Assembly: GCF_019703875.1 (NCBI RefSeq)
Contig: NZ_AP024110.1
Location: 2,455,912 to 2,519,911 of the forward strand
From: Methyloradius palustris
GTDB lineage: Bacteria; Pseudomonadota; Gammaproteobacteria; Burkholderiales; Methylophilaceae
Direction of reading: 5' to 3'
Length of the DNA stretch: 64,000 bases
In this document: positions 1 to 64,000 of the stretch, piece after piece
How positions within the stretch are numbered: position 1 is the first letter of the stretch
Layout of the letters: every line of letters starts with the position of its first letter
Translations under genes and position numbers: made by a program
Notes under the pieces: generated by a model
The model's database searches: none
What the model was told of the DNA's origin: nothing
What the model saw: the letters and a program-made list of their open reading frames with translations, nothing else

Positions 1-49
1 GGCAACTAAAAGAACCTTCTAAAACTTTAGGGGCGATATATTTCACTAT

Positions 50-1840
50 TTATGCAGTTGTATTTTGTGTCCGCACACGTATATGCAATTCTCGAAGCTG
101 CTTCTCATCCACTTCGTTCGGCGCATTAGTCATCAAGCATTGTGCGCGTTGGGTTTTCGGGAAGGCAATTACGTCACGAATCGATTCAGCGCCAGCCATC
201 AGCGTGACCAGACGATCCAGACCAAACGCCAAGCCGCCATGCGGAGGTGCTCCGTATTGCAGGGCATCAAGCAAGAAGCCGAATTTTTCCTGGGCCTCTT
301 CTTTGCTGATCTTCAGTGCGTCGAATACCTTGGATTGCACTTCTTGCTTATGGATACGTACCGAACCGCCGCCGACTTCCCAGCCATTGATGACCATGTC
401 GTAAGCTTTTGAGAGTGCAGCGCCTGGGTTGCTGGTGAGCAGGTCTTCGTGGCCTTCTTTTGGTGAAGTGAATGGGTGATGTAACGCAGCCCAGCGGTCA
501 TTTTCTTCATCATGTTCAAACATCGGGAAATCAACCACCCAGAGCGGTGCCCAGGCACGGCCATCCACATGGCCTTTATCGTGGCCGACTTTAACGCGCA
601 AGGCGCCAAGGGCTTCATTCACCACCTTAGCTTTGTCAGCGCCGAAGAAGACGATATCGCCATTCTGCGCGCCTGTACGGTCAATAATCGCTTGCAGCGC
701 GGTCACGTGAATGTTCTTCACGATTGGGCTTTGCAAGCCTTCTTCATTGAGCTTGGTAATGTCGTTGATCTTGATGTACGCCAAGCCTTTAGCGCCATAA
801 ATCTTGACGAATTCGGTATAGGCGTCAATCTCAGAGCGGCTGATTGCAGCCCCATTGGGCACACGCATGGCGGCTACGCGGCCACCAACAGCATTGGCTG
901 CGCCTGCAAATACCTTGAAATCGACATCTTTCATCACGTCGCTGAGCTCAGTGATTTCAAGCGTCACGCGCATATCTGGCTTATCTGAGCCGTATTTGTT
1001 CATGGCTTCAGAGAATGGCATACGCGGGAATTGTGCAGGCAGGTCAATATCCTGAACTTGTTTAAACATGCGGCGAATCATGTCTTCGACGATGTTCATG
1101 ATCTCTTCTTCGCCCAGGAATGAAGTCTCGATATCCACCTGGGTGAATTCTGGCTGGCGATCAGCGCGCAAGTCTTCATCGCGGAAACATTTGGTGATCT
1201 GGAAGTAACGGTCAAAACCAGAAACCATCAACAATTGCTTAAATAGCTGCGGAGATTGCGGCAACGCAAAGAACTGACCAGCATGAACGCGGCTAGGCAC
1301 TAGATAATCGCGCGCACCTTCTGGCGTGCTGCGCGTCAGCATTGGGGTTTCAACTTCAATAAAGCCGTGGTTATCCAGATAATCACGCAAAGTTTTAGAC
1401 ACGCGATAACGCAGCATCAGGTTCTTTTGCATCGCTGGGCGGCGCAAGTCGATATAGCGATGTTGCAGGCGCACCATTTCGCTCAGGTTGTCGTCATCCA
1501 GCATGAAAGGTGGTGTGAGCGATGGATTAAGAATCTCGATCTCGCTAGCCAGCATCTCAACGTCACCCGTAGAAATGTTAGCGTTCACTGTACCTTCAGG
1601 CCGCGCCCTGACTTTACAGACGACTTTGAGTACAAATTCGCTGCGTACCGTTTCAGCCAGCGCAAATGCTTCTGGCGTATCTGGATCAATAACGATTTGC
1701 GCCATGCCTTCACGGTCGCGCAAGTCGATAAAAATAACACCGCCGTGGTCGCGGCGACGATGCGCCCAACCACAGAGGGTAACGGTTTGGCCGATGTGTG
1801 AGCGGTTTAGATGGCCGCAATAGTGAGTACGCATATTCAA
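50..1840 (-). CDS. aspS: aspartate--tRNA ligase
   Basis: 596-aa ORF with N-terminal OB-fold anticodon-binding region and class II aaRS catalytic core; diagnostic AspRS stretches ([10 protein letters not shown]..., [32 protein letters not shown]). Confidence 0.95.
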
Positions 1841-1880
1841 ATTCTTAAATTAAATGGTGGGTGGAATGTAGGGATAAAAG

Positions 1881-2537
1881 TTAATTGATGTTGCTGGTTT
1901 GTTCGAGTGCTTTGGCTGTTTCCAGATCGAGAATCACGCCACGGTCTGGCATTACTGGAGCGACAACGCCCATGGAAATAATATATTTCAGTGCCTCATC
2001 AACGCTCATGTCCAGCTCGATCACATCTTTGGCTGGCAACATCAAAAAGTAGCCGCCAGTGGGGTTGGGCGTAGTAGGCACATAGACGCTTACAAAATCA
2101 CCTTGCAGGTGATTCGCCACATCGCCACCTGGGTGGCCTGTCATGAAGGCGATTGTCCAGCTGCCTTCACGCGGAAATTGCACTAGCAAAGCCTTGCGAA
2201 ATGCGTTACCAGAATCAGAAAACAAGGTATCTGATACCTGCTTAACACTGTTATAGATGCTCTTAACCACTGGCACGCGGCCGAGCAATGCTTCCCACAA
2301 CAGAATCAGTCGCTTACCAAAAAAGTTAGTAGCGATGACGCCAGTAACGAAAATAATCAACAATGTTAGCAAGGCGCCAACACCAGGGATAGCACGGCCA
2401 AACTGGGCTTCAGGACGCCACTCAACTGGCAGAAGCAGCAAACTGCTATCCATTGTGCTGATGAGCGTAGTGAGTACCCAGACCGTAATAAACAGAGGCA
2501 CCAGCACCAGCAAGCCAGTAATAAAATATTTTCTCAT
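1881..2537 (-). CDS. DUF502-family membrane protein
   Basis: 218 aa; two N-terminal TM helices (LLVLVPLFITVWVL, LLTLLIIFVTGVIATNFF) and conserved DUF502 core; typical neighbour of aspS in betaproteobacteria. Confidence 0.7.
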   Translation of the reverse strand: MRKYFITGLLVLVPLFITVWVLTTLISTMDSSLLLLPVEWRPEAQFGRAIPGVGALLTLLIIFVTGVIATNFFGKRLILLWEALLGRVPVVKSIYNSVKQVSDTLFSDSGNAFRKALLVQFPREGSWTIAFMTGHPGGDVANHLQGDFVSVYVPTTPNPTGGYFLMLPAKDVIELDMSVDEALKYIISMGVVAPVMPDRGVILDLETAKALEQTSNIN

Positions 2538-2568
2538 TATGGTGATGTCGTCTTTATTGAAAAATCAG

Positions 2569-2841
2569 TTAGTGGCAAGCGCAGCCGGGCGCGCAGGCTG
2601 CTGCAGAAGCGGCTGGCTCTGATGCTTTACTCTCGCTTGAGCTTGAAGGCTTACTGCCGCCACCTTTAAAATCAGTTGCATACCAACCGCTGCCTGTTAA
2701 CTGAAAGCTAGGCGCAGATACTTGCTTGGTAAAAGTCTCTTTACCGCATTCAGGGCAAGTGGTCAGGTTAGGCTCGCTGACTTTACGCATAACTTCTTTT
2801 TTAATGCCGCAACTGCTGCATTGATAATCGTAAATAGGCAT
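2569..2841 (-). CDS. FmdB-family zinc-ribbon putative regulatory protein
   Basis: N-terminus MPIYDYQCSSCG...CPECG is the CxxC-CxxC FmdB ribbon; Ser/Ala-rich tail. Start moved to the internal Met, which has an AGGGA RBS. Confidence 0.75.
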   Translation of the reverse strand: MPIYDYQCSSCGIKKEVMRKVSEPNLTTCPECGKETFTKQVSAPSFQLTGSGWYATDFKGGGSKPSSSSESKASEPAASAAACAPGCACH

Positions 2842-2985
2842 GAAAATATCCCTTAAAAACAAAATTATACCCGAAGCCCTAGCGATTGCTAAAGCGACAA
2901 TACTAAACGTGCGGCCTTATTGATAATGGGGATGAGATTTGCAGGACGCAAGGGAGAAAAATAACGATATTTTTGCAGGTATCGA

Positions 2986-3903
2986 TTAAATCTTGATGTT
3001 GAGGATTTTGCTGCGTGCCAGCGCAGATGCAGCAGTACGTGTTTCTACGCCCAGCTTGGCGAAGACATGCTCCAGATGTTTATTCACGGTGCGCGGGCTA
3101 GTACCGAGAATATCGCCAATATCACGATTAGTTTTACCCTTGATAGCCCAGTAGAGCACTTCAGCCTCACGGCGGGTGAGCTTGAACGTGGCAATCAAGG
3201 CGTCAATCTGCGCGGCATCAGACTCCTCACGCAAAAGAATCACCCATTGTTCATCGTTCTGAATTTCCACTGGCGTGAAAATCAAACGGCCATCGCCTTT
3301 TAATACCGTTAATGGCATGGCCGTTGTTTTATCAACCACTTCAAATAGACGATTGACCCATGATTGCAGCTGTGTATTGGCTGAATATGCCTCTATCCAT
3401 TGCCTTGCCAGCGGCGTTTGCCACACGATCTTGCTGGTACTTGGGGTCACGGCAATCGCCGCTTGGCCAAAGGCATCCAGCGCGCCGCGCGTTTGGTGCA
3501 TCTGGCGCGATGTCTGCAAATGCGCTGCCATTCGGGCAAGCACCTCAGTTGGGCGAATCGGCTTGGTCACATAATCACAACCGCCTGCGGCAAAGCCTGC
3601 CACTACGTGCTCAGCTTCTGTGAGGCCTGTCATGAAAATCACGGGGATATGCTGCGTATCTGTTTCCGCCTTGAGTCTGCGGCATACTTCAAAGCCATCC
3701 ATCTCGGGCATGATGGCATCTAACAGGATAATATCTGGCTGGGTTTCTTTGGCCGTATGCAGCGCAGCTTTGCCACTGTTGGCAACCAAAACAGCAAAAC
3801 CAGATTCGGCCAGCGAATCATGCAACACGGCCAGATTGTCGAGCACGTCATCGACAATCAGCACCAAAGTTTCATGGCCACGATTGATGTTGATATTAGC
3901 CAT
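2986..3903 (-). CDS. response regulator, REC + unknown middle domain + LuxR-type HTH
   Basis: N-terminal receiver (LIVDDVLDNL...ILLDAIMPEMDG...KP); C-terminal LuxR/GerE HTH (REAEVLYWAIKGKTNRDIGDILGTSPRTVNKHLEHVFAKLGV). Start overlaps the stop of the upstream kinase by 8 nt. Confidence 0.85.
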   Translation of the reverse strand: MANININRGHETLVLIVDDVLDNLAVLHDSLAESGFAVLVANSGKAALHTAKETQPDIILLDAIMPEMDGFEVCRRLKAETDTQHIPVIFMTGLTEAEHVVAGFAAGGCDYVTKPIRPTEVLARMAAHLQTSRQMHQTRGALDAFGQAAIAVTPSTSKIVWQTPLARQWIEAYSANTQLQSWVNRLFEVVDKTTAMPLTVLKGDGRLIFTPVEIQNDEQWVILLREESDAAQIDALIATFKLTRREAEVLYWAIKGKTNRDIGDILGTSPRTVNKHLEHVFAKLGVETRTAASALARSKILNIKI

Positions 3904-6900
3904 TGCTGCTTATTTCCTGACTTTTGGTTTGCTGTGTAGGCATTTCCAGCAAAATCTGGCGCATTGCATCGAGTTGAAAGCCTTGCAATAACTTACGCAT
4001 CAAGGCGACGAACTCTTTATAGGATTGATCCAAGGTGGCAATTTCATCCAGTTTAGTTGCAACGCCGCGCACAAAACCAACCGCAAGCAGACCTTCTAAA
4101 GCCTGCACATGATCAATTGGTGGGTAGATAAAATCCGTTACTTTCTCTGGGATATGCTCGGATAAACTCATTAGGCTAGGCATGTAAGCACTCATTTCCA
4201 GCGAATCAAATTCGGTGAGCCATTTGATATTCAAGCGATTACCTATCCAGTCGAGCAGCTCTGAAACATGCACGGGTTTGATGATGATATCGTCAGTATG
4301 AATGCCCGCGGTGTTTTCCAGCCCTTTATCGAACGCATTGGCTGAAACGATGCCAATCAGCACATCAGACTGATGTACCTTGCGGATAATGTAGCTGGCC
4401 TCCCAGCCATCCATCACTGGCATCGCCAAATCCATCAAGATCAGGTCAGGCTTGAAAGTCTGGTAGAGATCAACGCACTCACGCCCATTCGCGGCCTGCG
4501 CCATTTCAAAGCCCAGCGGTTCGAGTATATGTACCAGCATCTCGCGATCGACTGCCTCGTTATCCACCACCAGTATTTTCTTGCGAGCACCTTGATAAGC
4601 AATACGGCTAGAGACGCTTTCCGAGGCCAGCTCTTTTGCCAGATGCGCCTGCGGTAAAAACAGGCGAATATAAAAGGTAGTACCCTCGCCCATTTTGCTT
4701 TTAACCGTGAGCTCGCCGCCCATCAACTGGGTCAGCATTTTACTAATAGTCAAACCAAGCCCAGTGCCACCTATGCTGCTGTTATTGGCTGCGCTACCAC
4801 GGGTAAATGGCTCAAATACTTCGTCGATCTCTTCTTGCAAAATGCCGGGGCCAGTATCTTCTATCTCGACCAACGCCAGCTCGCGGGCGTACTTCAAGCG
4901 AAAAATAACGCCACCCTGCTCAGTAAATTTAACGGCATTACCCAGAATATTGATCAATATCTGGCTCAAGCGTTTTTGGTCTGCACGTACGATGGCGGGT
5001 AATTCGCCTGTCACTTCATAGGCAAAACTGATGCCTTTATTGCGCGCTTGTAACTCGAACATATCAACGATCTGGCCGACCAACTCTGGGAATTTAAGTG
5101 GCTTAATATCAAAGGTCAGCTTGCCGCTCTCGATCCTGGCAATGTCCAGCGTCCCTTCAATGAGTGAAAGTAAATGCTCACCGCTACGCCGAATCACGCG
5201 GATGGCTGGCTGGCGATGCAGGGGAATCGAGGTGTCGTTATCGAGCAGTTGTGCATAACCCAATATGCTATTGAGCGGGGTGCGCAATTCGTGGCTAATG
5301 CCTGTGATATAACGACTTTTTGCCTGGTTTGCCTGCTCTGCCACCTGTCTTGCCAGTTGCAACTCCGTATCCGTCTGGCGATGCAGTTCAATCTCACGCA
5401 GCAACAAACCCGTTTGGCGATTGGATTCTTCTTGCGCCACTCGCCTGCTTTGGCTGGTCAAAACCAACCACCAGGTAATCATGGCACTGGCAAACACCAA
5501 AGCCGCGAACACTTTTAAATATCCCATGCGTAATTGCGGCAGCAAAGCGATGGCACTTTTCTCTAGGATCAAGGTTTCATGAAAATAAATCAGGCCAAGT
5601 ATGGTGCCGAGAAAAGTCAAAATAACGGCCATCAACAAGATGTAATGGCTCAAACCGCTATTGAGATAAGGGTACAAAGATTCTGGCAACAGCTTTGCCA
5701 GCATGGCATCCCACTGTGTGGATAATTTTGCGTGCGGCTTGCACAAATCATCGCAACGCGCATCCAGGCAACAGCAAAGTGAACAAATAGCACCTTGGTA
5801 AGCTGGGCACTGCGCCATGTCTTCAGTTTCGTACTCACGCTCGCAAACCACGCATTTCTCTACCCGTTTAGCCTTGGCGATTTCTGGCTGCTGAAGATTG
5901 GCAGGATTGACGCCCTTATTAAATGGTTCCACCACCACCTTGAATTTATAAGGTTGCCGTGCGATGTAGTATTTGCCTTTGGTGTACCAGGCAATCAACG
6001 GTGATGTGACAAATGCGGTACCTAAAGCAATGAATGCCGAGAAGGCTTTTAGCTCATGGCCAAATAATCCCGCGAATGCCGCAATAGAGATTGTAGAAGC
6101 CAGTAACATCGCGCCTACACCTACAGGGTTGATGTCATACAAATATGCGCGACGAAACTCTATGCCTTTTGGGCTCCAGCCCAGCGGCTTGTTGATCACT
6201 AAATCAGCCACGACGGCGGTAATCCACGAAATGGCGATATTGGAATATAGCCCAAGCACCTGTTCTAGCGCCTTGAATACATCCAACTCCATCAACATAA
6301 CAGCAATCAACGCATTGAATACTGCCCAGACCACGCGTCCAGGGTGGCTATGCGTCAGGCGCGCAAAAAAGTTGGACCACGCCAGTGAGCCTGCATAGGC
6401 ATTGGTCATATTGATCTTGATCTGCGAGACGATGACAAATAGCGTAGTCACTGCAAGGGCAATTTGTGGAGCACTAAATACGTGGCTGAAACCTACAAAA
6501 TACATGTGCGTTGGGTTGACTGCATTCTCAAACGACATGCTGCCTTCAATCGCCAAATACGCCAAAAGCGCGCCGCCTAGCATTTTCACCAAACCAAGAA
6601 TAATCCAGCCAGGGCCCGCAACTAGCACGCCGAGATGCCAGGCGATTTTATTTTCTTCGGTCTTCTCAGGCATAAATCGCAGAAAATCCACCTGCTCGCC
6701 AATTTGCGTGATTAACGCCACACCCACTGCAGTGGCGGCTCCGAACATGAGCAGATTGAATTCACCACTTGTCGATTTTCCAGTGAAGCTGATTAGACGC
6801 GAAACGATGTGAGGGTCTTGATGAATAATGGCAATAAAAGGCAGCACCATCAAAATCAGCCAGATTGGCTGCGTAATCATCTGAATACGACTAATTAGCG

Positions 6901-7450
6901 TCACCCCATGCGTGACCAGCGGAATTACAATGAGCGCGCTCACCATATAGCCGATATACAGCGGCATGTGGAAATACAACTCCAGCGCATAAGCCATGAT
7001 GGCGGCTTCTAGCGCAAAGAGAATGAAAGTGAACGAGGCGTAAACGAAAGAGGAAATTGTGGAGCCGATATAGCCAAACCCTGCGCCACGGGTCAGTAAA
7101 TCCATATCAACGCCATACTTTGCAGCGTAATAACTGATTGGCAAACCCGTCATAAAAATGATCAGGCTTACTGCTAATATCGCCCAAAATGCGTTTATAA
7201 ATCCGTAATTAACCGCTATAGTGCCGCCAATTGCTTCTAAAACCAAAAATGAGATCGCGCCAAAAGCGGTATTCGCCACACGCAATACAGACCACTTACG
7301 AAATGAATGCGGCGTAAAGCGCAGGGCGTAATCTTCCAGCGTCTCGTTACCCACCCATGTATTGTAATCACGACGCACTTTGACTATGCGCTGTGTTGGC
7401 TCGTGGGCTTGATTATTGGCCTGATTGGCTTCGGCTATGGCTGTGGTCAA
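3896..7450 (-). CDS. hybrid sensor histidine kinase with N-terminal 12-TM transporter-like (NCS1/permease-like) domain
   Basis: 1184 aa. About 500 aa of polytopic membrane domain resembling purine-cytosine/NCS1-type permeases; then a Cys-rich segment; two more TM helices; coiled coil; HisKA (SHELRTPLNSILGYAQLL); HATPase_c (GTGLGLTISK); receiver domain (ILVVDNE...LMDLAMPVMDG...KP); ~110-aa C-terminal extension. Confidence 0.85.
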   Translation of the reverse strand: MTTAIAEANQANNQAHEPTQRIVKVRRDYNTWVGNETLEDYALRFTPHSFRKWSVLRVANTAFGAISFLVLEAIGGTIAVNYGFINAFWAILAVSLIIFMTGLPISYYAAKYGVDMDLLTRGAGFGYIGSTISSFVYASFTFILFALEAAIMAYALELYFHMPLYIGYMVSALIVIPLVTHGVTLISRIQMITQPIWLILMVLPFIAIIHQDPHIVSRLISFTGKSTSGEFNLLMFGAATAVGVALITQIGEQVDFLRFMPEKTEENKIAWHLGVLVAGPGWIILGLVKMLGGALLAYLAIEGSMSFENAVNPTHMYFVGFSHVFSAPQIALAVTTLFVIVSQIKINMTNAYAGSLAWSNFFARLTHSHPGRVVWAVFNALIAVMLMELDVFKALEQVLGLYSNIAISWITAVVADLVINKPLGWSPKGIEFRRAYLYDINPVGVGAMLLASTISIAAFAGLFGHELKAFSAFIALGTAFVTSPLIAWYTKGKYYIARQPYKFKVVVEPFNKGVNPANLQQPEIAKAKRVEKCVVCEREYETEDMAQCPAYQGAICSLCCCLDARCDDLCKPHAKLSTQWDAMLAKLLPESLYPYLNSGLSHYILLMAVILTFLGTILGLIYFHETLILEKSAIALLPQLRMGYLKVFAALVFASAMITWWLVLTSQSRRVAQEESNRQTGLLLREIELHRQTDTELQLARQVAEQANQAKSRYITGISHELRTPLNSILGYAQLLDNDTSIPLHRQPAIRVIRRSGEHLLSLIEGTLDIARIESGKLTFDIKPLKFPELVGQIVDMFELQARNKGISFAYEVTGELPAIVRADQKRLSQILINILGNAVKFTEQGGVIFRLKYARELALVEIEDTGPGILQEEIDEVFEPFTRGSAANNSSIGGTGLGLTISKMLTQLMGGELTVKSKMGEGTTFYIRLFLPQAHLAKELASESVSSRIAYQGARKKILVVDNEAVDREMLVHILEPLGFEMAQAANGRECVDLYQTFKPDLILMDLAMPVMDGWEASYIIRKVHQSDVLIGIVSANAFDKGLENTAGIHTDDIIIKPVHVSELLDWIGNRLNIKWLTEFDSLEMSAYMPSLMSLSEHIPEKVTDFIYPPIDHVQALEGLLAVGFVRGVATKLDEIATLDQSYKEFVALMRKLLQGFQLDAMRQILLEMPTQQTKSQEISSNG

Positions 7451-7766
7451 CTACATTTCCCTCTTTTATTTTTTAATAACCCAAGGTGATTGGTCACAAA
7501 AACACCCAACTTTATCTTACATAACTTCTGGCATTGCTGGAGTACGCCATTTGACGTATTAGCCGAGGCTGGCTAAAAGAGTGTCTAATTATGCTGAATA
7601 TTAAGCACGGCTTGTGCCTAGTTATAGGTTGATTCTGACTTGAGTTGCAATAATGCTTAAAAGAATCTACGATTAAAAGTGGGGATTTTGCAGCCTCCCC
7701 CGTTTCAAGACGCCTAGCGTCCAAGGACTGCTCCAACTGAGGCTTAATAACCTTGAAGGAGAGTTC

Positions 7767-9125
7767 GTGGACACTAAAAACAACCTCAGCAGCACCCAAA
7801 TTACAGCCCCTCAACCTGTCACTCTAAAGCAAGCCTTTGTCTATTGGCTTAAGCTTGGTTTCATCAGTTTTGGTGGGCCTGCTGGTCAGATCGCCATCAT
7901 GCATCATGACTTGGTCGAGAAGAAACGCTGGATTTCCGAGAAGCGTTTCTTGCATGCGCTCAACTTTTGCATGGTATTACCTGGCCCTGAAGCACAACAG
8001 CTTGCTACTTACATAGGTTGGCTGATGCATCGTACTTGGGGTGGCATCATTGCTGGCGGCCTATTCGTTCTGCCTTCATTCTTCATATTGATAGGGTTGG
8101 CGTGGGTCTATATGGCTTATGGTGCTTTACCTGCAGTTGCTGGGGCGCTTTATGGAATCAAACCAGCCGTTGTCGCTATAGTGTTCTTCGCGGCCTATCG
8201 TATCGGTTCCAGAGCGCTTAAAAACCATGTGCTTTGGTCACTCTCCGCATTGGCATTCTTTGCCATTGCGGTATTAAAGCTCCCGTTCCCAATCATCGTA
8301 TTGGCCGCAGGATTGATTGGTTATATGGGTGGTCGCACTTCCCCGAAGTATTTTCAGGTTGGTGGTGGACATGGTGCGAGCCAAAAAGATTATGGCCCCG
8401 CACTAATTGACGATGAAACGCCTACTCCACAGCATGCTAGTTTCAGCTGGAACAAGGTGCTAAGAATCACTGCGATTGGTCTCGGCATCTGGTTACTTGC
8501 CATGGCAATCCTATATATCCGCTATGGTTGGGATGGCGCCTTCACACAAATGGGCTGGTTCTTTACCAAAACCGCATTGCTGACCTTTGGCGGGGCTTAC
8601 GCGGTATTACCCTATGTCTATCAAGGAGCAGTAGAGCATTATCACTGGCTCAACCCGACACAGATGATAGACGGCTTAGCATTGGGAGAGACTACGCCAG
8701 GCCCTTTGATTATGGTGGTGACCTTCGTTGGCTTTGTCGGTGGTTGGGTAACACAAGTGTTTGGGCCAGATGCTGTATTCATGTCAGCTTTGATTGCTGC
8801 GGCAATTGTGACCTTTTTTACCTTTCTGCCCAGCTTCGTCTTTATTTTATTGGGTGGCCCGTTTATTGAGACTACCCATGGCAACCTGAAATTCACCGCA
8901 CCACTCAGCGCAATCACAGCAGCTGTGGTCGGCGTTATCTTTAATCTAGCGCTATTTTTTGCTTACCATGTGTTCTGGGTAAAGGGCTTTACTGGCTCGG
9001 TGGACTGGGCATCGGTGACAATCACGCTCATGGCATTTGCTGCCATATACCGCTTCAAGGTCAATATCATCCCCGTAATCCTGAGTTGCGGCGTGCTGGG
9101 GATGGCTTGGAAACTACTCGCTTGA
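7767..9125 (+). CDS. chrA: chromate transporter ChrA (long, duplicated form)
   Basis: 452 aa; FVYWLKLGFISFGGPAGQIAIMHHDLVEKKRWISEKRFLHALNFCMVLPGPEAQQLATYIGW motif in half 1, repeated in half 2 (FGGAYAVLPYV...GETTPGPL). GTG start with AAGGAG RBS. Confidence 0.85.
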   Translation: MDTKNNLSSTQITAPQPVTLKQAFVYWLKLGFISFGGPAGQIAIMHHDLVEKKRWISEKRFLHALNFCMVLPGPEAQQLATYIGWLMHRTWGGIIAGGLFVLPSFFILIGLAWVYMAYGALPAVAGALYGIKPAVVAIVFFAAYRIGSRALKNHVLWSLSALAFFAIAVLKLPFPIIVLAAGLIGYMGGRTSPKYFQVGGGHGASQKDYGPALIDDETPTPQHASFSWNKVLRITAIGLGIWLLAMAILYIRYGWDGAFTQMGWFFTKTALLTFGGAYAVLPYVYQGAVEHYHWLNPTQMIDGLALGETTPGPLIMVVTFVGFVGGWVTQVFGPDAVFMSALIAAAIVTFFTFLPSFVFILLGGPFIETTHGNLKFTAPLSAITAAVVGVIFNLALFFAYHVFWVKGFTGSVDWASVTITLMAFAAIYRFKVNIIPVILSCGVLGMAWKLLA

Positions 9126-9138
9126 AACAATCAATTTG

Positions 9139-10182
9139 CTAATGATTGTGCTGATGATGCGCATCTGGATAGTGGGGATGGCGATGCTTTATTGGTAGAT
9201 GCTGATGCGCATGGCTATGTTTAAATCCTAGTCCAATTTGATGCTCATGGCCGTGTTGATGATGTTCATCGTGAGTATGTTCATGCTCATGTTCCATTGG
9301 CATGTGGCTATGAGTGTGTTCATGATGCTCTGTTAAATGTAACCAGATACCGAGAGCCATAAACAACCCAGCAATCAATAGCGGCAATGTTAGTGGCTCA
9401 CCCAAAGCAATCGCCAATAACGCGCCAAAGAATGGAGCTACTGAAAAGTATGCGCCTGTTCGTGCCGTTCCCAGATGGCGCAAACCAACCACAAACAAAG
9501 TCAGGCTGACTCCGTAAGCTAAAAACCCTAGCGCCAATGCCCCAGCAATATTAGGTATTGCAGGCAATGTTGCTCCCAGTGAAAACGCAAGAAACAGATT
9601 AACTGTACCAGCTACCAAGCCTTTGACTGAGGCAATCCATGTCGCATCAGATAATGAGACTTTGCGCGTCAGGTTGTTATCAACACCCCAGGCAAAACAA
9701 GCGCCCAATATCGCCAAAGTTGGTAATGAACTGGCAAAGCTGATTTTATCTGGCCAACTCAGGATAGTTGCCCCGAACAAAATTGCTAACATGCCGATCG
9801 CAATCCGACGGTCAAAGTTCTCTTTAAAAGCGAACCATGCCAGTAGTGCAGTAAAGACGCCTTCTGTATTCAGCAGCAGAGAGGCGCAAGAAGCTGGCAT
9901 GCTAAGTAGCCCCCACATCAATAATACGGGAGCCACAATACCACCAGCTAGGATAGCGCCTGAGAAACAGAACAACTCTACGGAAGTGAGCTTTGCAGGT
10001 AATGCCTTGGTGATAAGACGGTAAAGCGTTAAGCCTATACCAGAGCCAAGATACAACAACCCAGCCAATAACCATGGGCTGACACCAGCCAAGAGCAGTT
10101 TGGCAAGCGGCGTTCCCATCCCAAAAAGTAATGCTGCGGTAAGTGCTGCGAATACACCTATCTGATTAATTTTGAGTTTCAT
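9139..10182 (-). CDS. DMT/EamA-family permease with ~65-aa polyhistidine C-terminal tail
   Basis: 10-TM EamA-type body; tail HLTEHHEHTHSHMPMEHEHEHTHDEHHQHGHEHQ...HSHAHQH...HRHPHYPDAHHQHNH is about 45% His; lies directly downstream of hupE/ureJ and the urease operon. Confidence 0.75.
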   Translation of the reverse strand: MKLKINQIGVFAALTAALLFGMGTPLAKLLLAGVSPWLLAGLLYLGSGIGLTLYRLITKALPAKLTSVELFCFSGAILAGGIVAPVLLMWGLLSMPASCASLLLNTEGVFTALLAWFAFKENFDRRIAIGMLAILFGATILSWPDKISFASSLPTLAILGACFAWGVDNNLTRKVSLSDATWIASVKGLVAGTVNLFLAFSLGATLPAIPNIAGALALGFLAYGVSLTLFVVGLRHLGTARTGAYFSVAPFFGALLAIALGEPLTLPLLIAGLFMALGIWLHLTEHHEHTHSHMPMEHEHEHTHDEHHQHGHEHQIGLGFKHSHAHQHLPIKHRHPHYPDAHHQHNH

Positions 10183-10191
10183 TTGTTCACT

Positions 10192-10770
10192 CTAAACAGC
10201 TAGTAAATAAGCCCCTGTCAGCAGCATCAAGCCGCCCATCACTAAATTGACTTGCTTGGCGATAGTCACGCGGCCAGACGATAACAACAGGCCAAGAGCG
10301 TGCAGCAAAGCAGTGGCGAGTAACATGCCCAGCATCACACTCCAGCCGCTAGAGAATGAAAGCTCAAGCCCATGCGCAAAACCGTGAAGCATGGCAAATA
10401 TAGCGGTCAAAGCTATCTGTATTGGGCGCTTAAGTGGTAATTGAATCAGTAGCAGCAAACCCATTGCCAGCACACTAGCGCTGACACCAATCTCAACACT
10501 GTCAGCATTTAGGTTTGCAGGCATCAAACCAGACATCGCGATTGCAGCGCCAAACGCCATCACCAAAACAAAAGTCACGGGTAACTGCCAACGCGCAGAG
10601 CCGCCAAGTTTGGCTGCCCACATGCCGATTGAGACCATGACCAGCAAATGATCAATCCCAGTAAGTGGATGTAGAAAACCAGCCAAAGCACCCTGCTCGG
10701 CATGGCCTGGATGCGCCATTGCTAGTGTTGAAAATAAACTAAAACTAATGGCGAGCAACATTTTTTTCAT
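10192..10770 (-). CDS. hupE: HupE/UreJ-family nickel transporter
   Basis: 192 aa; signal peptide then HPGHAE...FLHPLTGIDHLL motif characteristic of HupE/UreJ; sits at the end of the urease cluster. Confidence 0.85.
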   Translation of the reverse strand: MKKMLLAISFSLFSTLAMAHPGHAEQGALAGFLHPLTGIDHLLVMVSIGMWAAKLGGSARWQLPVTFVLVMAFGAAIAMSGLMPANLNADSVEIGVSASVLAMGLLLLIQLPLKRPIQIALTAIFAMLHGFAHGLELSFSSGWSVMLGMLLATALLHALGLLLSSGRVTIAKQVNLVMGGLMLLTGAYLLAV

Positions 10771-10824
10771 AGTGATTCTCCTTTTTCCAGTTCTGCAGCG
10801 TAAGTGATGCTTGGAGTTATAACC

Positions 10825-11472
10825 CTAAAGCATCAAGCCTTGTTTCTCGATAAAGCTAACAATCTCTTCCAAGCCCTGCCCAGTTTTTAAATTGGTAAAG
10901 ATAAACGGCCGCTCGCCACGCATACGCTTGGCATCTCTATCCATCACTTCGAGCGATGCGCCAACCATAGGGGCGAGATCGATTTTGTTGATGATCAACA
11001 AGTCAGACTTGGTAATACCAGGGCCACCTTTGCGTGGGATCTTCTCGCCAGCGGCGACATCAATTACATAAATGGTCAGATCAGACAACTCTGGGCTAAA
11101 GGTCGCCGCAAGGTTATCGCCGCCGCTTTCAACAAAAATAATATCCAGTGTTTTAAAGCGCTTACTAAGCTGAGCGACAGCTTCAAGATTCATAGAAGCA
11201 TCTTCGCGTATGGCGGTATGCGGGCAACCACCCGTTTCTACACCGATTATGCGATCGGGCGATAGAGCTTCATTACGAGTGAGAAACTCGGCATCTTCTT
11301 TGGTATAGATGTCGTTGGTCACAACAGCAATGTTATAAACATCGCGTAGCCGTTTGCATAACGATAGTGTCAGCGCCGTTTTACCCGAACCCACTGGGCC
11401 GCCTATGCCAACGCGTAAAGGCTCTTTATAGCTGGCAGTTGCTGCGATTGCTTCTTCAATAGTAAGTGTCAT
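10825..11472 (-). CDS. ureG: urease accessory GTPase UreG
   Basis: 215 aa; P-loop [11 protein letters not shown]; conserved [13 protein letters not shown] and ESGGDNL motifs. Confidence 0.95.
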
Positions 11473-12155
11473 GATCTAAATAGCCTACTGTACTGGGTCT
11501 CATGTTGACAGCCTGCAATCGTCAGGCTGGGTGCAAAATTGCTGATTTCATCGTCATCTAGTGCTATGGACTGGCTTACCAAGTCGGGTAATTGCTGGCC
11601 TAAACTCAATAATATTTTTTGCCCTGCGACTTGCCCAAGCGGTACCGTTTTCATGGCAGCGCTGGCCTGATTTTCTGCCCATGACCACGCATAGGCCTGT
11701 AGCATATCTGGTAACGGAATTGCCCAAACAGACGCAACACCCGCATACACGGCAGGAAAGCTAGGCTCGTGTAATGCATTAATCTTCGCCATAAAATCTG
11801 CAGGTAAATCATTCAAGTCGTTCAGCAAGCGGCAGAGTGAATAGCCCATTTGCTTGGTTTCAGCGAGTGATTCAGCCGTATCGCGCCCAGCCTGAAAAAA
11901 CGCATCCCATGTATTGACTGCCTGCATATCGCCTGCTTGCCAGGCTTGGTAAAGCCGATGCAATACTGGCAACTCAAAGCTGCCCTGATATATATGTAAT
12001 GCGTCGCTAATCCATTGCTTAGCGGTTGCCAGATCATGCACGTCGCCAGACTCAATCGCCCATTCCAAGCCTTGCGAATAACTATAAGCGCCCACTGGCA
12101 GCATAGTGCTGGCAAGTTGCAATAATCGGCTCAGCGCCAAACTGGAGCTAGCCAT
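11469..12155 (-). CDS. ureF: urease accessory protein UreF
   Basis: UreF-like helical protein; ORF-track start (12257) would overlap ureE by ~110 nt, so start placed at internal Met ([16 protein letters not shown]...). Start is uncertain. Confidence 0.8.
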
Positions 12156-12636
12156 GCCGCCCCAATCTCGCCGAGGGCAATCGTGCAATATCATCATCAT
12201 GATGGCGATGGCCGCCGCCGTAGGCGCCAGCTTCTGGCTCGAACGGTGCCTGTTCATCCGTTAATGTCATGCCCAAACCAACTAGCATGTCTTTTAGTAC
12301 ATGGTCTTGTTCCAGTAACAGCCAGCCATCGCCCACTTGCAATGGCACATGCCGATTGCCCAAATGATAAGCAGCGCCCATCAAGGCTTGCTGGTTTGAT
12401 GCTGTTACGCGAGTAACAGGCTCATTCGCTGCGACTATCTGCACCACGCGCCCGTCTTCCGCTTTCAACAAATCACCGCCACGCAGTATCGTGCCGCGAT
12501 CCAACATCAATGCGGCTTCCAGACCAGACTGCAGTGTGACCCGCAGACGACTTCTCTGGCGCAAATCAAACGGTAAAAGCAGTTGATCATCGATCTGGTG
12601 AAGTCCGGTCAGGCGTTGTGTAATATTTAGCATCAA
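12148..12636 (-). CDS. ureE: urease accessory metallochaperone UreE
   Basis: 162 aa; UreE N- and C-domain pattern; only a short His cluster ([10 protein letters not shown]) at the C-terminus. Confidence 0.85.
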
Positions 12637-14348
12637 AATAAAAAGTAACGTTGTGCCATTGGCAGCACGGATGCTGGCTCGCAGGTCAGCAACATGCCAT
12701 CGGCACGAACAATATAGGTTTCAGGGTCGACATCAATCACGGGCATCCAATTGTTATGAATCATGTCTTTTTTCTTTACGGTACGGGTACCGCTCACGGC
12801 CACAAGTGGCTTTTGCAGATTCAGCGCTTGGACTTCGGGATTTTCTAAACCAGCCTTTGAAACAAAAGTGACTGAAGTTTTTAGGCCACCGCCATAGGCA
12901 CCAAACATATGGCGATAATGCACAGGTTGTGGCGTAGGAATCGATGCATTGGGGTCGCCCATTGCGGCGGCGGCAATCATGCCGCCTTTGAGTATAGTCG
13001 ATGGTTTTACCCCGAAAAATGCAGGTCGCCAAATCACCAAATCAGCCAGTTTGCCGACTTCTATTGAACCAACGGTATGGGCAATACCATGTGTCAATGC
13101 TGGGTTGATGGTGTACTTTGCGATATAACGTTTCACGCGAAAGTTATCGTTACGCTCGGTATCTTCAGCCAGCGCGCCGCGCTGCATTTTCATTTTGTGC
13201 GCGGTTTGCCAGGTGCGAATGATCACTTCACCCACACGCCCCATGGCTTGTGAATCGGATGACATCATCGAGAACGCGCCGAGGTCATGCAGAATATCTT
13301 CTGCCGCAATCGTCTCGCGGCGAATGCGACTCTCGGCAAAGGCAATATCTTCGGCAATCGCGGGGTCAAGATGGTGGCAAACCATCAGCATATCCAGATG
13401 CTCGTCGATGGTATTGACAGTGAATGGCCGCGTTGGATTGGTAGAGGATGGCAATACGTTGACATAGCCAGCGGCTTTAATGATGTCTGGTGCGTGACCG
13501 CCTCCAGCGCCCTCTGTGTGGAATGTATGGATGGTGCGATCTTTAAACGCAGCGATTGTGGTTTCAACAAAACCAGATTCATTCAGCGTATCGCTATGAA
13601 TCGCTACCTGAATATCCATCTCTTCAGCAACGCTTAGGCAGTTATCAATAGCAGCGGGCGTTGTGCCCCAATCTTCATGCAGCTTAAGCCCGACGACACC
13701 TGCTTTGACTTGTTCTATCAAAGGCTCAGGCAGGCTGACATTGCCTTTACCCAGAAAACCAAGATTCATCGGGAAGGCATCTGCCGCTTGCAACATGCGA
13801 TGTATATGCCAAGGCCCTGGCGTACAAGTTGTAGCAAACGTACCCGTGGCAGGCCCAGTACCGCCGCCTATCATGGTGGTGACGCCAGACATCAGCGCCT
13901 CTTCAATCTGTTGCGGGCAGATGAAGTGAATGTGCGTGTCAATGCCGCCGGCGGTAACAATCATGCCTTCACCCGCGATAATTTCGGTACCTGCGCCAAT
14001 CGGTATCGTGACGCCTGGCTGTATATCTGGATTGCCAGCTTTGCCGATAGCCGAGATACGCCCGCCCTTGATACCAATGTCCGCTTTCACAATGCCCCAA
14101 TGATCGACAATCAAAGCATTGGTGATGACTGTATCAGCCACATCTTTGGCATTGAGTTGGCCTTGCCCCATACCATCACGGATAACCTTGCCACCACCAA
14201 ATTTCACTTCTTCGCCATAACAGCCAGCGAGCAAGGTGTAATCTTTTTCTACTTCTATCCAGAGTTCAGTGTCGGCCAGACGCACACAATCTCCCGTGGT
14301 CGGGCCAAACATTTCGGCATAGGCTCGCTTGTCTATCTTCACACTCAT
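12633..14348 (-). CDS. ureC: urease alpha subunit
   Basis: 571 aa; canonical UreC ([20 protein letters not shown]..., GGIDTHIHF, carbamylated-Lys region, MVCHHLD). Confidence 0.97.
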
Positions 14349-14653
14349 TTAAGCGCCCCCATCACCTTGCCTGCAAACCCATACACTTTGCGATCACCTG
14401 CTAATGCAACTAATTGCACCGTGCGGGTTTGGCCTGGTTCAAAGCGCACAGCCGTACCTGCAGCAATATCTAGCCGAAATCCATAAGCTGCTTGCCTGTT
14501 GAACGACAGCGCCTCGTTGGTCTCAAAAAAGTGATAGTGCGAGCCAATTTGGATTGGGCGATCACCTGTATTTGAGACATCAATGGTGACTGTCGGCCGA
14601 TCTACATTCAGCGTGATTTCACCCGACTCAATTTTCATTTCACCTGGAATCAT
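14345..14653 (-). CDS. ureB: urease beta subunit
   Basis: 102 aa; MIPGEM...EITLN...[13 protein letters not shown]. Confidence 0.95.
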
Positions 14654-14663
14654 ATGCGCCTCA

Positions 14664-14818
14664 AAAATGGATTTCCATGAGATAAGTTAAGGATAAAAAT
14701 GGATGAAGTACGAGGCGCCCGGAGCGCAGCAGCCGAGACAGTACAATAAGTACGGCAAGGTTGTGAGCACCGCGCAACGAAGTAATTCGCCATTTTGATT
14801 ATTAAATTACTCATGGAA
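14664..14818. repeat. intercistronic structured repeat element, copy A (core 14701-14791; arms TTCCATGAG / CTCATGGAA)
   Basis: About 85% identical over 91 nt to 18847-18937; flanked by a perfect 9-bp inverted repeat whose right arm overlaps the ureA stop codon and whose left arm abuts the ureB RBS. Confidence 0.7.
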
Positions 14819-15113
14819 TGGGTTGGTGGACAGTAACAAGTTTCGTTCCATCTGGGAAAGTCGCTTCAATCTGGATATCGGGAATCATCTCGGGAATACC
14901 TTCCATCACGTCATCACGTGTGAGTAAAGTAGCGCCATATCCCATAAGATATGCCACAGTCTGGCCATCGCGAGCGCCTTCCATGATGGCGGCAGAAATA
15001 TAGGCAATCGCCTCGGGATAATTCAGCTTAAGGCCGCGTGCCTTGCGCCGCTCGGCCAGTAGACCAGCGGTAAAAATCAGCAATTTATCTTTTTCGCGTG
15101 GGGTAAGTTCCAT
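14811..15113 (-). CDS. ureA: urease gamma subunit
   Basis: 100 aa; [35 protein letters not shown]... canonical UreA. Confidence 0.95.
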
Positions 15114-15135
15114 AATTCTATTCTCTCAAATTCAA

Positions 15136-16020
15136 TCAAGTGCTCCAGATGCGTGGTCTGGAACTTTGTCTTGTGGCATACCAAGGCCGTAGTATGTGCC
15201 ACAACGCTTCAAAATACTGTCGCGCGGATTGCGCTGAATGGCCAATATAACGTGCAGAAAAAATCTGCGGTAATGCTGTCAGGCCAATTTTTGAGGACTG
15301 ACCTGCCGAAACTTCTCTACAAGCTGCAATGATCTCTGCTGGCACAGCACCTGCCGCAACGACGAAACTGGCACTCACTACCTGCCCGCGCAAACCAGCC
15401 ATTGAAGCAAACGCTCGACTTTGTGGTGATAGATTTGTGCGCTCGTTCCAGATCAATTGATTGTTGCGCCTGATGGCCAAACGTTGATTGAGCTTACCTT
15501 GCAGCCATTCTTCATTGCTGGCTTGACGGCCAAAACAGAGAATATCCCACCCAGCAAACACAGCCTGTCCACCGAGATTAATCTCTGCTGATAAGGCAGT
15601 GTCCGAACCCTCAAACAATATATTCTCTTGCGGTAGCCACTCCAGTATCGCACTATCTTGTAAATCAAAATTCAGTTGCTGGCTGGCCTGCCGACCGTTG
15701 GACTTGTACCACTTTCCTGCACCTGGCGTGGTGAGCAGCACATGTGAGTGATTACTTTGCTGCACATTGAGCGTTAAGGCATCACCGCCAGCAACACCGC
15801 CCGGCGGGTGCACGATAATCGCATGGCTGACGACCTCACCTTCTGGATACAACACTTTCTGGATGACCAAAGGGCCTTCATGCTGCTTACGGGCTAATAC
15901 CGTGCGTCCATTTTTCTCTACGAAATCCAGGCTTAGTTTTGCGCGCCAGTTGAGGCTAGCAACTGCTGCTTGTCTTGCCGACAATTCTGACTGCTGTAAA
16001 TAGGCATCATCCATCAACAC
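15136..16020 (-). CDS. ureD: urease accessory protein UreD/UreH
   Basis: 294 aa; UreD-family pattern; position directly upstream of ureA. Confidence 0.85.
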   Translation of the reverse strand: MLMDDAYLQQSELSARQAAVASLNWRAKLSLDFVEKNGRTVLARKQHEGPLVIQKVLYPEGEVVSHAIIVHPPGGVAGGDALTLNVQQSNHSHVLLTTPGAGKWYKSNGRQASQQLNFDLQDSAILEWLPQENILFEGSDTALSAEINLGGQAVFAGWDILCFGRQASNEEWLQGKLNQRLAIRRNNQLIWNERTNLSPQSRAFASMAGLRGQVVSASFVVAAGAVPAEIIAACREVSAGQSSKIGLTALPQIFSARYIGHSAQSARQYFEALWHILRPWYATRQSSRPRIWST

Positions 16021-16065
16021 ATATTGCCACGAATCTGGGTCAGTTCGTAATATTGGAAGCAGAAA

Positions 16066-16764
16066 CTATAGCGCAACAAAGTTACGGATATTGTCTTTTT
16101 CCATATCTTCGCCCAGACCGTTTTTCACCACTTGGCCGCGTGACATCACCAGATAATGATCAGCCAGCGCCTCGGCGAAATCGTAATATTGTTCTACCAG
16201 CAGAATCGCCATATCACCACGCTCAGAAAGCATTTTGATCACGCGTTCGATGTCTTTGATAATAGAAGGCTGAATGCCTTCAGTCGGCTCATCGAGTATC
16301 AATAATTTAGGCCGAGAAATCAGCGCGCGGGCAATCGCCAATTGTTGTTGTTGCCCGCCAGAAAGATCGCCGCCACGTCTATACAGCATCTGCTTCAGCA
16401 CGGGGAACATGTCATAAATGTCTTCAGGTATCTGCGATGCCGCTTTGCCTTTCACTACAGCCAAACCCATGTGCAAATTTTCTTCTACCGTAAGGCGGCT
16501 GAATATCTCACGGCCTTGTGGCACATAGGCCATGCCTAAAGCGGCACGTTCGTATGGTTTGAGGTTGGTAATGTCTTTACCATCCAGAAAAATGTGGCCC
16601 GTTTTAACAGGCAACACGCCCATCAGGCATTTGAGTAAGGTGGTTTTTCCTACACCGTTACGGCCTAGCAATACGGTACAGGCACTCATAGGCGCAGCAA
16701 GTGAAACATCACGAAGAATCTGGCTGCCGCCGTAGAATTGGTTGATGGCTTTTACTTCTAACAT
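16066..16764 (-). CDS. urtE: urea ABC transporter ATP-binding protein UrtE
   Basis: 232 aa LivF-like ATPase (GRNGVGKTT, LSGGQQQ, LILDEP) at the end of the urt operon. Confidence 0.9.
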   Translation of the reverse strand: MLEVKAINQFYGGSQILRDVSLAAPMSACTVLLGRNGVGKTTLLKCLMGVLPVKTGHIFLDGKDITNLKPYERAALGMAYVPQGREIFSRLTVEENLHMGLAVVKGKAASQIPEDIYDMFPVLKQMLYRRGGDLSGGQQQQLAIARALISRPKLLILDEPTEGIQPSIIKDIERVIKMLSERGDMAILLVEQYYDFAEALADHYLVMSRGQVVKNGLGEDMEKDNIRNFVAL

Positions 16765-16769
16765 ATTGA

Positions 16770-17591
16770 TTAGCGCCCCAAATAAACTTCTATGACTTGT
16801 TCGTTAGACTGCACTTGCTCCATCGAACCCTCAGCAAGCACGCTGCCTTGATGCAGCACGGTCACTTTGCGTGCGATGCTATTTACGAAATCCATGTCGT
16901 GTTCAACCACCATAATTGAATGCTTGCCTGCCAGGCTATTTAACAACTCGGCAGTACGTTCGGTTTCATGATCGGTCATACCGGCCACAGGCTCATCCAG
17001 CAGCAAAAGTTTAGGTTCTTGCGCCAGCAACATGCCGATTTCAAGCCACTGTTTTTGCCCGTGCGATAACAAGCCTGAGCGCATTTTGTGGGAATCTTGC
17101 AGGTTGATGGTAGTGAGAATTTCGGCAATACGGTCCAGCTGCTCGCCAGAAAGCTTGCCGAATAATGAGTTCCAGATACCTTTATCAGTCTTCATCGCCA
17201 ATTCGAGATTTTCAAATACCGTATGGTTTTCAAACACCGTTGGCTTCTGAAATTTACGTCCGATGCCAGCCTGCGCAATTTGCGGCTCGGTCATCTTGGA
17301 GCAATCCATGGTTTGCCCAAAAAACACCGTGCCTGTATCTGGCCGCGTTTTGCCAGTGATGACGTCCATCATGGTGGTCTTACCGGCGCCATTAGGGCCG
17401 ATAATGCAGCGTAGTTCGCCTACATCAATTGATAGCGATAATTTGTTAAGTGCCCTGAATCCATCAAAACTAACGGTGATGTCTTCCAGATAAAGCACCA
17501 CACCATGCGTGGTATCTAGCACACCAGGCTGGTAGAGACTGCCACTCCCACGAACGTCAGTGGCAGGTTGCGAAATACTATTTTCAACCAT
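16770..17591 (-). CDS. urtD: urea ABC transporter ATP-binding protein UrtD
   Basis: 273 aa LivG-like ATPase with N-terminal extension typical of UrtD (GPNGAGKTT, LSHGQKQ, LLLDEP). Confidence 0.9.
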   Translation of the reverse strand: MVENSISQPATDVRGSGSLYQPGVLDTTHGVVLYLEDITVSFDGFRALNKLSLSIDVGELRCIIGPNGAGKTTMMDVITGKTRPDTGTVFFGQTMDCSKMTEPQIAQAGIGRKFQKPTVFENHTVFENLELAMKTDKGIWNSLFGKLSGEQLDRIAEILTTINLQDSHKMRSGLLSHGQKQWLEIGMLLAQEPKLLLLDEPVAGMTDHETERTAELLNSLAGKHSIMVVEHDMDFVNSIARKVTVLHQGSVLAEGSMEQVQSNEQVIEVYLGR

Positions 17592-18760
17592 TATGCTTGC
17601 CCCGCTTCTCCGTCAACTGCGTTGCTTGGTAACTCATTTTCTGTCTTCTTGGCTTTTAGTTTTGACTTCACTTTTCCAAATAAACCTAATACCCCTTGCG
17701 GTAAGTAGAGCGTTGCCAAGACAAACAACAAGCCTAAAAAGTACAGCCAATATTCAGGGAATGCCTGGGTAAAGTAGCTCTTGGCACCATTCACAATACC
17801 CGCACCCAACAATGGCCCAATCAGCGTGCCACGACCGCCGACCGCTGCCCAGATAGCAATTTCAATGGAGTTGGCTGGTGACATCTCGCTGGGGTTGATG
17901 ATGCCAACCTGCGGCACATATAAAGCCCCTGCAATACCGCAAATGACTGCAGAAAATGTCCAGATCGCCAGCTTGTAATGCAGCGGGTTGTAGCCAGAGA
18001 ACATCACTCGGGATTCTGCATCGCGTATAGCTGTGAGCACGCGGCCAAATTTACTGGTCACGATTGCACGCGAAATAATCAGGAAAGCAACCAGCAATAT
18101 GCCTGTAATCACAAACAAGGCCATGCGCATTTGCCCAGTAGTAATTGGGATATCCAGCAGGCGCTTGAAATCGGTAAAGCCATTATTACCGCCAAAGCCT
18201 GTTTCATTGCGGAAGAACAGCAGCATGAAAGCGTATGTCATGGCTTGCGTGATGATAGAAAAATAAACACCCTTGATGCGTGACCTAAAGGCAAAGTAAC
18301 CGAAGATAAAAGCCAACACGCCCGGCACCAACACCACGAGCAGCAAGGCAAACCAGAAGTGATCCGTCATCGCCCAATACCAAGGGTAAGTCTTCCAATC
18401 CAAGAACACCATAAAGTCTGGCAGATTGCTATGGTAGCTACCATCGGTGCCAATCTGGCGCATCAAGTACATACCGAATGCATAGCCACCCAGCGCAAAA
18501 AACAGGCCGTGACCTAAACTTAATATGCCTGTGTAGCCCCAAACCAAGTCCATCGCCAAGGCGACAAAGGCGTAACAAAGTATCTTGCCGCAGAGCGCTA
18601 CGGTGTAATCGGAGATATAAAAAACACTGGTTTCTGGCACCAGCAAATTAAAAACGGGGAACACCACACAGACAACAGCCAGTGCTATCGCCAGCGCCAA
18701 CCAGGCTTTACTGCTGTAAAGCCGATGTACCAGCGTTGGTTGCGGAAATTTCTCATGCAT
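17591..18760 (-). CDS. urtC: urea ABC transporter permease UrtC
   Basis: 389 aa LivM-like polytopic permease; start codon overlaps urtD stop. Confidence 0.9.
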   Translation of the reverse strand: MHEKFPQPTLVHRLYSSKAWLALAIALAVVCVVFPVFNLLVPETSVFYISDYTVALCGKILCYAFVALAMDLVWGYTGILSLGHGLFFALGGYAFGMYLMRQIGTDGSYHSNLPDFMVFLDWKTYPWYWAMTDHFWFALLLVVLVPGVLAFIFGYFAFRSRIKGVYFSIITQAMTYAFMLLFFRNETGFGGNNGFTDFKRLLDIPITTGQMRMALFVITGILLVAFLIISRAIVTSKFGRVLTAIRDAESRVMFSGYNPLHYKLAIWTFSAVICGIAGALYVPQVGIINPSEMSPANSIEIAIWAAVGGRGTLIGPLLGAGIVNGAKSYFTQAFPEYWLYFLGLLFVLATLYLPQGVLGLFGKVKSKLKAKKTENELPSNAVDGEAGQA

Positions 18761-18824
18761 GGTTTTGCTTCCTTATTACTAATGCGTTATTGGCAGCTAA
18801 TAATCTGATTTGATACTTAAAGAA

Positions 18825-18959
18825 ACGCGGAATAAGTCGTTGAGCGGGATGAAGTGCAAGGCGCACGGAACGCAGGAACCGAGACAGTACATAGAGTACG
18901 GCGAGGTTGCGAGTACCGCGCAACGCAGCAATTCGCCCGCGCAGACACTTATTCCGTGT
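18825..18959. repeat. intercistronic structured repeat element, copy B (core 18847-18937; arms ACGCGGAATAAGT / ACTTATTCCGTGT)
   Basis: Second copy of the 91-nt core, nested in a 13-bp inverted repeat (12/13 paired; the mismatch is a G.U wobble only on the plus-strand RNA); lies between urtB stop and urtC start. Confidence 0.7.
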
Positions 18960-18963
18960 TTCC

Positions 18964-20613
18964 TTAATCAATTTGCCGACCTTTGAATGCAAACAACCCT
19001 TGCGGACGTTTCTGGATAAAGATAACCACCATAACCAAAATGAATATCTTGGCCAGCACCGCACCAGCAAAGCCTTCCAGCACTTTGCTTAAAATGCCCA
19101 GGCCCATCGCTGCATAAACAGCACCCGCCAATTGGCCCACACCACCCAATACCACCACGATGAATGAATCCACAATATAGCTTTGGCCTAATGCAGGGCC
19201 TACGTTACCAATCTGCGAGAGAGCAACGCCTGCCAGGCCCGCAATACCAGAACCCAAACCAAAAGCTAGCGCATCGATCTTGCTGGTGTTCACCCCTATG
19301 CAACTCGCCATACCGCGATTCTGGGTTACTGCGCGGATAAACAAGCCAAGGCGGGTTTTGCTGATCATGAGCCAGACTAATAACAGCACACCAATCGCAA
19401 ATGCGATAATCAGTATGCGGTTGTAAGGCAGTACTAAGTTAGATGCGAATTCGATACCCCCAGACATCCAGGCTGGGTTTTCCACGCTTACGTTCTGTGC
19501 GCCAAAGATGGTACGAACGGCTTGGATAAGAATAAGACTGACACCCCATGTGGCCAATAATGTTTCGAGTGGGCGGCCATATAAAAAACGAATGACGGTT
19601 TTTTCAAGCACAATGCCAACCAGCGCAGTAATGATAAAGGCCGCTGGAATGGCTGCCAGCAGGTACCACTGGAATCCGCCAGGAAAATGCTGAATAAATA
19701 TGTTTTGCACAGCGTAAGTAACGTAGGCACCTATCATCATCATTTCACCGTGCGCCATGTTGATCACACCCATCAGGCCATACGTCACGGCCAGGCCAAG
19801 TGCGGCAAGCAGCAAAATACTGCCCAAGCTAATGCCTGTAAATAACTGGCCTAATCTATCAAACAGGGCAAGGTGGCTATCGATAGATTTCAGCGCATCT
19901 TGTATAGCTGTTTTGACTTCTGGATCCGTTTCTCCATCGGGCGCCAAGCGGGTAGATAACATTTGTTTGATATTGGCATTGGTGGCTTTTGACAAAGCTT
20001 CTGCAGCAGCTAAGCGAGTGGCTTTATCTGGGCTGGTCAGCTCAATACTGGAGCGCACTTCAGCCAGTGCATCGTGGATTTTAGATTCGGTCTCTTTGGC
20101 TTCCACTTGTTTGATAATCGCCAAGCGTGCGTCATTTGCCTCTGTTCCAAGTAAGGATTTAGCGGCATCCAGACGTACTTTGGGGTCAGTAGATAAAAGG
20201 TTGAGTGTGGCGATTGCTGCATCCAACTCTGAACCCATCTGGTTATTGTTCACTACGTCATCTGCATCTTCAGGTAGATCAACTGGCTTGCCAGTCAGTG
20301 CATCTATGGTCGCTTCATCAGTGACGATATAGACGCTCTTACCTTTAGTTTTGACTGCATCATCTTGCAGTTGCTGTAAAAATGGAATGGCACTCATGTC
20401 ACCTTTGGCCATCACAGTGTTTAATACGGCAATTCGGGGCTCGTTATCGCCTATCGCCAAGCCTATAATTTCATCGCTAGTTAATGCTGAAGCGTTTGCA
20501 GAAGCCAGTAACATCACTATTGAAAAACCCATCATTAAACGATGAATAACTGCTGATGAAACTGCCGCAAAACGGTGTTTGAATCGGATGGAAAATAACT
20601 GACTTGATGGCAT
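18964..20613 (-). CDS. urtB: urea ABC transporter permease UrtB with ~250-aa N-terminal periplasmic extension
   Basis: C-terminal 300 aa is a LivH-like permease; N-terminal part has a signal-peptide-like segment and a soluble Ala/Asp/Lys-rich domain. True start may be an internal Met (MMGFSIVMLLASANASA). Confidence 0.85.
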   Translation of the reverse strand: MPSSQLFSIRFKHRFAAVSSAVIHRLMMGFSIVMLLASANASALTSDEIIGLAIGDNEPRIAVLNTVMAKGDMSAIPFLQQLQDDAVKTKGKSVYIVTDEATIDALTGKPVDLPEDADDVVNNNQMGSELDAAIATLNLLSTDPKVRLDAAKSLLGTEANDARLAIIKQVEAKETESKIHDALAEVRSSIELTSPDKATRLAAAEALSKATNANIKQMLSTRLAPDGETDPEVKTAIQDALKSIDSHLALFDRLGQLFTGISLGSILLLAALGLAVTYGLMGVINMAHGEMMMIGAYVTYAVQNIFIQHFPGGFQWYLLAAIPAAFIITALVGIVLEKTVIRFLYGRPLETLLATWGVSLILIQAVRTIFGAQNVSVENPAWMSGGIEFASNLVLPYNRILIIAFAIGVLLLVWLMISKTRLGLFIRAVTQNRGMASCIGVNTSKIDALAFGLGSGIAGLAGVALSQIGNVGPALGQSYIVDSFIVVVLGGVGQLAGAVYAAMGLGILSKVLEGFAGAVLAKIFILVMVVIFIQKRPQGLFAFKGRQID

Positions 20614-20642
20614 AAGAACTCTCGGTCATGTTCACACAGAAA

Positions 20643-20668
20643 CCGCTACGGGGGTTAGCCCGTAGCGG
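20643..20668 (-). terminator. intercistronic stem-loop (partial terminator/attenuator) between urtA and urtB
   Basis: Perfect 10-bp inverted repeat CCGCTACGGG/CCCGTAGCGG with 6-nt loop, followed on the minus strand by UUUCUGUGUG; 30 nt upstream of urtB start. Confidence 0.5.
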
Positions 20669-20825
20669 CGTTTCGTACATTTACTACTGATAAAACAGAA
20701 TGTGCTTAAGCATTTGTTTTATTACTTTGCTACTTGTTTGCTGCTGTTATTACCAAGCAATTTATCTGCTTGCTTGTGTTGCATGTTTTACTGCTTTTAT
20801 ACTTCGCCTACCTTAACTTCAAGCC

Positions 20826-22094
20826 TTACTTAACTTCAGGCTCATCTGGCTTTTTGTCATTGCCAGCAATGTATGGGCTCCAAGGTTGCGCCTTAATTGG
20901 GCCTGGTGTTTTCCACACCACTTTGAATTGACCATCAGCCTTGATTTCGCCAATAAACACTGGTTTGTGCAAGTGATGGTTTTTCTCATCCATGGTTGAA
21001 ACAAAGCCACCTGGTGCAGGGAAGGTTTGGCCAGCCATTGCAGCAATTACTTTGTCAGTATCAGTGCTCTTGGCTTTTTCAACTGCTTGCGCCCACATAT
21101 GGATACCGATGTAAGTCGCTTCCATTGGGTCATTGGTTAAAGGCTTGTCAGCGGTTGGCAATTTCTTAGCCTTGGCATAAGCAGACCATTCCTTGATCCA
21201 GGCAGCATTGGTTGGATTCTTGATGCTCATGAAGTAGTTCCATGCAGCCAAGTTACCGACTAGTGGCTTGGTATCAACACCGCGCAACTCTTCTTCACCC
21301 ACTGAGAAAGCAACAACAGGTACGTCTTTCGCCTTCAAGCCAGCATTGCCCAGCTCTTTGTAGAACGGAACGTTAGAGTCACCATTGATGGTAGAAACCA
21401 CGGCTGTTTTACCACCAGCTGAGAATTTCTTGATGTTAGCCACAATGGTTTGGTAATCGCTGTGACCAAATGGTGTGTACTCTTCCATGATGTTGTCATC
21501 AGTGATGCCTTTAGAGTGCAGGAATGAACGCAGAATCTTGTTGGTGGTACGTGGGTAAACATAGTCAGTACCCAGCAATACAAAGCGCTTAGCTCCGCCG
21601 CCTTCTTTGCTCAGCAGGTATTCAACAGCCGGGATAGCCTGCTGGTTAGGTGCTGCACCAGTGTAGAACACGTTCTTTTCCAGCTCTTCACCTTCATACT
21701 GCACTGGATAGAACAACAGGCCATTCAACTCTTTGTAAACTGGCAATACAGATTTACGTGATACAGAAGTCCAGCAACCGAAAGTCACGGCCACTTTGTC
21801 TTGTGTCAACAATTGGCGAGCCTTGGTAGCGAATAAAGGCCAGTCTGAAGCTGGGTCAACGACCACAGGTTCAAGCTGCTTACCAAGCACGCCACCCTTT
21901 TTGTTGATCTCATCAATCGTCATCAGCGCCATGTCTTTCAGCGCTGTTTCAGAAATAGCCATAGTGCCTGAGAGTGAGTGAAGAACACCTACCTTGATGG
22001 TGTCAGCGGCTTGTGCAAATTGCACAGCACCGATCATGGCAACGCTAGCTGCAATGACTGACATCGTTTTAATGAATGTGCGACGATTTTGCAT
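20826..22094 (-). CDS. urtA: urea ABC transporter substrate-binding protein UrtA
   Basis: 422 aa; signal peptide plus LivJ/amide-binding periplasmic fold; first gene of urtABCDE; GGAG RBS. Confidence 0.9.
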   Translation of the reverse strand: MQNRRTFIKTMSVIAASVAMIGAVQFAQAADTIKVGVLHSLSGTMAISETALKDMALMTIDEINKKGGVLGKQLEPVVVDPASDWPLFATKARQLLTQDKVAVTFGCWTSVSRKSVLPVYKELNGLLFYPVQYEGEELEKNVFYTGAAPNQQAIPAVEYLLSKEGGGAKRFVLLGTDYVYPRTTNKILRSFLHSKGITDDNIMEEYTPFGHSDYQTIVANIKKFSAGGKTAVVSTINGDSNVPFYKELGNAGLKAKDVPVVAFSVGEEELRGVDTKPLVGNLAAWNYFMSIKNPTNAAWIKEWSAYAKAKKLPTADKPLTNDPMEATYIGIHMWAQAVEKAKSTDTDKVIAAMAGQTFPAPGGFVSTMDEKNHHLHKPVFIGEIKADGQFKVVWKTPGPIKAQPWSPYIAGNDKKPDEPEVK

Positions 22095-22113
22095 TTAAAA
22101 CTCCTAATTAAAT

Positions 22114-22148
22114 ATTCAAAAATGCGGCAAGCAATCTAGGCTTGCCGC
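22114..22148 (-). terminator. rho-independent terminator of the porin gene
   Basis: GCGGCAAGC-aatctag-GCTTGCCGC perfect 9-bp stem followed by a U-run on the minus strand immediately after the porin stop. Confidence 0.75.
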
Positions 22149-22161
22149 TAGTGTTTGTGAT

Positions 22162-23283
22162 TTAGAACTGGAACTGCATCGCTACGTTGATTGCGTTGAT
22201 GTCTTTGCTCGCAGTCACTTCCGTATTGGAATAGAAGCCACTGACTTGGGCGTTATAGCCATCAATGATATAAGCGGTACCAAGGTCATACTTCTTGGTA
22301 TCTACACTACTATCAGCTTGGAATTTCTGCCAACGGACAAATGGCTGGAATTGGCCCCAACCCACTTTTTCATTAAAGATATATCCAGCCGCTGCTGAAT
22401 ATGCCTTACCTTGTTCACTTAAAAATACGTCATCGTTATCGTAGTCGTAGTAAGCGGCTTCTATTGAAATTGCGCCAGGGCCAACATCTTTCTTTTCCAA
22501 AAGAAAATCAACACTGTATGAATTGTAATCACCGGTTTTTGTAAGTGAGTAAGCGCCGCCGCCTTGAGTTCTGCCAGCAATACCTATCGCTAGAATGTCT
22601 TTGGCACCAAGATAATTACCTGTGCCATAGTAGCCAGGCTCAGCATCCCAAAAGTCATACTGCAATCTACCTGCATACATAAGCTCATCGCTGCCTGTAC
22701 GAGTACCTAGGGTAAGGCCACTGAGCTTATAGGCATTATTACCTTCAAAAGCACCGAAGGAATATCCCAATTTTCCATCAAGCAATGTACCAACCAAGGC
22801 AACACCATCATCTCGCCCAATATACCCTCCGTTATAACCATAACGTGAAGCAACACTTGCCCAATAGCCACCACCTAATGAATAGTAAGGTCCTGCCAAG
22901 TTAGCGCGATCACTAGGGGATAAGAAACGACCAGCCCAGATTGTTAATTCTGGTAAAACTTCTATCTGAACGTTGCCATCAATGACTTGAAACGTGCTGT
23001 TACCACCTGATTTTTCAGTATTTAACATGCCTTTGATGTACTTATTTACTGAGCCAGATAGATATAAACGAGCACTATCTAAATTAAAATCATTAGTGTC
23101 AGATGTGCCACCATTTGGCGCATTGCTACCTGTAAAGGAACCACGCATACCGAAACCAACACTGACGTATTTATCTTCACCAAAAGTAATGGTGCCGCCC
23201 GCATTGGCGTTGTATGCAGGGATGCTACAGGCAGCAATGACTGCTGCCAATAAAATGCTTTTGTTAAGTCTGAATGTCATCAT
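22162..23283 (-). CDS. outer-membrane porin, FmdC-like (short-chain amide/urea porin)
   Basis: 373 aa; signal peptide; Gly/Tyr-rich alternating beta-strand pattern; C-terminal ...AMQFQF; immediately upstream of the urt operon, as fmdC is in Methylophilus. Confidence 0.7.
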   Translation of the reverse strand: MMTFRLNKSILLAAVIAACSIPAYNANAGGTITFGEDKYVSVGFGMRGSFTGSNAPNGGTSDTNDFNLDSARLYLSGSVNKYIKGMLNTEKSGGNSTFQVIDGNVQIEVLPELTIWAGRFLSPSDRANLAGPYYSLGGGYWASVASRYGYNGGYIGRDDGVALVGTLLDGKLGYSFGAFEGNNAYKLSGLTLGTRTGSDELMYAGRLQYDFWDAEPGYYGTGNYLGAKDILAIGIAGRTQGGGAYSLTKTGDYNSYSVDFLLEKKDVGPGAISIEAAYYDYDNDDVFLSEQGKAYSAAAGYIFNEKVGWGQFQPFVRWQKFQADSSVDTKKYDLGTAYIIDGYNAQVSGFYSNTEVTASKDINAINVAMQFQF

Positions 23284-23321
23284 GACGCCCCTTGTAATAT
23301 TGAATAGAAATTAAAATAAAT

Positions 23322-23333
23322 AGGTCATGACCT
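23322..23333. promoter_or_regulatory. perfect 12-bp palindrome AGGTCATGACCT in porin promoter region
   Basis: Seen directly; about 40 bp upstream of the porin start codon. Confidence 0.3.
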
Positions 23334-23495
23334 GTCATCAAAAACTGTACAGGTATGTAACGTGGGATGAAGATTAGCGATTGCGCTTAGAAATCTAAAT
23401 ACGTCATATTGCGTAGATGATTGCAACAACAGCAAATGGGATTTGTGCTAATTTTGCGTGGTGATTGATAGATACTTAAATTAAACGGAATTAAC

Positions 23496-24020
23496 ATGCA
23501 AAAACAAACTTCACCAGCATTTATCAACATCAGCACTGCAGCGTTATTGCTAGCAACCTTCCTACTCTCAGGTTGTGGCGAATTTGCTTACAAGCGCGGC
23601 GCGAGCGCATCGGACTTGCAAGAAGCTCGCAAAGCCTGTGCTACGCAAGGCGATAGCCCAGTCATTGCGGAACAATGCCTTGCAGATAAAGGTTGGACTG
23701 TAAAACCTCTAGATAAGATGGATCCACTGTTAGCCACAGTAGGCATTAGTGATAACAGAACAGGGAAATTGATTCAAAAAGGAGGTAGCACACCAGAAAC
23801 CAACGCCGAACTAGCAAAACCAGCCGATCCACTTGATAGCTTTAAAATCAGCTCATGGTGGAAAACAGGCGCAGATGCAAACGCATTGAAATCAGGGATT
23901 AACGAATGTGTAGCCACTCTGGGTGAAGCACATCGGCCTGCACCTGGCTCCTTAAACGCAACACGTGGACTTTTGCTGTGCATGCGAACTAAAGGCTGGT
24001 ATGCGCTAGCCGCTCAATAA
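23496..24020 (+). CDS. hypothetical lipoprotein
   Basis: 174 aa; signal peptide with LLSGC lipobox; no recognisable domain. Confidence 0.5.
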   Translation: MQKQTSPAFINISTAALLLATFLLSGCGEFAYKRGASASDLQEARKACATQGDSPVIAEQCLADKGWTVKPLDKMDPLLATVGISDNRTGKLIQKGGSTPETNAELAKPADPLDSFKISSWWKTGADANALKSGINECVATLGEAHRPAPGSLNATRGLLLCMRTKGWYALAAQ

Positions 24021-24042
24021 TTAGAGCCAATTATTCGAATCA

Positions 24043-24068
24043 GAAGGCCTGCTTAAGCAGGCCTTCTG
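24043..24068 (+). terminator. stem-loop terminator after lipoprotein gene
   Basis: AGAAGGCCTGC-ttaa-GCAGGCCTTCT perfect 11-bp stem; weak T-tract. Confidence 0.45.
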
Positions 24069-24256
24069 ATATTAAGATTCTGTGAATCGAGTTACAGTTT
24101 CCGACCCACAAAGGTCATTCCAAACTTAAAAGTGCTTCATCCAATTTAACCATTGCGCATGGCGCACGCCACGCCCTGCGCAATGGCACTCATCTGGTAA
24201 TTTATCTTGGTGCGGCAGCGCTTGTGTAAAGCATCAATGTATTACACGGCAAAGGC

Positions 24257-26515
24257 TTGGTGACGGATAATAGCGCCCACATCATTTGCACCATTTTTGG
24301 AATTCTCCCATGGAAATTAAGGTCAACTTATCTCGATAAGCTACGTCTTGAAGCCAAGTTCGATGACTTCACGGTGATTGCCGACCAGCCTATCCGCTAT
24401 AAAGGCGATGGCTCGGCGCCAGGCCCTTTCGATTACTTTTTGGCTTCATCGGCTTTGTGCGCGGCTTATTTTGTGAAGTTGTACTGCAACACTCGCAATA
24501 TCCCCACCGAAAATATCCGTCTTTCGCACAACAATATTGTCGATCCGGAAAACCGTTACCAGCAGATATTCAAGATCCAGGTCGAGTTGCCGGCGGATAT
24601 CTCCGACAAAGACCGCCAAGGTATCCTGCGCTCCATCGATCGTTGTACAGTTAAAAAAGTAGTGCAAGCCGGCCCCGAGTTTGTCATCGAAGAAGTCGCT
24701 AACCTGGATGCCGATGCACAGGCCTTGCTGACGGTGCAGTCGGCTTCTGACGCCATTACCTATATCGCGGGCAAAGACTTACCTTTAGAGCAAACCATTG
24801 CCAATATGTCTGGCGTGCTGGCGGGCCTTGGCATCAAGATAGAAATCGCGTCGTGGCGCAATATCATTCCCAATGTGTGGTCCTTGCATATCCGCGATGC
24901 ACACTCGCCTATGTGTTTCACTAACGGGAAGGGTTCCACTAAGGAAAGCGCGTTGGCGTCGGCCCTGGGCGAGTATATCGAGCGGCTGAGTAACAACCAT
25001 TTCTATGCCGGTACTTACTGGGGCGAAGATATCGCCAACTCAGAGTTCGTGCATTATCCAAATGAGCGCTGGTTTCAGCCAGGCCGTAAAGATGCGCTGC
25101 CAAAAGAAATTCTGGATGCGTACTGTCTGCAAATCTACAATCCCGATGGTGAGTTACGCGGTTCGCATCTGGTCGATACTAATTCCGGCAATGTGCAGCG
25201 CGGTATTTGTTCGTTGCCCTATGTGCGCAAGTCGGATGGCGAGGTGGTTTATTTTCCATCCAACCTGGTCGAAAACCTCTACGTCAGCAATGGCATGAGT
25301 GCTGGTAATACGCTGGCCGAGGCACAGGTGCAATGCCTGTCGGAGATTTTCGAGCGGGCGATCAAACGTGAAATTATCGAAGGTGAAATCGCCTTGCCTG
25401 ATGTGCCGCAGCAAGTATTGGCGAAATACCCTGGTATTCTCGCAGGCATTCAAGGCTTGGAAGAGCAAGGCTTCCCAGTGATGGTTAAGGATGCGTCACT
25501 GGGTGGGATCTACCCAGTGATGTGTGTCACCTTAATGAATCCGCGCACAGGTGGGGTGTTTGCCTCGTTCGGCGCACATCCAAAACTTGAAGTCGCGCTG
25601 GAACGCAGCCTGACCGAATTGCTTCAAGGCCGCAGTTTTGAAGGCCTGAACGATTTACCGCAACCCACGTTTGCCAGTGAAGCCGTGACTGAGCCCAATA
25701 ACTTTGTTGAACACTTCATCGATTCCAGCGGCATTGTGTCGTGGCGCTTTTTCAGCGCCAAATCGGATTTCGAGTTTGTTGAGTGGGATTTTTCTGGCCA
25801 AGGGGAGAACTCCAATGCTGAGGAAGCCGCCACGTTGCTCGGCATTCTCAAAGCCATGGGCAAGGAGGTATACACGGCAGTCTATGACCAGCTAGGCGCC
25901 GTCGCTTGCCGGATGGTGGTGCCCGGCTATTCGGAAGTTTACCCAATAGAAGATTTGATCTGGGATAACACCAACAAAGCCCTATTGTTCCGCGCCGATA
26001 TCCTGAACTTGCACAACCTAGATGACGCAAACCTGGAAGCGCTGCTTGAGCGTTTGGAGAATAACGAGCTGGATGATTACGGCGATATCGCCACATTGAT
26101 CGGCATCGAATTTGACGAGAATACCGACTGGGGCCAGCTAACCGTTCTGGAGTTAAAGCTGCTAATTCATCTCGCTTTGCAGCAATTTGAGGAAGCGCAT
26201 GAGCTGGTGGGTGCCTTCCTGCAGTACAACGACAACACCGCCGAGCGCGGATTGTTTTACCAAGCCTTGAATGTGGTGCTGGAGGTTCTGCTGGATGATG
26301 ACCTGGAACTCGACGACTACGCGGTCAACTTCCGCCGCATGTTTGGCGATGCCAAGATGGACGCCGCGATGGGCTCAGTGGACGGCAGCGTGCGCTTTTT
26401 CGGCTTAACGCCTACCAGTATGAAACTGGAGGGCCTCGACAGGCATCACCGCCTGATCGACAGCTACAAAAAATTGCATACGGCTCGAGCCAAAATGGCG
26501 GCTACGGCCAGTTAG
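24257..26515 (+). CDS. OsmC-domain / YcaO-domain fusion protein with C-terminal TPR-like region
   Basis: 752 aa; N-terminal OsmC/Ohr-like fold (FDYFLASSALCAAYF); central YcaO ATP-binding core (NGKGSTKESALASALGEYIERLS...SNGMSAGNTLAEAQVQCLSEIFER); acidic helical C-terminus. Confidence 0.8.
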   Translation: MVTDNSAHIICTIFGILPWKLRSTYLDKLRLEAKFDDFTVIADQPIRYKGDGSAPGPFDYFLASSALCAAYFVKLYCNTRNIPTENIRLSHNNIVDPENRYQQIFKIQVELPADISDKDRQGILRSIDRCTVKKVVQAGPEFVIEEVANLDADAQALLTVQSASDAITYIAGKDLPLEQTIANMSGVLAGLGIKIEIASWRNIIPNVWSLHIRDAHSPMCFTNGKGSTKESALASALGEYIERLSNNHFYAGTYWGEDIANSEFVHYPNERWFQPGRKDALPKEILDAYCLQIYNPDGELRGSHLVDTNSGNVQRGICSLPYVRKSDGEVVYFPSNLVENLYVSNGMSAGNTLAEAQVQCLSEIFERAIKREIIEGEIALPDVPQQVLAKYPGILAGIQGLEEQGFPVMVKDASLGGIYPVMCVTLMNPRTGGVFASFGAHPKLEVALERSLTELLQGRSFEGLNDLPQPTFASEAVTEPNNFVEHFIDSSGIVSWRFFSAKSDFEFVEWDFSGQGENSNAEEAATLLGILKAMGKEVYTAVYDQLGAVACRMVVPGYSEVYPIEDLIWDNTNKALLFRADILNLHNLDDANLEALLERLENNELDDYGDIATLIGIEFDENTDWGQLTVLELKLLIHLALQQFEEAHELVGAFLQYNDNTAERGLFYQALNVVLEVLLDDDLELDDYAVNFRRMFGDAKMDAAMGSVDGSVRFFGLTPTSMKLEGLDRHHRLIDSYKKLHTARAKMAATAS

Positions 26516-26915
26516 GATCACGAGTCACGGCATGTGTGCTCTGGGAGCCCCCCAGCGCACATGCATGTTCCAACCTGAGCGACTAACTGTGCTGGCGTTC
26601 AATCAAGCTGGCTGCGGGCGACCCAAAATAGCCATAAAATGGCTAGTAACTATTCAAAAAAATCCGCACTTCCATCCTCTGGTGCAGTCAATAAAGCACG
26701 TCGCTTTAATCACAAACTCAATATTTATCAATTACTTAATCACATCAATTCAAATTAGGCATATATTAATCAATAAATTTTATTTTTATTTGTAAGGATT
26801 TTTCAAATGGCTCGACTAAACGGGGAGAACACAAAATGATGACCATTTTTTAGCAACAAAAAATCAACCGCATTAATAGAAAATCTATCTAATTTTGGTC
26901 AGGGACGGATACATC

Positions 26916-27533
26916 ATGCAAATACATCAACATCCGCTTTACGTAAAAATATGCCACTGGGTAAATGCACTGGCAATTCTTTTAATGGTCACTAGTGGCT
27001 GGCGTATTTACAACGCCTCACCCATTTTTGAATTCAAATTCCCTAAAATGCTGACCATCGGTGGTTGGCTGGGTGGAGCTTTACAATGGCACTTTGCGGC
27101 TATGTGGCTACTGGCTATCAATGGCCTGATTTATCTATTAGTGAATATCATCTCTGGCCGAATGTGGTCAAAGTTTTTACCCATTCGCCCCAAACAATTA
27201 CTCGCTGATTTTCGCGATGCCCTCATGCTAAAGCTTGACCACAGCAACCTGCAAAATTACAACGCCGTACAAAAATCCGCCTATCTCTCGGCCATGCTGT
27301 TCATCATCGTCACCGTGCTTTCTGGCTTGGCAATATGGAAGTCTGTTCAGTTTCCCTTACTGCGTGAACTGATGGGTGGATATGACAACGCACGTATCGT
27401 GCATTTCTTCGCGATGTCATTGATTGTTGCTTTCGTATTCGTACATGTAGTTATGGTGACATTGGTACCCGAAACATTAGTCGCCATGATAGGTAGCTTC
27501 AAACGCAACAAAACAGCAGGAGCGAAATCATGA
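26916..27533 (+). CDS. diheme b-type cytochrome membrane subunit (Ni/Fe-hydrogenase cyt b / cytochrome b561 family)
   Basis: 4 TM helices with conserved His pairs (ICHWVNAL, LQWHFAAMW, VHFFAMS...VHVVMV); ATG with AGGGACGGA RBS; translationally coupled to the next gene. Confidence 0.75.
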   Translation: MQIHQHPLYVKICHWVNALAILLMVTSGWRIYNASPIFEFKFPKMLTIGGWLGGALQWHFAAMWLLAINGLIYLLVNIISGRMWSKFLPIRPKQLLADFRDALMLKLDHSNLQNYNAVQKSAYLSAMLFIIVTVLSGLAIWKSVQFPLLRELMGGYDNARIVHFFAMSLIVAFVFVHVVMVTLVPETLVAMIGSFKRNKTAGAKS

Positions 27534-28303
27534 GCAACCGCCCAAAAGTCGAAGGCGTTGATACTAAATACGTCATCAAACAAGTTGAGAAACAACTCGA
27601 TAGCGCTAGCCGCAGAGAATTTGGCAAGCGTATCTTAAGCCTGGGTACTCTCTCACTGCTCTCTGGCTGTGTACTGACTGATGACGATTCCATCGAAAAA
27701 ATGCTGATGTCAGTCTCGCGCTGGAACGACAAAGTGCAGGGCTTTTTGTTTGACCCCAACAAAATGGCACCGACCTATCCAGAAAGTATGATCACCAAAC
27801 CATTTCCGTTCAATGCCTACTACGGTGAAGACGAAATACGTGTGGTAGATGGTGATAGCTACAAATTAGAACTTAGCGGACTCATTAAAGAGCGCAAGCC
27901 ATGGACACTCACTCAACTCGCGATGCTGCCACAAACCAGCCAAGTCACACGCCATATCTGCGTAGAAGGCTGGAGCGCGATTGGTAAATGGGGTGGCATT
28001 CGATTCTCTGATTTTCTAAACATGGTGGGCGCTGATACAACCGCCAAATACGTTGGATTTAAATGTGCGGATGACTATTACACCAGCATAGATATGCCGA
28101 GCGCCTTACACGCACAGACACAACTCACCATGAGCTTCGCGGATGAAACGCTATCTAAGGAATATGGCTTTCCACTCAAGCTACGCATCCCCACCAAGCT
28201 TGGCTTTAAAAACCCAAAATACATCACAGAGATATACGTCACAAATGATTACCCAGGCGGCTACTGGGAGGATCAAGGGTATAACTGGTTCAGTGGATCC
28301 TGA
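27530..28303 (+). CDS. sulfite-oxidase-family molybdopterin oxidoreductase (periplasmic, Tat/lipobox signal)
   Basis: 257 aa; SRREFGKRIL twin-arginine motif plus LLSGC; Oxidored_molyb signature region (HICVEGWSAIGKWGGIRF...GFPLKLRIPTKLGFKNPKYI). Confidence 0.8.
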   Translation: MSNRPKVEGVDTKYVIKQVEKQLDSASRREFGKRILSLGTLSLLSGCVLTDDDSIEKMLMSVSRWNDKVQGFLFDPNKMAPTYPESMITKPFPFNAYYGEDEIRVVDGDSYKLELSGLIKERKPWTLTQLAMLPQTSQVTRHICVEGWSAIGKWGGIRFSDFLNMVGADTTAKYVGFKCADDYYTSIDMPSALHAQTQLTMSFADETLSKEYGFPLKLRIPTKLGFKNPKYITEIYVTNDYPGGYWEDQGYNWFSGS

Positions 28304-28351
28304 GCCTGTTTGTTCGGCAATTTTGCCATTTTTTACTTGGAGATAGAAACG

Positions 28352-28579
28352 ATGTCTAAATTACTTGGTATTTTATTAGCAGCAACTTTAAGCCTCTGTG
28401 TTGCCGGCGCTCACGCCGATGACATGAAAAAAGATGAAATGATGAAGAAGGATGAAATGTCGCACGACAGCATGAAAAAAGACGACATGATGAAGAAAGA
28501 TTCCATGTCTAAAGACAGTATGAAAAAGGATGAAATGATGAAAAAGGACGACATGAAGAAAGATGAAATGAAGCACTAA
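28352..28579 (+). CDS. secreted methionine-rich MXKDX pentapeptide-repeat protein
   Basis: Signal peptide then 11 tandem M-K-K-D-E/D/S-M units; about 24% Met in the mature 54 aa; ends KH. Confidence 0.7.
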   Translation: MSKLLGILLAATLSLCVAGAHADDMKKDEMMKKDEMSHDSMKKDDMMKKDSMSKDSMKKDEMMKKDDMKKDEMKH

Positions 28580-28632
28580 TCATTTCCTGGCATGTCAGAA
28601 CGGACTCAACTCAGTGGGAGTGAGTCCGTTTT

Positions 28633-29049
28633 TTATGGCTTTGGTGCACTCCAGCGCAGAACTGAATTCAGCATGTATGGGAATGGCAATTTTGAAAGCC
28701 AGTGCCTATTGTCAGCCACCCAAGGATATGCTCGGCTTAATATAGGTCTCAGCATTTTACTACCCCAAAATTTACTTAATTTACTGAAGCCTGCCGCCGC
28801 ATATGCGGCCTCAAATACATCAACACCTTTTATCCACTGGCCTGCAGCATCTTGGGCATGAATGCGTTCCATCATCGCCTCTTTGTTTGTAGGGCAACTT
28901 GGTGGCTCGGTGAATTCCATGGCTGAGCAATCCACCAGGATAAGATTTTCATCAAAATCAGTTTCCTTGATGGTATGCATTTCTGCTGAGCAGAGTGGAC
29001 AAGAGGCATCATAGAAAATCGTTAATGGATAAGTAATCTGGATGGTCAT
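28633..29049 (-). CDS. DCC-family thiol-disulfide oxidoreductase (DUF393)
   Basis: 138 aa; N-terminal YDASCPLC CxxC motif and overall DCC1-like pattern. Confidence 0.75.
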   Translation of the reverse strand: MTIQITYPLTIFYDASCPLCSAEMHTIKETDFDENLILVDCSAMEFTEPPSCPTNKEAMMERIHAQDAAGQWIKGVDVFEAAYAAAGFSKLSKFWGSKMLRPILSRAYPWVADNRHWLSKLPFPYMLNSVLRWSAPKP

Positions 29050-29597
29050 TTTTTGCTCCTGATCAAGTTTTGAATCTTTGCCCCATACTTCATAATTTTG
29101 GTGAGTGTTTCTGGTTTTAGCCTGATCATTTCGTCACCCCAAATTGAGAGCGTCTCCATCAAAGTCAGAATATCTTCTACCCGCTTCTTGGCATCTTTCT
29201 CTTCTTCAGAAAATTTGCTTTCTGCCGCGAATTTTTTGAGGAAGTTGACAGTAGGGTCAAACTCGCGCGCCTTACGTTCGATAATCACCGTACTAAATAA
29301 TTGCCATATATCCAGTGAAGTCTCGAAATAATCGCGTCTATCGCCCATCACATGAGTGATATGCACTAGGTTCCAGTTTTGTAACTCTTTCAAACTATTA
29401 CTCACGTTCGAGCGTGCAACCATCAAGTTGCTGGCAATCTGCTCCGCATTCAACGGCTTGCCTGTGTAGTAAAGCAAGGCATGTATCTGCGAAACCGTAC
29501 GATTAATGCCCCATTGCGCGCCCATTTCGCCCCAATGCAAGACAAATTGTCTTCCAAGGTCACTGAGTGCAATTTGTTCTGTTGATTCATTTTCCAT
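29046..29597 (-). CDS. GbsR/MarR-family transcriptional regulator
   Basis: wHTH region (QIASNLMVARSNVSNSLKELQNWNLV) with GbsR-like N-terminus; start moved to the Met with AGGAG RBS. Confidence 0.7.
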   Translation of the reverse strand: MENESTEQIALSDLGRQFVLHWGEMGAQWGINRTVSQIHALLYYTGKPLNAEQIASNLMVARSNVSNSLKELQNWNLVHITHVMGDRRDYFETSLDIWQLFSTVIIERKAREFDPTVNFLKKFAAESKFSEEEKDAKKRVEDILTLMETLSIWGDEMIRLKPETLTKIMKYGAKIQNLIRSKK

Positions 29598-29711
29598 CTT
29601 TAAATCTCCTGCTTGATTAATCTGCTTGACCAATTATCTTTCATGTCATATATTTCTGTCAATACAGAAATTACAGAATATTAGAAATTTAGACAAGTTA
29701 AGGGGAACGAT

Positions 29712-30608
29712 ATGCGCGTGTTGGTATTAGGTGGTCGAGGATTTATTGGCAGACATATTGTTGCTTCACTGCTGAATCAGGGCGCAAAAATTATCATTAG
29801 TAGTCGTAAAGCAGACCCAACATCTCCGACTTATGTGAGCGTGAGGATGCAAGAGATGACTAATCCAGCAGATTGGATAAAAGTCGTTGCTAGCTACGAT
29901 GTAGTCGTGAATTCGGTCGGGATTTTGCGCGAACGCTGGAAAGAGACTTATGACGCAGTGCACAGGCAGGCACCTATGGCGCTAGCTGCAGCCTGCAAAA
30001 GTCAAGGAATACGCCTGATCCACATCTCGGCATTAAGTTTATCGGCAAATGCACAAAGCCGCTTCATTCGATCAAAGCTCAGTGGCGAGCAAGCGTTATT
30101 GGCCAGCGGGGCAGACTTGGCGATAGTTCGCCCATCCCTGCTTGATGGCGAGGGCGGATTCGGAGCACAGTGGATAAGGCGTGTAGCCAGATCACCAATC
30201 TATGCTGTAATGAAAACCAAGGGCGTGATTGCTCCACTCAAAGTCAGCGACTTGGGCGACGCTATTGCCAGGCTCTGTTTCATGCGACAACTGCCATCCA
30301 ATGAAATAGAATTGGGCGGCAATAACGTCATCAGCATGCGCGAATATCTGGCTAGATTGAGGCGTGAATATACAAGCTACAAAGCGTATGTATTAGAAGT
30401 ACCAGTCTGGATGGTCAGGCTCAGCAGCCACATTTTAGACTTGCTACAGCTGACGCCATTATCATTCGGACATGTTGAATTGATGCAAGGCTACAATGCA
30501 CCAAAGATTAATCTGCTAGCAAGTCTGATAGGCAGAAAACCAGCCGTGGTGGGCATTGTTGAAGATAGACAAACAGAAAGCAAGCTCATGCCGACTGCCA
30601 TAGATTAA
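29712..30608 (+). CDS. NAD(P)-binding Rossmann protein (atypical SDR / NmrA-epimerase-like)
   Basis: VLVLGGRGFIGRHIV glycine-rich NAD-binding motif; 298 aa. Confidence 0.7.
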   Translation: MRVLVLGGRGFIGRHIVASLLNQGAKIIISSRKADPTSPTYVSVRMQEMTNPADWIKVVASYDVVVNSVGILRERWKETYDAVHRQAPMALAAACKSQGIRLIHISALSLSANAQSRFIRSKLSGEQALLASGADLAIVRPSLLDGEGGFGAQWIRRVARSPIYAVMKTKGVIAPLKVSDLGDAIARLCFMRQLPSNEIELGGNNVISMREYLARLRREYTSYKAYVLEVPVWMVRLSSHILDLLQLTPLSFGHVELMQGYNAPKINLLASLIGRKPAVVGIVEDRQTESKLMPTAID

Positions 30609-30656
30609 TGATGCAATCGTGCAATAGCACTGCATTAAATTATTAGAGAGAATGAA

Positions 30657-31235
30657 ATGAAAACCACAAAACATCTAGCATTGCATCTGAATATTGCTTT
30701 ACTTGGTATCGTCTGCTTAACGCTAGCCTCTTGCAAAACTGTCAACATTGAGGCATCCAGTAAAGCTGGTTATGTAGCACTGCCTATATTTCCGGGATGG
30801 GTAGACAAGCACTTGATCCATTACATCACCACCGACGTAAATGATCAGGCCGTTGCCAAAGAGATCGGGGTGAATTATGTATCGAGATTCAATGAAGTCT
30901 TGCCAGCAGCAGGCAGAATGCCTAGTACTCATAACGCAGTTGAACGTATTTATGCAGTGACCAATTTCAAGCAAGCCAAAGTTTTGCCTTCTGCACCATA
31001 TCCTATTGGCGGGAATAGCTCAGATACCGCCTATAGCCCGATCTGGCGCATGTATAACGTCACTTGGGTTGAGGGTACAAGCCCTTATGAATTGCAATCA
31101 GAGGAAGAAATTCTTCAAGCAGAAGATAAGAAGCTGGTGAAGATTTTAGCCACCAGTTTGATTGTTAATTGTGCCGTGATTGATGATAAATCAGGCAATG
31201 TTTTGCCAAGTGCAAGGTTAATCAGAAAGCCATAA
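30657..31235 (+). CDS. hypothetical lipoprotein
   Basis: 192 aa; signal peptide with LASC lipobox; no recognisable domain. Confidence 0.5.
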   Translation: MKTTKHLALHLNIALLGIVCLTLASCKTVNIEASSKAGYVALPIFPGWVDKHLIHYITTDVNDQAVAKEIGVNYVSRFNEVLPAAGRMPSTHNAVERIYAVTNFKQAKVLPSAPYPIGGNSSDTAYSPIWRMYNVTWVEGTSPYELQSEEEILQAEDKKLVKILATSLIVNCAVIDDKSGNVLPSARLIRKP

Positions 31236-31270
31236 TAAAAAAGCCACATTTAGGTGGGGCTTTTTTATTA
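31236..31270. terminator. bidirectional terminator between convergent genes
   Basis: AAAAAGCCAC-atttag-GTGGGGCTTTTTT: A-run, stem, T-run. Confidence 0.6.
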
Positions 31271-31289
31271 TGGAGTAACGGCTACCAAT

Positions 31290-32717
31290 CTATTCTTTAA
31301 CTTTGCCACTCTCGCCGGTGAGCTTATCAAGCAGGCTCTTACCTGTATCGGTATTAGCAAATGCTTCAAGCATAGAACCTATGCTGGTACCGCCCTGTGA
31401 GCTGAATAGATCAAGCACTTTATTCATACCTGAATTAACTGAGCCAGCATTGGCAATGACTTTAATATCTGCTTTTTCAAGCGCCTTTGCCTGCTCTATA
31501 CCCACCGCTATCATGGCATCGAACTGTTTTAGAGTTGTCAGATATTGTTGGTAATTCTGGTTCTCACCAATCTTGTTGGCCAGCTCAATCTGGGCAGCGA
31601 CTGGTGCCAATTGGAGTTCTTTTTCAGCCACTGCACGGGCAAGTCCTTCGGCTTCAATACCTTCAGCCTCAAACTTCTTCGCCTGGTATTTACCATCGGC
31701 AATTAGCACAGTTGAAGCCTTCTCACCATCAGCTTTAAGCCGCACAGACTCTTTTTCAGCTTCAGCATCAATTAGCTTGGTGGTCTTGGCCGCTTCTGCA
31801 TTAATCACGTTGGTATCACGCGCTTTTTCTGCATTCACAATCTGCACTTTCTTGTCGATCTCAGCCTGAGCCACCTCAGTCACTTGCTTGACCTCCATCT
31901 CTTTCGAGGCCGTTACCTTTTTCTGGTCTGTAATCGATTGTGTGGATTGTTCCTGCGCGATACCAACTTCACGATCTTTCTCTGCGGTGCGTAATCCCAC
32001 CTGTTGCAGCGCATCTTGCTTCTTCACATCGGTTTCGCGCTTGGCTTCAATTTCCGAGATTTCAGCGAGTTTAAGATTTTTAGCGACTTCAATACGGCTT
32101 TCCATCTCGATCATGGATTTCTTTTTCTCCATGATATTTTTGATGACGGTAGAACCTTGAGCATCACGAATATCCATCAACTCAACACTTTTCACAGTGC
32201 TAACTCCCCATGACCTTAAGTTGTCATCGACTTCCTTGGTGAAAGCATCACCGAATTTCGCACGGTCTTGCATGATAGATTCAATATCATTGGTAGCTAA
32301 TATGCTACGTATGCAGCCCTTCAGAATATCGTTTAATTGGCCACGCATTTCACTGAATGATGAAACACGTTGCGCCGCAGTATTGCTATCACTGATACGG
32401 AAAAAGGCCTTTACGTCCAACACAAACGGCAAACGCCCTTGGTCATAAGCCTCGTAATCTGTCAGCTCTTCTGTAAAAACGGATACTGGGTATTTGGATA
32501 CCAATACGCCAATAACTGGAAGCCAGGAAGGAAACTCATAATAAGTATTGCCTGCCGCCAAGCCATTTCCATAAGAAACTGATTTCTTGCTCGACTGCAC
32601 AATATGCACTTCATTAGTGGCAACGACACGCCGTAAAAAAAATGTAATAAGTACCAAAATGAATACAACAGCAGCGCCATAAACATAGCCGTTCAATAAA
32701 ATATCATCCATAACCAC
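31290..32717 (-). CDS. flotillin-like SPFH/band-7 protein (YqiK-like)
   Basis: 475 aa; N-terminal TM; SPFH domain; long A/E/K-rich coiled coil. Confidence 0.8.
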   Translation of the reverse strand: MVMDDILLNGYVYGAAVVFILVLITFFLRRVVATNEVHIVQSSKKSVSYGNGLAAGNTYYEFPSWLPVIGVLVSKYPVSVFTEELTDYEAYDQGRLPFVLDVKAFFRISDSNTAAQRVSSFSEMRGQLNDILKGCIRSILATNDIESIMQDRAKFGDAFTKEVDDNLRSWGVSTVKSVELMDIRDAQGSTVIKNIMEKKKSMIEMESRIEVAKNLKLAEISEIEAKRETDVKKQDALQQVGLRTAEKDREVGIAQEQSTQSITDQKKVTASKEMEVKQVTEVAQAEIDKKVQIVNAEKARDTNVINAEAAKTTKLIDAEAEKESVRLKADGEKASTVLIADGKYQAKKFEAEGIEAEGLARAVAEKELQLAPVAAQIELANKIGENQNYQQYLTTLKQFDAMIAVGIEQAKALEKADIKVIANAGSVNSGMNKVLDLFSSQGGTSIGSMLEAFANTDTGKSLLDKLTGESGKVKE

Positions 32718-33050
32718 CCCTTTAAAATTGAGTTACTGCATAGATTCAAAAGCCAATACTCACTGCAAAATTCTTTTTGAGTTTAATCACCATTGATACA
32801 ACTGGTTTATTGAGTCTTAAGTGACTTCTTGAATAATAACTTGCCAAGGATTTCTTAGCATTGCAATCTCAATGCTTCATCATGATTAATTATTGATAGC
32901 TCTCAAACAACAGGCAATCCAAAGTTCAAATATTTTGAATATATAAGACTAAATTTTCCGTTTTTATTTAATTATCTTACGGTGGATACTGTATCCGTCG
33001 AGTATACATACTAGCAATTATTTGAATATGTGATGCAGCAGAGGTTAACC

Positions 33051-33755
33051 ATGCAATTACTAGAAAATATAACTCCAAGCACAGCAGCGCAAACTGGGCC
33101 GCTGAATAGACTGGAGTTTATTGATGCCTGCAAGTTACCCACTCAATGGGCAAATTTCACCCTGCACGCCTTTCTGGAACATGCGACAGGCAAAGAGCAT
33201 CTGGTGCTGACCTTGGGCGAACTATCAAACGCTAATTCGGCAAACGATAGCCCGGTATTAGCACGTGTGCATTCAGAATGCCTGACGGGTGATGCCCTTT
33301 TCAGCCAGCGTTGCGACTGCGGTGCGCAACTGGAAAAGGCCATGCAAAACATTGCTAAAGAAGGCCGCGGCATGATTCTCTACCTGCGCCAGGAAGGTCG
33401 TGGCATCGGCCTGCTGAACAAGATTCACGCTTATCACTTACAAGATGAAGGTGCAGATACGGTAGGTGCTAACCAAGCGCTGGGTTTTGCTGCAGACTTG
33501 CGTGACTATAGCTTGTGCAAAGACCTGCTCGCACATTTTCAAGTATCGCAGCTATGCCTGATGACCAATAACCCGGCTAAGGTAGAAGCACTGCAAAACC
33601 TGGGGATAGAAATCAATGAACGCATTCCGCTGATTACTGGCCTGACGCCTCATAATTTGCGTTACTTGGGCACCAAGGCGAAAAAACTTGGTCATGTTAT
33701 ACCTGAGCACCTTTTATCAAGCCAAACCTTATCAAACCAGAAAGATGCAGCATGA
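33051..33755 (+). CDS. ribA: GTP cyclohydrolase II
   Basis: CxxC...C zinc motif (ECLTGDALFSQRCDCG) and RQEGRGIGL signature; start placed at the ATG with GAGGT RBS. Confidence 0.85.
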   Translation: MQLLENITPSTAAQTGPLNRLEFIDACKLPTQWANFTLHAFLEHATGKEHLVLTLGELSNANSANDSPVLARVHSECLTGDALFSQRCDCGAQLEKAMQNIAKEGRGMILYLRQEGRGIGLLNKIHAYHLQDEGADTVGANQALGFAADLRDYSLCKDLLAHFQVSQLCLMTNNPAKVEALQNLGIEINERIPLITGLTPHNLRYLGTKAKKLGHVIPEHLLSSQTLSNQKDAA

Positions 33756-34303
33756 AGATGGCACCAAAACAGTACACCCTACTTGCTATCGGATTGCACT
33801 GGTGGATTGCGTTGCTGATTTTTATCGCATTCCCACTTGGCATTTACATGCACGACCTGCCATTTTCGCCCACCAAGCTCAAGCTCTTTAGCTGGCATAA
33901 ATGGATAGGCGTTACCGTATTCCTGTTTGTTGTCGTGCGTATTTACTGGCGCTTACGTCATAGCCCGCCTGCCCTGCCAGAGAGTATTGCCAGTTGGCAG
34001 AAACTAGCCACCCATGCTGCTCACGGCCTATTATATTTGCTGATGATTGCCATTCCATTATCTGGCTGGCTTATGAGTTCAGCCAAAGGCTTTCAGACTG
34101 TCTGGTTTGGCGTGCTGCCTATCCCAGACCTACTGGGCAAGGATAAAGAGCTTGGCAACTTGCTCGCCATTGTGCACAAGACCTTGAATTTCAGCCTGCT
34201 GGCATTAGTAATCTTGCATGTGCTGGCCGCGCTCAAACACCATTTCATCGACAAAGATATTATTCTGCGTCGCATGTTATCCAACCGTGCAGGAGAAAAA
34301 TAA
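33752..34303 (+). CDS. cytochrome b561 (CybB-like)
   Basis: 183 aa; 4 TM with conserved His (GLHWWIALL, HKWIG, HGLLYLLM, LHVLAALKHHF). Confidence 0.85.
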   Translation: MKMAPKQYTLLAIGLHWWIALLIFIAFPLGIYMHDLPFSPTKLKLFSWHKWIGVTVFLFVVVRIYWRLRHSPPALPESIASWQKLATHAAHGLLYLLMIAIPLSGWLMSSAKGFQTVWFGVLPIPDLLGKDKELGNLLAIVHKTLNFSLLALVILHVLAALKHHFIDKDIILRRMLSNRAGEK

Positions 34304-34881
34304 TGAAAACTTCTTACCTCAAATACCTCGCTCTGATCGGCCTGTTTGTCAGCACCACTTATGCCCAGGCAGCAGAATTCAACCAGGTACTGGCCGACAA
34401 AAGCACCATCAGCTTTGGTTACAAGCAAATGAGCGTGCCGCTGGATGGAAAATTCAAGAAGTTTAGCGCCCAGATTGATTTCGATTCGACTAAGCCAGAA
34501 CAGGCTCAGGCCAAATTTGATATCGATGTTGCAAGTATCGATACTGGTTCGAGCGAAGGGGATGACGAGGTGGTCGGCAAAGTCTGGTTTAACGCCAAAG
34601 CCTTCCCCAAAGCCAGCTTTATCTCCACCAGCGTTAAATCGCTGGGTGCCAATCGTTTTGAGGTGCAAGGCAAGCTCACCATCAAAGGTAAAACTTTACT
34701 AGTCTCAGCCCCTTTCACCTTCAAACCAGATGGTGCCAATGCCATATTTGATGGCGCTTTCAATATCAAACGTAATGACTACGCCATAGGCGAAGGCGAA
34801 TGGGCTGATGAAAGCACCATCGCCAACCAGATTCAGATCAAGTTTCACATCACCGTAGCCCCCGCTGTGGCGAAAAAATAA
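34303..34881 (+). CDS. YceI-family periplasmic protein
   Basis: Signal peptide plus YceI-like lipocalin pattern; follows cybB as in E. coli yceJ-yceI. Confidence 0.85.
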   Translation: MKTSYLKYLALIGLFVSTTYAQAAEFNQVLADKSTISFGYKQMSVPLDGKFKKFSAQIDFDSTKPEQAQAKFDIDVASIDTGSSEGDDEVVGKVWFNAKAFPKASFISTSVKSLGANRFEVQGKLTIKGKTLLVSAPFTFKPDGANAIFDGAFNIKRNDYAIGEGEWADESTIANQIQIKFHITVAPAVAKK

Positions 34882-34941
34882 GTGCAGGAATTTTTATACC
34901 CCAAAGTTTTAACCATTGCTTTAACCCTAAGGAGAATCACC

Positions 34942-35514
34942 ATGAAGAAACTAGCTTTAGCCACTGTTGTTGCAGCATTACTTTCATCAGCAACATCGTT
35001 TGCCGCACCAGAAACCTACAATATCGATAGCACCCACAGCATGCCACGCTTTGAATACAGCCATTTTGGCTATTCAACCCAGCTGAGCCGCTTTGACAAA
35101 GCGACTGGCAAGATCACCATAGACCGTGCCGCCAAGACTGGTAGCGTGGATGTAGTGATTGACGCCACGACCGTTGATAGTGGCTTCCCGCTATTCAACA
35201 CCCACCTCCAAGATGAAGACTTCTTCAATACCGCCAAGTACCCAACCATCACCTTCAAATCCACCAGCGTAAAATTTGATGGCGACAAGGTAGCCTCTGT
35301 TGATGGTGACCTGACTGTAAAAGGTGTTACAAAACCAGTGACACTGACCTTGCAATCCTTCTTCTGCATGCCACACCCAATGCTGAAAAAAGACGCATGC
35401 GGCGCAACAGCAACCACGAAAATCAAGCGTACCGACTTCAATATGGGCAAATACGTGCCATACGTGAGTGATGAAGTCACGCTGACCATACCAGTAGAAG
35501 CAGTTAAAGAATAA
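34942..35514 (+). CDS. YceI-family periplasmic protein (second paralogue)
   Basis: Start at MKKLALATVV with AAGGAG RBS; YceI pattern. Confidence 0.85.
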   Translation: MKKLALATVVAALLSSATSFAAPETYNIDSTHSMPRFEYSHFGYSTQLSRFDKATGKITIDRAAKTGSVDVVIDATTVDSGFPLFNTHLQDEDFFNTAKYPTITFKSTSVKFDGDKVASVDGDLTVKGVTKPVTLTLQSFFCMPHPMLKKDACGATATTKIKRTDFNMGKYVPYVSDEVTLTIPVEAVKE

Positions 35515-35543
35515 TTAAGCATCACCAGCTCTGTTCGCAGACC

Positions 35544-35572
35544 AAAAAAGGCCGCATATGCGGCCTTTTTTC
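35544..35572 (+). terminator. rho-independent (bidirectional) terminator
   Basis: AAAAAA-GGCCGCATATGCGGCC-TTTTTT perfect hairpin; near-identical to the hairpin at 39186-39201. Confidence 0.85.
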
Positions 35573-35752
35573 ATTCCAATATTTATAATCAACTGACAGA
35601 CTCTATATACCGAACTGAACCTAGCATCGTCAATTAACTAATAAGCATATGTTTTTATTGTCAAAAAACTATTTGATAAAACAAATACTGTAGATAGTGA
35701 TTATTTATACGAAAATACAGTACAGAACACATATAAATGAAATCGAGAGCAC

Positions 35753-36241
35753 TTGAATAATACAGCGTTGATTTTCTTCGATACTGAGTTTACCGAACTT
35801 GGTGTTGATCCCCGATTGATTTCTATTGGCCTGGTATCCGAAGACGGCAAACATAGCTTTTACGCTGAGTTAAGTGATACCTATAAGAAGACAGACTGTA
35901 GTGATTTTGCGGAAGAGTTTGTTCTTCCCCTTTTACAGGGCGGCCATGTATTGATGTCCATGGGAGTTCTCAGCGAACGCCTTGCCAATTGGCTAGAATC
36001 GTTTGGTAGGCCAGTGCAATTAGTCACGGATTCGCTAGCCTGGGATTGGCCTTGGATTACCGAGATATTTGAAGGCATAAATACTTGGCCAGCTAATCTT
36101 GATCGCACGCCATTCATTCTTGAACAGAGTGTAGAACTTAATAATGCCATTGACCTTGCCATAGGCAGAGGTTTACGTAGGCATCATGCATTAGATGATG
36201 CTAAAGCCAACCGCTTGGGTTACCTAGCCTACCAAAGCTAA
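35753..36241 (+). CDS. small DEDDh 3'-5' exonuclease (Rv2179c-like)
   Basis: 162 aa; DxE motif (FFDTEFT) and H-x4-D motif (HHALDDA); apparent TTG start. Confidence 0.6.
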   Translation: MNNTALIFFDTEFTELGVDPRLISIGLVSEDGKHSFYAELSDTYKKTDCSDFAEEFVLPLLQGGHVLMSMGVLSERLANWLESFGRPVQLVTDSLAWDWPWITEIFEGINTWPANLDRTPFILEQSVELNNAIDLAIGRGLRRHHALDDAKANRLGYLAYQS

Positions 36242-36252
36242 GCATTACTGAC

Positions 36253-36585
36253 ATGACAGAATTTACTGATTTCTTAGGTGAAGTATTCAAGCAGTTTGGT
36301 GTTGTGAATACCAGAAGAATGTTTGGTGGGCATGGTTTGTATCATGATGGCGTCATGTTTGGATTAGTCATTGATGAATTGCTCTATCTCAAAGCAGATA
36401 CATCAATCTCCCACTATTTCGAAGCAAGAAACTTGGGGCAATTTGAATATATGCGAGGCGATAGGATCGTGAAATTGTCTTACTACCTCGCCCCTGAGGA
36501 AGTATTTGATGATGTTGATCAAGCGGCCATTTGGGCTCGTCGATCATTTGAAGTGGCTTTTTGGAGCAAAAAAGCACAAAAATAA
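36253..36585 (+). CDS. TfoX/Sxy N-terminal-domain protein
   Basis: 110 aa; RRMFGGHGLYHDGVMFGLVIDELLYLKAD matches the TfoX_N fold; 11 nt after the exonuclease gene. Confidence 0.65.
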   Translation: MTEFTDFLGEVFKQFGVVNTRRMFGGHGLYHDGVMFGLVIDELLYLKADTSISHYFEARNLGQFEYMRGDRIVKLSYYLAPEEVFDDVDQAAIWARRSFEVAFWSKKAQK

Positions 36586-36677
36586 ATATTGAGAATACGA
36601 CTGCTATCGACGGCGGATTCAAGCAGTCATTAGACATACTGCTTGAATATGGCTTAGGCGCTTTCTAAAGATGCAGG

Positions 36678-36890
36678 CTATTTTTGACCTGATCGTTCTT
36701 TTTCATATTCTTCATATGATTTCTTATTGAGATTTTCTAAACATCTTTCGCTTTCGCCTGGAGGTTGATTACGACAATTATTTTCAGCACCTCTTTTTGC
36801 TCCTTCGTACCAAGACTGTGTCGTGCAACCAGCGATGCTAAAAATGAAAAGGCTGGTACAGACAATTACCATGGATTGTTTTGTCTTCAT
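36678..36890 (-). CDS. small hypothetical lipoprotein
   Basis: 70 aa; signal peptide with IAGC lipobox; 4 Cys in mature part. Confidence 0.4.
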   Translation of the reverse strand: MKTKQSMVIVCTSLFIFSIAGCTTQSWYEGAKRGAENNCRNQPPGESERCLENLNKKSYEEYEKERSGQK

Positions 36891-37032
36891 TGCACGTTGC
36901 TTTCAGGTTTAAAATTCAATTTCAGAGTCGTCATTCGACCCATAGCGGCCACTGATAAAGAAATCACAAAGATGGATAAATCAATGAAAAACGCCCCAAT
37001 AAATGGGGCGCTTCATATCAATTAGTACCTAA

Positions 37033-37659
37033 TTAGAACTTGTAAACTAAACCAGCGCTAACTAAGTTCACATTTGATTCGCCAGTACTATCGCTGTTTC
37101 CAAGCTTGTTAAAAAACTCGTATTCAGCACGAATACCAACGGTCTCATTCAGATTGTATGTAGCACCAAAACCAATGGTTGGTTTAACATCAGTTGAGCT
37201 AGCAGAGGCCGATGCTGTTCCGCCAGGACCTGTTGCTACAACACTTGCTTTTACGCGCGCATCGATAATACCGATTTTACCAAATACAGAAAAATCATTA
37301 TTGATTGGGTAGATATAAACTACAGAGAGGTTAACACCGCGGGCTTTAGCTTCTGCATTAGCATTTCCACCAGTATAGCTGGCTGAATAACTAGTTTTGC
37401 CAAGATCGATATAACCGCCTTCAATAGCAAGATTTTCTGTGAATTGATAACCAAGTTGCAATTTGTAACCAACATCGCTTTCATCAGTTGATGAATTTAA
37501 TCCTGTTACGCCAGCAGAAACCAACTGACTGTCAATTGATCCCTTATCAAGATCTAATTTAGACCAGCCCACAGAACCAACAGCGTAAAAACCATCTGCT
37601 GCATATGCTGGTGCAATTGTAAGTGTTGAAAGAACTGCCAATAGAGCTAATTTCTTCAT
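37033..37659 (-). CDS. small outer-membrane beta-barrel protein (OmpA-like/OmpW-like 8-strand barrel)
   Basis: 208 aa; signal peptide; alternating amphipathic strands; C-terminal ...GLVYKF. Confidence 0.7.
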   Translation of the reverse strand: MKKLALLAVLSTLTIAPAYAADGFYAVGSVGWSKLDLDKGSIDSQLVSAGVTGLNSSTDESDVGYKLQLGYQFTENLAIEGGYIDLGKTSYSASYTGGNANAEAKARGVNLSVVYIYPINNDFSVFGKIGIIDARVKASVVATGPGGTASASASSTDVKPTIGFGATYNLNETVGIRAEYEFFNKLGNSDSTGESNVNLVSAGLVYKF

Positions 37660-37845
37660 TTTTATTATTCCCTAGATAATTAAATGTGATATTTGAATAC
37701 AACTGAGTAATTACTCAATTGCGAGGATACTATGAAATTAAATGCTATTTATTACTTCTCAAAGAAATTTTGTTCGGATAAAGGCTTCTACCGACCCATA
37801 CCAATCATTCACAAAAGCACTGGTATGGTGACAAATTTAAATTAG

Positions 37846-38319
37846 TTATTTTGATGAGGCGTTGGTGTTTGGCGATTCCAAGGCCATTTTGCATTCAAGC
37901 ACGCCTTTCTTACCTACCTCTTCAGATACAGCTTCTAGACCAGCACCGCCAACAAAAACACCCATTTTGATGTATTGACGAACAAAGTAATTCACACCTT
38001 TTTGGAATTCTACTGATATCTGATTATCGCTAAATTCTGACTCTGTACTTATAACGTGCGTGCCTGGCGATATCTCTTTGTAAAAGTAAGTGTTGGGAGC
38101 TGACTCACCAATAATAACTCCATCGATCGTAACCACTTTTTTTAATGCGCTACCGAAAGAGCTATTTCTATATACATACAGTCCAGATTTTCCTTCTGAG
38201 GGGGCTGAGAAGCTCTTCTTTGCCTTATCTGTATCTACTGATGCCATTGGTACCGAAGCACAACCAGTTAAATGTAAAGACGCAATGACTACGATTGAAG
38301 TTATTATTTTTTTTAACAT
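37846..38319 (-). CDS. hypothetical lipoprotein (DUF2846-like)
   Basis: 157 aa; LTGC lipobox. Confidence 0.5.
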   Translation of the reverse strand: MLKKIITSIVVIASLHLTGCASVPMASVDTDKAKKSFSAPSEGKSGLYVYRNSSFGSALKKVVTIDGVIIGESAPNTYFYKEISPGTHVISTESEFSDNQISVEFQKGVNYFVRQYIKMGVFVGGAGLEAVSEEVGKKGVLECKMALESPNTNASSK

Positions 38320-38412
38320 GATTTCCCCGTTTTATTGATAAATATTAAAGTTTGATTTTATGGAATAGATTACTAATTAATTACAGATTAACTAACTAGA
38401 TTATTTCTATTT

Positions 38413-38859
38413 TCATTTGCTGACAGTTTCTGTTGCAGCTGGCAAAGCAGGTGTGGTTAGGCCTACAGCATTTTCAATATTGTGTAGTACAACTGTAATG
38501 TTGTCGGGATAATTGAATCCAGCCCCTGTGTTTCTATCTACGATATAGCCAATCCCTCCGCCTGCGATGATATTGCCCCATACGGCACCATTGCTTTTCG
38601 ATACCAGAGTTTCATGGCCAACAACATTCCCATCTTTGCTGCAATCAATCGCTAAATCACCCGTGCTTTTATGCACTGTCACACTGCCTGGACTAGTTAC
38701 GAACCATTTACCCGCATCATTCATAAGAGTGCAACCGACCCCTTGAACTTCTTTATTGTCTTGGATAGTTTGAAGGGAGATTGGTTGTATCTTTTCTCCC
38801 GTGATTGATGCGCAACCTGTAACAGCTAGCATGGCTGAAATTGCAAGCAGGTTCTTCAT
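38413..38859 (-). CDS. hypothetical lipoprotein
   Basis: 148 aa; VTGC lipobox; Gly-rich. Confidence 0.5.
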   Translation of the reverse strand: MKNLLAISAMLAVTGCASITGEKIQPISLQTIQDNKEVQGVGCTLMNDAGKWFVTSPGSVTVHKSTGDLAIDCSKDGNVVGHETLVSKSNGAVWGNIIAGGGIGYIVDRNTGAGFNYPDNITVVLHNIENAVGLTTPALPAATETVSK

Positions 38860-39177
38860 TTATTTCCCCTTTTATACTGTAGAAAAAGGCGCTGCAGCGC
38901 CGCCAAACATTGATGCATCTATCTTTATAACTTTATTGAGTGCTCATCAATTAAGAGCAGTTGAAACTTACTTATTATTAATCTATTAAATCACTGAACC
39001 ACATACTATTTAAGAAAATATTCTCTGGCAAATATTTTTAATACTTTACAGATAAATAAAAATGAAATGACCGCTATTGGCCGTTAGCAGACTCTTCACT
39101 CAATTTACATTAATCATTAATTCAGGATTGAATTCAGCGTTTTTTTGAATATGTTCCTGAACATACCCGTTTTACAA

Positions 39178-39208
39178 GAGAAAAAGGCCGCATAAGCGGC
39201 CTTTTATC
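39178..39208 (-). terminator. ssb rho-independent (bidirectional) terminator
   Basis: GGCCGCATAAGCGGCC hairpin flanked by A-run/T-run, about 30 nt after the ssb stop. Confidence 0.85.
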
Positions 39209-39232
39209 CTTACAGTTTAATTTTGATACGAG

Positions 39233-39733
39233 TCAGAACGGAATGTCGTCATCAAAATCGTCAAAGCCTGATCCGCTCGCTGCTGGTTTGGCAGAGGTTG
39301 CTGCTGGCGCTGGGCGTTTAGCTGGTGGTGCAGATGATGATGCACCTTGGCTAGGTGCGTAGGATTGATCCTCATCCATGACTTCATAGGTATTACTGCC
39401 GCTTTTACCGCCTAGCATTTGCATGCGATCTGCAACCACTTCTGTGGTCTGGCGCTCATTGCCTTCTTTATCTTGCCATTTACGGGTTTGCAGACGGCCT
39501 TCAACGTAAACCGATGAGCCTTTTTTGAGATATTCGCCAGCGATTTCAGCAAGCTTGCCGAACATGGAAATACGATGCCATTCGGTGCGTTCCTGCTTCT
39601 GGCCGTTTTTATCTTTCCAGTTGTCTGTAGTGGCAATGCTGAAGTTAGCAAGCGCGTCACCTGATGGCATATAGCGCATTTCAGGGTCACGCCCTAGATT
39701 ACCGACCAAAATTACTTTATTGACTGATGCCAT
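39233..39733 (-). CDS. ssb: single-stranded DNA-binding protein
   Basis: [18 protein letters not shown]...OB-fold; Gly/Ala/Pro-rich linker; acidic DDDIPF tail; start placed at MASV. Confidence 0.9.
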
Positions 39734-39769
39734 GTTCTCTCCCAATTAATTCCGATGATGTTTCTATGT

Positions 39770-41149
39770 TCAAGCCTCGCCAATCAGGCGTAACACGTTC
39801 TCTTCATCAAACCCTTGCTGCAAGTCTACTTTAAGGATGACTGCGCCTTCGTCAGCAAGGATGACCGCCTCGCGCACACCTGAAACTGCCGCTAATTTTA
39901 AAGACAATTCCTGCCCCTGTGTAGCGGTCATTTCAGCCAGATGATACATCTTACTTTTGACCGCAGGCGGCGCTTGCATGGTGAGCGCGCAAATCAACCA
40001 CATCACCATCAACACACTGCAAAATATAAATACCGATGAAAAGCCATGATAGCTGGATAAGTAACCACCGACTACACCCCCCGCAAATACGCCGAGAGAT
40101 TGCGATGTGTTGTAAACACCAATCGCCGTTCCTTTTGAGGCCGCTGGAGCAAGCTTAGAAATGATTGATGGCAAGATCGCTTCTAGCGTATTAAAGGCAA
40201 TAAAGTAACCCGCCAATGAAATCACGATGCCCCAGAAATGCGTAATAGATGAGGCAAATAAAAGCTGAGCCACCAGCATTAATGAGATTGCTGATAAAAA
40301 CACTTGCTTCAGCTTAGCGCGCTTCTCGCCATAAATAATGGCAGGGACCATCAATGCCAAGCCCAATAGCACCACTGGCAAATACACCTGCCAATGCTGG
40401 TTTTCATTCATGCCACTAGATTGCTTGATAGCAAAAGGCACAACAATAAACATGGCCATTTGTGCCGCATGCAGGGCAAAAATACCGAAATTCAAGCGCA
40501 GCAATTGTGGGTTGCGGAGCACTTCTTTGAGCTTGGATGGTGAAGCTTCACTATCAGAGTGAAAGCGGCTGACCACTGGGTCTGGCACCAGAAATTTAAC
40601 ATCCAGTATCGCCAAAGCTGCTAGCACACCAGTGAGTAGAAATATGCCGGGCACGCCTATCCATTGGTTCAACGCTGGGGCAATGACGAGTGACAATGCA
40701 AAAGTAATACCAATAGTCCCGCCTATCATGGCCATGGCTTTGGTGCGATGTTCTTCTCGCGTGAGATCAGCCACCAGTGCGGTAACAGCAGCAGAAACTG
40801 CACCAGCACCTTGGATAGCGCGGCCAACAATGACCATATAGATATTATCGGCAAAGCCTGCAATCAAGCTGCCAATCACGAAGATCACAAGCCCTATGTA
40901 GATCAGGCGCTTGCGACCAAAGCGGTCTGAGGCCATACCGAATGGCAATTGAAACATGGCTTGGGTTAAACCATAAGCGCCGAGCGCCAAGCCAATCATC
41001 AAATGGTTCTTGCCGCCTGGCAAGGTTTCAGCATAAATAGAGAAAATCGGCAGGATCAAAAACATGCCGAGCATGCGCAATCCATAGATGGACGCAAGGC
41101 TCATGCTAGCCCGCAGCTCGACTGCGGACATTCTTTCAGTGGATTCCAT
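39770..41149 (-). CDS. MFS transporter
   Basis: 459 aa; 12 TM; MFS motif GMASDRFGRKR; conserved ssb-MFS/uvrA divergent arrangement. Confidence 0.85.
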   Translation of the reverse strand: MESTERMSAVELRASMSLASIYGLRMLGMFLILPIFSIYAETLPGGKNHLMIGLALGAYGLTQAMFQLPFGMASDRFGRKRLIYIGLVIFVIGSLIAGFADNIYMVIVGRAIQGAGAVSAAVTALVADLTREEHRTKAMAMIGGTIGITFALSLVIAPALNQWIGVPGIFLLTGVLAALAILDVKFLVPDPVVSRFHSDSEASPSKLKEVLRNPQLLRLNFGIFALHAAQMAMFIVVPFAIKQSSGMNENQHWQVYLPVVLLGLALMVPAIIYGEKRAKLKQVFLSAISLMLVAQLLFASSITHFWGIVISLAGYFIAFNTLEAILPSIISKLAPAASKGTAIGVYNTSQSLGVFAGGVVGGYLSSYHGFSSVFIFCSVLMVMWLICALTMQAPPAVKSKMYHLAEMTATQGQELSLKLAAVSGVREAVILADEGAVILKVDLQQGFDEENVLRLIGEA

Positions 41150-41222
41150 GGAAAAAGTTTGAAATGAAGCGAGTAAATTGCGTATATTAGCAGGTTGCCA
41201 CTTTTAACGTCAGCTAATAGTA

Positions 41223-44036
41223 ATGGACTACATTCGTATACGCGGTGCTCGCACGCACAATCTTAAAAATGTTTCGCTGGACTTGCCCCGCAACAAACTG
41301 ATTGTCATCACTGGGCTCTCTGGCTCGGGGAAATCTTCACTGGCATTTGACACCTTGTATGCAGAAGGTCAGCGGCGCTATGTTGAGTCGCTATCTGCCT
41401 ACGCCCGGCAGTTTCTGGCACGCATGGATAAGCCTGATGTGGATTTAATTGAGGGTTTGTCACCAGCGATCTCAATTGAGCAAAAATCTACTTCGCACAA
41501 CCCGCGCTCTACAGTCGGTACTGTCACTGAAATCCACGATTACCTGCGCTTGCTGTATGCCCGTGCTGGCGACCCAGAGTGCCCAGATCACCATATCAAG
41601 CTTGAAGCACAGACGGTTTCACAGATGGTAGATAGCGTGCTGGCTTTGCCAGAAGACACGAAGCTGATGATACTGGCGCCAGTGGTCAGCAACCGCAAAG
41701 GTGAGCAAGTTGATTTACTTGAAGAGCTGAAATCACAAGGCTTTGTGCGCGTGCGCGTCGATGGCGAAACCTATGAGATGGATGCGGTGCCTAAACTGGC
41801 AAAAACTACAAAACATACTGTAGATGTCGTGATTGACCGTATCAAGGTCAAGCTGGATATGAAGCAGCGTATCGCTGAGTCTTTTGAGACCGCCCTTCGT
41901 CTAGCTGAAGGCAAGGCAATTGCGGTGGAAATGGATACTGGCAAAGAGCATCTATTCTCAGCCAAGTTCTCTTGCCCAATGTGCGACTACTCGCTAGCTG
42001 AGCTTGAGCCGCGCCTGTTCTCATTCAACAACCCGATGGGCGCATGCCCGAAGTGTGATGGCTTGGGTCAAATCAGTTTTTTTGATCCTAAGCGCGTTGT
42101 CGCATTCCCGCATCTTTCGCTGGCTGCTGGCGCAATTAAAGGCTGGGATAAACGTAACCAGTTCTATTTCCAAATGCTGCAAAGCCTGGCTACACATTAC
42201 CGCTTTGATCTCGATACTGCCTTTGAAACGTTGCCTGCACATACACAGCACATGCTCCTGCATGGCAGTGGCAAAGAGCCCGTGGCATTTAAATACCTGA
42301 ACGAGCGCGGCACTTTCTTCCAGAAAAGCCATACCTTTGAAGGCATATTGAATAACCTGCAACGCCGTTATCACGAGACTGACTCCACTACAGTACGGGA
42401 AGAACTGGCTAAATACCTGAACTCGCAAACCTGCCCGGATTGCGCTGGCACGCGTTTACGCACAGAAGCCAGACACGTCAAAGTTGGCGATAAAAACATT
42501 CACGAGGTATGTGAAGTGCCTTTGAAGCAGGCACTTACTTTCTTCGACACACTCACACTGACAGGCGCAAAACTGGCGATCGCTGACAAGATCGTCAAAG
42601 AAATCAGCAACCGTTTGAAGTTCTTAACTAACGTAGGTCTTGAGTATTTATCACTCTCTCGCTCTGCCGAAACACTCTCTGGCGGCGAGGCGCAACGTAT
42701 CCGTCTTGCATCTCAAATCGGGTCAGGTTTAACAGGTGTGATGTACGTGCTGGATGAACCCTCTATCGGCCTGCATCAACGTGACAATGACCGCTTGCTT
42801 GAAACCCTGAAACGCCTGCGCGACATCGGCAACAGTGTGATTGTGGTTGAGCATGACCAAGATGCCATTATGTCCGCAGACTATGTAGTGGATATTGGCC
42901 CAGGTGCAGGCGAGCATGGCGGCCAGATTGTGGCAGAAGGCACGCCTGCTGAAATTCAGGCCAATGAGAACTCACTTACAGGCCAATATCTGAGCGGCAA
43001 GAAACAGATACAGTACAAGAAAAAACGCACCGCCCCAGACCCAGCACGCTGGCTGAATTTGACGCACGCGACTGGCAACAACCTGAAAGATGTCTCCGTC
43101 AAAATACCTGTAGGTTTACTCACTTGCGTGACTGGTGTTTCTGGCTCGGGCAAATCCACACTGATTAACGATACGCTGTATCGCGCTGTGGCCAAGCATC
43201 TTTACGGCAGCTCAACCGAGCCTGCGGCATACGAAGAGATTGATGGTTTGGCCTTTTTCGACAAAGTAGTAGATGTCGATCAAAGCCCGATTGGCCGCAC
43301 GCCAAGATCAAACCCGGCTACTTACACTGGCCTATTCACCCCGATTCGCGATCTGTTTGCGGGCGTGCCTGAGTCACGCGCCCGTGGCTACGGCCCAGGC
43401 CGTTACTCATTCAACGTAAAAGGTGGTCGCTGCGAAGCCTGTCAGGGCGATGGCGTCATCCGTGTTGAAATGCATTTCTTACCAGATGTTTATGTGCCTT
43501 GTGATGTATGCAAAGGCCACCGCTACAACCGCGAGACATTAGAGATATTGTACAAAGGAAAAAATATCCGCGAAGTACTGGAAATGACGGTAGAGCAAGC
43601 GCATGAGTTTTTCAATGCCGTGCCTGTGGTACAACGCAAACTTAGAACATTGCTAGATGTTGGCTTGGGCTACATCACCCTCGGCCAATCCGCCACCACG
43701 CTATCTGGTGGTGAAGCACAGCGTGTGAAGCTAGCACTTGAGTTATCTAAACGAGATACTGGTCGCACGCTTTATATCTTGGATGAACCAACCACTGGCC
43801 TGCACTTTGCTGACATTCAACTGCTCTTAGATGTATTACACAGACTGCGTGATCATGGCAACACGATTGTGATCATCGAGCATAATCTGGATGTGATCAA
43901 AACGGCTGACTGGCTGATTGACATGGGCCCTGAAGGTGGAGATGGGGGCGGCATGGTGATTGCAGAAGGTACTCCTGAAAAGGTTGCCGCAAGTGAAGAT
44001 AGTTATACTGGGAAATATCTTAAACTGATGCTGTAA
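41223..44036 (+). CDS. uvrA: excinuclease ABC subunit A
   Basis: 937 aa; two ABC ATPase modules ([18 protein letters not shown]) and zinc-finger Cys clusters. Confidence 0.97.
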
Positions 44037-44074
44037 ACGATTTAGCCAGAAAACAGTTCGACGAGAATAGTACG

Positions 44075-44302
44075 ATGAAAATACCTAGGAAATATGAGCT
44101 CCTGACATTTGCATTTTTTATGTCCATGATGATGGCATTTATTATGTCAGGCGTGCTTACCGCCTTGCTTACAGGGCTTAATTCAGACTTCTTTTACCAT
44201 TGGATGCGGGCGTTTGCTACCGCTTGGGTGATTGCATTCCCTGCTGTCACTATAGTTGCACCATTTGCCCGCAAACTAGCGGCATTGGTATTAGAACCCT
44301 AA
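44075..44302 (+). CDS. DUF2798-family small membrane protein
   Basis: 75 aa; two TM helices. Confidence 0.55.
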   Translation: MKIPRKYELLTFAFFMSMMMAFIMSGVLTALLTGLNSDFFYHWMRAFATAWVIAFPAVTIVAPFARKLAALVLEP

Positions 44303-44326
44303 AACACAACTGTCAGCGAGCGCTGA

Positions 44327-45019
44327 CTAAGGCACAGTGACCTGATTCATTCGTGCCTGAATAATATCAGTTTTTCTGGCTAGTCCGCGTGCACCTTGGT
44401 GCTTATCGTAAAACCTGGGATTAGGGATCATCGCCGCAAGTTTTGCAGCCTGATAGGCGTTTAGGTTGCTGGCACTTACCTGAAAATAATGCCTGGCAGC
44501 GGCATCAGCACCAAACAAACCATTACCCCACTCAATCACATTCAGGTATATCTCAAAGATACGTTGCTTGGTCATCACTTGCTCAAGCATAAGCGTAATA
44601 ATGGCTTCCTGCCCTTTGCGCCAAGGCGTACGCTTGCTAGATAAGAACAGATTCTTGGCAAGCTGCTGGCTTATAGTAGAGCCGCCAGCGACGATCTTGC
44701 CTTTTTTCATGTTCTTGTCGAAAGCCTTTTGCATGCCATCCCAATCAAAGCCCTCATGCTCAATGAATTTTGAATCTTCAGATGCAATCACCGCACGCTT
44801 GAGGTTGATGGATATACGCCTGTAATCGACCCACTGATGTTTGAGCACCACATCCGGGTTGTCTTCCTGCATCACTTCAAGACGGGTTTCCATGAATGCG
44901 CTGGATGAGGGGTCATGGTTCACCCACCAGCAGATATGCGCAAATATCCAGAGTTGGTACAGCACAACCCAGACCAGCAGCGCGATCAGACTACGCCATA
45001 AAAACTGCTTGAAAGTCAT
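44327..45019 (-). CDS. mtgA: monofunctional biosynthetic peptidoglycan transglycosylase
   Basis: 230 aa; N-terminal TM; GT51 motifs (IASEDSKFIEHEGFD, GGSTISQQLAKN). Confidence 0.9.
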   Translation of the reverse strand: MTFKQFLWRSLIALLVWVVLYQLWIFAHICWWVNHDPSSSAFMETRLEVMQEDNPDVVLKHQWVDYRRISINLKRAVIASEDSKFIEHEGFDWDGMQKAFDKNMKKGKIVAGGSTISQQLAKNLFLSSKRTPWRKGQEAIITLMLEQVMTKQRIFEIYLNVIEWGNGLFGADAAARHYFQVSASNLNAYQAAKLAAMIPNPRFYDKHQGARGLARKTDIIQARMNQVTVP

Positions 45020-45837
45020 ACCCTGAAACTAGCAATCACAGGCGCTGTATTCGGCCTGACTTGATGCCACAGGTAAAATGCCTCAGCTGCTTGTTCAACC
45101 AGCATACCAAGGCCATCAGCCACCTCAGCGCCATGAGCGCGTGCAAATTGCATGAATGGCGTTTCGCGGCCATACATCATTTCGTAAGCAAGGGCACCTT
45201 GAGCAAAAATGCTTTCAGGGAGAGGCAGATGGCTATCACTCAAACCAGCAGAGGTAGCATTGACGATGACATCAAACGCTTGTTCGCCTAAGTCATCGAA
45301 GGCATGCGCATTCACCGATACATAACGATGCTCACCCTGCTCAACCACTTTTTTGATCATGCTCAAGGCTTTATCCAATGTACGGTTGGTAATAATGAGC
45401 AATTGCGGCTTTTGCTCGAGTATGGGGTGTAGCACCCCTTCAGCCGCACCGCCCGCACCAATCAAAAGCACGCGCTTGCCAGCCAATGAAATATGTAGGT
45501 TCTGCTCAATGTCACGAACAAGGCCAACCCCATCCGTATTATCGCCAACAATACCATCTTGATTAAAAATCAGCGTATTCACTGCACCAGCATCGTGCGC
45601 ACGTTCTGTTAGATGCTGAGCGATACGGAAAGCCTCAAGCTTGAAAGGCACGGTGACATTAGCCCCCTTAAAACCATTCTCTTGCAGCGCTTGAACTGTA
45701 GCATCAAAACCATCGAGTGGAGATAACACTCGCGTGTATTCAATATTGAGATGCGTCTCTTCAGCAAATGCCTGATGTATTTGTGGCGATTTGCTATGTG
45801 CGATTGGGTTACCAATTACTGCATATTTTTTCAGCAT
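45016..45837 (-). CDS. aroE: shikimate dehydrogenase
   Basis: MLKKYAVIGNPIAHSKSP...NVTVPFK...GAGGAA pattern; start moved to the internal MLKKY Met (ORF track gives an upstream start). Confidence 0.9.
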   Translation of the reverse strand: MLKKYAVIGNPIAHSKSPQIHQAFAEETHLNIEYTRVLSPLDGFDATVQALQENGFKGANVTVPFKLEAFRIAQHLTERAHDAGAVNTLIFNQDGIVGDNTDGVGLVRDIEQNLHISLAGKRVLLIGAGGAAEGVLHPILEQKPQLLIITNRTLDKALSMIKKVVEQGEHRYVSVNAHAFDDLGEQAFDVIVNATSAGLSDSHLPLPESIFAQGALAYEMMYGRETPFMQFARAHGAEVADGLGMLVEQAAEAFYLWHQVRPNTAPVIASFRV

Positions 45838-45853
45838 GATCAAACTAGTAGCA

Positions 45854-46309
45854 TTAACCGTGTGTCCACGGCAGCTCGGCAACTTTCCATCCATTGATCT
45901 TTCCGCGCTGCTTAGTCTCGGGTTCTGCAGCCCCTTCGAAACCTTCAAGTACGTTGTAGGCTTCAGCAAAGCCTAGCTGATTGGCCAACACGGCAGCATT
46001 GTGAGAGCGGCCACCAGTGCGGCATATGAACATGACTAGTGACTCTTTATCCACCTGCATTTCAAGATGCGTTGCAAAGTCTGGATTAGCTTGCCAGCCT
46101 GGATAAAATGACCATTCGATAGCTACCGCAGCAGGGATTCTGCCTACCAACTCTAGCTCAGCACGACTACGCACATCGACCAGTTTTGCGGCAGAGGTTA
46201 GCGTCAATACATCCTGCGCTTCACTTGGTGTTAATGCGCCCGCGTAAGGTAATTTGTTTTCTTCAGCACGTTGCTTGGCTTTTTCTAAAATGCTACTTAA
46301 GGTTTTCAT
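45854..46309 (-). CDS. rhodanese-domain sulfurtransferase
   Basis: 151 aa; active-site loop CRTGGRS. Confidence 0.75.
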   Translation of the reverse strand: MKTLSSILEKAKQRAEENKLPYAGALTPSEAQDVLTLTSAAKLVDVRSRAELELVGRIPAAVAIEWSFYPGWQANPDFATHLEMQVDKESLVMFICRTGGRSHNAAVLANQLGFAEAYNVLEGFEGAAEPETKQRGKINGWKVAELPWTHG

Positions 46310-46440
46310 GGTGACTCCGAATTACTATTGTTTTTAAGTTAAACTAATTGGTAGAGCAGGCAGTTAGCTTAATTAAATAACCTTGATGGCCTTAGAGTAT
46401 AGCTACATTTGCAAGCCCCTGCATCAAGGCTAAGCTGAAC

Positions 46441-46496
46441 GCACCTTTTAAGTGCGCATGCTTTATTGATAGCACTTTATTTGTGCGTTGAATGAT
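46441..46496 (+). promoter_or_regulatory. tandem NtrC-like enhancer sites upstream of glnA
   Basis: GCACC-ttttaa-GTGC (46441-46456) and GCAC-tttattt-GTGC (46482-46496) dyads, about 90 and 130 bp upstream of the sigma54 element. Confidence 0.5.
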
Positions 46497-46546
46497 ATTT
46501 TCTTTTCTAAATAACTGTGTGAGAATAGAAATCCAGCTTTTTTGAA

Positions 46547-46561
46547 TGGCATGTTTAATGC
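46547..46561 (+). promoter_or_regulatory. sigma54 (-24/-12) promoter of glnA
   Basis: TGGCAT-gtttaa-TGC: GG-N10-GC spacing matches TGGCAC-N5-TTGC; about 50 bp upstream of the glnA ATG. Confidence 0.6.
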
Positions 46562-46610
46562 TAGTAAAACATGACATATTTTTCCACCCAACTGCACTCA
46601 GGAGAACCAA

Positions 46611-48020
46611 ATGGCAGTCGCCGACGTAATGAAAATGGTAAAAGAAAACGACATTAAATTTGTTGATTTCCGTTTCACCGATACTCGTGGTAAAGAACAA
46701 CATGTAACCGTGCCTGTTTCTGCGTTTAATGAAGACAAATTCACCGAAGGCCATGCGTTTGATGGTTCATCGATTGCTGGTTGGAAAGGCATTCAAGCCT
46801 CTGACATGCAACTGATGCCTGATGCAGAAACTGCAAATATCGATCCATTCATGGACGAGCCTACCCTGATTTTAACCTGTGACGTGGTTGACCCAACCGA
46901 CGGCAAAGGCTATGACCGTGACCCACGTAGCTTGGCAAAACGTGCTGAAGCTTACTTAAAATCAAGTGGCTTAGGTGACACTGCCTACTTTGGCCCTGAA
47001 CCAGAGTTCTTCATTTTTGACTCTATCAACTGGTCGGTTGACATGAGTGGCTGTGGTGTAAAAATCAATTCAGAAGAAGCTGCTTGGTCATCTGCTGATA
47101 AATTTGAAGGCGGCAATACAGGCCATCGCCCAGGTATCAAAGGCGGTTATTTCCCAGTGCCTCCAGTCGATTCATTGCAAGATATCCGCTCTGCAATGAG
47201 CTTGACTTTAGAAGCCATGGGCGTGCCTGTTGAAGTGCATCACCATGAAGTTGCAACTGCTGGTCAATGTGAAATCGGTACACAATTCAGCACACTGACC
47301 AAGCGCGCTGACTGGACACAAATTCTGAAATACGTAGTACTGAACACAGCACACGCTTACGGCAAAACAGCGACTTTTATGCCTAAGCCTATGTTTGGTG
47401 ATAACGGTTCTGGTATGCACGTTCACCAATCTGTATGGAAAGATGGCAAGAACCTGTTTGCAGGTAGCGGCTATGCTGGACTGAGTGATTTCGCGCTGTA
47501 CTACATCGGCGGCATTATCAAACATGCGCGTGCTTTGAACGCGATTACCAACCCAGGCACAAACTCATACAAACGCTTAGTGCCACATTACGAAGCGCCA
47601 GTTAAATTGGCTTACTCTGCTAAAAACCGTTCTGCTGCTATCCGTATTCCATTTGTACATTCTGATAAGGCACGTCGCGTTGAAGCACGCTTCCCAGACC
47701 CGATTGCTAACCCATACTTGGCTTTCAGTGCCTTGTTAATGGCTGGTCTTGACGGCGTACAAAACAAGATTCACCCAGGTGAGCCAGCAACAAAAGACTT
47801 GTACCATCTGCCACCTGAAGAAGATGCATTGATTCCAACCGTTTGTTCTTCACTTGAGCAAGCGCTGGAATATCTGGATAAAGACCGCGAGTTCTTGACC
47901 CGCGGCGGTGTGTTCTCTGAAGACTGGATTGACGCTTACATCACATTGAAGATGGAAGAAGTCACCAAGCTTCGTCAAACACCTCACCCAGTTGAGTTCG
48001 GTTTGTACTATAGCTGCTAA
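46611..48020 (+). CDS. glnA: glutamine synthetase type I
   Basis: 469 aa; canonical GSI motifs including adenylylation-site region (NPYLAF). Confidence 0.97.
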
Positions 48021-48057
48021 GCATTGAATCAACTTAGCAACTAGCTAACAACAGCAA

Positions 48058-48090
48058 TAAAAAAGGCGGGGTAACCCGCCTTTTTTATTT
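48058..48090 (+). terminator. glnA rho-independent terminator
   Basis: AAAAAA-GGCGGG-gtaa-CCCGCC-TTTTTTATTTTT. Confidence 0.85.
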
Positions 48091-48177
48091 TTATTATTCT
48101 GCTCAAGTCCCTGCTATTCCACGAACTAGTCCGCAATCACGTTGCCTCAATATTGGTTCTCAACTAAACTAAAGTAC

Positions 48178-48684
48178 ATGAAAAAATCATTGTCAGCCCT
48201 CTCAGTATTGATCACTGCATGTATATATATACCTAGTGCCTATGCAGACATTTATAGCTGCGTAGATGATAAAGGCCAAACTGCATTTGCTGACTCAAAG
48301 AACAAAATAGCTTATAAGAATTGTAAGCTCATCATGCGCGATGATAGCTCGCCCGTTGCTACTTCTGGCATAAGTAATAATGGTACCAAAACCGCCACGC
48401 CAATCAACTTCCCCAGAATTGATAAAAAAACCCAAAGCCAGCGGGATGATAAACGCAAAGACATTTTGCAAACTGAGCTGGATACAGAAAAAAAAGCGCT
48501 TGCTGACGTGCAAAAAAGTTATGATCAAGATAGTAAAAACGCGGTGTTTATGAGAGCGAATAACATTAAAGAGCCTGCCAAAATCGCACAGTTTGATGAC
48601 AACCTGAAACGCCAGCAAGATGAGATCAATACTCACCAGCAGAACATAAAACTGCTACAAAAAGAACTGAATTCCATCCAGTAA
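48178..48684 (+). CDS. DUF4124-domain periplasmic protein
   Basis: Signal peptide; DIYSCVDDKGQTAF DUF4124 motif; coiled-coil C-terminus; typical glnA-ntrB spacer gene in betaproteobacteria. Confidence 0.6.
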   Translation: MKKSLSALSVLITACIYIPSAYADIYSCVDDKGQTAFADSKNKIAYKNCKLIMRDDSSPVATSGISNNGTKTATPINFPRIDKKTQSQRDDKRKDILQTELDTEKKALADVQKSYDQDSKNAVFMRANNIKEPAKIAQFDDNLKRQQDEINTHQQNIKLLQKELNSIQ

Positions 48685-48723
48685 CAACATAACCTCTGGC
48701 CTAGCTTTTGCTTATCCAGCTTA

Positions 48724-49806
48724 ATGGATCATAAAATTCCTTCTTCATTCACAGGCCTAGAACATCTTGCTACCGCGGTTATCCTGATCGATACCGAGCG
48801 TAAAGTAGTGTATGCAAATCCGGCAGCAGAAATATTGTTTGCCGTAAGCGCCAAGCAGATTACTGATGTCAATATCTCTCAGGTATTTCCTGATTGTGAA
48901 ATTCTTCACTCGGCCGTTGAAAATGCCATCATTAACAACAGTCCGTTTCGCGAGCATGAGTTTTTAATCACGACCAGCCGCCAGAACTCGATTGCTGTGA
49001 CCTGTACTGTTACCCCTGTTGACCTAGCTCCAACATGCCTCTTATTAGAATTCCAGCAAATGGATCAACAGTTGCGCATTGCACGTGAAGAGCGGATGCT
49101 GATTCAACAACAAGCCAATGCGGAGTTGCTGCGCAACTTAGCACATGAAATCCGCAACCCATTAGGCGGCTTGCGTGGCGCAGCGCAATTATTGGAACAT
49201 GAGTTACCGCAAGTCAATCTGCGTGAGTACACGCAAGTCATCATCAAAGAAGCTGACCGCCTGCAATCTTTGATGGATAGACTGCTCATGCCACATCGCG
49301 TGCCTAAATATGAACCTACCAACGTACATGAAGTATTGGAGCGCGTGCGCAGCCTATTACTTGCAGAATCGCCCAAAGGCATCAGGGTAAGACGTGATTA
49401 TGATACCAGCCTACCAGAGTTGATCGGCGACCGTGAAAAACTCATTCAGGCAGTATTGAACATTGCACGCAATGCAGTACAAGCTATGCAAGGCCAAGGT
49501 GAAGTCATATTGCGTACACGTGCTGAGCGGCAAGTCACGCTAGCCAAAAAGCGCTACCGTGTCGCCATCAAGCTACAGATTATTGATAATGGCCCTGGCA
49601 TACCAGCAGATATTCGTGAGCGTATATTTTATCCATTAGTTTCTGGACGCGATGGCGGTACGGGGCTTGGACTGACTCTGGCACAAACATTTATTACGCA
49701 ACATCATGGCATGATCGACTGCATCAGCCAGCCGGGCAATACCAACTTTACTATCCTGCTACCCATCGAAACAACCGCCTTAAAAGGGTTTATCGTAAGG
49801 CAATAA
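48724..49806 (+). CDS. glnL: nitrogen regulation sensor kinase NtrB
   Basis: PAS; HisKA (LAHEIRNPLGGLRGAAQLL); HATPase (GTGLGL). Confidence 0.9.
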   Translation: MDHKIPSSFTGLEHLATAVILIDTERKVVYANPAAEILFAVSAKQITDVNISQVFPDCEILHSAVENAIINNSPFREHEFLITTSRQNSIAVTCTVTPVDLAPTCLLLEFQQMDQQLRIAREERMLIQQQANAELLRNLAHEIRNPLGGLRGAAQLLEHELPQVNLREYTQVIIKEADRLQSLMDRLLMPHRVPKYEPTNVHEVLERVRSLLLAESPKGIRVRRDYDTSLPELIGDREKLIQAVLNIARNAVQAMQGQGEVILRTRAERQVTLAKKRYRVAIKLQIIDNGPGIPADIRERIFYPLVSGRDGGTGLGLTLAQTFITQHHGMIDCISQPGNTNFTILLPIETTALKGFIVRQ

Positions 49807-49844
49807 TCAACACTGCAACATTAGACTGAAACAATAGGCTTAAT

Positions 49845-51233
49845 ATGAAATCAATCTGGATCATCGACGACGACAAATCAATCCGCTGGGTGTTTGAAAA
49901 AGCACTGGCACGCACAGACATGCAGTTCAAAACCTTTGCCTCTGTGCCAGAAGCGCTGAATGCACTCAATCATGATGAGCCGCAAGTAGTCGTCAGCGAC
50001 ATCCGCATGCCAAATGGCTCTGGCCTAGATTTCCTGCAAGTGCTGAAAGAACGGCTGCCAGAAACCCCAGTAATCATCATGACAGCCTATTCTGATCTAG
50101 AAAGCGCAGTCGCCGCATTTCAAGGTGGCGCTTTTGAATATTTGGCCAAACCTTTCGATGTTGATCAGGCAATCGATGTTATTCGCCGCGCAGTAGAGGA
50201 AAGCATGCGTCAGGCGACTGAAACCGTAGATACGGAAGAAACGCCAGAAATCATTGGTCAAGCGCCTGCCATGCAAGAAGTATTTCGTGCGATTGGTCGT
50301 TTAAGCCGTTCGCACGCCACTGTATTAATCAACGGTGAATCTGGTACAGGCAAAGAACTCGTTGCCAGCGCCTTACATAGGCATAGCCCGCGCGCTGATA
50401 AAACTTTTATAGCCATCAACACTGCTGCTATCCCAAAAGATTTGCTGGAGTCCGAATTATTTGGCCACGAACGTGGCGCATTTACGGGTGCTCAAGCCGC
50501 AAGACGTGGCCGCTTTGAACAAGCAGATGGTGGCACGCTATTCTTGGATGAAATCGGTGATATGCCATCCGATTTGCAAACCCGCCTTTTGCGTGTATTG
50601 TGCGACGGTCAGTTTTATCGGGTCGGCGGCCATCAACCTGTTAAGGTCAACGTACGCATTATCGCCGCCACCCATCAAGACCTTGAAGAGCGCGTCAAGC
50701 TAGGACTCTTCCGTGAAGACTTATTCCACAGACTCAATGTCATTCGCCTACGCCTACCTCCACTACGTGAACGACGTGAAGACGTACCATTACTGGTCAA
50801 ACACTTCCTCCAACATAGCGCGCACGAGCTAGGAGTAGAAACAAAACAACCTTCAGCCGCAGCATTGCGTTACCTAGCCACCATGAGCTGGAGTGGTAAT
50901 GTACGTCAACTTGAAAACGTATGCCATTGGCTCACCGTCATGGCACCAGGCCAAAATATTGATGTAGCCGATTTACCACCAGAGCTTAAAGAAGATGGGT
51001 CCAAACCACTCAGCGCATCATCATGGCAAGAAGCACTTGCCTCTGAAGTGATGGATGCACTCAATCGTGGTGAGCAAGAAATCCTGGAAACTCGTACCAA
51101 AGAGTTTGAAAAAATACTCATCAGCAAGGCCCTAGTTCATACGGGTGGTCGTCGCATAGAAGCTGCCACTCAGTTAGGTATGGGACGTAATACATTAACG
51201 AGAAAAATACAGGAATTGGGAATCGAAGAGTAA
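49845..51233 (+). CDS. glnG: nitrogen regulation response regulator NtrC (sigma54 activator)
   Basis: REC; AAA+ sigma54-interaction domain ([14 protein letters not shown]); Fis-type HTH. Confidence 0.92.
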
Positions 51234-51256
51234 TCTCTGACTCACTAGCATCTTAG

Positions 51257-52396
51257 TCAGATGCTAGTGAGTTTCACTGCTACTTGCTTGGTAAAGAAAC
51301 TAAAGCAAAGATATTCGTACTTCCAGCCATAGACAGCAACTGCCTCCTGAAAAGCCTTGAACTCGTCTTCGCGCCAATGGGCGTTACCGATATATTCATC
51401 AAATATAATCACTGTACCAACTTGCATGCGTGGCGCAAGTAGATTCAAAACAGTCTTGGTTGAGCTGTAAATATCACAATCTACGTTCACCAGCCTGACT
51501 GGCTCAGTATGCTCCGCAAGAAACTCCGGCAGGGTTTTATCAAACCAGCCCACATGCAAGTGCACGTTTTCAGGCACCTCAGGAATCACACCCTTGGTGG
51601 TATAACTACCTTTGGGTTCGTGGTGCCATTCATCGGGCAAACCCTCAAAACTATCAAATCCATGCACTTGCTGATCCACCAAATCGGCAAGCATATGAAT
51701 TGAGTTACCAAAACGCACTCCGAATTCCAATACCAATCCCTGAGTAGATGCATGCTTCATCGCATACTTGAATGTATTGATAGCACTACCCATAATAGGC
51801 AATCGATACTCACTCGACAATTTAATGTACTGCCAAGCATCGTATCTGGCTTGGTAAAGCATGCCAGCTTGCCTCGCACGCTCTAAATATGAGTTAACCT
51901 CCTTATCATTCGCAGCATAATCAGTCAGCAATCCAACCATAAATATTGCGTCTATATCTCTCGAATTGATTATTAATACTTTTCTAAGACTTGTAATTGC
52001 TTGTTCTGGGTTCTCTGCATCTAATACAGCGGCATGCAAGTTATAGTGCGCATCTGCGCAATCAGATTTCAAACGAATGGCTTGCTGATATTTCTTGATG
52101 GCCTCATCCAGCTTGCCTTGTTCATGATATGCCAGACCCAGATTGCTAAACGATTCGGGGTTTCTTGGATTGAGTTTTATGGCTAGAGAGAGTAATTCAA
52201 CGGCTTCTTTTGTCTTGCCATGATGGAGCGATAACGTTCCAAGTAAATGCAAGGCTTCTGGTTGGCGAGAGTCTGATTGCAGGACTTCGTGGCAGATATC
52301 TTCTGCATCCCTTATTTGGCCAAATCGATAGAAATTCCAGGCAGCTTGCAATGCAGCAGTTTGCTTGTTTTTATGTGTTGCGTTTCGAGTGGCCAT
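51257..52396 (-). CDS. TPR-repeat protein fused to class I SAM-dependent (TylF/MycF-type) methyltransferase
   Basis: N-terminal about 180 aa TPR repeats; C-terminal macrocin-O-methyltransferase-like pattern (LVLEFGVRFGNS...GFDSFEGLP...VNVDCDIYSST...IFDEY). Confidence 0.7.
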   Translation of the reverse strand: MATRNATHKNKQTAALQAAWNFYRFGQIRDAEDICHEVLQSDSRQPEALHLLGTLSLHHGKTKEAVELLSLAIKLNPRNPESFSNLGLAYHEQGKLDEAIKKYQQAIRLKSDCADAHYNLHAAVLDAENPEQAITSLRKVLIINSRDIDAIFMVGLLTDYAANDKEVNSYLERARQAGMLYQARYDAWQYIKLSSEYRLPIMGSAINTFKYAMKHASTQGLVLEFGVRFGNSIHMLADLVDQQVHGFDSFEGLPDEWHHEPKGSYTTKGVIPEVPENVHLHVGWFDKTLPEFLAEHTEPVRLVNVDCDIYSSTKTVLNLLAPRMQVGTVIIFDEYIGNAHWREDEFKAFQEAVAVYGWKYEYLCFSFFTKQVAVKLTSI

Positions 52397-52400
52397 AGGA

Positions 52401-52652
52401 TTATTTACATTGAAACGTTAATTCGCGGTTAGTGCCTCTATTATCTTCTACTTTTTTTAGCTCTGAGTAATTACCTGAGCATGCTTGGGATGCTTTATGG
52501 AAGCAACTAGCCCAGTCCTCAACCGCACCACCACAACTCGTATACATAATCTTCTGGCTTGCATCTTTCACAATGACTGGTTGCATTTCACCATGCATCA
52601 ATTGAGCGCATGCTGTTAAGGTGAGGATTAAGAATATCAATAAATATTTCAT
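52401..52652 (-). CDS. small hypothetical lipoprotein
   Basis: 83 aa; LTAC lipobox; 6 Cys. Confidence 0.4.
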   Translation of the reverse strand: MKYLLIFLILTLTACAQLMHGEMQPVIVKDASQKIMYTSCGGAVEDWASCFHKASQACSGNYSELKKVEDNRGTNRELTFQCK

Positions 52653-52729
52653 ATGTAGCTTTCGTAAAAATGAAATAAAAACGGCACCCGTAGGTGCCGT
52701 TTTAAGCTTGAACCAACTACTAAATCAGA

Positions 52730-53947
52730 CTAGTAGAACAGGATCGCGCCAAGTGAGATTGTACGTGCCTTACCTTCGCCATCGGTAGCGAAAGCACGGT
52801 CGTTTTCAATCTTGTTGTCTGTGTATTCAGCAACCAGATTCAGACTCTTGGTCAAAGGATGGTAAGCGCCAACGATCCATGACTTGTTGGTGAATTCACC
52901 ACGGCCATCTTTCAGATCGGTCTTGCTTTCACCCCAGCTTGCGCCAAGCTTGGTACCAACACCAGGAATGGTGTAAGTAGCTTGTACATAGCCACCATTG
53001 TCATCACCTTTAGTAGTACCAGCAAAACTTGTACCGCCGTTCAGAGCCAAGTTTGTACCAGTTACTGAAGAACCTGAAGACAAGCCTTTACCATCGTAGT
53101 AGTAACCAACCAAGCCGAAGCCATAAGCTGATACTTTACCGCCGATATCAATACCTGTTGTTGTGTAGCCATCAACGTTGGTTGAAACAGCAGCAAATGG
53201 GTTACCTAAAGCATCTACGCCTGCAGCAGTAGTTACTACGCCAGCTTCATGTTTTTCAGTAATACCACTCAACCAAACTTTACCAGTTACGTCAGTAGCA
53301 GCGAAGTCATAGCTTAACTTACCTTCGAAACCAAGGTTGTGGTTTGAAGCGTCAGCACCGTTTTTATAACCTTCTGTTGCACCTGCAGCAAAGCTGAAGC
53401 CATTCCAGTTAGGTGATGCATAGCTGATTTGGCCTTTCCAGTCAGCGTACATGTAACCTGAACCAATACGACCCAAAGTTGATGAGCCACCAGCACCAGC
53501 ACCAGCACCAACGCCAAGCAATGTCATGTCTGAAAGAATAGCATCAGAACCGAATATGCCTAAGTCACGACCAGCTTTAATCGTACCCCAGCTAGCATCA
53601 CCGAAGCTCAAGTAAGCTTGACGAATATTTAGTGAGTTGTTACCAAATGCTTGACCACTACCGGAATCGGTACCTGTAAAGAATGTGAATTGAATAGCAA
53701 TATCAAGATCATTTTGACGGGTCTTAGCACCGATACCCAGTGCTGATGGTAATAGACCAGTTTGGATTGTGTTAGTGGTTTTGCCAGACAAATTACCTGA
53801 GTAATTTGTATTGTTGTAGTAGGTGTTCACGTTACCGCCCAAATCAACAGTCCAGTCACCAGCAGGGATAATGATACCAGCGTTTGCAGCAGAAGCGCCG
53901 AATGCTAATACAGCACCAGCAACCGCTAAACTTAGTTTCTTATTCAT
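52730..53947 (-). CDS. general outer-membrane porin (betaproteobacterial Gram-negative porin family)
   Basis: 405 aa; signal peptide; Gly-rich 16-strand pattern; C-terminal ...LGAILFY. Confidence 0.8.
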   Translation of the reverse strand: MNKKLSLAVAGAVLAFGASAANAGIIIPAGDWTVDLGGNVNTYYNNTNYSGNLSGKTTNTIQTGLLPSALGIGAKTRQNDLDIAIQFTFFTGTDSGSGQAFGNNSLNIRQAYLSFGDASWGTIKAGRDLGIFGSDAILSDMTLLGVGAGAGAGGSSTLGRIGSGYMYADWKGQISYASPNWNGFSFAAGATEGYKNGADASNHNLGFEGKLSYDFAATDVTGKVWLSGITEKHEAGVVTTAAGVDALGNPFAAVSTNVDGYTTTGIDIGGKVSAYGFGLVGYYYDGKGLSSGSSVTGTNLALNGGTSFAGTTKGDDNGGYVQATYTIPGVGTKLGASWGESKTDLKDGRGEFTNKSWIVGAYHPLTKSLNLVAEYTDNKIENDRAFATDGEGKARTISLGAILFY

Positions 53948-54314
53948 TTAAAAGTCTCCTAAATATTTCTAATTAATATCGTCAAATCCATCACTCTAAA
54001 TTTGACTTTTTAAGTTTGCGAACCTGACGAATTTCTATTCGCGAACCCCTCTTACGAAGAGCTAAATGGAGTATGCCAAAAGCGGTGGTTTGCCTGCAAG
54101 CAAACTTTACGGTTTCTGTAATAATTTGTAACATTTAATTATTTTGTTGTAGATATACAACAGTAAAGCTAACAATTACATACAGACTTAAAGGTTAATA
54201 ACTAGAAAAAAACGCCAATATCTCTTGCTATGACTGGGCTTGCGTAGAATATTAAAAGGCCGAGTGACCAGTTTATTTATGTTTAGACCATCAAGATAAC
54301 CAGTAACAATTAGC

Positions 54315-55457
54315 CTACAGCTCTCGCTCCGACACAGCATAAATACGCTGGTGTTCGCGTATGGCATAGCGATCTGTCATCCCTGCAATATAGTCGGCCA
54401 CGGCGCGTGGTTTATTTTCAACTGCTTTCAATTGAAAATCATCTGGCATCAGCTTGATATCTTCAACAAATGCATTGAACAGCTCTTTGATAATGCGATT
54501 AGCTTTTGCGCTCATACGGTTAACACGGTAATGCTGATAAAGTTTGGTACGCAAAAAACGCTTAAGCGTGAGTTGCTGTTCGTATAACTCAGTACTGAAC
54601 GCCATGAGCTGTGGCAGATTGCGCACCTCTGCAATAGTTTGCGGGCTTGCTGCTTCGATATTGTTGGCACTCGTATTACATAGGTCTGTAACTAGTGCAT
54701 TGATCATTCGGCGCACTGTTTCGTGTATTAGGCGCCTATCAGTTACTTGCGGATATTTTTCTCTAACAGCTGCAAGCTGGTCGGCAAACAGCGGGACGTC
54801 TTCTAACTGCTCAAGCGTAATCAAACCTGAGCGCAGGCCGTCGTCCACATCATGATTATTGTAAGCAATTTCATCTGCGAGATTAGCAACTTGCGCCTCA
54901 AGCGAAGGTTGGGTTTTATTGATGAAGCGTTCGCCTACATCACCCAGCAATTGCGCATTTTTAACTGAGCAGTGCTTGAGTATGCCTTCACGCAGTTCAA
55001 ACGTAAGGTTTAAACCATCAAACTCAGCGTAATGCTGCTCCAGTTGATCAACTACGCGTAAAGATTGCAAGTTATGTTCAAACCCACCGAAATCTTGCAT
55101 GCATTTATTCAGGGCATCTTGCCCCGCATGGCCAAATGGTGTGTGCCCTAAATCATGAGCAAGGCAGATGGCCTCAACTAAATCTTCATGTAAGCCTAAT
55201 GTGCGGGCGATAGTCCTGCCTATTTGTGCCACCTCCAAACTATGTGTTAGCCGGGTGCGGAACAAATCACCCTCATGGTTCACAAATACCTGGGTCTTGT
55301 ATTCTAGCCGTCTGAATGCGGCTGAATGAATAATACGGTCACGATCACGCTGGAATTCATTGCGGCTTTGTGGTGGAGCCTCTTTGTGCTTACGCCCCAG
55401 GGTAAGTGCTGGATCAGCTGCATACGGGGCTAGTTGGTTCAATGAATTACCTATCAT
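54315..55457 (-). CDS. dgt: dGTP triphosphohydrolase-like HD phosphohydrolase
   Basis: 380 aa; HD motif (HSLEVAQ...[10 protein letters not shown]). Confidence 0.85.
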
Positions 55458-55471
55458 GATTATTTTAAGAT

Positions 55472-56554
55472 TTACGGTGCTAATGACAAGGTGTCGCGTA
55501 ATTTTTGTGTATCGTAATCACTAGTAATCACGGATTTACCAATGCCTTGTTGTAATACCAATCTAATTTTTCCATTCTCGACCTTTTTATCTAAGCCCAT
55601 AAGATCAAGGTATCGATCAACACCTAAATCAGGTGCATCTACAGGTAATAGTGCAGCCTTTAAAATTTGGCTGATGCGTGCAAATTGTTCAGCATCTAAC
55701 CAACCTAGTCTGCGTGAAAAATCGGCAGCTAATACTGTACCTGCTGCAACAGCTTCGCCATGCAGCCAAACGCCATAACCCATAGCGTTTTCGATAGCAT
55801 GACCAAAAGTATGGCCCAGATTCAATAGCGCACGCTCGCCACTTTCTCGTTCGTCTGCCGACACTACTTCAGCCTTATTCTCACATGAGCGATAAACCGC
55901 ATAAGCAATTGCTGCAGACTCTAACTTAACCAAATCAGGCATATTTTTTTCTAGCCATTCAAAGAATGGCAAATCACGAATTAAGCCATATTTGATCACT
56001 TCGGCTAAACCAGCGGATAGTTCACGTGTAGGTAAAGTTTTTAAGGTTTCTATATCAGCAAGTACCACTTGTGGCTGGTAAAAAGCACCGATCATATTTT
56101 TGCCAAGCGGATGATTGATGCCAGTTTTGCCACCTACGGATGAATCCACTTGGGCCAATAGCGTGGTAGGGATTTGTATAAAAGGTACCCCACGTAAATA
56201 GGTCGCTGCTGCATATCCTGTAAGGTCGCCAATTACGCCACCACCTAATGCAATCAGTGTTGTATTACGCTCGCAACGGTTCTGCAATAAAGTATCGTAT
56301 ATCGTATTGAGCGTCTCGGCATTTTTAAAACGCTCTCCATCAGGCAATATGATATTGGTAATTGATACACCCTCACTCGTTAAAGTTTGGGTCAATTTTT
56401 CGAGATAAAGTGGCGCGACTGTCGTATTAGTAACAATCGCTACCTGTTTGGATTTTAAATACGGCAATATAAAATCTGCCCGACTGAGCAAGTCTTGCCC
56501 AATATGAATTGGATATGATCTATCGCCAAGAGAGACTTGTAGTGTTTGTGTCAT
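55472..56554 (-). CDS. aroB: 3-dehydroquinate synthase
   Basis: 360 aa; [19 protein letters not shown] and metal-binding His motifs. Confidence 0.93.
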
Positions 56555-57060
56555 TGGTTAATCTGTTCTTCTATATGGTGCAGAATATTGCTTACTGGCT
56601 GACCGCCCGTATCAACAATATAAGTCGCAACTTCTCTATACAATGGGTCGCGTTGCTCAAACAGCTCTTCTAATTTGGCGCGCGGATTATTATTTTGCAA
56701 CAAGGGACGATTTTTATCATTGCGTGTTCTTAACCACAACTCATGGACATTTGCCCTGAGATAGATCACTGTGCCAGCACCTTTGATAACTTCGCGGTTT
56801 TCTTTACACAGCACCGCACCACCGCCAGTAGCAAGTACCACATCCTCAAGATTTGTTAACTCTTGAATCATCTGGCTTTCACGCTTACGAAACCCGGCCT
56901 CGCCCTCAACCTCAAATATATATGGCACGGTAACGCCAGTTCTGCGCTCTATTTCTTGGTCTGTATCGTAGAACGATTTATTGAGATGCTTAGCAAGCAA
57001 GCGTCCAACTGTTGTTTTGCCTGCCCCCATTAACCCTACAAAAATTATATTGCCATCCAT
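56551..57060 (-). CDS. aroK: shikimate kinase
   Basis: 169 aa; P-loop [11 protein letters not shown]. Confidence 0.93.
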
Positions 57061-57124
57061 AAAAAATGCCCATCATGTTCATGATAGGCATTTTAAGTGA
57101 TATCAGCTTAACTGTCAGATATGA

Positions 57125-59236
57125 CTACCGAACAGATAGATTATCATCAAGAATTCTAGGAGTGATAAATATCAACAACTCTGTTTTATCATTCTGGCGC
57201 GTTGTTCTTTTAAACAGGTTACCAAGATATGGAATGTTGCCAAAGAAAGGCACTTTATCAATATCAATACGTTCAGTTTGTTGGTATATCCCCCCCAAGA
57301 CTGCTGTTTCACCATTTGAAACTAAAACCTCGGTTTTAACACGCTGTGTATCAATAGATGGAACACTATTAAAGATTACCCCAACTTGATCTTTTTTAAC
57401 CTCAAGCTTCATGTTGATTTTGTCGTCTGGTGTAATTTGCGGCGTAACCGTCAACTTTAAAACTGCATCCTTAAATGCTACTGCTGGCACCGTAGTTGCA
57501 CTCGAAGCAGGGGTTATATATGGAATCTGCGTACCTTGCTCAATAATGGCTTCTTGCTGGTTGCCTGTAGTCACTCGTGGACTCGAAACAATTTTTCCTC
57601 GGTTATCAGTTTCCAATGCAGACAACTCAAGGTTAAGCAAAAAGTTTGCAGGCAATCTAAATAGACTAAAACCTAAGCTACCATAGGCTGCTGATACAGG
57701 TAGGTTGACATTTAATGCATCTGTGGAAGTCTTGACATTTGTGGTCCCAGTAGCAAGACCCTCAGCACCAGAAGCAGTACTGCTGATTCCGTAACCCCCG
57801 TTCGCTGTAGAAGTTCCTTTCTGTATACCAAATCTGGCACCAAGAGTTTTACCAAATTTCTCATCTGCAATCACCAACCTAGATTCAATCATCACCTGTC
57901 TGACTGGGATATCAATTTTGTTGATGATTCGTTGTACTTCCTCAAGATGCCTTGCTGTGTCTTGTACAAACATTGTATTTGTACGAGGATCCATTACCGC
58001 GCTACCGCGCTTCGATAGTATTTTTTGATTTTCATCAGTAAGAATAGTCTTGAAAGATTCTGCTTTCATATATTTGAGCGTGAACACTTCAGTACGCAAT
58101 GGTTCTAAATCATCGATTTGCTGATTAGCTTCTAACTGCAATTTTTCTTTGGCAGTTACTTCATCCAACGGAGCGATTAAAACGACGTTACCTGTTTTGC
58201 GCTGTGTTAACCCTTTGCTTTGCATAATAATATCCAAAGCTTGGTCCCAAGGCACATCTTTCAAACGAAGAGTCAGATTGCCTGTAACAGTATCACTTGT
58301 AATTATATTGAGGCCTGTGAAATCAGCAATAACTTGCAATACGGAACGAATGTCAATATTTTGAAAATTAAGTGATAGTTTTTCTCCGCCATATCCAGGC
58401 TTGCCATTTTGAACGAGGCGATTGGGGTCATCTGGTATTGGTCTTACATCTACAATAAACTTTTTATCTGCTTGATAGGCTGATTGCTCCCAATTACCTT
58501 GGGGTTCAATCACAATTCGCGTATTTTTGCCTTGTTTCATCGCATCCACGTAGAGAACTGGCGTATTGAAATTAATAACGTTAAGTCTGCGTTGCAAGTT
58601 CGCAGGTATATCAGTATTAATAAAATCAACTACAATGGTTTTACCTTGCTGACGAATATCAATACCCGCAGCTGCATCTGATAAGTCAACCATAATCCGA
58701 CCTTCACCATTTTTCCCACGAATGAAATCGATATTATTTAGCATGTGCGGGACATCACCAGCCTTTACTTCTGCAAAACGCGTTACATTAGCAGGCGTAT
58801 CAGCAGTTATTTCGTTTGTCTGCAAAACAATGGTAGTTTCATTACCACTTACATTAGTGCTGTAGCCCACAGACTTGGATAAATTAAGCACCATGCGCGT
58901 TCTATCTTTAGCCTGCGCAAGACTAATACTCTTAAGCGCACCTTGATCTGCACTGAGGTTGTTTTTAGCAAGACCACTCGCAACACCTGGAAAATCAAGC
59001 GCAATTCGTGGTGGATTAGTTAATGTAAAACCAGCAGGAACATTACTGAGTGCTTGAGAAGTTTTAATTTTAATAGCTACTCTGCCACCAGGTAGAGTTG
59101 AAAAATCCACTTGTTCAATCTTGTTGCTCAAGTCTGGTTGATCCTCAGCATTTGCACTAGCAAAATAAAGGGCTGAGAAGCCAATTATTATTTGAAACAG
59201 AAAAGTATTTAAATATTTTTTTCTCATTGTTTTCAC
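57125..59236 (-). CDS. pilQ: type IV pilus secretin PilQ
   Basis: 703 aa; AMIN domains; N0 domain; secretin C-domain. Confidence 0.9.
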   Translation of the reverse strand: MKTMRKKYLNTFLFQIIIGFSALYFASANAEDQPDLSNKIEQVDFSTLPGGRVAIKIKTSQALSNVPAGFTLTNPPRIALDFPGVASGLAKNNLSADQGALKSISLAQAKDRTRMVLNLSKSVGYSTNVSGNETTIVLQTNEITADTPANVTRFAEVKAGDVPHMLNNIDFIRGKNGEGRIMVDLSDAAAGIDIRQQGKTIVVDFINTDIPANLQRRLNVINFNTPVLYVDAMKQGKNTRIVIEPQGNWEQSAYQADKKFIVDVRPIPDDPNRLVQNGKPGYGGEKLSLNFQNIDIRSVLQVIADFTGLNIITSDTVTGNLTLRLKDVPWDQALDIIMQSKGLTQRKTGNVVLIAPLDEVTAKEKLQLEANQQIDDLEPLRTEVFTLKYMKAESFKTILTDENQKILSKRGSAVMDPRTNTMFVQDTARHLEEVQRIINKIDIPVRQVMIESRLVIADEKFGKTLGARFGIQKGTSTANGGYGISSTASGAEGLATGTTNVKTSTDALNVNLPVSAAYGSLGFSLFRLPANFLLNLELSALETDNRGKIVSSPRVTTGNQQEAIIEQGTQIPYITPASSATTVPAVAFKDAVLKLTVTPQITPDDKINMKLEVKKDQVGVIFNSVPSIDTQRVKTEVLVSNGETAVLGGIYQQTERIDIDKVPFFGNIPYLGNLFKRTTRQNDKTELLIFITPRILDDNLSVR

Positions 59237-59238
59237 CC

Positions 59239-59784
59239 TTATTCCTGCAAATTAATGCTTGAAGTACGATCTGTCCAATCGCCCGTCAAATCATCTTGAA
59301 CAATTTCTTTAATCATTACAGCGTTATCACTGATCTCAGTAACTATTCCAAAGTTCTGTCCCAAATAATTACCTATTTTGACTTGTTGTATATTTCCGTC
59401 TGGGGTTTTAATTAGCGCATATGTTAATTTCTGTTTTGCCAGCAAACCAACATATTTAAGACTTTCTAGTGGATATGCCTCTAATGGTTCTTTAGGCCTA
59501 ACCAAATTAGGCTGTATCCCGCCCGTTGAGCTATTTTTTGCTTTCCTAGCCTTAAAAGGATCATTTAGTTGACCATCAGCGTTAAATTCTGTTGCCGTAT
59601 AAGGCTTTACTTCTGGAATGGGATCAATTTTAGGCTGCATATCATTAGCGGCGGTACTCATAAACTGATCTAGGTCATCGCCTTGATTTGACCCGCATGA
59701 AATCAGCAAAAATACACATACCGTGATCAGCATTGATCCAGCTGACAAATTTAATTTCTTATTGTAATCATTGAGAATTGTCAT
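59239..59784 (-). CDS. pilP: type IV pilus assembly lipoprotein PilP
   Basis: 181 aa; lipobox; position in pilMNOPQ. Confidence 0.8.
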   Translation of the reverse strand: MTILNDYNKKLNLSAGSMLITVCVFLLISCGSNQGDDLDQFMSTAANDMQPKIDPIPEVKPYTATEFNADGQLNDPFKARKAKNSSTGGIQPNLVRPKEPLEAYPLESLKYVGLLAKQKLTYALIKTPDGNIQQVKIGNYLGQNFGIVTEISDNAVMIKEIVQDDLTGDWTDRTSSINLQE

Positions 59785-59796
59785 AATTATCGGCCT

Positions 59797-60420
59797 CTAT
59801 TTCTTGGTACCTTTTTTAGTCGAAATCTCTGAGGCATCAAGATAACGATAAGTTTTCGCTGTTGCTTCAATAGCCAATCCAGACTCTTTACCATCCTTAC
59901 CTATGCTTGAAGTAATTGATATATCGTTCAGTGTAACAATACGTGAGAGTTTTGAAATATCACTCGCGAAAGCACCCAAATCAAAGTAAGTACCAGTCAC
60001 TTTTATATAAATTGGCAATTCCGCATAAAAACCGTTATAGGTTTCTTGTCCTGGCTTAAATAATTCAAAATCTAAACCACGCTCTAGGCCAGCCTGATTT
60101 ATGTCAGTCAGCAAACCATCCATTTGAGATTTATCAGGTAATTGTTTCAACAACACACCAAAAGTTTTCTCAATATCAACCATTTGCTGTTTATAAGAGT
60201 CAAGATTGATTGCCTGTCGCTTTTTATTGAGAAAAACCTCTCGCAAATCGGCCTCTTTAGCCTTGGCTGTTGCTAGATCATCAAGTAAAGGGCTCCATAC
60301 AAAGTAGTAACCAACGCCCACCAGAGTAATCAGTAAAATTCCAAGCAATACACCCTTAACTGGTAAAGGTAATGTACCAGCAGTTTTAAAATCTATATGG
60401 TTGAAGTCTTCGAGCTTCAT
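59797..60420 (-). CDS. pilO: type IV pilus assembly protein PilO
   Basis: 207 aa; N-terminal TM plus coiled coil. Confidence 0.8.
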   Translation of the reverse strand: MKLEDFNHIDFKTAGTLPLPVKGVLLGILLITLVGVGYYFVWSPLLDDLATAKAKEADLREVFLNKKRQAINLDSYKQQMVDIEKTFGVLLKQLPDKSQMDGLLTDINQAGLERGLDFELFKPGQETYNGFYAELPIYIKVTGTYFDLGAFASDISKLSRIVTLNDISITSSIGKDGKESGLAIEATAKTYRYLDASEISTKKGTKK

Positions 60421-61001
60421 GGTTTTGCCCCTTTAGATTTGCCATCATCCGAAGCTGGGGTTGGGGGCTTGATTAAGACGCTCAATGTAAAGTTGTTTTG
60501 CTTGGCTGACCCAAGAGAAACCGTCTTTATCTCTATAAGATTGGGGGACTCCAACCATTGAGATTGAGATAAATTTCGTACCAAAGTTGCTACTCGTGCA
60601 TTAGTATCAGCGAGCCCCTCAAGCATAATCATCGAACCTTGCTGCCTGATTGATTTTAAGAACAATCCTTCTGGTAATTGCCGGGCAATTTCATCAAGCA
60701 AGATCACCGCTTGGCTACGATTCGTTTGCAAATCCTCTACAACCTTCTTACGCTCAAGAACAGCACTAATCTGGCCTTTTAATTGTTTAATAGATTCAAT
60801 TTCTTTATCTAGCTTTGCATTGGCTTCATCTAGGCGTTTATTTCTGCTTTGCTGCGCTTCGACTTGTGCATCAATAAAGGAATAACCCATAAATACGATA
60901 ACGGCAGCAACCATCAGCGTGCCAATAAGCATTAGATTAAATTCACGCTGACGTTCTGCGCGTTTAATCTGTCTGTGAGGTAATAGATTAATCCGTACCA
61001 T
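60417..61001 (-). CDS. pilN: type IV pilus assembly protein PilN
   Basis: 194 aa; MVRINLLPHR conserved N-terminus. Confidence 0.8.
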   Translation of the reverse strand: MVRINLLPHRQIKRAERQREFNLMLIGTLMVAAVIVFMGYSFIDAQVEAQQSRNKRLDEANAKLDKEIESIKQLKGQISAVLERKKVVEDLQTNRSQAVILLDEIARQLPEGLFLKSIRQQGSMIMLEGLADTNARVATLVRNLSQSQWLESPNLIEIKTVSLGSAKQNNFTLSVLIKPPTPASDDGKSKGAKP

Positions 61002-62071
61002 TAATCAACTCCTCGCATGGCCAAACCACATGCTATTAAAAGCGATGGTGCATCAGCAAAAACTTGTTGTTGTTTGATACGTGAATTCAAGCTCATTTTA
61101 CTGAATGGATTAGCTATCAGCGTATTGACCTGAACACGCTCTTGCACGATGACATCTACTCCAGGGATGGCGGCACAGCCGCCTGCCAAGATGATATGAT
61201 CAACGCGGTTGTATTGGGTAGAGCTAGTGAAAAACTGAACTGCGCGGGCTACTTCAAGCGCCATGTTCTGAACAAAAGGCTGAAGTACCTCTGACTCGTA
61301 GCTATCTGGCAGGCCACCTTTGCGTTTAGCGATCTCCGCTTCTTCTAAGGTTAAACCAAATCGACGCTGAATTTCTTGGGTGAGTTGTCCGCCACCAAAT
61401 GCCTGTTCACGTATATAGACGGACTCATTATCGTGCATCACATTGATATGGATGAGTGAGGAACCAACATCCAGAATCATCACTGTTTGACCTTTACCAT
61501 GATCTGGCAACTGGTCTGCGATCAGCGTGTAGGCTGTTTCTGTGGCGTAAGTTTCCACATCCATGACCGTTACTCTGAGGCCAGCACCTTCGGCGGCTGC
61601 CACACGATCTTCGATTTTCTCTTTACGTGATGCGGCGATAAGCACTTCAACTTCGTCAGGATTGTTAGGTGCCGGGCCGATGACCTGGAAGTCAATATTC
61701 ACTTCATCTAGCGAGAACGGAATGTATTGATTGGCTTCAGCCTCTACTTGCAATTCCATGTCCTGCTCGCGGAGGCCAGATTGCATGATGACTTTTTTAC
61801 TAATGACTGCGGCGGCAGGGAGCGCTAGCGCCACACGCTTCTCGCGAGAGCCTAATAGCTTCCACGCTCGTTTGAACGCATCTGAGACTTGGTCAAGCTC
61901 GCCAATGTTTCCGTCAACGACTGCATCCTTAGTAAGCGATGCAATAGCATAACCCTCAAGGTGATATGCACCCTTGCTCCCCTGTGACAACTCGACCATC
62001 TTGATAGAAGTAGAACTAATATCTACCCCAATGAGTGGCGGTGTCTTTTCTGAAAAAAAATCAAATTTCAA
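61001..62071 (-). CDS. pilM: type IV pilus assembly ATPase-like protein PilM
   Basis: 356 aa; actin-like fold (LIGVDISSTSIKMVEL). Confidence 0.9.
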   Translation of the reverse strand: MKFDFFSEKTPPLIGVDISSTSIKMVELSQGSKGAYHLEGYAIASLTKDAVVDGNIGELDQVSDAFKRAWKLLGSREKRVALALPAAAVISKKVIMQSGLREQDMELQVEAEANQYIPFSLDEVNIDFQVIGPAPNNPDEVEVLIAASRKEKIEDRVAAAEGAGLRVTVMDVETYATETAYTLIADQLPDHGKGQTVMILDVGSSLIHINVMHDNESVYIREQAFGGGQLTQEIQRRFGLTLEEAEIAKRKGGLPDSYESEVLQPFVQNMALEVARAVQFFTSSTQYNRVDHIILAGGCAAIPGVDVIVQERVQVNTLIANPFSKMSLNSRIKQQQVFADAPSLLIACGLAMRGVD

Positions 62072-62249
62072 AGTGAAATTCTCTTTCTATATTGAGTAGT
62101 TACGCACAATACTAATAATTTACATTAAATGCTAGCAACAACTTTAACCCCTGTAAAGCAAATTCTATTTTTAATTCCAATTGAAGGCAAAAGTGAGACA
62201 CATTTATAGTATATTCACATTGTGATTTTCAATTAAATAGTTATCGAAC

Positions 62250-64000
62250 ATGTTCCTCAAAAAGTGGTGGCAATACTTACTCATCATCATATTAGTGCTT
62301 GGCGTTATAAGCACTGCATTGATCGGCCTCGCCGCAGCCCTCATCTACCCTGAGCTACCCTCACTCGAAGTATTAACCGACTATCGACCCAAGGTGCCAT
62401 TGCGTGTCTATTCTGAAGATGGCGCCCTGATAGCAGAGTTTGGTGAAGAGCGACGCGCATTTATCAAAATCGAGGATGTACCTGCCAACATGAAGAATGC
62501 CGTACTTGCAATTGAAGATAGACGCTTCTATCAGCACGGCGGTATTGATGTCAGAGGTATTATCAGAGCTGCTGTAAACAATCTCTCTGGTGGCGGCAAA
62601 GAAGGCGCAAGCACGATCACCATGCAGGTTGCACGTAACTTCTTTTTATCCAGCGAAAGAACCTTAGCGAGAAAACTAAGAGAAGCTCTGCTATCAATTA
62701 AAATTGAAAAAAGCCTCAGCAAAGATAAGATTCTAGAAGTTTATATAAACCAAATTTACCTCGGCCAACGTGCCTTCGGTTTTGCAGCAGCATCTCAGGT
62801 ATATTTTGGCAAACCACTTGATAAACTCAATCTTGCGGAAACAGCACTATTGGCAGGCTTACCTAAAGCACCGTCAGGATATAACCCGTTTGTTAATCCC
62901 AAAAAGGCAATTAATCGGCAACGTGAAGTTTTGCACAGCATGTATCAGTATGGGTTTATTGATGAAAATACGTATCAAGAAGCGCTAAAAGAGCCATTAA
63001 GGTTCAGGCAAGCCAAACAATATCGCGACCTTTCTGCTGATTATGTGGCTGAGCTTATACGCCAAGAAATGTACAGCCGTTACAAAGACGATATCTACAG
63101 TAGCGGCCTGAAAGTCTATACGACGATTCAGAAAACAAGCCAAGAAGCAGCAAACGCAGCTGTATTCCAAGGCATCATGGATTATGACAGCCGCCATGGT
63201 TATCGCGGACCAGAGAAAACGGTTACACCAACGCAATCAACAACAGAAGATGGCTTGAACTGGGCAGATAATGCATTGGATGAACTGGACGAGTTCAATG
63301 GACTTGTTCCTGCTGCCGTCACCAAAGTCACAGAGAAGTCGGTGTATGTGCATGCTAAATCTGGTGAGAACATCGAAATACAGGGTGATGGCTTATCGTT
63401 TGTACAGAAAACGCTAAACGATAAAGACCTACAAAAAAGAAGCATCAAACCTGGCGCTATCGTGCGCATCATTAAGGCAGGCCAAGCATGGAAAATTGTA
63501 CAGTTGCCGCAGGTTGAATCAGCGCTGGTATCGCTAGACCCACAAACGGGCGCGGTGCGGGCATTGGTGGGTGGCTTCGATTTTAACCGTAATAAATTTA
63601 ACCATGTCACCCAGGCATGGCGCCAGCCCGGCTCAAGCTTTAAACCTTTTATCTATTCAGCCTCGCTAGAAAAAGGCTTTACGCCTGCCAGCATTATTGA
63701 TGACGCGCCTATCAGCATCAGCGCTGAAGAAACAGGCAGCGGCTCATCTTGGGAGCCAAAGAATTTTGACAACAAATACGACGGCCCTATTCGCTTACGC
63801 ACCGCGCTGACCAAGTCCAAGAATATGGTGTCTATACGTATCTTGCAAGCCATTGGTGTCGGATATGTTCAAGATTACATCACGCGCTTTGGGTTCTCGC
63901 CTAAAGATCACCCGCCTTATCTGGCGATTGCATTGGGCGCGGGCTCGGCAACGCCTTGGCAAATGGCAGGCGCTTATGCGGTGTTTGCGAATGGCGGTTT
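62250..64000 (+). CDS. mrcA: penicillin-binding protein 1A (5' partial, runs off window)
   Basis: N-terminal TM then GT51 motifs (EDRRFYQHGGID, GASTITMQVARN); transpeptidase SxxK region (SSFKPF) near the end; no stop before the window edge. Confidence 0.9.
   Translation, partial: MFLKKWWQYLLIIILVLGVISTALIGLAAALIYPELPSLEVLTDYRPKVPLRVYSEDGALIAEFGEERRAFIKIEDVPANMKNAVLAIEDRRFYQHGGIDVRGIIRAAVNNLSGGGKEGASTITMQVARNFFLSSERTLARKLREALLSIKIEKSLSKDKILEVYINQIYLGQRAFGFAAASQVYFGKPLDKLNLAETALLAGLPKAPSGYNPFVNPKKAINRQREVLHSMYQYGFIDENTYQEALKEPLRFRQAKQYRDLSADYVAELIRQEMYSRYKDDIYSSGLKVYTTIQKTSQEAANAAVFQGIMDYDSRHGYRGPEKTVTPTQSTTEDGLNWADNALDELDEFNGLVPAAVTKVTEKSVYVHAKSGENIEIQGDGLSFVQKTLNDKDLQKRSIKPGAIVRIIKAGQAWKIVQLPQVESALVSLDPQTGAVRALVGGFDFNRNKFNHVTQAWRQPGSSFKPFIYSASLEKGFTPASIIDDAPISISAEETGSGSSWEPKNFDNKYDGPIRLRTALTKSKNMVSIRILQAIGVGYVQDYITRFGFSPKDHPPYLAIALGAGSATPWQMAGAYAVFANGG

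Follow-up and report, generated by a model that had tools for sequence, protein, structure and literature searches.

The hybrid histidine kinase and the LuxR-type regulator described here, encoded next to each other in the window (the whole 64-kb stretch of DNA that was analyzed), on balance probably make up a two-component system devoted specifically to the adjoining genes for scavenging of urea and short-chain amides, operating by the mechanism outlined below. Its sensor is a 14-TM module, consisting of a CodB-like permease domain (NCS1 family, LeuT fold), a domain with eight cysteines and a two-helix hairpin leading into the dimerization helix. The features concerned are listed in Table 1.

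Table 1. Location of the genes, protein domains and candidate operators within the window.
Feature	Position	Strand	Remarks
FmdB-family zinc ribbon gene	2569..2841	-	Adjacent, judged outside the system; TIGR02605 72 bits, cut-off 31
Response regulator REC-X-LuxR/GerE	2986..3903	-	305 aa; REC aa 14-124, GerE/LuxR aa 242-293; Pfam
Hybrid histidine kinase gene	3896..7450	-	1184 aa, TTG start; ORF list and translation, Pfam
C-terminal four-helix domain of kinase	3947..4117	-	aa 1112-1168, after a linker; AF2
Receiver of kinase	4250..4576	-	aa 959-1067, D1007; Pfam Response_reg E 6.6e-18
Kinase core	4655..5323	-	HisKA/DHp aa 710-776 with H720 (Pfam HisKA E 2.6e-16); HATPase aa 824-932 (Pfam HATPase_c E 2.4e-26)
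TM13-TM14 hairpin	5447..5656	-	aa 599-668; joins sensor to S-helix and DHp; hydropathy
Cytoplasmic Cys-rich domain	5726..5860	-	aa 531-575; orthologue alignment
Sensor core	5966..7393	-	aa 20-495; 12-TM LeuT-fold domain like CodB/NCS1 permeases
Putative operator TACGTCAAATGGCGTA	7543..7558	-	Upstream of kinase gene; -10-like TAAGAT at 7514-7519
chrA	7767-9125	+	Opposite strand; splits kinase operon from ure genes
EamA	9139-10182	-	Between kinase and urt/ure cluster
urtABCDE, ureDABC, ureEFG, ureJ	10192..22094	-	Putative target genes
FmdC-like outer-membrane porin	22162..23283	-	First gene of putative target cluster
Putative operator TACGCAATATGACGTA	23400..23415	-	Upstream of porin-urt-ure cluster; -10-like TAATCT at 23371-23376

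Domain organization of the kinase and its partner

The first-pass annotation described a kinase of this length with a kinase core, a receiver and an unassigned C-terminus of about 110 aa, overlapping a regulator with REC and LuxR domains by 8 nt, and both the Pfam matches and the coordinates (overlap at 3896-3903) agree with that description. The TTG start of the kinase is preceded by the Shine-Dalgarno sequence GAGGGA. Orthologues measure 1130-1180 aa, and in their alignment H720, the N, G1 and G2 boxes and the receiver residues D963, D1007, S1036 and K1058 are invariant. The kinase contains a receiver and lacks an HPt domain.

The C-terminal stretch has no Pfam assignment. AF2 predicts four helices in it with a mean pLDDT of 93-98 over the domain, following a low-confidence, structureless linker of about 40 aa. 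The best Foldseek match in the PDB reached only E 1.4, a PDB profile search returned no relative, and the orthologue alignment holds no conserved histidine in this domain. An HMM of the domain matches about 20 clusters (50% identity) of the hybrid-kinase type of about 1100-1200 aa.

The regulator gene directly follows the kinase gene in 50 of the 51 long loci of the orthologous group. Between its REC and HTH domains lies a region of about 110 aa (aa 128-238) in which W161 and W182 are conserved and for which no credible PDB or Pfam relative was found.

A permease-like sensor module

Hydropathy analysis places about 12 hydrophobic helices within aa 60-490 of the kinase. The AF2 model (pTM 0.81) retrieved CodB in a Foldseek search (E 5e-9), CodB alone was matched when the family profile was compared with the PDB (E 4.4e-4), and hhalign of the family against E. 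coli CodB returned 81% probability. Like CodB and Mhp1 (NCS1, TC 2.A.39), to which homology is detectable at the profile level, the family has the glycine of the unwound TM1 (G64, aligned with CodB G29) and the motif at the end of TM6 (D255/R258, aligned with CodB D213/R216); a TM8 pattern, T-N-x-Y-A-G-S-L, also reads similarly in sequence. The relationship is visible by profile and fold comparison only: the PF02133 match expected by the first-pass annotation for residues 1-520 is absent even at E ≤ 10; structure prediction, also proposed there, gave a permease-like fold. None of the Pfam sensor-domain models, including MASE and 5TM-5TMR_LYT, which were named there as alternatives, matches the N-terminal membrane part.

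The extent of about 500 aa originally given for the sensor proved too short. Unlike CodB and Mhp1, the family continues after the 12-TM domain with the Cys-rich domain and two further TM helices, to which signaling outputs are fused. The cysteines C533, C536, C548, C556, C559, C560, C566 and C570 are invariant, and of the 71 family representatives that were sampled, 62 have the motif CxxC-x(8-14)-C-x(5-9)-CxxCC. No Pfam model matches this domain, which AF2 renders as four short strands (pLDDT 54-65) and which probably binds zinc. In a diverse set of 59 representatives, 56 have two hydrophobic segments after the motif.

The sensor family is widespread: about 1700 of the 50%-identity clusters in the searched library are related to the 12-TM domain, with kinase, GGDEF/EAL or PP2C (SpoIIE) outputs on the members sampled. 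A literature search found neither a paper characterizing the architecture nor an experimental study of the family, in keeping with the earlier view that an NCS1-like permease in this role is uncharacterized.

Alignments at 18-24% identity, with an uncertain register in TM8, place the polar residues E148, Q249, E252, Q253, K345, N347 and N350 in the pocket, and of these E148, E252 and K345 are invariant residues that the core has gained relative to CodB and Mhp1. A nucleobase finds no support as ligand, since in the alignment the two aromatics between which CodB and Mhp1 hold the base, Trp in TM3 and Phe/Trp in TM6, are replaced by L/F144 and L246.

The N-terminal domain could also be a working permease, which would make the kinase a true transceptor like CbrA, importing urea or an amide and signaling transport flux rather than mere binding. 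CbrA indeed transports histidine (PMC7096432, PMC13022988). The complete 12-TM fold has been kept in the present family, G64 and the residues of the TM6 break region are invariant or nearly so, and the identity of the domain among orthologues (82%, versus 67% for the ATPase domain and 72% for the receiver) would fit selection on a full conformational cycle. Set against the lack of any score with the NCS1 Pfam model, the loss, by alignment, of the substrate-sandwiching aromatics of CodB and the fact that the genome is already equipped with a high-affinity urea ABC system and a porin, these points make transport seem rather unlikely.

Linkage to urea and amide utilization genes

The putative target cluster was identified by NCBIfam equivalog matches (UrtB-E, UreC, UreE, UreG) and Pfam matches (UreD, UreF, UreJ and, at the urtA position, a Peripla_BP_5/6 binding protein), with ureA and ureB recognized as ORFs. 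The porin gene has no Pfam match and matches the ExtI porin model weakly; its identity is 59-73% to genes preceding urtA or formamidase in five related loci (L001, L012 and L015-L017). The kinase-regulator unit had been placed upstream of this supercluster, which is correct in window coordinates only; as seen in the direction of transcription, the kinase is found on the 3' side of the urt/ure cluster.

A survey of co-occurrence with urea and amide loci, as proposed in the first-pass annotation, found urease and/or urea ABC transporter genes within 10 kb of the kinase in 47 of the 51 long loci, which come from Methylophilaceae, Oxalobacteraceae, Rhodocyclaceae, Comamonadaceae and some Gammaproteobacteria. 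In Methylophaga (L012) and a Bordetella sp. (L058), formamidase and an amide/urea ABC transporter adjoin the pair, the former neighborhood also containing an FmdC-like porin. The fmdCABDEF genes of Methylophilus methylotrophus encode a porin, formamidase, FmdB and an amide/urea ABC transporter, for which only a "putative" regulator is known (PMC10781810). The window, from a related methylotroph (its best named hits being Methylophilaceae and Methylotenera), likewise has an FmdC-like porin ahead of a urea/amide ABC system, and the Methylophaga pair adjoins a porin-fmdA-fmdB-fmdD cluster; unlike in fmdCABDEF, there is no formamidase beside the porin of the window, and the FmdB-family gene lies elsewhere, with DUF502 and aspS. 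The small nitrogen compound formerly suggested as signal is retained as far as urea and amides are concerned, by this synteny and by the conserved putative operator in the urt and porin promoters, which together tie the system to these genes much more firmly than their proximity in a single genome would, and not as a nucleobase. We infer that the ligand is probably urea or short-chain amides.

With the same system and targets, the sensor might instead read ammonium or another measure of nitrogen status (with the genes shut down under ample nitrogen), or else a cation, pH or membrane energization. The M. methylotrophus fmd genes are ammonia-repressed (PMC10781810), and the promoters of the window contain no sigma-54 or NtrC-like motif that would explain such repression. 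The invariant charged residues E148, E252 and K345 suit an ion better than neutral urea, and the pocket residues are identical in urea-type and formamidase-type loci. Because they are also kept in distant family members with GGDEF/EAL outputs, away from urea genes, their role may lie in the conformational cycle or in ion coupling and not in a urea site, or the family as a whole may respond to a different common solute. We nevertheless regard a signal other than urea or amides as unlikely, as the genes that accompany the orthologous group serve the uptake and hydrolysis of exactly two substrate classes, both with an H2N-C=O group. Such linkage is the usual pattern of substrate-inducible systems; moreover, ureido or amide groups are present in known NCS1 substrates such as hydantoin, allantoin, cytosine and uracil, and general nitrogen control in Proteobacteria normally proceeds via NtrBC.

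The adjacent FmdB-family gene

An FmdB-family gene does lie just downstream of the regulator, as annotated, its actual start being the ATG at 2841, 144 nt after the regulator gene; its inclusion in the unit, on the other hand, did not hold. That the zinc-ribbon protein is a third component, acting as a co-regulator in the way formerly suggested for Methylophilus fmdB, seems improbable to us. Its gene and that of the regulator share a strand, no terminator-like site was found between them, FmdB-family genes occur within the formamidase clusters of L012 and L015, and the literature calls FmdB a "putative positive regulator" (PMC10781810). However, a scan of 8.5 kb gave its best sigma-70-like site immediately ahead of the FmdB-family gene (TTAGCA-17-TATAAT at 2892-2864, 10/12 matches), the gene is packed against DUF502 and aspS with gaps of 31 and 40 nt, and an FmdB gene follows the regulator in none of 83 related loci, close Methylophilaceae relatives included. 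The window copy also falls short of a full match to RPWMISH, the model characteristic of the formamidase-linked form, scoring 35 bits where the cut-off is 120 and the L012 copy reaches 107.

A palindrome with fixed promoter geometry

The 16-bp palindrome TACGYM-N4-KRCGTA has exactly two matches in the window, where 0.03 are expected, one upstream of the kinase gene, its center about 100 nt before the TTG, and one upstream of the porin-urt-ure cluster. Both are spaced 23 nt from a -10-like hexamer, and 21 other loci have the same element in front of urtA or the porin gene. In 1.5 Mb of related loci there are 33 exact matches versus 1.45 in shuffled sequence; 30 precede urtA (16 matches), the porin gene (5) or the kinase gene (9) at a distance of 34-140 nt, and 29 are followed exactly 23 nt downstream by a TAnnnT-like (-10-like) hexamer. 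Allowing up to one mismatch, 11 of the 51 long loci have the palindrome before the kinase gene (about 0.9 expected).

The TAC..GTA inverted repeat with 7-2-7 layout is that of NarL/FixJ-class sites. The regulator resembles this class in combining REC with a GerE/LuxR HTH, and a putative operator center near -43.5 fits class II activation; it differs in the extra domain of about 110 aa and in a putative half-site TACG(C/T)(C/A)N. The recognition helix (A/M)TVKK is paired with GGCGTA (14 of 14 loci) and RTVNK with A/T-richer half-sites, a covariation confounded with phylogeny and G+C content. On this correlative evidence we tentatively assign the putative operator to the REC-X-LuxR regulator.

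A merely accidental adjacency of the pair to the urea genes, with another regulator acting on the palindrome, would accord with the unrelated EamA and chrA genes in between and with the 4 of 51 long loci lacking a ure or urt gene within 10 kb, but it is very hard to reconcile with a linkage conserved across several families despite rearrangement (co-directional, divergent, downstream), with the palindrome before the kinase gene itself in some of the loci and with the covariation of half-site and recognition helix.

Comparison with other transporter-type sensors and proposed mechanism

CbrA, CrbS and MxtR are transceptors that join a sodium-solute-symporter (SLC5) domain to a histidine kinase (PMC13022988, PMC7096432). 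They share with the window kinase a LeuT-fold transporter-type N-terminal input, a small helical or other domain between membrane part and kinase, and probably the control of nutrient-use genes (PMC13022988, PMC7096432). The window kinase differs in being NCS1-like rather than SSS, with no PF00474 match, in having the Cys-rich domain and a re-entrant 2-TM hairpin in place of STAC or PAS, and in being a hybrid with receiver and C-terminal four-helix domain, and its partner is a LuxR-type protein at putative sigma-70-type promoters instead of an NtrC-type sigma-54 activator. Reuse of a nitrogen-compound transporter fold as kinase sensor is likewise seen in Ks-Amt5, an ammonium-transporter domain with a histidine kinase (PMC5764959).

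In the mechanism that we propose for a urea- or amide-responsive system, a small polar solute, most likely urea but also formamide or other short amides, would enter the central pocket of the permease-like domain and shift its bundle/hash conformation. This change would reach the DHp helices through the Cys-rich domain and the TM13-14 hairpin, leading to autophosphorylation at H720. The phosphate would pass to D62 of the regulator, directly or via an unlinked HPt protein, with the kinase's own receiver (D1007) acting as relay or sink. A phosphorylated regulator dimer would then occupy the palindrome, centered near -43.5, and activate transcription from sigma-70-type promoters, both of the porin-urtABCDE-ure cluster and, in the genome of the window, of its own operon. 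The pair would thereby most likely switch on the neighboring urea-uptake and urease genes.

Gene organization and catalytic domains

The genes for the hybrid histidine kinase, its REC-X-LuxR partner (the regulator) and an FmdB-family protein are arranged head to tail, all on the minus strand. The 8-nt overlap between the kinase and regulator genes reported in the first-pass annotation is confirmed by the ORF coordinates, and the FmdB start is located 144 nt past the regulator.

Features of the kinase-regulator region (window nucleotides, or amino acids where indicated)
Feature	Position	Strand	Remarks
ureJ, ureGFE, ureCBA, ureD, urtEDCBA, porin-like gene	10192-23283	-	
EamA-family transporter gene	9139-10182	-	between ureJ and kinase
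chrA, chromate transporter gene	7767-9125	+	between ureJ and kinase
Palindrome copy	23400-23415		before porin-urt-ure cluster; 23-nt spacing to hexamer
Palindrome copy	7543-7558		before kinase gene; 23-nt spacing to hexamer
Kinase gene	3896-7450	-	1184 aa; TTG start, GAGGGA before start
Kinase HisKA	aa 710-776		Pfam/NCBIfam
Kinase HATPase_c	aa 824-932		Pfam/NCBIfam
Kinase receiver	aa 959-1067		Pfam/NCBIfam
Regulator gene	2986-3903	-	305 aa
Regulator receiver	aa 14-124		Response_reg, E 2e-26
Regulator GerE/LuxR HTH	aa 242-293		GerE, E 2.6e-16
FmdB gene	ORF 2569-2862	-	actual start ATG 2841; 90 aa

Pfam matches and alignment identify the kinase as a hybrid sensor histidine kinase with an H-box histidine, N, G1 and G2 boxes and a receiver aspartate. 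Residues H720, N834/N838, D865-G869, G895-G899, D963, D1007, S1036 and K1058 are invariant in 23 kinase orthologues. With a receiver carrying the conserved aspartate and a C-terminal GerE/LuxR helix-turn-helix (HTH), the regulator is a response regulator of the NarL/FixJ type, and D18, D19, D62, T92 and K114 are invariant in 27 orthologues. Pfam gave no match, even at E ≤ 10, for kinase residues 1-706, the last ∼110 residues of the kinase or the ∼110 residues in the middle of the regulator; likewise, NCBIfam and Pfam returned nothing credible for the N-terminal 706 and C-terminal 111 residues of the kinase or for 119 residues in the middle of the regulator.

At its C-terminus, the kinase is modeled by AlphaFold as a structure-less linker of ∼40 aa with low confidence, followed by a compact four-helix unit (aa 1112-1168; mean pLDDT 93-98). 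The best Foldseek match of this unit in the PDB has an E value of 1.4, and a profile search found no relative. Pfam detects no Hpt domain in the kinase, and the orthologue alignment contains no conserved histidine in aa 1075-1184. A reading as HPt or 'pseudo-HPt', in which GYVRG is overlaid on HxxKG with the histidine replaced by glycine, is otherwise unsupported, and the top HPt fold match in Foldseek, YojN, reaches a non-significant E value of 1.8. Because the PDB profile, Foldseek and conserved-histidine tests all failed, we do not call this unit an HPt domain. Some distant members of the family defined by the N-terminal domain (for example protein P0140 of locus L089) have a true Hpt domain behind the receiver, in the order GAF-HisKA-HATPase-REC-Hpt; in the urea-linked orthologous group, the four-helix domain lacking the histidine occupies that position.

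In the middle domain of the regulator, W161 and W182 are conserved. A PAS assignment was considered on account of a PAS-like sequence pattern but not adopted; the sole profile match of this domain is a marginal one to CutA (E 5e-4), which we regard as spurious.

Transcriptional context of the FmdB gene

The protein encoded downstream of the regulator is a genuine FmdB-family zinc ribbon, scoring 72.3 bits against TIGR02605 (cut-off 31.3) and 57.3 bits against PF09723 (cut-off 34.4). Its proposed membership of the kinase-regulator unit, on the other hand, is not supported, as the gene has a promoter-like site of its own, is packed with other genes and shows no conserved linkage to the pair in 83 related loci. 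The site, TTAGCA-17-TATAAT at 2892-2864, lies just before the FmdB ATG and, with 10 of 12 matches, ranks first among the sigma-70-like sites of an 8.5-kb scan. The gene is closely packed with the one for a DUF502 membrane protein and with aspS, at gaps of 31 and 40 nt. An FmdB gene directly follows the regulator in none of the 83 related loci, and the three that have one carry it 4.3-10 kb from the regulator gene start. This suggests that FmdB-DUF502-aspS forms a separate transcription unit (window 1881-2892). Against the RPWMISH model, a marker of formamidase-linked FmdB proteins, the window protein scores weakly (35 bits), compared with 107 bits for the copy in Methylophaga locus L012.

The N-terminal sensor module and its family

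Hydropathy analysis reveals ∼12 helices in aa 60-490 and two further helices in aa 599-668, separated by a stretch with eight cysteines. The 12 transmembrane (TM) segments proposed in the first-pass annotation thus stand, but the module is larger than the permease-like domain described there, as it also includes the eight-cysteine domain and a 2-TM hairpin. Among sampled representatives of the family, the pattern CxxC-x(8-14)-C-x(5-9)-CxxCC follows TM12 in 62 of 71, and two hydrophobic helices are found past the cysteine motif in 56 of 59. Conservation of both elements indicates an input module of ∼670 aa, in which the 12 TM segments are followed by the Cys-rich domain, on the cytoplasmic side, and by the 2-TM hairpin. 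By the positive-inside rule, the N-terminus and the segment after TM12 are cytoplasmic. Between TM12 and the Cys-rich domain, an insertion of ∼21 aa, VVEPFNKGVNPANLQQPEIAK (window ∼5861-5914; kinase aa ∼513-530), is present in the window kinase and the 96%-identical protein P0001 only, and is absent from 21 other orthologues.

A search with aa 1-530 against 1.84 billion cluster representatives (50% identity clusters) retrieved 1706 related clusters at E ≤ 1e-3, of which 447 reach E ≤ 1e-30. Outputs in 40 diverse family members comprise HisKA/HATPase/REC (21), GGDEF (5), EAL (4), Hpt (4) and SpoIIE-type phosphatase (2) domains, as well as PAS and GAF domains. None of these 40 proteins matches a Pfam transporter model, and neither Pfam nor NCBIfam contains a model for the sensor module. 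As anticipated, it also matches none of the known sensor modules in Pfam: hits to MASE1-9, 5TMR-LYT, 7TMR-DISM and MHYT are absent from the window kinase and from the 40 family members. Among Methylophilaceae and Oxalobacteraceae orthologues, the sensor domain is 82% identical, compared with 67% for the ATPase domain and 72% for the receiver, a degree of conservation that is unusual for a sensor domain. Distant members (GGDEF/EAL, GAF-kinase-Hpt and short forms) have no ure or urt genes in the genomic context examined, so that context offers no clue to their ligand.

Relation of the sensor core to NCS1 permeases

The AlphaFold model of aa 20-575 (pTM 0.81, membrane core near pLDDT 90) retrieved the cytosine permease CodB (E 5e-9) and Mhp1 (E 2e-8) in Foldseek. 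A profile of 12 diverse members, searched against the whole PDB, gave CodB (7QOA) as its single match (E 4.4e-4, TM1-6), and hhalign with E. coli CodB reached 81% probability over 403 columns. In the sequence searches of the PDB, CodB is reached by the family profile alone; phmmer with aa 1-530 found no match among PDB sequences. Together, model and remote homology point to a LeuT-type fold closest to NCS1. The guess of an NCS1-like permease fold is thus borne out by the predicted 12-TM LeuT fold, with CodB and Mhp1 as nearest structures, whereas the PF02133 match expected with it does not appear for aa 1-706 even at E ≤ 10, nor in any of the 40 diverse family members at E ≤ 0.001. The sequence has diverged past the reach of PF02133, and the relation to NCS1 is one of remote homology only: fold and remote homology place the sensor core with NCS1, but the family model and the substrate-sandwich residues do not. 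Automated names already reflect the likeness ('purine-cytosine permease-like protein' at JGI; 'cytosine permease, partial' at NCBI for one fragment).

Residues were mapped onto CodB by HMMER alignment at ∼20% identity, with the roles of CodB residues, including the substrate-sandwiching aromatics, taken from the CodB structure paper (PMC9379551). The glycine at the TM1 break (CodB G29, sensor G64) and the D213/R216 pair at the end of TM6 (sensor D255/R258) are kept. By contrast, the two base-sandwiching residues are replaced, W108 in TM3 by L144 (L or F among orthologues) and F204 in TM6 by L246, and we consider with moderate confidence that the NCS1 aromatic pair has probably been lost. hhalign pairs M348/T349 with T278/T279 of the CodB Na2 site, and K345 with N275, in an uncertain register that requires a 3-residue gap within TM8. 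Across the family, full or almost full conservation is seen at the polar residues E148 (TM3), Q249/E252/Q253 (TM6 break) and K345/N347/N350 (TM8). From these sequence comparisons we infer a pocket that may have been rebuilt to suit a small polar ligand instead of a planar base.

No residue separates the kinases of urea-type loci from those of formamidase-type loci, as the candidate pocket residues are identical. The same residues are kept in distant members whose outputs are GGDEF/EAL or others and which have no adjoining urea genes. They could serve the conformational cycle, could mark a ligand class common to the family, or could reflect a more general stimulus sensed by the whole family, for example ammonium or an ion.

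Conserved linkage to urea and amide genes

The ure cluster lies at higher coordinates than the kinase gene and both are on the minus strand, which places the kinase 3' of the cluster in the direction of transcription and not upstream of the urt/ure genes, as had been stated initially. In Methylobacillus, Methylotenera and Methylophilus loci (L003, L005, L013, L014, L019), the kinase gene directly follows ureJ; chrA and the EamA-family gene (7767-10182) therefore look inserted into a conserved arrangement.

A scan of one genome per species yielded 80 loci with orthologues, at a sensor-domain identity of 61-78%, in Methylophilaceae, Oxalobacteraceae, Rhodocyclaceae, Comamonadaceae, other Burkholderiales and a few Gammaproteobacteria. 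In the 51 loci with ∼10 kb on either side, the regulator follows the kinase in 50. The suspected co-occurrence with urea and amide genes was found as well, with ure and/or urt genes in 47 of these 51 loci and formamidase genes in some loci. The arrangement varies: urt, ure, kinase and regulator genes run in one direction in Methylobacillus, Methylotenera and Methylophilus; in Oxalobacteraceae the regulator is followed by a convergent urt operon; and in Comamonadaceae the ure genes are divergent from the kinase with the urt genes downstream. Linkage that is kept despite rearrangement points to function. Another group of loci has, next to the pair, genes for formamidase and an ABC transporter with an amide/urea-type binding protein (for example Methylophaga L012 and Bordetella sp. 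L058). L012 also carries an FmdC-like porin and an FmdB-family protein, the same gene set as in fmdCABDEF of Methylophilus methylotrophus.

Some further features of the window were observed. UrtB (18964-20613) has 549 aa, of which TIGR03409 (291 positions) covers aa 255-546 only, leaving ∼250 N-terminal residues outside the model; a Pseudoduganella orthologue has a faint HEAT_2 match in this N-terminal part. The urt operon contains unusually long gaps of 203 nt between urtC and urtB (18761-18963) and 212 nt between urtB and urtA (20614-20825), and neither holds the operator palindrome described below or a sigma-54 motif. The region 24257-28303 encodes a 752-aa OsmC-like/YcaO/YcaO_C fusion, followed by cytochrome b561 and molybdopterin oxidoreductase genes that together make up an MsrQ/MsrP-like pair.

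A candidate operator shared by the clusters

A 16-bp palindrome, TACGYM-N4-KRCGTA, was first spotted in the urtA upstream regions of related loci. Exact matches number 33 across the window and 1.5 Mb of loci, compared with 1.45 in shuffled sequence. Thirty of the 33 lie 34-140 nt before the start of urtA (16), an FmdC-like porin gene (5) or the kinase gene (9), and the other three are at locus ends. Exactly 23 nt downstream, 29 of the 33 have a TAnnnT-like hexamer, e.g. TAATCT, TAGCAT, CAGAAT or TAACCT. If this hexamer is a -10 element, the center of the palindrome falls near -43.5, where class II activators bind. The window itself contains two exact matches where 0.03 are expected; allowing up to one mismatch, two are observed against 1.03 expected, which is not significant alone. 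The case for a putative operator is carried by the exact-match count, the positions and the conservation across loci. Before the kinase gene, 11 of 51 loci have the palindrome with at most one mismatch, where ∼0.9 would be expected.

A TAC..GTA core in a 7-2-7 layout is typical of NarL-class sites. The palindrome has this layout and the regulator belongs to the same class. Across loci L022-L083 and the window, the recognition helix in the regulator HTH (aa 269-281, window numbering) covaries with the half-site: (A/M)TVKK occurs with TACGCC..GGCGTA in 14 of 14 loci, and RTVNK or RTVHK with A/T-richer half-sites (A/T at positions 5-6), a covariation that is confounded with phylogeny and G+C content. 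We propose the palindrome as a candidate site for a regulator dimer. The window promoters contain no sigma-54 (-24/-12) elements or NtrC-like dyads. Upstream of urtA in several Hydrogenophaga-type loci (L047, L049, L060, L071), extra half-site copies flank the palindrome, e.g. TACGCCACCCGGCGTACATACGCC, which hints at a possible second, overlapping site.

Proposed mechanism and relation to known systems

The best-supported reading of the pair is a substrate-responsive two-component system for the scavenging of urea and short-chain amides. To the fold, architecture, synteny and operator geometry demonstrated here, the scheme adds a presumed ligand, sign of regulation, operator-binding protein and phosphotransfer route. 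The ligand would bind in the permease-like pocket, and the Cys-rich domain and the TM13-14 hairpin would relay the change to the DHp helices, leading to phosphorylation of the regulator. From the palindrome, the regulator would then activate the porin-urt-ure promoter and its own promoter. That the kinase has a receiver and no HPt domain bears on the phosphotransfer route.

Transceptors, in which transporter domains act as kinase sensors, are described as rare in bacteria, and we found few that have been studied: the SLC5-type CbrA and CrbS/MxtR, and the Amt-fused Ks-Amt5. CbrA, CrbS and MxtR combine an SLC5 domain with STAC and PAS domains and an NtrC-type partner, and CbrA transports (PMC7096432, PMC13022988). 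The present sensor core may or may not have kept such a capacity. These kinases and Ks-Amt5 are close to the present system by logic. The window kinase, however, draws on another transporter family, is coupled through other domains, has a hybrid architecture, is paired with another class of partner and has other putative targets, and it does not have the SLC5 domain followed by STAC that defines the CbrA/CrbS type. GrtK/GrtR, the ammonia-sensing system of Burkholderia glumae, was considered as a relative and is unrelated, its kinase being a 427-aa PilS/RegB-like protein.

A Dechloromonas genome paper lists, without comment, a kinase of 1131 aa and a receiver protein of 308 aa next to urtA, which appear to be the orthologous pair; no such pair is mentioned in two Azoarcus transcriptome papers. 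We found no experimental or comparative study of the sensor family in the full-text literature, in which subscription journals are thinly covered, so that a prior description is possible.

In methylotrophs and many Betaproteobacteria, urea and formamide induce porin, ABC-transporter, urease and formamidase genes. To our knowledge, the sole named candidate regulator of these genes has been a 'putative' FmdB. We see a substantial chance, if one somewhat short of even, that the 14-TM module represents a family of bacterial sensors that is widespread yet has gone undescribed (∼1700 clusters related to its 12-TM domain at 50% identity, with kinase, c-di-GMP enzyme and PP2C outputs among sampled members); that in this orthologous group it is the first dedicated membrane sensor of urea and short-chain amides; and that, with its REC-X-LuxR partner and TACGYM-N4-KRCGTA, it is the inducer-sensing regulator that has long been missing for the urt/ure and fmd regulons in methylotrophs and other Betaproteobacteria. 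To the known transceptors it adds a different transporter family with coupling parts of its own, the Cys-rich domain and the TM hairpin, and the number of clusters and the several kinds of output indicate that the module is not a one-off. For an old question of nitrogen physiology, the analysis offers candidates for the sensor, the regulator and a defined operator of 16 bp, together with two promoters, in bacteria whose turnover of urea matters in soils, fresh water and wastewater.

What the first reader, a model, noticed from the sequence alone, without database searches (positions are those of the whole stretch)
9139..10770. Polyhistidine-tailed DMT/EamA permease next to HupE/UreJ at the end of the urease operon
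The EamA permease ends in a ~65-residue tail that is nearly half histidine (HEH/HxH repeats). It is encoded directly after hupE/ureJ and ureG. UreE here has only a short His patch (GHRHH), unlike UreE proteins with long His-rich tails. The His-rich tail may therefore act as the Ni2+ capture/storage element, or the permease may be a Ni/Co importer or exporter dedicated to urease maturation. I do not know of a characterised DMT-family nickel transporter with such a tail.
Basis: partly seen in the sequence, partly recalled or inferred. Interest (0 to 1): 0.55.

Follow-up and report, generated by a model that had tools for sequence, protein, structure and literature searches.

The report
CnrT-type metal exporter beside urease operon
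The histidine-tailed permease at the end of this urease operon belongs to the CnrT family of nickel/cobalt efflux proteins, and it sits next to urease genes only in one narrow bacterial lineage, so it is a fairly ordinary resistance gene in an unusual spot.

Summary
ORF 9139..10182(-) encodes a 347-aa two-EamA (DMT) permease. Its last 66 residues hold 26 His, and it starts 9 nt after hupE/ureJ at the end of urtABCDE-ureDABCEFG-hupE (Methyloradius palustris).

The protein is 51% identical over its full length, tail included (E 1e-83), to CnrT of Cupriavidus metallidurans pMOL28. The literature describes CnrT as the DMT-family inner-membrane Ni(II) exporter of the cnr determinant.

The tail is a family hallmark. 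24 His positions are invariant down to about 53% identity, and AlphaFold2 models them as four beta strands. The positive-inside rule places the tail in the cytoplasm.

The family is widespread (at least 598 species hits). Its neighbours are typically metal-efflux genes (RND, P1B-ATPase, CDF, MerR, ChrA). Urease genes lay within 10 kb in only 1 of 80 loci, and were not adjacent there.

The slot between hupE and the downstream histidine kinase is variable. It is empty in Methylobacillus, holds nikR plus a TonB-dependent receptor in a close relative, and holds cnrT-like plus chrA here.

Best reading: an acquired divalent-metal (probably Ni/Co) exporter, probably co-transcribed with the urease operon as an overflow valve. 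It is a new member of a known kind, of low to moderate interest.

The parts
9139..10182 (-). cnrT-like gene: 347-aa DMT/EamA permease, homologue of the Ni(II) exporter CnrT
   Evidence: Pfam EamA x2. BLASTP to pMOL28 CnrT gives 51% identity, E 1e-83, full length. AF2 model has 10 TM helices, pLDDT 78.7. Foldseek assigns the DMT fold.
9139..9339 (-). C-terminal His-rich domain (aa 282-347 plus stop): 26 His in 66 aa
   Evidence: 24 His positions are invariant in alignments A1 and A2. Modelled as four beta strands (287-292, 296-303, 321-328, 332-337) at per-10-residue mean pLDDT 61-76. No Pfam model matches it. Cytoplasmic by the positive-inside rule, read by eye from the sequence.
10192..10770 (-). 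hupE/ureJ, putative Ni2+ uptake permease, last ancestral gene of the ure operon
   Evidence: PF04955, 2e-44. 100% identical to Methyloradius palustris HupE. Its stop lies 9 nt before the cnrT-like ATG.
10825..16020 (-). ureD-ureA-ureB-ureC-ureE-ureF-ureG (urease structural and accessory genes)
   Evidence: ORFs. Pfam/NCBIfam hits for UreG, UreE and UreF. Same gene order annotated in L085.
16066..22094 (-). urtABCDE urea ABC transporter, upstream on the same strand
   Evidence: NCBIfam equivalogs UrtA-E, all above cutoff.
7767..9125 (+). chrA chromate efflux transporter, convergent; its stop is 13 nt from the cnrT-like stop; probably acquired together with it
   Evidence: PF02417, 6e-80, and TIGR00937. 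ChrA or ChrB lies within three genes of the DMT in 7 of 75 other loci. chr and cnr are also adjacent on pMOL28.
2986..7450 (-). hybrid histidine kinase plus response regulator: the conserved flank that marks the end of the variable slot
   Evidence: The same HK-RR pair follows hupE directly in Methylobacillus caricis (L092). In L090 it follows nikR plus a TonB-dependent receptor. About 130 bp upstream of the HK is conserved (A3).

Best explanation
[quoted passage not shown] Its conserved 66-residue cytoplasmic His-rich domain binds metal and acts as a capture or sensing module for the exporter.

The gene arrived by horizontal transfer, probably together with chrA. It landed in a variable slot between hupE and a conserved two-component system. 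Because it starts only 9 nt after hupE, it is probably read through from the urt-ure-hupE transcript. If so, when urease and the Ni importer HupE are induced, an overflow valve for excess cytoplasmic Ni is made as well.

Shown here: the homology, the conservation of the tail, the fold, the gene contexts and the variable slot. Inferred: direction of transport, substrate, co-transcription, and any physiological coupling to urease.
For: - Homology: 51% full-length identity to CnrT. AMRFinderPlus labels that gene 'nickel diffusion facilitator CnrT'. CnrT is described as the DMT-family exporter of cytoplasmic Ni to the periplasm (PMC11647595, PMC6851896, PMC7019866).
- Tail: the His register is invariant across the family. 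Among the best 150 representatives, 78 of 87 that are at least 330 aa long carry the long tail.
- Efflux contexts: 27 of 75 loci have RND, P1B-ATPase, CDF, MerR, Chr or HupE_UreJ_2/DUF6488 genes within three genes. A MerR-CDF-DMT operon occurs at 76% identity and RND-TCS-DMT at 78%.
- Insertion into a variable slot.
- Transfer: about 72% identity to Yersinia and Pseudomonas copies, whereas the neighbouring HupE falls to 58% within the same family. The gene has the lowest GC3 in the region, 0.42.
- Spacing: the 9-nt gap after hupE is the same in every ure-linked locus examined.
- Topology: the positively charged loops lie on the side of both termini, so the tail is cytoplasmic (sequence; the automatic segmentation failed and the loops were read by eye).
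- Precedent: Ni efflux affecting urease is known from H. pylori CznABC (PMC3856676).
Against: - No transport data exist for this protein, and the primary data for CnrT itself are thin in the papers I could read.
- 51% identity does not fix metal specificity. Many relatives sit beside ZntA-like ATPases and CadR/ZntR-like MerR regulators, which points to Zn/Cd as much as to Ni.
- Co-transcription rests on spacing alone. The promoter/terminator scan was uninformative.
- DMT proteins can also be importers (for example LicB).
- GC content gives only weak support for recent transfer.
Confidence: 0.6

Rival explanations
1. The protein is a divalent-cation exporter whose real substrate is Zn/Cd/Co rather than Ni, and it has no functional tie to urease. 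It and chrA are passengers of a resistance cassette that happened to land after hupE.
For: Neighbours of close relatives are ZntA-like P1B-ATPases, CDF proteins and CadR/ZntR-like MerR regulators. The gene is paired with chrA, which has nothing to do with nickel. Urease linkage is absent in 79 of 80 species loci. P0002, at 87% identity in the same family, is not ure-linked.
Against: The only named member, CnrT, is assigned to Ni. The tight 9-nt junction with hupE is kept across copies 81-100% identical. In a close relative the same slot holds nickel genes (nikR plus a TonB-dependent receptor), which suggests selection for Ni-homeostasis functions at this position.
Confidence: 0.25
2. One reading: the permease imports Ni/Co for urease, or its His-rich tail stores Ni and hands it to UreE, compensating for the short His patch of UreE.
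For: Operon position next to hupE and ureG. The tail is cytoplasmic, where UreE works. UreE here lacks a long His tail. Importers exist within the DMT fold (LicB).
Against: The tail is a family-wide feature, present in homologues that have no urease nearby. Homologues cluster with efflux systems, and the type member is described as an exporter. HupE already supplies uptake. Methylobacillus has the same ure-hupE operon without this gene. The UreE of the nikR-bearing relative L090 is the same length as that of the ure-linked locus L085 (163 aa each).
Confidence: 0.1
3. It exports an organic molecule, such as a metabolite or a metallophore, as most characterised bacterial DMT/EamA proteins do. 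The His tail would only be regulatory.
For: Weak NCBIfam similarity to amino-acid/drug exporters (TIGR00950, YedA; far below cutoff). The general DMT fold matches nucleotide-sugar, choline and amino-acid carriers.
Against: No biosynthetic genes for a metallophore are nearby. Homology to CnrT is far stronger than to any organic-substrate DMT. Gene contexts are cation-efflux systems.
Confidence: 0.05

Closest known systems
CnrT (Rmet_6211) of Cupriavidus metallidurans CH34 plasmid pMOL28, DMT family (TC 2.A.7)
   Same: Two EamA repeats, about 350 aa, 51% identity over the full length. Identical register of the C-terminal His-rich domain (HEHxHxH...HDEHHQHxH...HxHPHYPDxHHxHxH). A chr gene cluster is next door on pMOL28 as well.
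   Different: CnrT is the last gene of cnrYXHCBAT and is controlled by the CnrYXH ECF system together with an RND pump. Here there is no RND pump and no CnrX/CnrH in the 64 kb window, and the gene follows a urease/hupE operon. The window protein belongs to a sister clade (about 72% identical copies in Yersinia, Pseudomonas and Thiobacillus), not to the CnrT clade itself.
RcnA of E. coli (Ni/Co efflux, NicO family) and NreB/NrsD (MFS nickel exporters)
   Same: Inner-membrane Ni/Co exporters that carry a cytoplasmic His-rich segment. For RcnA this is a loop of 67 aa with 17 His (PMC11247825). For NreB/NrsD it is a His-rich C-terminus (from my own knowledge, not checked here).
   Different: Unrelated folds and families. 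In RcnA the His region varies in length, whereas here 24 His positions are fixed and predicted to form a beta sheet.
HupE/UreJ and NiCoT (NixA/HoxN/UreH) urease- or hydrogenase-linked nickel permeases
   Same: Membrane proteins encoded within ure/hyp operons and involved in nickel handling.
   Different: They are importers from different families (PF04955, PF03824). This protein has neither domain, and across genomes it does not co-occur with urease genes.
CznABC of Helicobacter pylori
   Same: A nickel efflux system whose loss affects nickel tolerance and urease modulation (PMC3856676). It is a functional precedent for an exporter acting as a urease-related nickel valve.
   Different: It is a three-component RND pump, is not encoded in the urease operon, and is unrelated in sequence.
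Solved DMT structures: YddG (5i20), LicB (7paf), SLC35B1 (9i20), TPT (5y78)
   Same: Ten-helix DMT fold; TM-score normalised by the length of the solved chain 0.69-0.76 for the top hits.
   Different: Only 13-18% identity, all carry organic substrates, and none has a His-rich domain. No solved structure is detectable by sequence.

Membership tests
CnrT-type DMT metal exporters (homology-defined protein family) | Two EamA repeats forming a ten-helix DMT fold | tested here: met
   Pfam EamA, two stretches, 5e-22. AF2 model shows helices spanning 8-283. Foldseek hits DMT structures.
CnrT-type DMT metal exporters (homology-defined protein family) | Full-length sequence similarity to CnrT of pMOL28 | tested here: met
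   BLASTP 51% identity, E 1e-83, residues 20-347 against 16-351.
CnrT-type DMT metal exporters (homology-defined protein family) | C-terminal His-rich domain with the conserved His register | tested here: met
   24 invariant His columns shared with CnrT and three plasmid homologues (A1).
CnrT-type DMT metal exporters (homology-defined protein family) | Export of Ni2+ (or Co2+) from the cytoplasm | not testable with these tools
   Function of CnrT taken from the literature.
cnr cobalt-nickel resistance determinant (cnrYXHCBAT operon) | Linkage to the CnrCBA RND pump and the CnrYXH regulatory genes | tested here: not met
   tblastn with CnrA, CnrB, CnrX and CnrH finds nothing in the 64 kb window. 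The gene is therefore a CnrT homologue, not part of a cnr determinant.
Urease-dedicated nickel permeases (HupE/UreJ, NiCoT/UreH/NixA) | HupE_UreJ or NiCoT domain | tested here: not met
   Only EamA, plus a sub-threshold PUNUT hit, was found.
Urease-dedicated nickel permeases (HupE/UreJ, NiCoT/UreH/NixA) | Recurrent co-localisation with ure genes across taxa | tested here: not met
   Urease genes lie within 10 kb in 1 of 80 loci, on the opposite strand and about 5.6 kb away. Linkage is seen only in the Methyloradius-like lineage.
RcnA/NicO Ni-Co efflux family | NicO-type membrane domain with a central His-rich loop | tested here: not met
   No such Pfam hit. Here the His region is C-terminal. 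The resemblance is functional analogy only.

The most novel reading that the evidence does not exclude
The cnrT-like exporter and HupE form an operon-encoded push-pull nickel homeostat that replaces transcriptional control by NikR. The same slot holds nikR plus a TonB-dependent receptor in a close relative and cnrT-like plus chrA here. In this reading the fixed 24-His beta-sheet domain is a new kind of cytoplasmic Ni-buffering or gating module, which could also feed UreE.
Probability: 0.12. Interest if true: 0.5.

Novelty: new member of a known kind. Interest (0 to 1): 0.25.

Why it matters
It corrects an annotation-level puzzle. 'DMT family transporter' genes with His tails, found in at least 598 species (including Yersinia and Pseudomonas), are CnrT-type metal exporters.

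The family is large, spread by horizontal transfer, and barely studied. It has no Pfam model for its invariant 24-His domain and no solved structure, so the domain is a reasonable target for metal-binding and structural work.

The urease-operon placement offers a convenient natural system for testing whether co-expressing a Ni importer and a Ni exporter buffers nickel during urease induction. It is a lineage-specific arrangement, not a general rule.

Tried and rejected
- Sequence search of the PDB: no hit at E <= 1.
- Pfam scan of the tail alone, both window and CnrT versions, at E <= 10: nothing.
- Tandem Repeats Finder on the tail DNA: nothing, so it is not a repeat expansion.
- Promoter/terminator consensus scan of 7400-17000: fewer promoter-like sites than in shuffles and no convincing terminator after the gene, so uninformative about co-transcription.
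- NCBIfam: no CnrT-specific model, only far sub-threshold hits to TIGR00950 and YedA.
- First literature searches for 'CnrT' were swamped by unrelated acronyms. The Monchy 2007 paper (PMC2168447) is not held.
- My automatic hydropathy segmentation produced overlapping segments. I read the loops by eye instead.
- My first regex-based tail classification failed on 39 sequences. I replaced it with a His-density count.
- Considered and rejected: a NiCoT/HupE-type importer, a UreE-like chaperone function, a metallophore exporter. See the rival explanations.

Full report
**1. Observation**

The window region 9139..10770 holds two same-strand ORFs. ORF 9139..10182(-) is a 347-aa protein with two EamA repeats (PF00892, 5e-22). 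ORF 10192..10770(-) is a HupE/UreJ protein (PF04955, 2e-44).

Upstream on the same strand lie ureG, ureF, ureE, ureC, ureB, ureA and ureD, and before them urtABCDE.

The permease's last 66 residues (282-347) hold 26 His, whereas the 281-residue body holds one. The neighbouring genes average 2.3% His, and the binomial tail probability is about 6e-26. The tail DNA is not a tandem repeat.

UreE ends in ...[10 protein letters not shown]..., a short His patch.

HupE is 100% identical to that of Methyloradius palustris, which identifies the organism.

**2. What the protein is**

A homology search found more than 8000 relatives. Many are about 349 aa long and about 72% identical over the whole query, in Yersinia, Pseudomonas, Thiobacillus, Phyllobacterium and Methylophilaceae. 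Some Yersinia copies are named 'cobalt-nickel resistance (export) protein'.

A tblastn search of plasmids found a homologue annotated cnrT next to czcCBA.

I fetched the cnr region of pMOL28, where AMRFinderPlus labels L004:20398-21450 'nickel diffusion facilitator CnrT'. BLASTP of the window protein against it gives 51% identity, E 1e-83, across the full length including the tail.

The literature describes CnrT as follows:
- a member of the DMT family, TC 2.A.7 (PMC7019866);

The papers I could read cite this role rather than show transport data. From memory, the primary evidence is summarised in Nies 2003 (FEMS Microbiol Rev). I could not verify that here.

**3. The tail is a conserved domain, not a loose His-rich appendage**

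- In an alignment of 15 sequences down to 53% identity, 24 His positions are invariant. The pattern is WLHLxExHEHxHxH...EHxHxHxHDEHHxHxH...HxHxHxH....HxHxH(Y/F)PDxHHxHxH. A 33-sequence alignment gives the same result.
- An exhaustive search of 50%-identity representatives found 697 clusters at E <= 1e-30.
- Among the best 150 representatives, 78 of 87 that are at least 330 aa long carry the long tail (at least 18 His in 60 residues). A minority of about 290-310-aa relatives have a short tail or none.
- AlphaFold2 (pLDDT 78.7) models ten TM helices. It models the tail as four beta strands (287-292, 296-303, 321-328, 332-337) at moderate confidence.
- Pfam has no model for the tail.
- The fold matches DMT carriers (SLC35B1, LicB, TPT, YddG) at 13-18% identity. 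No solved relative is detectable by sequence.
- The Lys/Arg-rich loops (55-66, 118-126, 169-180, 234-243) lie on the same side as both termini. By the positive-inside rule the tail is cytoplasmic (read from the sequence; the automatic segmentation failed).

**4. Is it linked to urease in general? No**

A scan of one genome per species found at least 598 loci, of which 80 were returned.

| Feature near the DMT gene | Count |
|---|---|
| Urease genes within 10 kb | 1 of 80 (L066; opposite strand, about 5.6 kb away) |
| CnrA-like RND pump within 10 kb | 15 of 80 |
| ChrA within 10 kb | 8 of 80 |
| At least one metal-related gene within three genes (see below) | 27 of 75 |

Clustering the three genes on each side showed no fixed partner. 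The 27 loci counted above have at least one of: RND components, ZntA-like P1B-ATPase, CDF, MerR-type regulator, ChrA/ChrB, or a HupE_UreJ_2 + DUF6488 pair.

The closest relatives split as follows:

| Relative | Identity to window protein | Context |
|---|---|---|
| P0001 | 92% | ureDABCEFG-hupE-DMT><chrA, same as the window |
| P0003 | 81% | same as the window |
| 347-aa EamA gene on the contig that carries HupE P0273 (HupE 90% identical; assembly GCA_015689235.1) | not measured | same as the window |
| P0002 | 87% | AraC-type regulator upstream, MerR downstream |
| P0004 | 81% | two-component system, PepSY, P-type ATPase |
| P0006 | 78% | directly after an RND pump and its two-component system, followed by an integrase fragment |
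| P0007 | 76% | MerR<->CDF-DMT operon |

The MerR neighbours score best against the CadR/ZntR/MerR models, and the ATPase looks like ZntA. Metal specificity within the clade is therefore open.

**5. The slot is variable**

In Methylobacillus caricis the same ure-hupE operon is followed directly by the hybrid histidine kinase and response regulator that flank the window locus (L092).

In a metagenomic contig whose HupE is 92% identical, the slot holds nikR and a TonB-dependent receptor instead (L090).

About 130 bp upstream of the kinase is conserved between the window, L085 and L090. Similarity ends where the inserted genes begin.

The cnrT-like gene has the lowest GC3 of the region, 0.42 against 0.45-0.57. 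It is about 72% identical to gammaproteobacterial copies, whereas the vertically inherited HupE falls to 58% within Methylophilaceae. Both facts point to acquisition by transfer, probably with chrA. chr and cnr are also neighbours on pMOL28.

The window contains no NikR, TonB-dependent receptor, CnrABC, CnrXH or MerR homologue.

**6. Mechanism**

Most likely, the protein exports divalent metal cations from the cytoplasm. Ni/Co is favoured by homology to CnrT and by the nickel-centred operon. The cytoplasmic His domain would serve as a metal-capture or gating module.

Because the ATG lies 9 nt after the hupE stop in every ure-linked copy, read-through from the urt-ure-hupE transcript is likely. 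That would make an importer and an exporter together, so that nickel is supplied to UreE/UreG while excess is bled off. CznABC of H. pylori is a precedent for Ni efflux modulating urease.

These steps are inferred: direction, substrate, co-transcription and physiological coupling.

Rivals:
- a Zn/Cd/Co exporter that is merely a passenger of transfer (0.25);
- an exporter of an organic substrate (0.05).

**7. Verdict**

The identification 'nickel/cobalt transporter' is reasonable. The claimed novelty is not, because this is a CnrT-family protein. The urease linkage is lineage-specific in a hot-spot slot.

Two points of residual interest remain. The first is the unstudied, strictly conserved 24-His domain of a very widespread family. 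The second is the alternative occupancy of the same slot by nikR plus a receptor or by cnrT-like plus chrA.

Novelty: new member of a known kind. Interest 0.25.

Noticed in passing
L090:6576-9161 (metagenome contig with HupE 92% identical); corresponds to window 7767-10182: In a close relative, the slot after hupE holds nikR (RHH_1 + NikR_C) and a TonB-dependent receptor instead of cnrT-like + chrA. Methylobacillus caricis (L092) has nothing there. The position is a hot spot for metal-homeostasis genes.
   Followed up: partly
L017:8598-11017, L022, L084 (Gallionella/Sideroxydans); also L059, L080: A recurrent same-strand module: HupE_UreJ_2 (PF13795) + a small His-rich DUF6488 protein + the cnrT-like gene, often near RND pumps. 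HupE-like proteins and CnrT-like proteins may be paired more often than chance, in a form unrelated to urease.
   Followed up: partly
window 3896-7450 (-): The 1184-aa hybrid histidine kinase has a polytopic membrane N-terminal region of roughly 700 aa, plus a Cys-rich stretch, with no Pfam match. It is conserved next to the ure-hupE operon in Methylobacillus as well, and might sense urea, nitrogen or metal.
   Followed up: no
window 11469-12257 (-) and 12148-12636 (-): The mechanical ureF ORF (262 aa) overlaps ureE by 110 nt. Homologues are 228-230 aa, so the true ureF start is probably the internal Met about 34 codons downstream, leaving only a few bases of overlap with ureE.
   Followed up: partly
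L006, L008, L012, L024, L026, L079 (genes adjacent to the DMT): Small SAM-dependent methyltransferase genes of two families sit directly beside the cnrT-like gene in six unrelated loci. No explanation.
   Followed up: no
window 22162-23283 (-): A 373-aa ORF just upstream of urtA has no Pfam hit and only a sub-threshold match to the ExtI porin model. It is possibly an outer-membrane channel for urea or short amides.
   Followed up: no
P0127, P0139, P0141, P0170, P0175, P0205 (representatives): Some family members are 490-595 aa long, so the CnrT-like unit (with its His domain) is fused to extra N- or C-terminal regions of unknown nature.
   Followed up: no

Follow-up and report, generated by a model that had tools for sequence, protein, structure and literature searches.

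The question raised by this locus is whether a short element occurring twice among the nitrogen genes of Methyloradius palustris, once in the ure and once in the urt operon, serves the expression of these operons or is only carried by them. In the window, i.e., the whole stretch of 64,000 nucleotides that was analysed, two 91-nt cores (14701-14791 and 18847-18937, both on the + strand) were 85% identical without gaps. Both copies are intercistronic, the first (copy A) between ureB (14345-14653) and ureA (14811-15113) and the second (copy B) between urtC (17591-18760) and urtB (18964-20613), and the purine-rich strand of each lies opposite to the flanking genes, all four of which are on the - strand. 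The initial annotation, which had described a ~91-nt element present at ~85% identity in the ure and urt gaps and nowhere else in the 64 kb, was borne out on both points: searched with a profile of 55 family members, the window yielded only these two copies at E<=10, and the 29-nt apex pattern matched twice, at both copies, with 0 matches expected from shuffles.

Copy B is a complete element of 143 nt (18821-18963, + strand; profile match 18814-18967), delimited by comparison of filled and empty sites, and its length equals that of the full copies L024, L037 and L058. It is bounded by 17-nt terminal inverted repeats, AGAAACGCGGAATAAGT (18821-18837, +) and ACTTATTCCGTGTTTCC (18947-18963, +), which are complementary at 16 of 17 positions and extend beyond the repeat first noted. 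The shorter arms, ACGCGGAATAAGT (18825-37) and ACTTATTCCGTGT (18947-59), hold one G.T position that wobbles on the + strand only, as had been reported. The apex motif, CCGAGACAGTAC-ATAGA-GTACGGCGAGG (18879-18906, +), has a GTAC/GTAC stem with tandem G.A mismatches beneath it and is common to the Correia elements of Neisseria. The + strand is the purine-rich and better-folding one, and the urt mRNA has its complement. Copy A is old, and its outer arms have diverged and are AT-rich; its whole hairpin spans 14669-14819 (+; ends approximate, placed from the fold; profile match 14683-14813), with the apex motif CCGAGACAGTAC-AATAA-GTACGGCAAGG at 14733-14760 (+; pattern match and fold). Its arms, TTCCATGAG on the ureB-proximal side (14673-14681, +) and CTCATGGAA (14810-14818, +), pair 9/9 as first described, and the latter covers the ureA stop codon (14811-14813) together with the last two codons (I-P-stop); the ureA end of the empty-site orthologue L095 likewise codes for I-P-stop. 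Two further details needed correction. The ATAAGT hexamer and its complement do occur in the flanks, except for the right flank of copy A, where AAATTAC is found and ACTTAT is absent; and the view that each copy is nested in an inverted repeat of its own does not hold for copy B, the ends of which recur at unrelated loci (L022, L028 and L077) in other genomes.

The origin of copy B can be read directly from relatives. In L110 and L111 UreA is the same protein and copy A is present, and the urtB-urtC gaps measure just 41 and 66 nt and contain a single TTAA (GATTAAGT in L110), whereas in the window TTAA stands on both sides of the element (18817-18820 and 18964-18967). Copy B is a clean insertion with a 4-bp target-site duplication, and the duplicated TTAA regenerated the urtB stop codon (TAA, 18964-18966, - strand). 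At least 12 insertions in the family are flanked by matching 4-bp repeats (CTAA, TTAG, CTAG, TTAA and, once, TTGA), which are direct repeats, since the non-palindromic ones match as well; in the L055/L060 subfamily the duplication looks 3-bp (TAA), and a clean duplication is missing from a few copies. The target-site motif of IS5 is (C/T)TA(A/G) (PMC5009759). Because this YTAR target contains TAA or TAG, insertions often fall on stop codons, which accounts for the overlap, in both copies, of one arm with the stop of the upstream gene.

The ends point in the same direction. Compared with the IS5A ends taken from NC_000913.3 (GGAAGGTGCGAATAAGC / GGAAGGTGCGAACAAGT), the termini GGAAR...GAAYAAGT resemble the inverted repeats of E. 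coli IS5, and the IS5-group 16-bp end type, GGAAGGTGCGAA(T/C)AAG, is represented by GGAAGCCCTGAACAAGT in L045 and GGAAACACGGAATAAGT in copy B, with 12-13 of 16-17 positions equal to IS5A. The element is accordingly classed as an IS5-type miniature inverted-repeat transposable element (MITE), an assignment drawn only from end similarity and target duplication. Searches of the window, of 130 retrieved loci, of the Nitrosomonas plasmid described below and of metagenome matches to the terminal repeat turned up neither an autonomous element nor a transposase bounded by such ends, and tblastn with InsH1 returned nothing relevant. Alternatively, the IS5-like ends might be coincidental and the element a REPIN-like hairpin that is mobilised by a single-copy HUH transposase (Y1, RAYT/IS200-type) recognising the folded single strand. 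This would account for the imperfect hairpin, ~100-140 nt long, for its conserved mismatches and for the preserved fold of one strand, as well as for long-term persistence and conservation at sites mostly between convergent or co-directional genes. HUH-mediated insertion is not known to produce a target duplication, and the clean 4-bp YTAR direct duplications, the IS5-like termini and the lack of a conserved GTAG motif make this origin very improbable; nor did any protein family, such as a Y1/RAYT transposase, recur beside the copies in 100 loci.

We therefore regard the two copies, with a probability of roughly 85%, as a ~143-bp non-autonomous MITE with IS5-like ends and a YTAR target, enclosing a selected hairpin homologous to Correia elements and residing as a passenger in ure and urt. 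Its movement would depend on an IS5-group DDE transposase acting in trans, as the ends and the target duplication suggest, and insertion occurs at a 4-bp YTAR target that is duplicated on entry, often on a stop codon. Once in ure and urt, the element would be transcribed within the mRNAs in its weaker-folding sense, and both reading frames and both ribosome-binding sites are intact.

The family distribution bears on whether nitrogen genes matter at all. A genome scan gave 101 loci, with the full element in ~55 from Methylophilaceae, and the hosts extend across Methylophilaceae to Thiobacillus, Pseudogulbenkiania and a Nitrosomonas conjugative plasmid; ~10 extra copies were present in ~440 kb of flanking sequence, one MAG carries five near-identical copies (L011, L037, L045, L058 and L100), and exact-apex copies numbered 4-5 in a single MAG. 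The apex served as the search pattern, and for this reason its apparent universality is partly a matter of ascertainment; variants include ATATC/GATAG and CCGGAATGTAC, and the same apex was found in repeat elements of other phyla. Most copies are intergenic, mainly between convergent or co-directional genes, and the genes flanking them elsewhere are unrelated and diverse (among them nrdAB, xseA, crp, rplY, smpB, nadA, proS, gap), with 21 antisense and 11 sense orientations, a bias that is not significant. The element is small and non-coding, and the sole short ORF through it is not conserved; recB, guaA and a prolyl oligopeptidase gene have in-frame insertions, and in every such case the coding strand is the purine-rich one. 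The family is heterogeneous in other ways too, with subfamilies, copies that have lost internal sequence, and nested insertions. The proposed confinement to two nitrogen operons must consequently be abandoned, since ~20 unrelated housekeeping genes adjoin copies and two copies per 64 kb is about the background density, whereas the suggestion of a small MITE/REP-type element is correct in view of the terminal inverted repeats, the target duplication, the filled and empty sites and the many unrelated loci.

The long imperfect hairpin between the ends is supported by covariation. In the family alignment, 34 pairs were predicted, 23 of which show compensatory changes, and 95.3% of the cells are paired vs 80.6% in shuffles (0/500 reach the observed value) and at most 42% when partners are slid; compensatory change thus maintains the hairpin. 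The initial annotation had coupled many random copies with an absence of covariation as marks of a generic repeat; the element is a generic mobile repeat, yet the covariation is strong. Wobble pairs reveal which strand is involved: on the purine-rich strand, G.U outnumbers A.C by 97:27 in the family alignment, by 8:0 for one-sided changes among the copy A orthologues (L033, L057, L082 and L110-L115) and by 17:0 in the Thermoleophilia-type set. The asymmetry first noticed in copy B, with G.U on the + strand only, thus extends family-wide, and wobble and tandem G.A pairs identify the purine-rich strand, here antisense to ure and urt, as the strand with the preserved fold.

This polarity weighs against one of the early candidates, a structure that would act in cis within the ure and urt mRNAs and be selected for nitrogen-operon expression through processing, stability or translational coupling. 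Such a role would suit two co-transcribed intercistronic copies, the mRNA-sense strands of which fold at -34 and -61.5 kcal/mol (z = -2.7 and -6.3), and Correia hairpins are RNase III substrates (PMC2649163); copy A is, moreover, kept in all close relatives. However, all eight of the one-sided substitutions in copy A orthologues pair as G.U on the + strand and break to A.C in the mRNA sense, copy B is missing from relatives in which the urt operon is otherwise intact, and the element stands beside the housekeeping genes in both orientations, even in frame within genes. A cis-acting role in these operons is thus improbable.

The purine-rich strand may be transcribed as a small RNA, either encoded by the element or cis-antisense to ure and urt, which would itself be the selected product. 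The preservation of its fold in three independent sets, the tandem G.A and conserved U.G pairs typical of structured RNA, and the in situ conservation of both paired and unpaired positions are in line with this, Correia elements carry promoters (PMC10969869; PMC2649163), and a weak promoter-like site (9/12 matches) lies immediately before copy B on the + strand, ending at 18817. However, no conserved sigma-70-like promoter was evident inside the element, the promoter-like sites of the region were at chance level (5 found vs 6.1 expected), and no Rfam covariance model matched the elements, whether in the window or in 10 loci from other lineages, at either the gathering score or E<=10. G.T and sheared G.A pairs are, in addition, stable in single-stranded DNA too, and we consider a small-RNA product unlikely. 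The conserved interior of the MITE would more broadly act as a folded single strand, whether DNA or RNA from the purine-rich strand, in a role probably unrelated to nitrogen regulation.

That the interior is under constraint follows from old, immobile copies, which evolve more slowly than neighbouring synonymous sites. Copy A, with its locus-specific decayed arms, differs between the window and L111 by 8%, and between the window and L033 by 14%, vs 63% and 67%, respectively, at the four-fold sites of ureA and ureB. The copies in the nrdA-nrdB gap, which are without the terminal 10 nt, differ by 1.6-3% within lineages vs 21-39% at four-fold sites, and by 9-11% between lineages vs 33-39%, and the adjacent 60 non-coding nt are just 60-78% identical. 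Overall, orthologous copies change 4-20 times slower than adjacent four-fold degenerate sites, and this conservation covers paired and unpaired positions alike. Selection therefore maintains the hairpin interior, which is not junk sequence in decay. An ordinary selfish MITE without function, the conservation of which reflects recent insertion or gene conversion, would be expected to show the deleted and nested copies, subfamilies and in-frame gene insertions described above and to be missing from some relatives, as copy B is. However, this explanation seems unlikely when immobile copies are so much better conserved than four-fold sites and adjacent non-coding flanks, and when the window paralogues (85%) are less alike than between-species orthologues of copy A (86-97%). 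Repeated gene conversion by a conserved family consensus, in place of selection at the locus, could in principle slow orthologue change, although the arms peculiar to the copy A locus make this less likely.

Among the systems to which a selected hairpin within an IS5-type MITE may be compared, IS5 and its derived MITEs share the termini GGAAG....GAA(C/T)AAGT and the 4-bp YTAR duplication (PMC5009759), whereas the present element lacks a transposase gene, the searches above yielded no autonomous partner, and its interior, a conserved hairpin, is unrelated to IS5. Integron attC sites were considered and rejected: no R''/R' boxes (RYYYAAC ... GTTRRRY) are found at the hairpin base, which is occupied by IS5-like repeats, and there is no cassette context. 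REP/REPIN-RAYT systems likewise comprise extragenic hairpins that lie downstream of genes in many copies, persisting and remaining conserved over the long term; the element differs from them in its terminal inverted repeats, its target duplications and its lack of a GTAG motif and of an associated RAYT gene. The palindromic elements of Rickettsia can also insert in frame in protein genes, a likeness of insertion behaviour, and the copies described here are mostly intergenic. The apex and ends of the enterobacterial ERIC/IRU elements differ from those of the element. These elements are nevertheless imperfect palindromes of ~127 bp in transcribed intergenic regions, for which effects on mRNA stability have been reported (PMC10969869).

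The closest relationship is with the Correia elements (CREE/NEMIS). When the Methylophilaceae profile was run against an unselected 40-kb stretch of N. gonorrhoeae, seven matches were obtained (E 1e-7 to 2e-2), of which five coincide with Correia elements and align CAAGGCG...AGACAGTACAAATAGTACGGCAAGG...GCAACGC, and 25/26 positions of the apex region are identical between gonococcal Correia and Methylophilaceae; by this alignment, the hairpin interior is homologous to the Correia core. The two families have a directional core in common (AGACAGTAC-AAATA-GTACGGC(A/G)AGG, CAAGGCG and GCAACGC), set in a long imperfect palindrome, and they share size classes of ~105-155 bp, with short and long forms distinguished by a ~50-nt insertion in the 3' arm. 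In the mRNA, the terminal repeats of copy B are predicted to form a near-perfect ~19-bp duplex, and the IHF-site motif of the Correia long forms, CTTCAGCACCTTA, was not seen. The Correia target duplication is reported to be TA, whereas the element has IS5-like ends, a 4-bp YTAR duplication and arms ~20 nt longer each, its hosts being Methylophilaceae and other Betaproteobacteria. Neither the window copies nor any other Methylophilaceae copy has the 26-bp Correia terminal repeat (TATAGTGGATTAA...), which is present in L063 and L117. Both occupy intergenic co-transcribed sites and can disrupt or enter coding sequence, Correia insertion involves a "duplication of the target sequence", and neither family has a known cognate transposase (PMC2649163). 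It is tentatively conceivable that the purine-rich hairpin is a functional module of its own, active as a folded single strand of DNA or RNA, carried into several phyla by different transposon ends (IS5-like in Methylophilaceae, Correia repeats in Neisseria, CTAG-flanked CCGCTCTGGGG in Thermoleophilia, and further forms in Oligoflexales, Pseudomonas and a Verrucomicrobia MAG) and kept by purifying selection at the level of the host or the element; if so, Correia elements would comprise one branch of a widespread, hitherto unrecognised class of structured mobile elements.

In the window, the ureA-ureB and urtB-urtC intercistronic gaps of two operons read on the minus strand (ureC, 12633-14348; ureB, 14345-14653; ureA, 14811-15113; urtC, 17591-18760; urtB, 18964-20613) each contained one copy of a non-coding hairpin element of ~143 bp, designated copy A and copy B, respectively. 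As proposed in the initial annotation, the two 91-nt cores (14701-14791 and 18847-18937, in the same orientation) were related, aligning without gaps at 85% identity. The absence of further copies in the 64 kb was also confirmed: a 29-nt pattern taken from the apex, the central hairpin motif, occurred in these two places only, with 0 expected in shuffles, and a profile built from 55 relatives detected no third copy at E<=10. The inverted repeats described around both copies were present; ACTTAT, reported in the right flank of copy A, was absent there, and the inverted repeat of copy B was not private to that copy, the same ends being found at non-urt loci of other genomes (L022, L028 and L077 among the fetched loci, which carry L-numbers).

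Contigs of relatives were found via the exact UreA protein of the window. Two of them, L110 and L111 (~86% and ~79% identical to the window across the cluster at the nucleotide level, respectively), carried copy A and presented urtB-urtC gaps of only 41 and 66 nt. In the mRNA sense, the empty site read ...GGCAAATTGA TTAA GTCTGC..., and the filled site of the window ...GGCAAATTGA TTAA [GGAAACACGG...CGCGTTTCT] TTAA GT.... The element proper therefore corresponds to 18821-18963, between duplicated TTAA, and the TTAA copy at 18964-18967 provides the urtB stop codon. Beside copy B, 18 nt at 18799-18816 (ATCAAATCAGATTATTAG, mRNA sense) were missing from the L110 empty site, reflecting either an indel or sequence that arrived with the copy B insertion.

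Direct repeats were observed around other full copies as well, comprising CTAA (L037, L058, L122/L134), TTAG (L024, L120, L121), CTAG (L011/L126, L137), TTAA (L045/L132, L124) and TTGA (L077). Since non-palindromic cases exist, these 4-bp repeats are direct duplications and not part of the inverted repeat. The duplication motif of IS5 is (C/T)TA(A/G) (PMC5009759), and the element ends GGAAGCCCTGAACAAGT and GGAAACACGGAATAAGT shared 12-13 of 16-17 positions with the IS5A inverted repeats GGAAGGTGCGAACAAGT / GGAAGGTGCGAATAAGC, taken from E. coli K-12. The element is thus a non-autonomous transposon whose ends are IS5-like and whose target, YTAR, is duplicated, which places it in the class of IS5-type MITEs; its terminal sequences and the duplicated target led to rejection of the readings as attC and as REPIN. 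With TAA or TAG present within YTAR, a stop codon is a natural insertion site, which explains both the arm lying over the upstream stop codon and the regenerated urtB stop. A different MITE was noticed on metagenome contig Ga0255097_1000104 (L123, ~150 nt from near position 603, reverse strand), in which a completely unrelated interior lay between the terminal repeats of the element (GGAAGCCCTGAACAAGTG), with CTAG duplicated outside them, so that ends and interior are separable modules.

An IS5-group transposase presumably moves the element in trans. The search for an autonomous partner found none: an all-against-all clustering of 548 neighbouring ORFs yielded housekeeping or syntenic families only, and tblastn with E. 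coli InsH1 gave no match. A terminal-repeat scan of metagenomes returned 23 loci, none with a transposase, which consisted of further MITE copies, the different MITE of L123, solo ends and chance matches.

Copy A was found in all relatives sharing the locus (L033, L057, L082, L110-L115) with the same diverged, AT-rich arms, and is therefore one old insertion, copy B being a later one in the neighbouring operon; in Ca. Methylopumilus (L095), the ureA-ureB gap was empty (12 nt). The ends of copy A are too diverged for its target-site duplication to be defined. Its 9/9 outer repeat takes in the ureA codons I-P-stop, which the empty-site orthologue also encodes; the ureA-side arm is thus host sequence, and the matching ureB-side arm cannot simply have come with the element. 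One possibility is microhomology between the element end (CCCTGA) and the host (CCATGA), followed by a compensatory change.

The divergence of copy A from the window was compared with that of four-fold degenerate sites of ureA and ureB. The 143-nt element differed by 3% in L113, 6% in L110, 8% in L111, 11% in L082 and 14% in L033, versus 29%, 37%, 63%, 59% and 67%, respectively, at the four-fold sites. Five Methylophilus genomes provided a second orthologous set, located in the nrdA-nrdB gap; these copies should be immobile, since the outer 10 nt of their ends are missing. They differed by 1.6-3% within lineages (21-39% at four-fold sites) and by 9-11% between lineages (33-39%), and the 60 nt of adjoining non-coding flank retained only 60-78% identity. 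Moreover, copies A and B, as paralogues (85%), were less alike than the A orthologues (86-97%), a difference that speaks against concerted evolution. In this same nrdA-nrdB gap, the element was found in opposite orientations in two Methylophilus lineages (L013/L105/L010 and L014/L021/L075) but truncated at the same boundaries (AATAAGTG...CACTTAT); either the element was inverted in situ, an event reported for Correia elements, or two insertions took place independently.

Both strands of each copy formed one long imperfect hairpin, the + strand, which is the purine-rich one, folding better than the mRNA sense in copy A (-40.2 versus -34.2 kcal/mol) and in copy B (-65.6 versus -61.5 kcal/mol). 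The hairpin was borne out by covariation. RNAalifold predicted 34 pairs on 55 aligned copies, 23 of them with compensatory changes; 95.3% of cells were paired versus 80.6% in column shuffles (0/500 reached this value) and 42% or less when partners were slid, and double changes occurred in 255 cells versus 64 expected. The mismatches were non-random: tandem G.A pairs recurred in CGAG/CGAG contexts, including the apex (CC-GA-G-A-C-A-GUAC / GUAC-G-GC-GA-GG), and U.G was the commonest pair state at one hairpin position. Since G.U outnumbered A.C on the purine-rich strand (97:27, and 17:0 among 24 copies of the Thermoleophilia type, which form an independent set), the preserved fold is that of this strand, which in the window is antisense to ure and urt. 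Among the A orthologues, compensatory double changes were found at six pairs, and all one-sided changes (8/8) kept G.T on the + strand and gave A.C in the mRNA sense, a pattern that speaks against an mRNA hairpin being under selection at the copy A locus. Selection probably keeps the interior as a folded purine-rich single strand.

The reading frames, stop codons and ribosome-binding sites of ure and urt were unbroken by both copies, and the element is probably a passenger in these mRNAs; in RNA, the ~19-bp duplex of the copy B ends could, as with Correia elements, be an RNase III substrate. Rfam gave zero matches on the elements of any lineage searched, at the gathering score and at E<=10. 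No intrinsic terminator was placed on the elements by the scan, with no T-run past the hairpin, and promoter-like and terminator-like sites near them were at chance level. A small ORF from the conserved ATG of GGATGAAGT was rejected as coding, its end points differing because of a variable loop. Elsewhere in the window, Rfam matched 5_ureB_sRNA at 13898-14181 (+, 115.7 bits), antisense within ureC, which most likely reflects urease coding conservation with the Helicobacter locus and not an sRNA, and the chrB-b RNA motif at 7680-7731 (+, 46.5 bits, gathering threshold 36.5). Tandem 48-nt repeats (ATGAAAAAAGATGAAATGATGAAGAAGG...) at 28424-28587 apparently encode a K/D/E/M-rich repeat peptide, and three alike hairpins, AAAAAGGCCGC-loop-GCGGCCTTTTTT, at 35545-35578, 39181-39214 and 48060-48093 look like bidirectional intrinsic terminators.

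A scan with the apex pattern CCGAGACAGTACNNNNNGTACGGC, using one genome per species, returned 101 loci, of which ~55, with the whole element present, belonged to Methylophilaceae (Methylophilus, Methylotenera, Novimethylophilus, Methylobacillus, Ca. Methylopumilus and LSUCC0135). The element was also found in Thiobacillus and Pseudogulbenkiania, and Nitrosomonas sp. sh817 harbored a full copy, 74% identical, on a conjugative plasmid (MOBP/MPF_T), where parA and the gene of an ATP-binding protein flank it (L116:8001-8146; NZ_CP133084.1 67437-67582). This plasmid, which carried Tn3, IS110 and IS3 and no IS5, may be a means by which the element passes from one betaproteobacterium to another. A single MAG harbored five near-identical copies at unrelated loci (L011, L037, L045, L058, L100), and a profile search of the 8-kb flanks added ~10 copies that were diverged, internally deleted or nested. 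At this density, about one copy every 30-40 kb, the presence of two within 64 kb is unremarkable. The supposed confinement to nitrogen operons did not hold, since in other genomes the family adjoins many unrelated genes, such as nrdA/nrdB, xseA, crp, VIT1, rplY, smpB, a Mur-ligase-family gene, Ham1, nadA, proS, an ABC permease gene, gap, an aldehyde dehydrogenase gene, spoU and a gltD-like gene; a nitrogen-operon regulator is a tempting but wrong idea, now removed for the annotation of the window. By crude ORF calling, the copies lay between co-directional (21 antisense, 11 sense), convergent (9) or divergent (1) genes. Eight matches on viral contigs were all due to chance, with unrelated flanks.

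Insertions within genes were also observed. An apex-bearing relative of the element lay in frame within recB of three Pseudomonas / Aquipseudomonas species (L029:5650-5770, L088, L049); its position, which did not vary among them, separates helicase motif II (DEFQD) from motif III (GDPKQAIYAFRGAD), and it adds ~45 hydrophilic residues. Further in-frame insertions were found within two long ORFs, guaA of LSUCC0135 (L078:1388-3106) and a prolyl oligopeptidase gene of Pseudogulbenkiania (L083:2162-4378), with Pfam domains intact on both sides in each. The purine-rich strand was the coding strand in 3/3 in-frame cases, a situation reminiscent of the Rickettsia palindromic elements.

Since 1986, the Correia element has been regarded as Neisseria-specific and is without a known mobilising enzyme (PMC2649163), and a literature search for Correia-like elements beyond Neisseria and for the apex sequence found nothing relevant. 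One apex-scan match, the Neisseria MAG locus L063, presented the published Correia terminal repeat (PMC5039591). Canonical gonococcal Correia elements, taken from an unselected 40-kb stretch of a 2.17-Mb record, read ...CAGGACAAGGCGACGAAGCCGCAGACAGTACAAATAGTACGGCAAGGCGAGGCAACGCCGTACTGG..., the long form having a ~50-nt insertion after GTACG. On this stretch, the Methylophilaceae profile gave seven matches (E 1e-7 to 2e-2), 5/7 at listed Correia elements, in an alignment spanning CAAGGCG, the apex and GCAACGC. The hairpin core of the element is therefore of the Correia type. When phages were searched for a Correia copy, no match was obtained.

The same apex headed multi-copy hairpins in Thermoleophilia/Gaiellaceae MAGs, Oligoflexales, a deltaproteobacterial MAG, a Verrucomicrobia MAG and Pseudomonas, a universality that is partly ascertainment, since the apex was the search key; apex variants with a covarying apical stem were found, and GAGG or AAGG followed the apex in 88/104 matches versus ~1% by chance. 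The module TTAAGACGCG(A/T)AGCG followed the apex alike in Novimethylophilus (L009) and in Thermoleophilia-type copies. One Thermoleophilia/Gaiellaceae copy had CTAG-flanked ends CCGCTCTGGGG...CCCAGAGCGG, and the subterminal TTTAAATTCAGGCAAGG of Oligoflexales resembles TTTAAATCAGGACAAGG of Correia. The part kept across lineages is the core and not the ends, and relatives of the Correia core with IS5-type ends and YTAR duplications offer a testable lead to the type of transposase. In some copies (L105:3145-3360, L021:6760-6975, L010; L120/L121), the 3' arm contained a ~55-nt nested insertion (GAAAACGGAGTTTCAGTGTAGGCTAAC...) or a small extra hairpin; the insertion, carried by the Methylophilaceae copies L010, L021 and L105, parallels the long and short Correia forms. 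Altogether, conservation in situ and one-strand pairing suggest a working hairpin and a candidate new class of structured DNA or RNA, as a functional hairpin has likewise been argued for REP and REPIN elements.

What the first reader, a model, noticed from the sequence alone, without database searches (positions are those of the whole stretch)
26916..28579. Cytochrome b + sulfite-oxidase-family molybdoenzyme followed by a secreted 24%-methionine MXKDX-repeat peptide: candidate periplasmic oxidant-scavenging module
A Tat/lipobox molybdoenzyme coupled to a diheme cytochrome b is followed by a signal-peptide protein made of eleven MKKD[EDS]M repeats. This resembles the MsrPQ-type methionine-sulfoxide repair logic and the Met-rich sacrificial peptide MrpX described with a YedY homologue in Azospira. 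There, the Met-rich peptide sinks hypochlorite and the molybdoenzyme re-reduces it. The membrane partner here is a PF01292-type cytochrome b rather than MsrQ, so this would be a variant wiring.
Basis: partly seen in the sequence, partly recalled or inferred. Interest (0 to 1): 0.55.

Follow-up and report, generated by a model that had tools for sequence, protein, structure and literature searches.

The report
Known methionine-cycling oxidant defence operon
These three genes form another copy of an already described bacterial envelope defence, in which a secreted methionine-rich peptide is thought to soak up oxidants such as bleach and a molybdenum enzyme fed by a membrane cytochrome b restores it; the "unusual" cytochrome partner is the normal one for this system.

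Summary
Window 26916-28579 (+) holds a compact operon: a PF01292 dihaem cytochrome b, a Tat-exported lipoprotein of the sulfite-oxidase fold, and a 75-aa secreted MXKDX-repeat peptide whose mature part is 24.5% Met. An ECF-type promoter motif precedes it and a strong terminator follows.

The functional reading is supported. The cytochrome b gene sits next to the Mo gene in 80/80 related genome loci, and the peptide follows in 49. Secreted MsrA/MsrB, SigF/NrsF and SigF-type promoters recur beside them.

The "variant wiring" claim is wrong. The Azospira yedZ1 gene is listed in the 2013 paper as a cytochrome b (PF00033), not an MsrQ. UPEC CFT073 c3566-c3568 is a cytochrome b, a Mo enzyme and a Met-rich peptide. 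The CFT073 Mo enzyme is 56% identical to the window's (E 2e-106), against 27% for E. coli MsrP. The window cytochrome shows no similarity to MsrQ.

So this is a new Methylophilaceae member of a known, experimentally studied system that the literature loosely calls "YedYZ/MsrPQ-like". Two points may be new: a second promoter class (TGTAAG-N15/16-CGACTAA) shared with msrA/msrB and thioredoxin-CcdA genes, and the explicit statement that this clade's partner is not MsrQ. Methionine-sulfoxide reductase activity of this clade remains untested in vitro in the papers I read.

The parts
26791..26819 (+). ECF-sigma-type promoter-like motif TGTAAGG-N15-CGACTAA ('class B'), about 95 nt upstream of the cytochrome b start codon
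   Evidence: It is the only match to TGTAAG-N15-17-CGAC in the 64 kb window, where 0.19 are expected. The same motif lies upstream of the cytochrome b gene in relatives L201, L203, L205, L207 and L208, and in 9 of the 80 genome loci. In other loci it also precedes msrA (L048), msrB-msrA (L210), and thioredoxin-CcdA, DUF1223 and an EF-hand protein gene (L207). Function as a promoter is inferred, not shown.
26916..27533 (+). Four-helix dihaem cytochrome b (PF01292), predicted quinol-linked membrane electron carrier for the Mo enzyme
   Evidence: PF01292 E 1.1e-24. His14, His59, His109, His163 and His177 are invariant in 80 homologues, and hydropathy shows about four TM-like segments. A homologue lies directly upstream of the Mo gene in 80/80 loci. 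It is 53% identical to the E. coli plasmid pVR50B cytochrome b. It shows no similarity to E. coli MsrQ (E 4.9).
27530..28303 (+). Tat-exported, lipobox-bearing sulfite-oxidase-fold molybdoenzyme of the YedY-like clade; predicted methionine-sulfoxide reductase
   Evidence: PF00174 E 8.6e-27. The best NCBIfam model is MsrP at 67.6 bits, below its cut-off of 207. Cys144 in the motif RHICVEGWS aligns with the Mo-ligand Cys102 of YedY 1xdq. It is 56% identical to UPEC CFT073 C3567 (E 2e-106) and 27% identical to E. coli MsrP. The Foldseek top hits are YedY 1xdy/1xdq, on a model of only pLDDT 63.
28352..28579 (+). Secreted MXKDX-repeat Met-rich peptide (MrpX/BcrX/C3568-like): 22-aa Sec signal ending AHA, then a 53-aa mature part with 13 Met
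   Evidence: TIGR02953 at 55.8 bits, above the cut-off of 41. An equivalent peptide follows the Mo gene in 49/80 loci. Across 48 such peptides the composition is K 25.5%, M 19.6%, D 18.2%, and 45 of 48 contain no Cys, Trp, Tyr or Phe.
28597..28638 (+). Intrinsic terminator closing the operon (hairpin 28597-28632 plus a U-tract)
   Evidence: The RNA fold gives -25.7 kcal/mol with z-score -3.56, and 0 of 200 shuffles fold as well. The next gene is convergent (28633-29049, - strand).

Best explanation
The three genes are a Methylophilaceae copy of the known cytochrome b / YedY-like molybdoenzyme / Met-rich peptide system. That system is published as Azospira yedZ1-yedY1-mrpX and UPEC c3566-c3568; Brucella bcrXQP probably belongs too, but I did not examine its sequences.

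Proposed mechanism:
1. An ECF-type sigma factor that is not encoded in the window transcribes the operon from the TGTAAGG-N15-CGACTAA motif (inferred).
2. The peptide is exported by Sec and cleaved after AHA. It stays unfolded in the periplasm, where its 13 methionines react with hypochlorite, chloramines or peroxides to give methionine sulfoxide. The chemistry and the sacrificial role are taken from the Azospira work.
3. The molybdoenzyme is exported folded by Tat and lipid-anchored at Cys47.
4. The enzyme receives electrons from the quinol pool through the two haems of the cytochrome b and reduces the sulfoxides back, so the peptide works as a renewable oxidant sink.

Shown here: the gene content, the motifs, orthology, conserved neighbourhood and promoter motifs. 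Inferred: the catalytic activity, the direction of electron flow, the inducer and the membrane to which the lipoprotein is sorted.
For: Orthology. The Mo enzyme is 56% identical to UPEC CFT073 C3567 (E 2e-106) and 54% identical to the E. coli plasmid copy. The cytochrome b is 53% identical to the plasmid copy. The CFT073 locus reads HK/RR, then cytochrome b, Mo enzyme, an 80-aa Met-rich peptide and hlyCA.

Published phenotypes. c3566 and c3567 mutants are sensitive to tert-butyl hydroperoxide, and the paper's section heading attributes resistance to H2O2 and survival within macrophages to C3566/C3567 (PMC8550376). Azospira mrpX is induced 20-60-fold by chlorite or hypochlorite, and MrpX is oxidised and then re-reduced in vivo (PMC4436054). 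Azospira 'yedZ' is listed as cytochrome b PF00033 (PMC3884062).

Neighbourhood. The cytochrome b is adjacent in 80/80 loci and the peptide lies downstream in 49/80, with 2 more upstream. Of 118 metagenome loci chosen only by an MXKDX DNA pattern, 39 carry this Mo family and none carries a canonical MsrP. A secreted MsrA occurs in 15 of the 80 loci. SigF and NrsF each occur in about 10. Among the close relatives examined, L203, L208 and L209 have cytochrome b, Mo enzyme, peptide, MsrB and MsrA in one row, and L210 has msrB-msrA convergent just downstream; in L203 MsrB has a Tat signal and MsrA a Sec signal.

Promoters. There are 33 SigF-type TGTAACC-N16-CGAA sites in the 80 loci against 0.45 expected. 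They match the 5'-RACE-mapped Brucella bcrXQP promoter.

Enzyme type. MsrP is the best-scoring NCBIfam model, the best PDB sequence hit and the best fold hit. The active-site motif CVEGWS matches YedY's CVEAWS.

Peptide design. The median peptide is 20% Met, and the pooled composition is about 46% charged with almost no irreversibly oxidisable residues. This matches MrpX, reported as 20% Met and 44% charged.
Against: Nothing has been measured in this organism. In the papers I read, the methionine-sulfoxide reductase activity of this clade is called 'putative' and rests on analogy with E. coli YedY.

The window has no SigF/NrsF, no histidine-kinase/response-regulator pair and no msrA within 64 kb. 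The class B promoter motif has no identified sigma factor.

The UPEC work reports peroxide rather than hypochlorite phenotypes, so the relevant oxidant is uncertain.

In loci that also encode periplasmic MsrA and MsrB, the Mo enzyme could be redundant or could have another substrate.

The lipoprotein sorting signal is variable. The residue after Cys47 is Val here, and I cannot tell whether the enzyme stays at the inner membrane next to its cytochrome.

The structure model is of modest confidence (pLDDT 63).
Confidence: 0.72

Rival explanations
1. The Met-rich peptide is mainly a periplasmic Cu(I)/Ag(I) or other soft-metal buffer. On this view the operon is a metal-stress module, and the Mo enzyme repairs copper-driven methionine oxidation or does something unrelated.
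For: Methionine-rich stretches are classical Cu(I) ligands (general knowledge). The SigF/NrsF pair found beside many of these operons responds to chromium and cadmium in Caulobacter (PMC3511200). One locus, L008, has a His-rich heavy-metal ATPase-like gene just downstream.
Against: No cop, cus or pco-type genes recur among the conserved neighbours. The recurrent neighbours are MsrA, MsrB, CcdA, a thioredoxin-like DUF1223, and SigF/NrsF. Azospira mrpX is induced by chlorite and hypochlorite and MrpX is oxidised by them, and Brucella bcrXQP is HOCl-induced. The repeat places Met every five residues rather than in MxM or MxxM clusters.
Confidence: 0.1
2. The cytochrome b and Mo enzyme pair works in the oxidising direction, for example as a sulfite or other substrate:quinone oxidoreductase. 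The peptide would then be an unrelated or merely protective passenger.
For: The enzyme has the sulfite-oxidase fold (PF00174). PF01292 cytochromes b, such as FdnI and HyaC, normally pass electrons from a periplasmic dehydrogenase to quinone (general knowledge). Weak hits to the SoxC and SorA models exist.
Against: The SoxC and SorA scores of 35.9 and 34.1 bits are far below their cut-offs of 420 and 600 and below the MsrP score of 67.6. The Cys motif is YedY-like (CVEGWS) rather than the CAGNRR of sulfite oxidases, and in the plant enzyme alignment the Cys region does not align. No Mo-co dimerisation domain was found. [quoted passage not shown] No sulfur-oxidation genes recur nearby.
Confidence: 0.06
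3. The Mo enzyme is a general periplasmic S-/N-oxide or protein Met-O reductase for many envelope proteins or small molecules. The peptide would be an independent scavenger that is not its dedicated substrate and is repaired mainly by periplasmic MsrA/MsrB where these are present.
For: E. coli MsrP repairs many envelope proteins and free Met-O (PMC7759655). About a third of the 80 loci lack the peptide; in at least eight Burkholderia-group loci a different ~205-aa secreted protein sits in third position. MsrA and MsrB are often in the same cluster.
Against: The peptide is the commonest third gene, in 49/80 loci. The Mo family is the commonest identifiable neighbour of MXKDX peptides, in 39/118 loci. 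This tight, bidirectional linkage argues for a direct functional pair.
Confidence: 0.12

Closest known systems
UPEC CFT073 c3566-c3567-c3568 with the two-component system C3564/C3565 (Gu et al. 2021, PMC8550376)
   Same: The three-gene order is identical: PF01292-type cytochrome b, ~250-aa Mo oxidoreductase, ~80-aa secreted Met-rich peptide. The Mo enzyme is 56% identical (E 2e-106). The plasmid-borne E. coli copy of the cytochrome is 53% identical.
   Different: In E. coli a divergent histidine kinase and response regulator control the operon, and it is read through into hlyCABD. The window has neither, and carries an ECF-type promoter motif instead. The E. coli peptides contain Cys and score below the TIGR02953 cut-off (35-36 bits).
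Azospira suillum PS nrsF-sigF / yedZ1-yedY1-mrpX (Melnyk et al. 2013 and 2015)
   Same: The order is the same: cytochrome b first, then the PF00174 enzyme, then a ~20% Met charged secreted peptide. 'yedZ' is listed as cytochrome b PF00033, not as a ferric-reductase-type MsrQ. The published model is the one proposed here. Other Rhodocyclales-type loci in my set (L054, L071, L078) show the same genes with SigF promoters.
   Different: I could not obtain the Azospira sequences, so orthology is inferred from annotation, gene order and the authors' statement that the UPEC operon is the same system. The Azospira operon lies in the perchlorate-reduction island under SigF/NrsF. The window has no SigF/NrsF and a different promoter motif.
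Brucella melitensis bcrXQP with BcrS/AbcS (Li et al. 2021, PMC8315932)
   Same: It has an MXKDX-repeat peptide plus 'MsrQP homologues', is HOCl-induced, and contributes to HOCl resistance. Its mapped promoter, -35 TGTAAC and -10 GCGAAA, equals my class A motif. The peptide-first gene order is also seen in L033, L068, L113, L149 and L177.
   Different: The gene order differs, with the peptide first. Whether BcrQ is a PF01292 cytochrome was not checked, because no sequence was available to me.
E. coli MsrPQ (YedYZ), the canonical periplasmic Met-O reductase
   Same: It shares the Mo-pterin sulfite-oxidase fold, Tat export, the Mo-ligand Cys in a CVE[AG]WS motif, and a quinone-linked membrane haem partner. 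It is the closest solved structure.
   Different: Identity is only 27% over 160 residues, and the MsrP model scores 67.6 bits against a cut-off of 207. The window enzyme is ~80 residues shorter and carries a lipobox. Its partner is a 4-TM PF01292 cytochrome b with no detectable similarity to MsrQ, which is PF01794. In MsrPQ the gene order is reversed and there is no Met-rich peptide gene.
'Group 1B YedY-like' sulfite-oxidase-family enzymes (Kappler 2008, as summarised in PMC7759655)
   Same: They are described as ~30 kDa, smaller than the 35 kDa of YedY, and as interacting with a different membrane cytochrome. The 257-aa window enzyme with its PF01292 partner fits that description.
   Different: Assignment is by description only. 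I had no reference sequences or tree from that classification.

Membership tests
Cytochrome b / YedY-like / Met-rich peptide system (Azospira yedZ1Y1-mrpX, UPEC c3566-c3568) | Mo subunit orthologous to a studied member | tested here: met
   56% identity over 238 aa, E 2e-106, to CFT073 C3567; 54% to the pVR50B copy.
Cytochrome b / YedY-like / Met-rich peptide system (Azospira yedZ1Y1-mrpX, UPEC c3566-c3568) | Membrane partner is a dihaem cytochrome b of the PF01292/PF00033 kind, encoded directly upstream | tested here: met
   PF01292 E 1e-24. 53% identical to the E. coli plasmid copy, which is also PF01292. The Azospira gene is listed as cytochrome b PF00033.
Cytochrome b / YedY-like / Met-rich peptide system (Azospira yedZ1Y1-mrpX, UPEC c3566-c3568) | Small secreted, charged, ~20% Met peptide gene in the same operon | tested here: met
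   75 aa with a signal peptide; the mature part is 24.5% Met. It lies 48 nt downstream of the Mo gene with a terminator after it.
Cytochrome b / YedY-like / Met-rich peptide system (Azospira yedZ1Y1-mrpX, UPEC c3566-c3568) | Adjacent oxidant-sensing regulator (SigF/NrsF or HK/RR) | tested here: not met
   tblastn found no SigF, NrsF or MsrA in the 64 kb window. The neighbours are OsmC-YcaO, a DCC1-like protein and a MarR-like protein. Only a conserved ECF-like promoter motif is present. Adjacent SigF/NrsF is itself seen in only about one in eight of the 80 related loci, so its absence here is not unusual.
Cytochrome b / YedY-like / Met-rich peptide system (Azospira yedZ1Y1-mrpX, UPEC c3566-c3568) | Induction by, and protection against, reactive chlorine or oxygen species | not testable with these tools
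   This needs expression and mutant data in the host organism.
Canonical MsrPQ (E. coli YedYZ) | Catalytic subunit reaches the MsrP equivalog model cut-off | tested here: not met
   NF003767 scores 67.6 bits against a cut-off of 207. Identity to E. coli MsrP is 27%.
Canonical MsrPQ (E. coli YedYZ) | Partner is MsrQ, a ferric-reductase-like flavocytochrome (PF01794) | tested here: not met
   E. coli MsrQ is PF01794. The window cytochrome is PF01292 only, and BLASTP between the two gives E 4.9.
Canonical MsrPQ (E. coli YedYZ) | Mo-ligand cysteine and Tat signal | tested here: met
   Cys144 aligns with YedY Cys102. The SRREFGK twin-arginine motif has R28 and R29 invariant.
TIGR02953 pentapeptide MXKDX repeat protein | Score above the curated cut-off | tested here: met
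   55.8 bits against 41.
PF01292 prokaryotic cytochrome b561 (FdnI/HyaC-like dihaem cytochromes) | HMM above the gathering score, and four conserved His haem ligands on TM1, TM2 and TM4 (two) | tested here: met
   87.7 bits against 30.1. His14, His59, His163 and His177 are invariant in 80 sequences. Haem binding itself was not tested.
Sulfite-oxidising enzymes (SorA, SoxC, SO) | Model cut-offs, a C-terminal dimerisation domain, and a CAGNRR-type active-site loop | tested here: not met
   SoxC scores 35.9 against 420 and SorA 34.1 against 600. PF00174 is the only Pfam hit, so no Mo-co dimerisation domain was found. The Cys motif is CVEGWS, as in YedY.
Group 1B 'YedY-like' SO-family enzymes (Kappler 2008) | ~30 kDa Mo subunit with a cytochrome different from YedZ | tested here: inconclusive
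   Size (257 aa) and partner fit the description quoted in PMC7759655. No reference sequences were available for a tree.

The most novel reading that the evidence does not exclude
In Methylophilaceae and a scattering of other Betaproteobacteria, the operon is driven by a previously undescribed ECF-type promoter class, TGTAAG-N15/16-CGACTAA. This class is distinct from the SigF motif TGTAACC-N16-CGAA. It also precedes msrA, msrB-msrA, thioredoxin-CcdA, DUF1223 and an EF-hand protein gene. It would define an unrecognised envelope methionine/thiol-repair regulon whose sigma factor and signal are unknown. Together with this, the 'MsrPQ-like' label used in the literature hides the fact that the clade recruited an FdnI-like dihaem cytochrome b and a lipid anchor independently of MsrQ.
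Probability: 0.45. Interest if true: 0.4.

Novelty: new member of a known kind. Interest (0 to 1): 0.3.

Why it matters
The window itself adds little. It extends a known oxidant-defence module to a freshwater methylotroph lineage.

The useful by-products concern the field's bookkeeping:
- The MrpX-type systems studied in Azospira and UPEC, and probably in Brucella, are not MsrPQ paralogues in the strict sense. They form a separate, very widespread clade with a lipoprotein Mo enzyme and a PF01292 cytochrome b. I found more than 590 matches among the species-representative genomes, and 353 of 5426 E. coli genomes carry it, including on IS26-flanked plasmids.
- The biochemical activity of this clade has not been demonstrated in the papers I could read.
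- A second promoter class links the operon to periplasmic MsrA/MsrB and thiol-repair genes.

These points make the enzymology and the regulation directly testable.

Tried and rejected
(1) I first treated the PF01292 partner as a real departure from the Azospira system. I dropped this once the 2013 Azospira gene table and the UPEC paper showed the same cytochrome b partner, and once direct comparison gave 56% identity to CFT073 C3567.

(2) I looked for a SigF-type promoter and for sigF, nrsF and msrA in the window. None was found.

(3) The simple sigma-70 and terminator scan gave nothing above shuffles and missed the real terminator because of its bulged stem. Folding the region recovered it.

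(4) The AlphaFold model from 30 close homologues was only pLDDT 63. I used it for the Foldseek ranking only and not for active-site geometry.

(5) I tried to reach the Azospira protein by searching with an Azonexus homologue. The best 120 hits were from Dechloromonas, Azonexus and Ferribacterium, with none from Azospira. No supplements are held for Melnyk 2015.

(6) The DCC1-like and MarR-like genes downstream are shared only with the 96%-identical relative and are replaced in the 91% relative. I therefore did not count them as part of the system. The same reasoning excludes the upstream OsmC-YcaO gene.

(7) A copper-resistance context was considered and rejected, because no such genes recur among the neighbours.

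(8) Literature searches for the Pfam pair and for 'YedY-like' returned only one review.
Full report
WHAT IS THERE. Window 26916-28579 (+) contains three tightly packed genes.

The first gene (26916-27533, 205 aa) is a PF01292 'prokaryotic cytochrome b561' with E 1.1e-24. In an alignment of 80 homologues, His14, His59, His163 and His177 are invariant. That is one His on the first helix, one on the second and two spaced 14 residues apart on the last, which is the pattern of a dihaem cytochrome b. His109 is also invariant.

The second gene (27530-28303, 257 aa) starts at an ATG that overlaps the first gene's stop codon. It is a PF00174 molybdopterin-binding domain protein. It carries a twin-arginine motif (SRREFGK) and a lipobox (LSGC47). 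R28, R29 and C47 are invariant in 30 homologues of 65-96% identity.

The third gene (28352-28579, 75 aa) has a GGAGA ribosome-binding site and a Sec signal ending in AHA. Its 53-residue mature part consists only of K, D, M, S, E and H, with 13 Met (24.5%). It passes the curated cut-off of TIGR02953 'pentapeptide MXKDX repeat protein' (55.8 against 41 bits).

A strong hairpin and U-tract follow at 28597-28638 (-25.7 kcal/mol, z -3.56), and the next gene is convergent. The exceptions are the repeat count (I find nine pentads, seven of them exact MKKD[EDS]M) and the Met percentage, which applies to the mature peptide. The closest protein in the public collection is 96% identical and comes from a Methylophilaceae MAG.

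IS THE ARRANGEMENT MEANINGFUL? I scanned species-representative genomes with an alignment of the Mo enzyme. At least 593 matched stretches encoded relatives, and the 80 best loci were kept. They come mostly from Betaproteobacteria and Pseudomonas.

The cytochrome b gene lies directly upstream in 80 of 80 loci. A secreted MXKDX-type peptide gene lies directly downstream on the same strand in 49 loci and upstream in two more. Three loci end too early to tell.

I then ran the reverse test. I collected 120 metagenome contigs by nothing but a degenerate DNA pattern for MKKDxMxKDxM. Of these, 118 encode a small Met-rich ORF containing the repeat. Of those 118, 39 carry this same Mo family, mostly immediately upstream, and none carries a canonical MsrP. 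The contigs are short and the pattern is biased, so these are lower bounds.

Across 48 operon-linked peptides the sequence drifts freely but the composition is fixed: K 25.5%, M 19.6%, D 18.2%. Forty-five of the 48 have no Cys, Trp, Tyr or Phe. That is what one expects of an unfolded peptide selected for reversible oxidation only.

WHAT TRAVELS WITH IT. I clustered all neighbouring ORFs in the 80 loci and annotated the recurrent ones. The result was:
- a signal-peptide-bearing MsrA in 15 loci, in 13 of them on the same strand as the operon;
- an ECF sigma factor in about 10 loci;
- an NrsF anti-sigma factor (PF06532) in 8-10 loci;
- a CcdA/DsbD-type thiol transporter in 6 loci.

In several loci a DUF1223 protein with a CxxC motif sits between the promoter and the cytochrome gene.

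Close relatives of the window tell the same story. L203 and L208 (79-81% identical Mo enzyme) have cytochrome b, Mo enzyme, peptide, MsrB and MsrA in a row, and L209 has the same row, its peptide gene interrupted by a run of N. In L203 MsrB has a Tat signal and MsrA a Sec signal. L210 has msrB-msrA convergent. By contrast, the window's own flanking genes (OsmC-YcaO upstream; DCC1-like and MarR-like downstream) are not conserved even at 91-96% identity. I do not count them as part of the system.

PROMOTERS. The SigF-type motif TGTAACC-N16-CGAA occurs 33 times in the 80 loci against 0.45 expected from shuffles. It typically forms divergent pairs between sigF and the operon. It matches the Brucella bcrXQP promoter mapped by 5'-RACE, with -35 TGTAAC and -10 GCGAAA.

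The window has no such site and no sigF, nrsF or msrA. Instead it has TGTAAGG-N15-CGACTAA at 26791-26819. This is the only match to the core pattern in 64 kb, where 0.19 are expected.

The same 'class B' motif lies upstream of the cytochrome gene in L201, L203, L205, L207 and L208, and in nine of the 80 loci. That is nine of the 13 class B sites in those loci, all falling in a zone that makes up under 1% of the sequence. In L207 the motif occurs four times in 9.6 kb. Each copy is correctly oriented in front of a gene: thioredoxin-CcdA, DUF1223, an EF-hand protein and the cytochrome. In L210 it precedes msrB-msrA, and in L048 it precedes msrA. I take it as a second ECF-type promoter class for an envelope-repair regulon. 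The sigma factor is unknown and the promoter function is inferred.

WHAT KIND OF ENZYME. E. coli YedY/MsrP is the best NCBIfam model (67.6 bits against 35.9 for SoxC and 34.1 for SorA). It is also the best PDB sequence hit (1xdq, E 2.3e-15) and the best Foldseek hit, although the model is only pLDDT 63.

Cys144 in RHICVEGWS aligns with the Mo-ligand Cys102 of YedY in RMRCVEAWS. The plant sulfite oxidase Cys loop does not align, and there is no dimerisation domain.

The protein is nevertheless not an MsrP. Its score is far below the cut-off of 207 and its identity to E. coli MsrP is 27%. It is about 80 residues shorter and it is a lipoprotein. Its partner is also not MsrQ: E. coli MsrQ is PF01794, and BLASTP against the window cytochrome gives E 4.9.

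THE TURNING POINT: THIS WIRING IS THE KNOWN ONE. It does not.
- The gene table of Melnyk et al. [quoted passage not shown] This is the same order as here.
- Gu et al. 2021 describe c3566 as 'cytochrome B' in UPEC CFT073. They describe c3567 as 27.6% identical to MsrP and c3568 as a Met-rich MrpX homologue. The genes are controlled by the C3564/C3565 two-component system, and c3566 and c3567 mutants are sensitive to tert-butyl hydroperoxide.
- I fetched that locus (NC_004431.1 3415551-3417189). Its Mo enzyme is 56% identical to the window's (E 2e-106).
- An IS26-flanked plasmid copy (pVR50B) is 54% identical for the Mo enzyme and 53% for the cytochrome, which is PF01292.
- The module is present in 353 of 5426 complete E. 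coli genomes, at 291 chromosomal and 75 plasmid places.
- Melnyk et al. [quoted passage not shown] My synteny results therefore largely reproduce published observations.
- A review notes 'group 1B YedY-like' enzymes of 30 kDa with a different cytochrome, with no characterised member. The window enzyme fits that description.

MECHANISM. I consider the published methionine redox-cycling model the most likely one (confidence about 0.7). The secreted unfolded peptide scavenges hypochlorite, chloramines or peroxides through its methionines. The membrane-anchored Mo enzyme reduces the sulfoxides with electrons that the dihaem cytochrome b takes from quinol.

Shown here are the parts, their orthology and their conserved company. 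Taken from the literature on orthologues are inducibility, peptide oxidation and re-reduction in vivo, and the mutant phenotypes. Still inferred everywhere, as far as I could read, is the enzyme's Met-O reductase activity. For this organism the inducer is also inferred.

The rivals are a metal-buffering peptide (about 0.1), an oxidising sulfite-type enzyme (about 0.06), and a general reductase for which the peptide is not the dedicated substrate (about 0.12). The neighbourhood evidence, the active-site motif and the bidirectional linkage disfavour them but do not exclude them.

VERDICT. The functional interpretation is supported, and the 'variant wiring' claim is not. This is a new member, in Methylophilaceae, of a known and experimentally studied kind of system. 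What may be worth a specialist's attention is the class B promoter and its apparent regulon, the explicit separation of this clade from MsrPQ, and the lack of direct enzymology for it. Interest is 0.3.

Noticed in passing
window 26791-26819; L207 2892(-), 2968(+), 6610(+), 7325(+); L210 6081(-); L048 4162(-): A second ECF-like promoter class, TGTAAG-N15/16-CGACTAA, precedes several genes in different loci: the operon itself, msrA, msrB-msrA, thioredoxin-CcdA, DUF1223 and an EF-hand protein gene. No sigma factor gene lies next to any of these sites.
   Followed up: partly
L013, L016, L017, L023, L028, L039, L045, L067 (third gene after the Mo gene): In Burkholderia, Caballeronia, Paraburkholderia and Robbsia loci the Met-rich peptide is replaced by a conserved ~205-aa secreted protein. 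It begins '...IRGDIVS.SGDTLTVHRRSGDTVTI...', is not Met-rich, and has only one weak Pfam hit below the gathering score (Myosin_N, E 8.7e-4). It could be a different client of the same enzyme.
   Followed up: no
L094, L120, L122, L142, L173, L182 (human-gut metagenome contigs): Several gut-metagenome contigs (probably Gram-positive) encode a Met/Asp/Lys/Ser-rich lipoprotein (signal ending ...LAAC, then MKKDDMKKDDMK...). ORF clustering across the MXKDX metagenome loci groups it with a CcdA-type transporter, a membrane-anchored MsrAB fusion and an OmpR-type response regulator; representatives come from L122 and L173. This would be a cytochrome-free version of the Met-rich peptide plus Msr theme.
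   Followed up: no
L212 (E. coli CFT073 NC_004431.1 3415551-3416149): RefSeq marks the CFT073 cytochrome b gene (c3566) as a frameshifted pseudogene. The published c3566 deletion nevertheless has a phenotype that is complemented in trans (PMC8550376).
   Followed up: no
L211 (E. coli plasmid pVR50B 72114-76096) and 74 further plasmid places: The HK/RR, cytochrome b, Mo enzyme and peptide module sits between IS26 and transposase remnants on IncF-type plasmids of human E. coli isolates. It is only ~73% identical in DNA to the chromosomal UPEC copy. There are thus two lineages of the module in E. coli, one of them mobile.
   Followed up: partly
L006, L015, L069, L079 (gene between the SigF promoter and the cytochrome b gene): A ~260-aa secreted DUF1223 protein with a CSSCPP motif is the first gene of the SigF-driven operon in several loci. 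The same protein family was recurrent in the metagenome set.
   Followed up: partly
window 24257-26515 (+): This is an OsmC-domain/YcaO-domain fusion protein (TIGR03549, 1456 bits) directly upstream. It is not conserved next to the operon in the 96% and 91% relatives, where a chemoreceptor gene or an SDR/HxlR pair takes its place.
   Followed up: partly
window 28633-29633 (-): A DCC1-like thiol-disulfide oxidoreductase (PF04134) and a MarR/GbsR-like regulator are convergent with the operon. They are shared with the 96% relative only, so they are probably an unrelated redox-flavoured pair.
   Followed up: partly
window 28352-28579 versus L201 8822-9049: Between two genomes whose Mo enzymes are 96% identical, the peptides differ by whole-repeat rearrangements while keeping the same length and composition. 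This suggests rapid repeat shuffling under selection for composition only.
   Followed up: no
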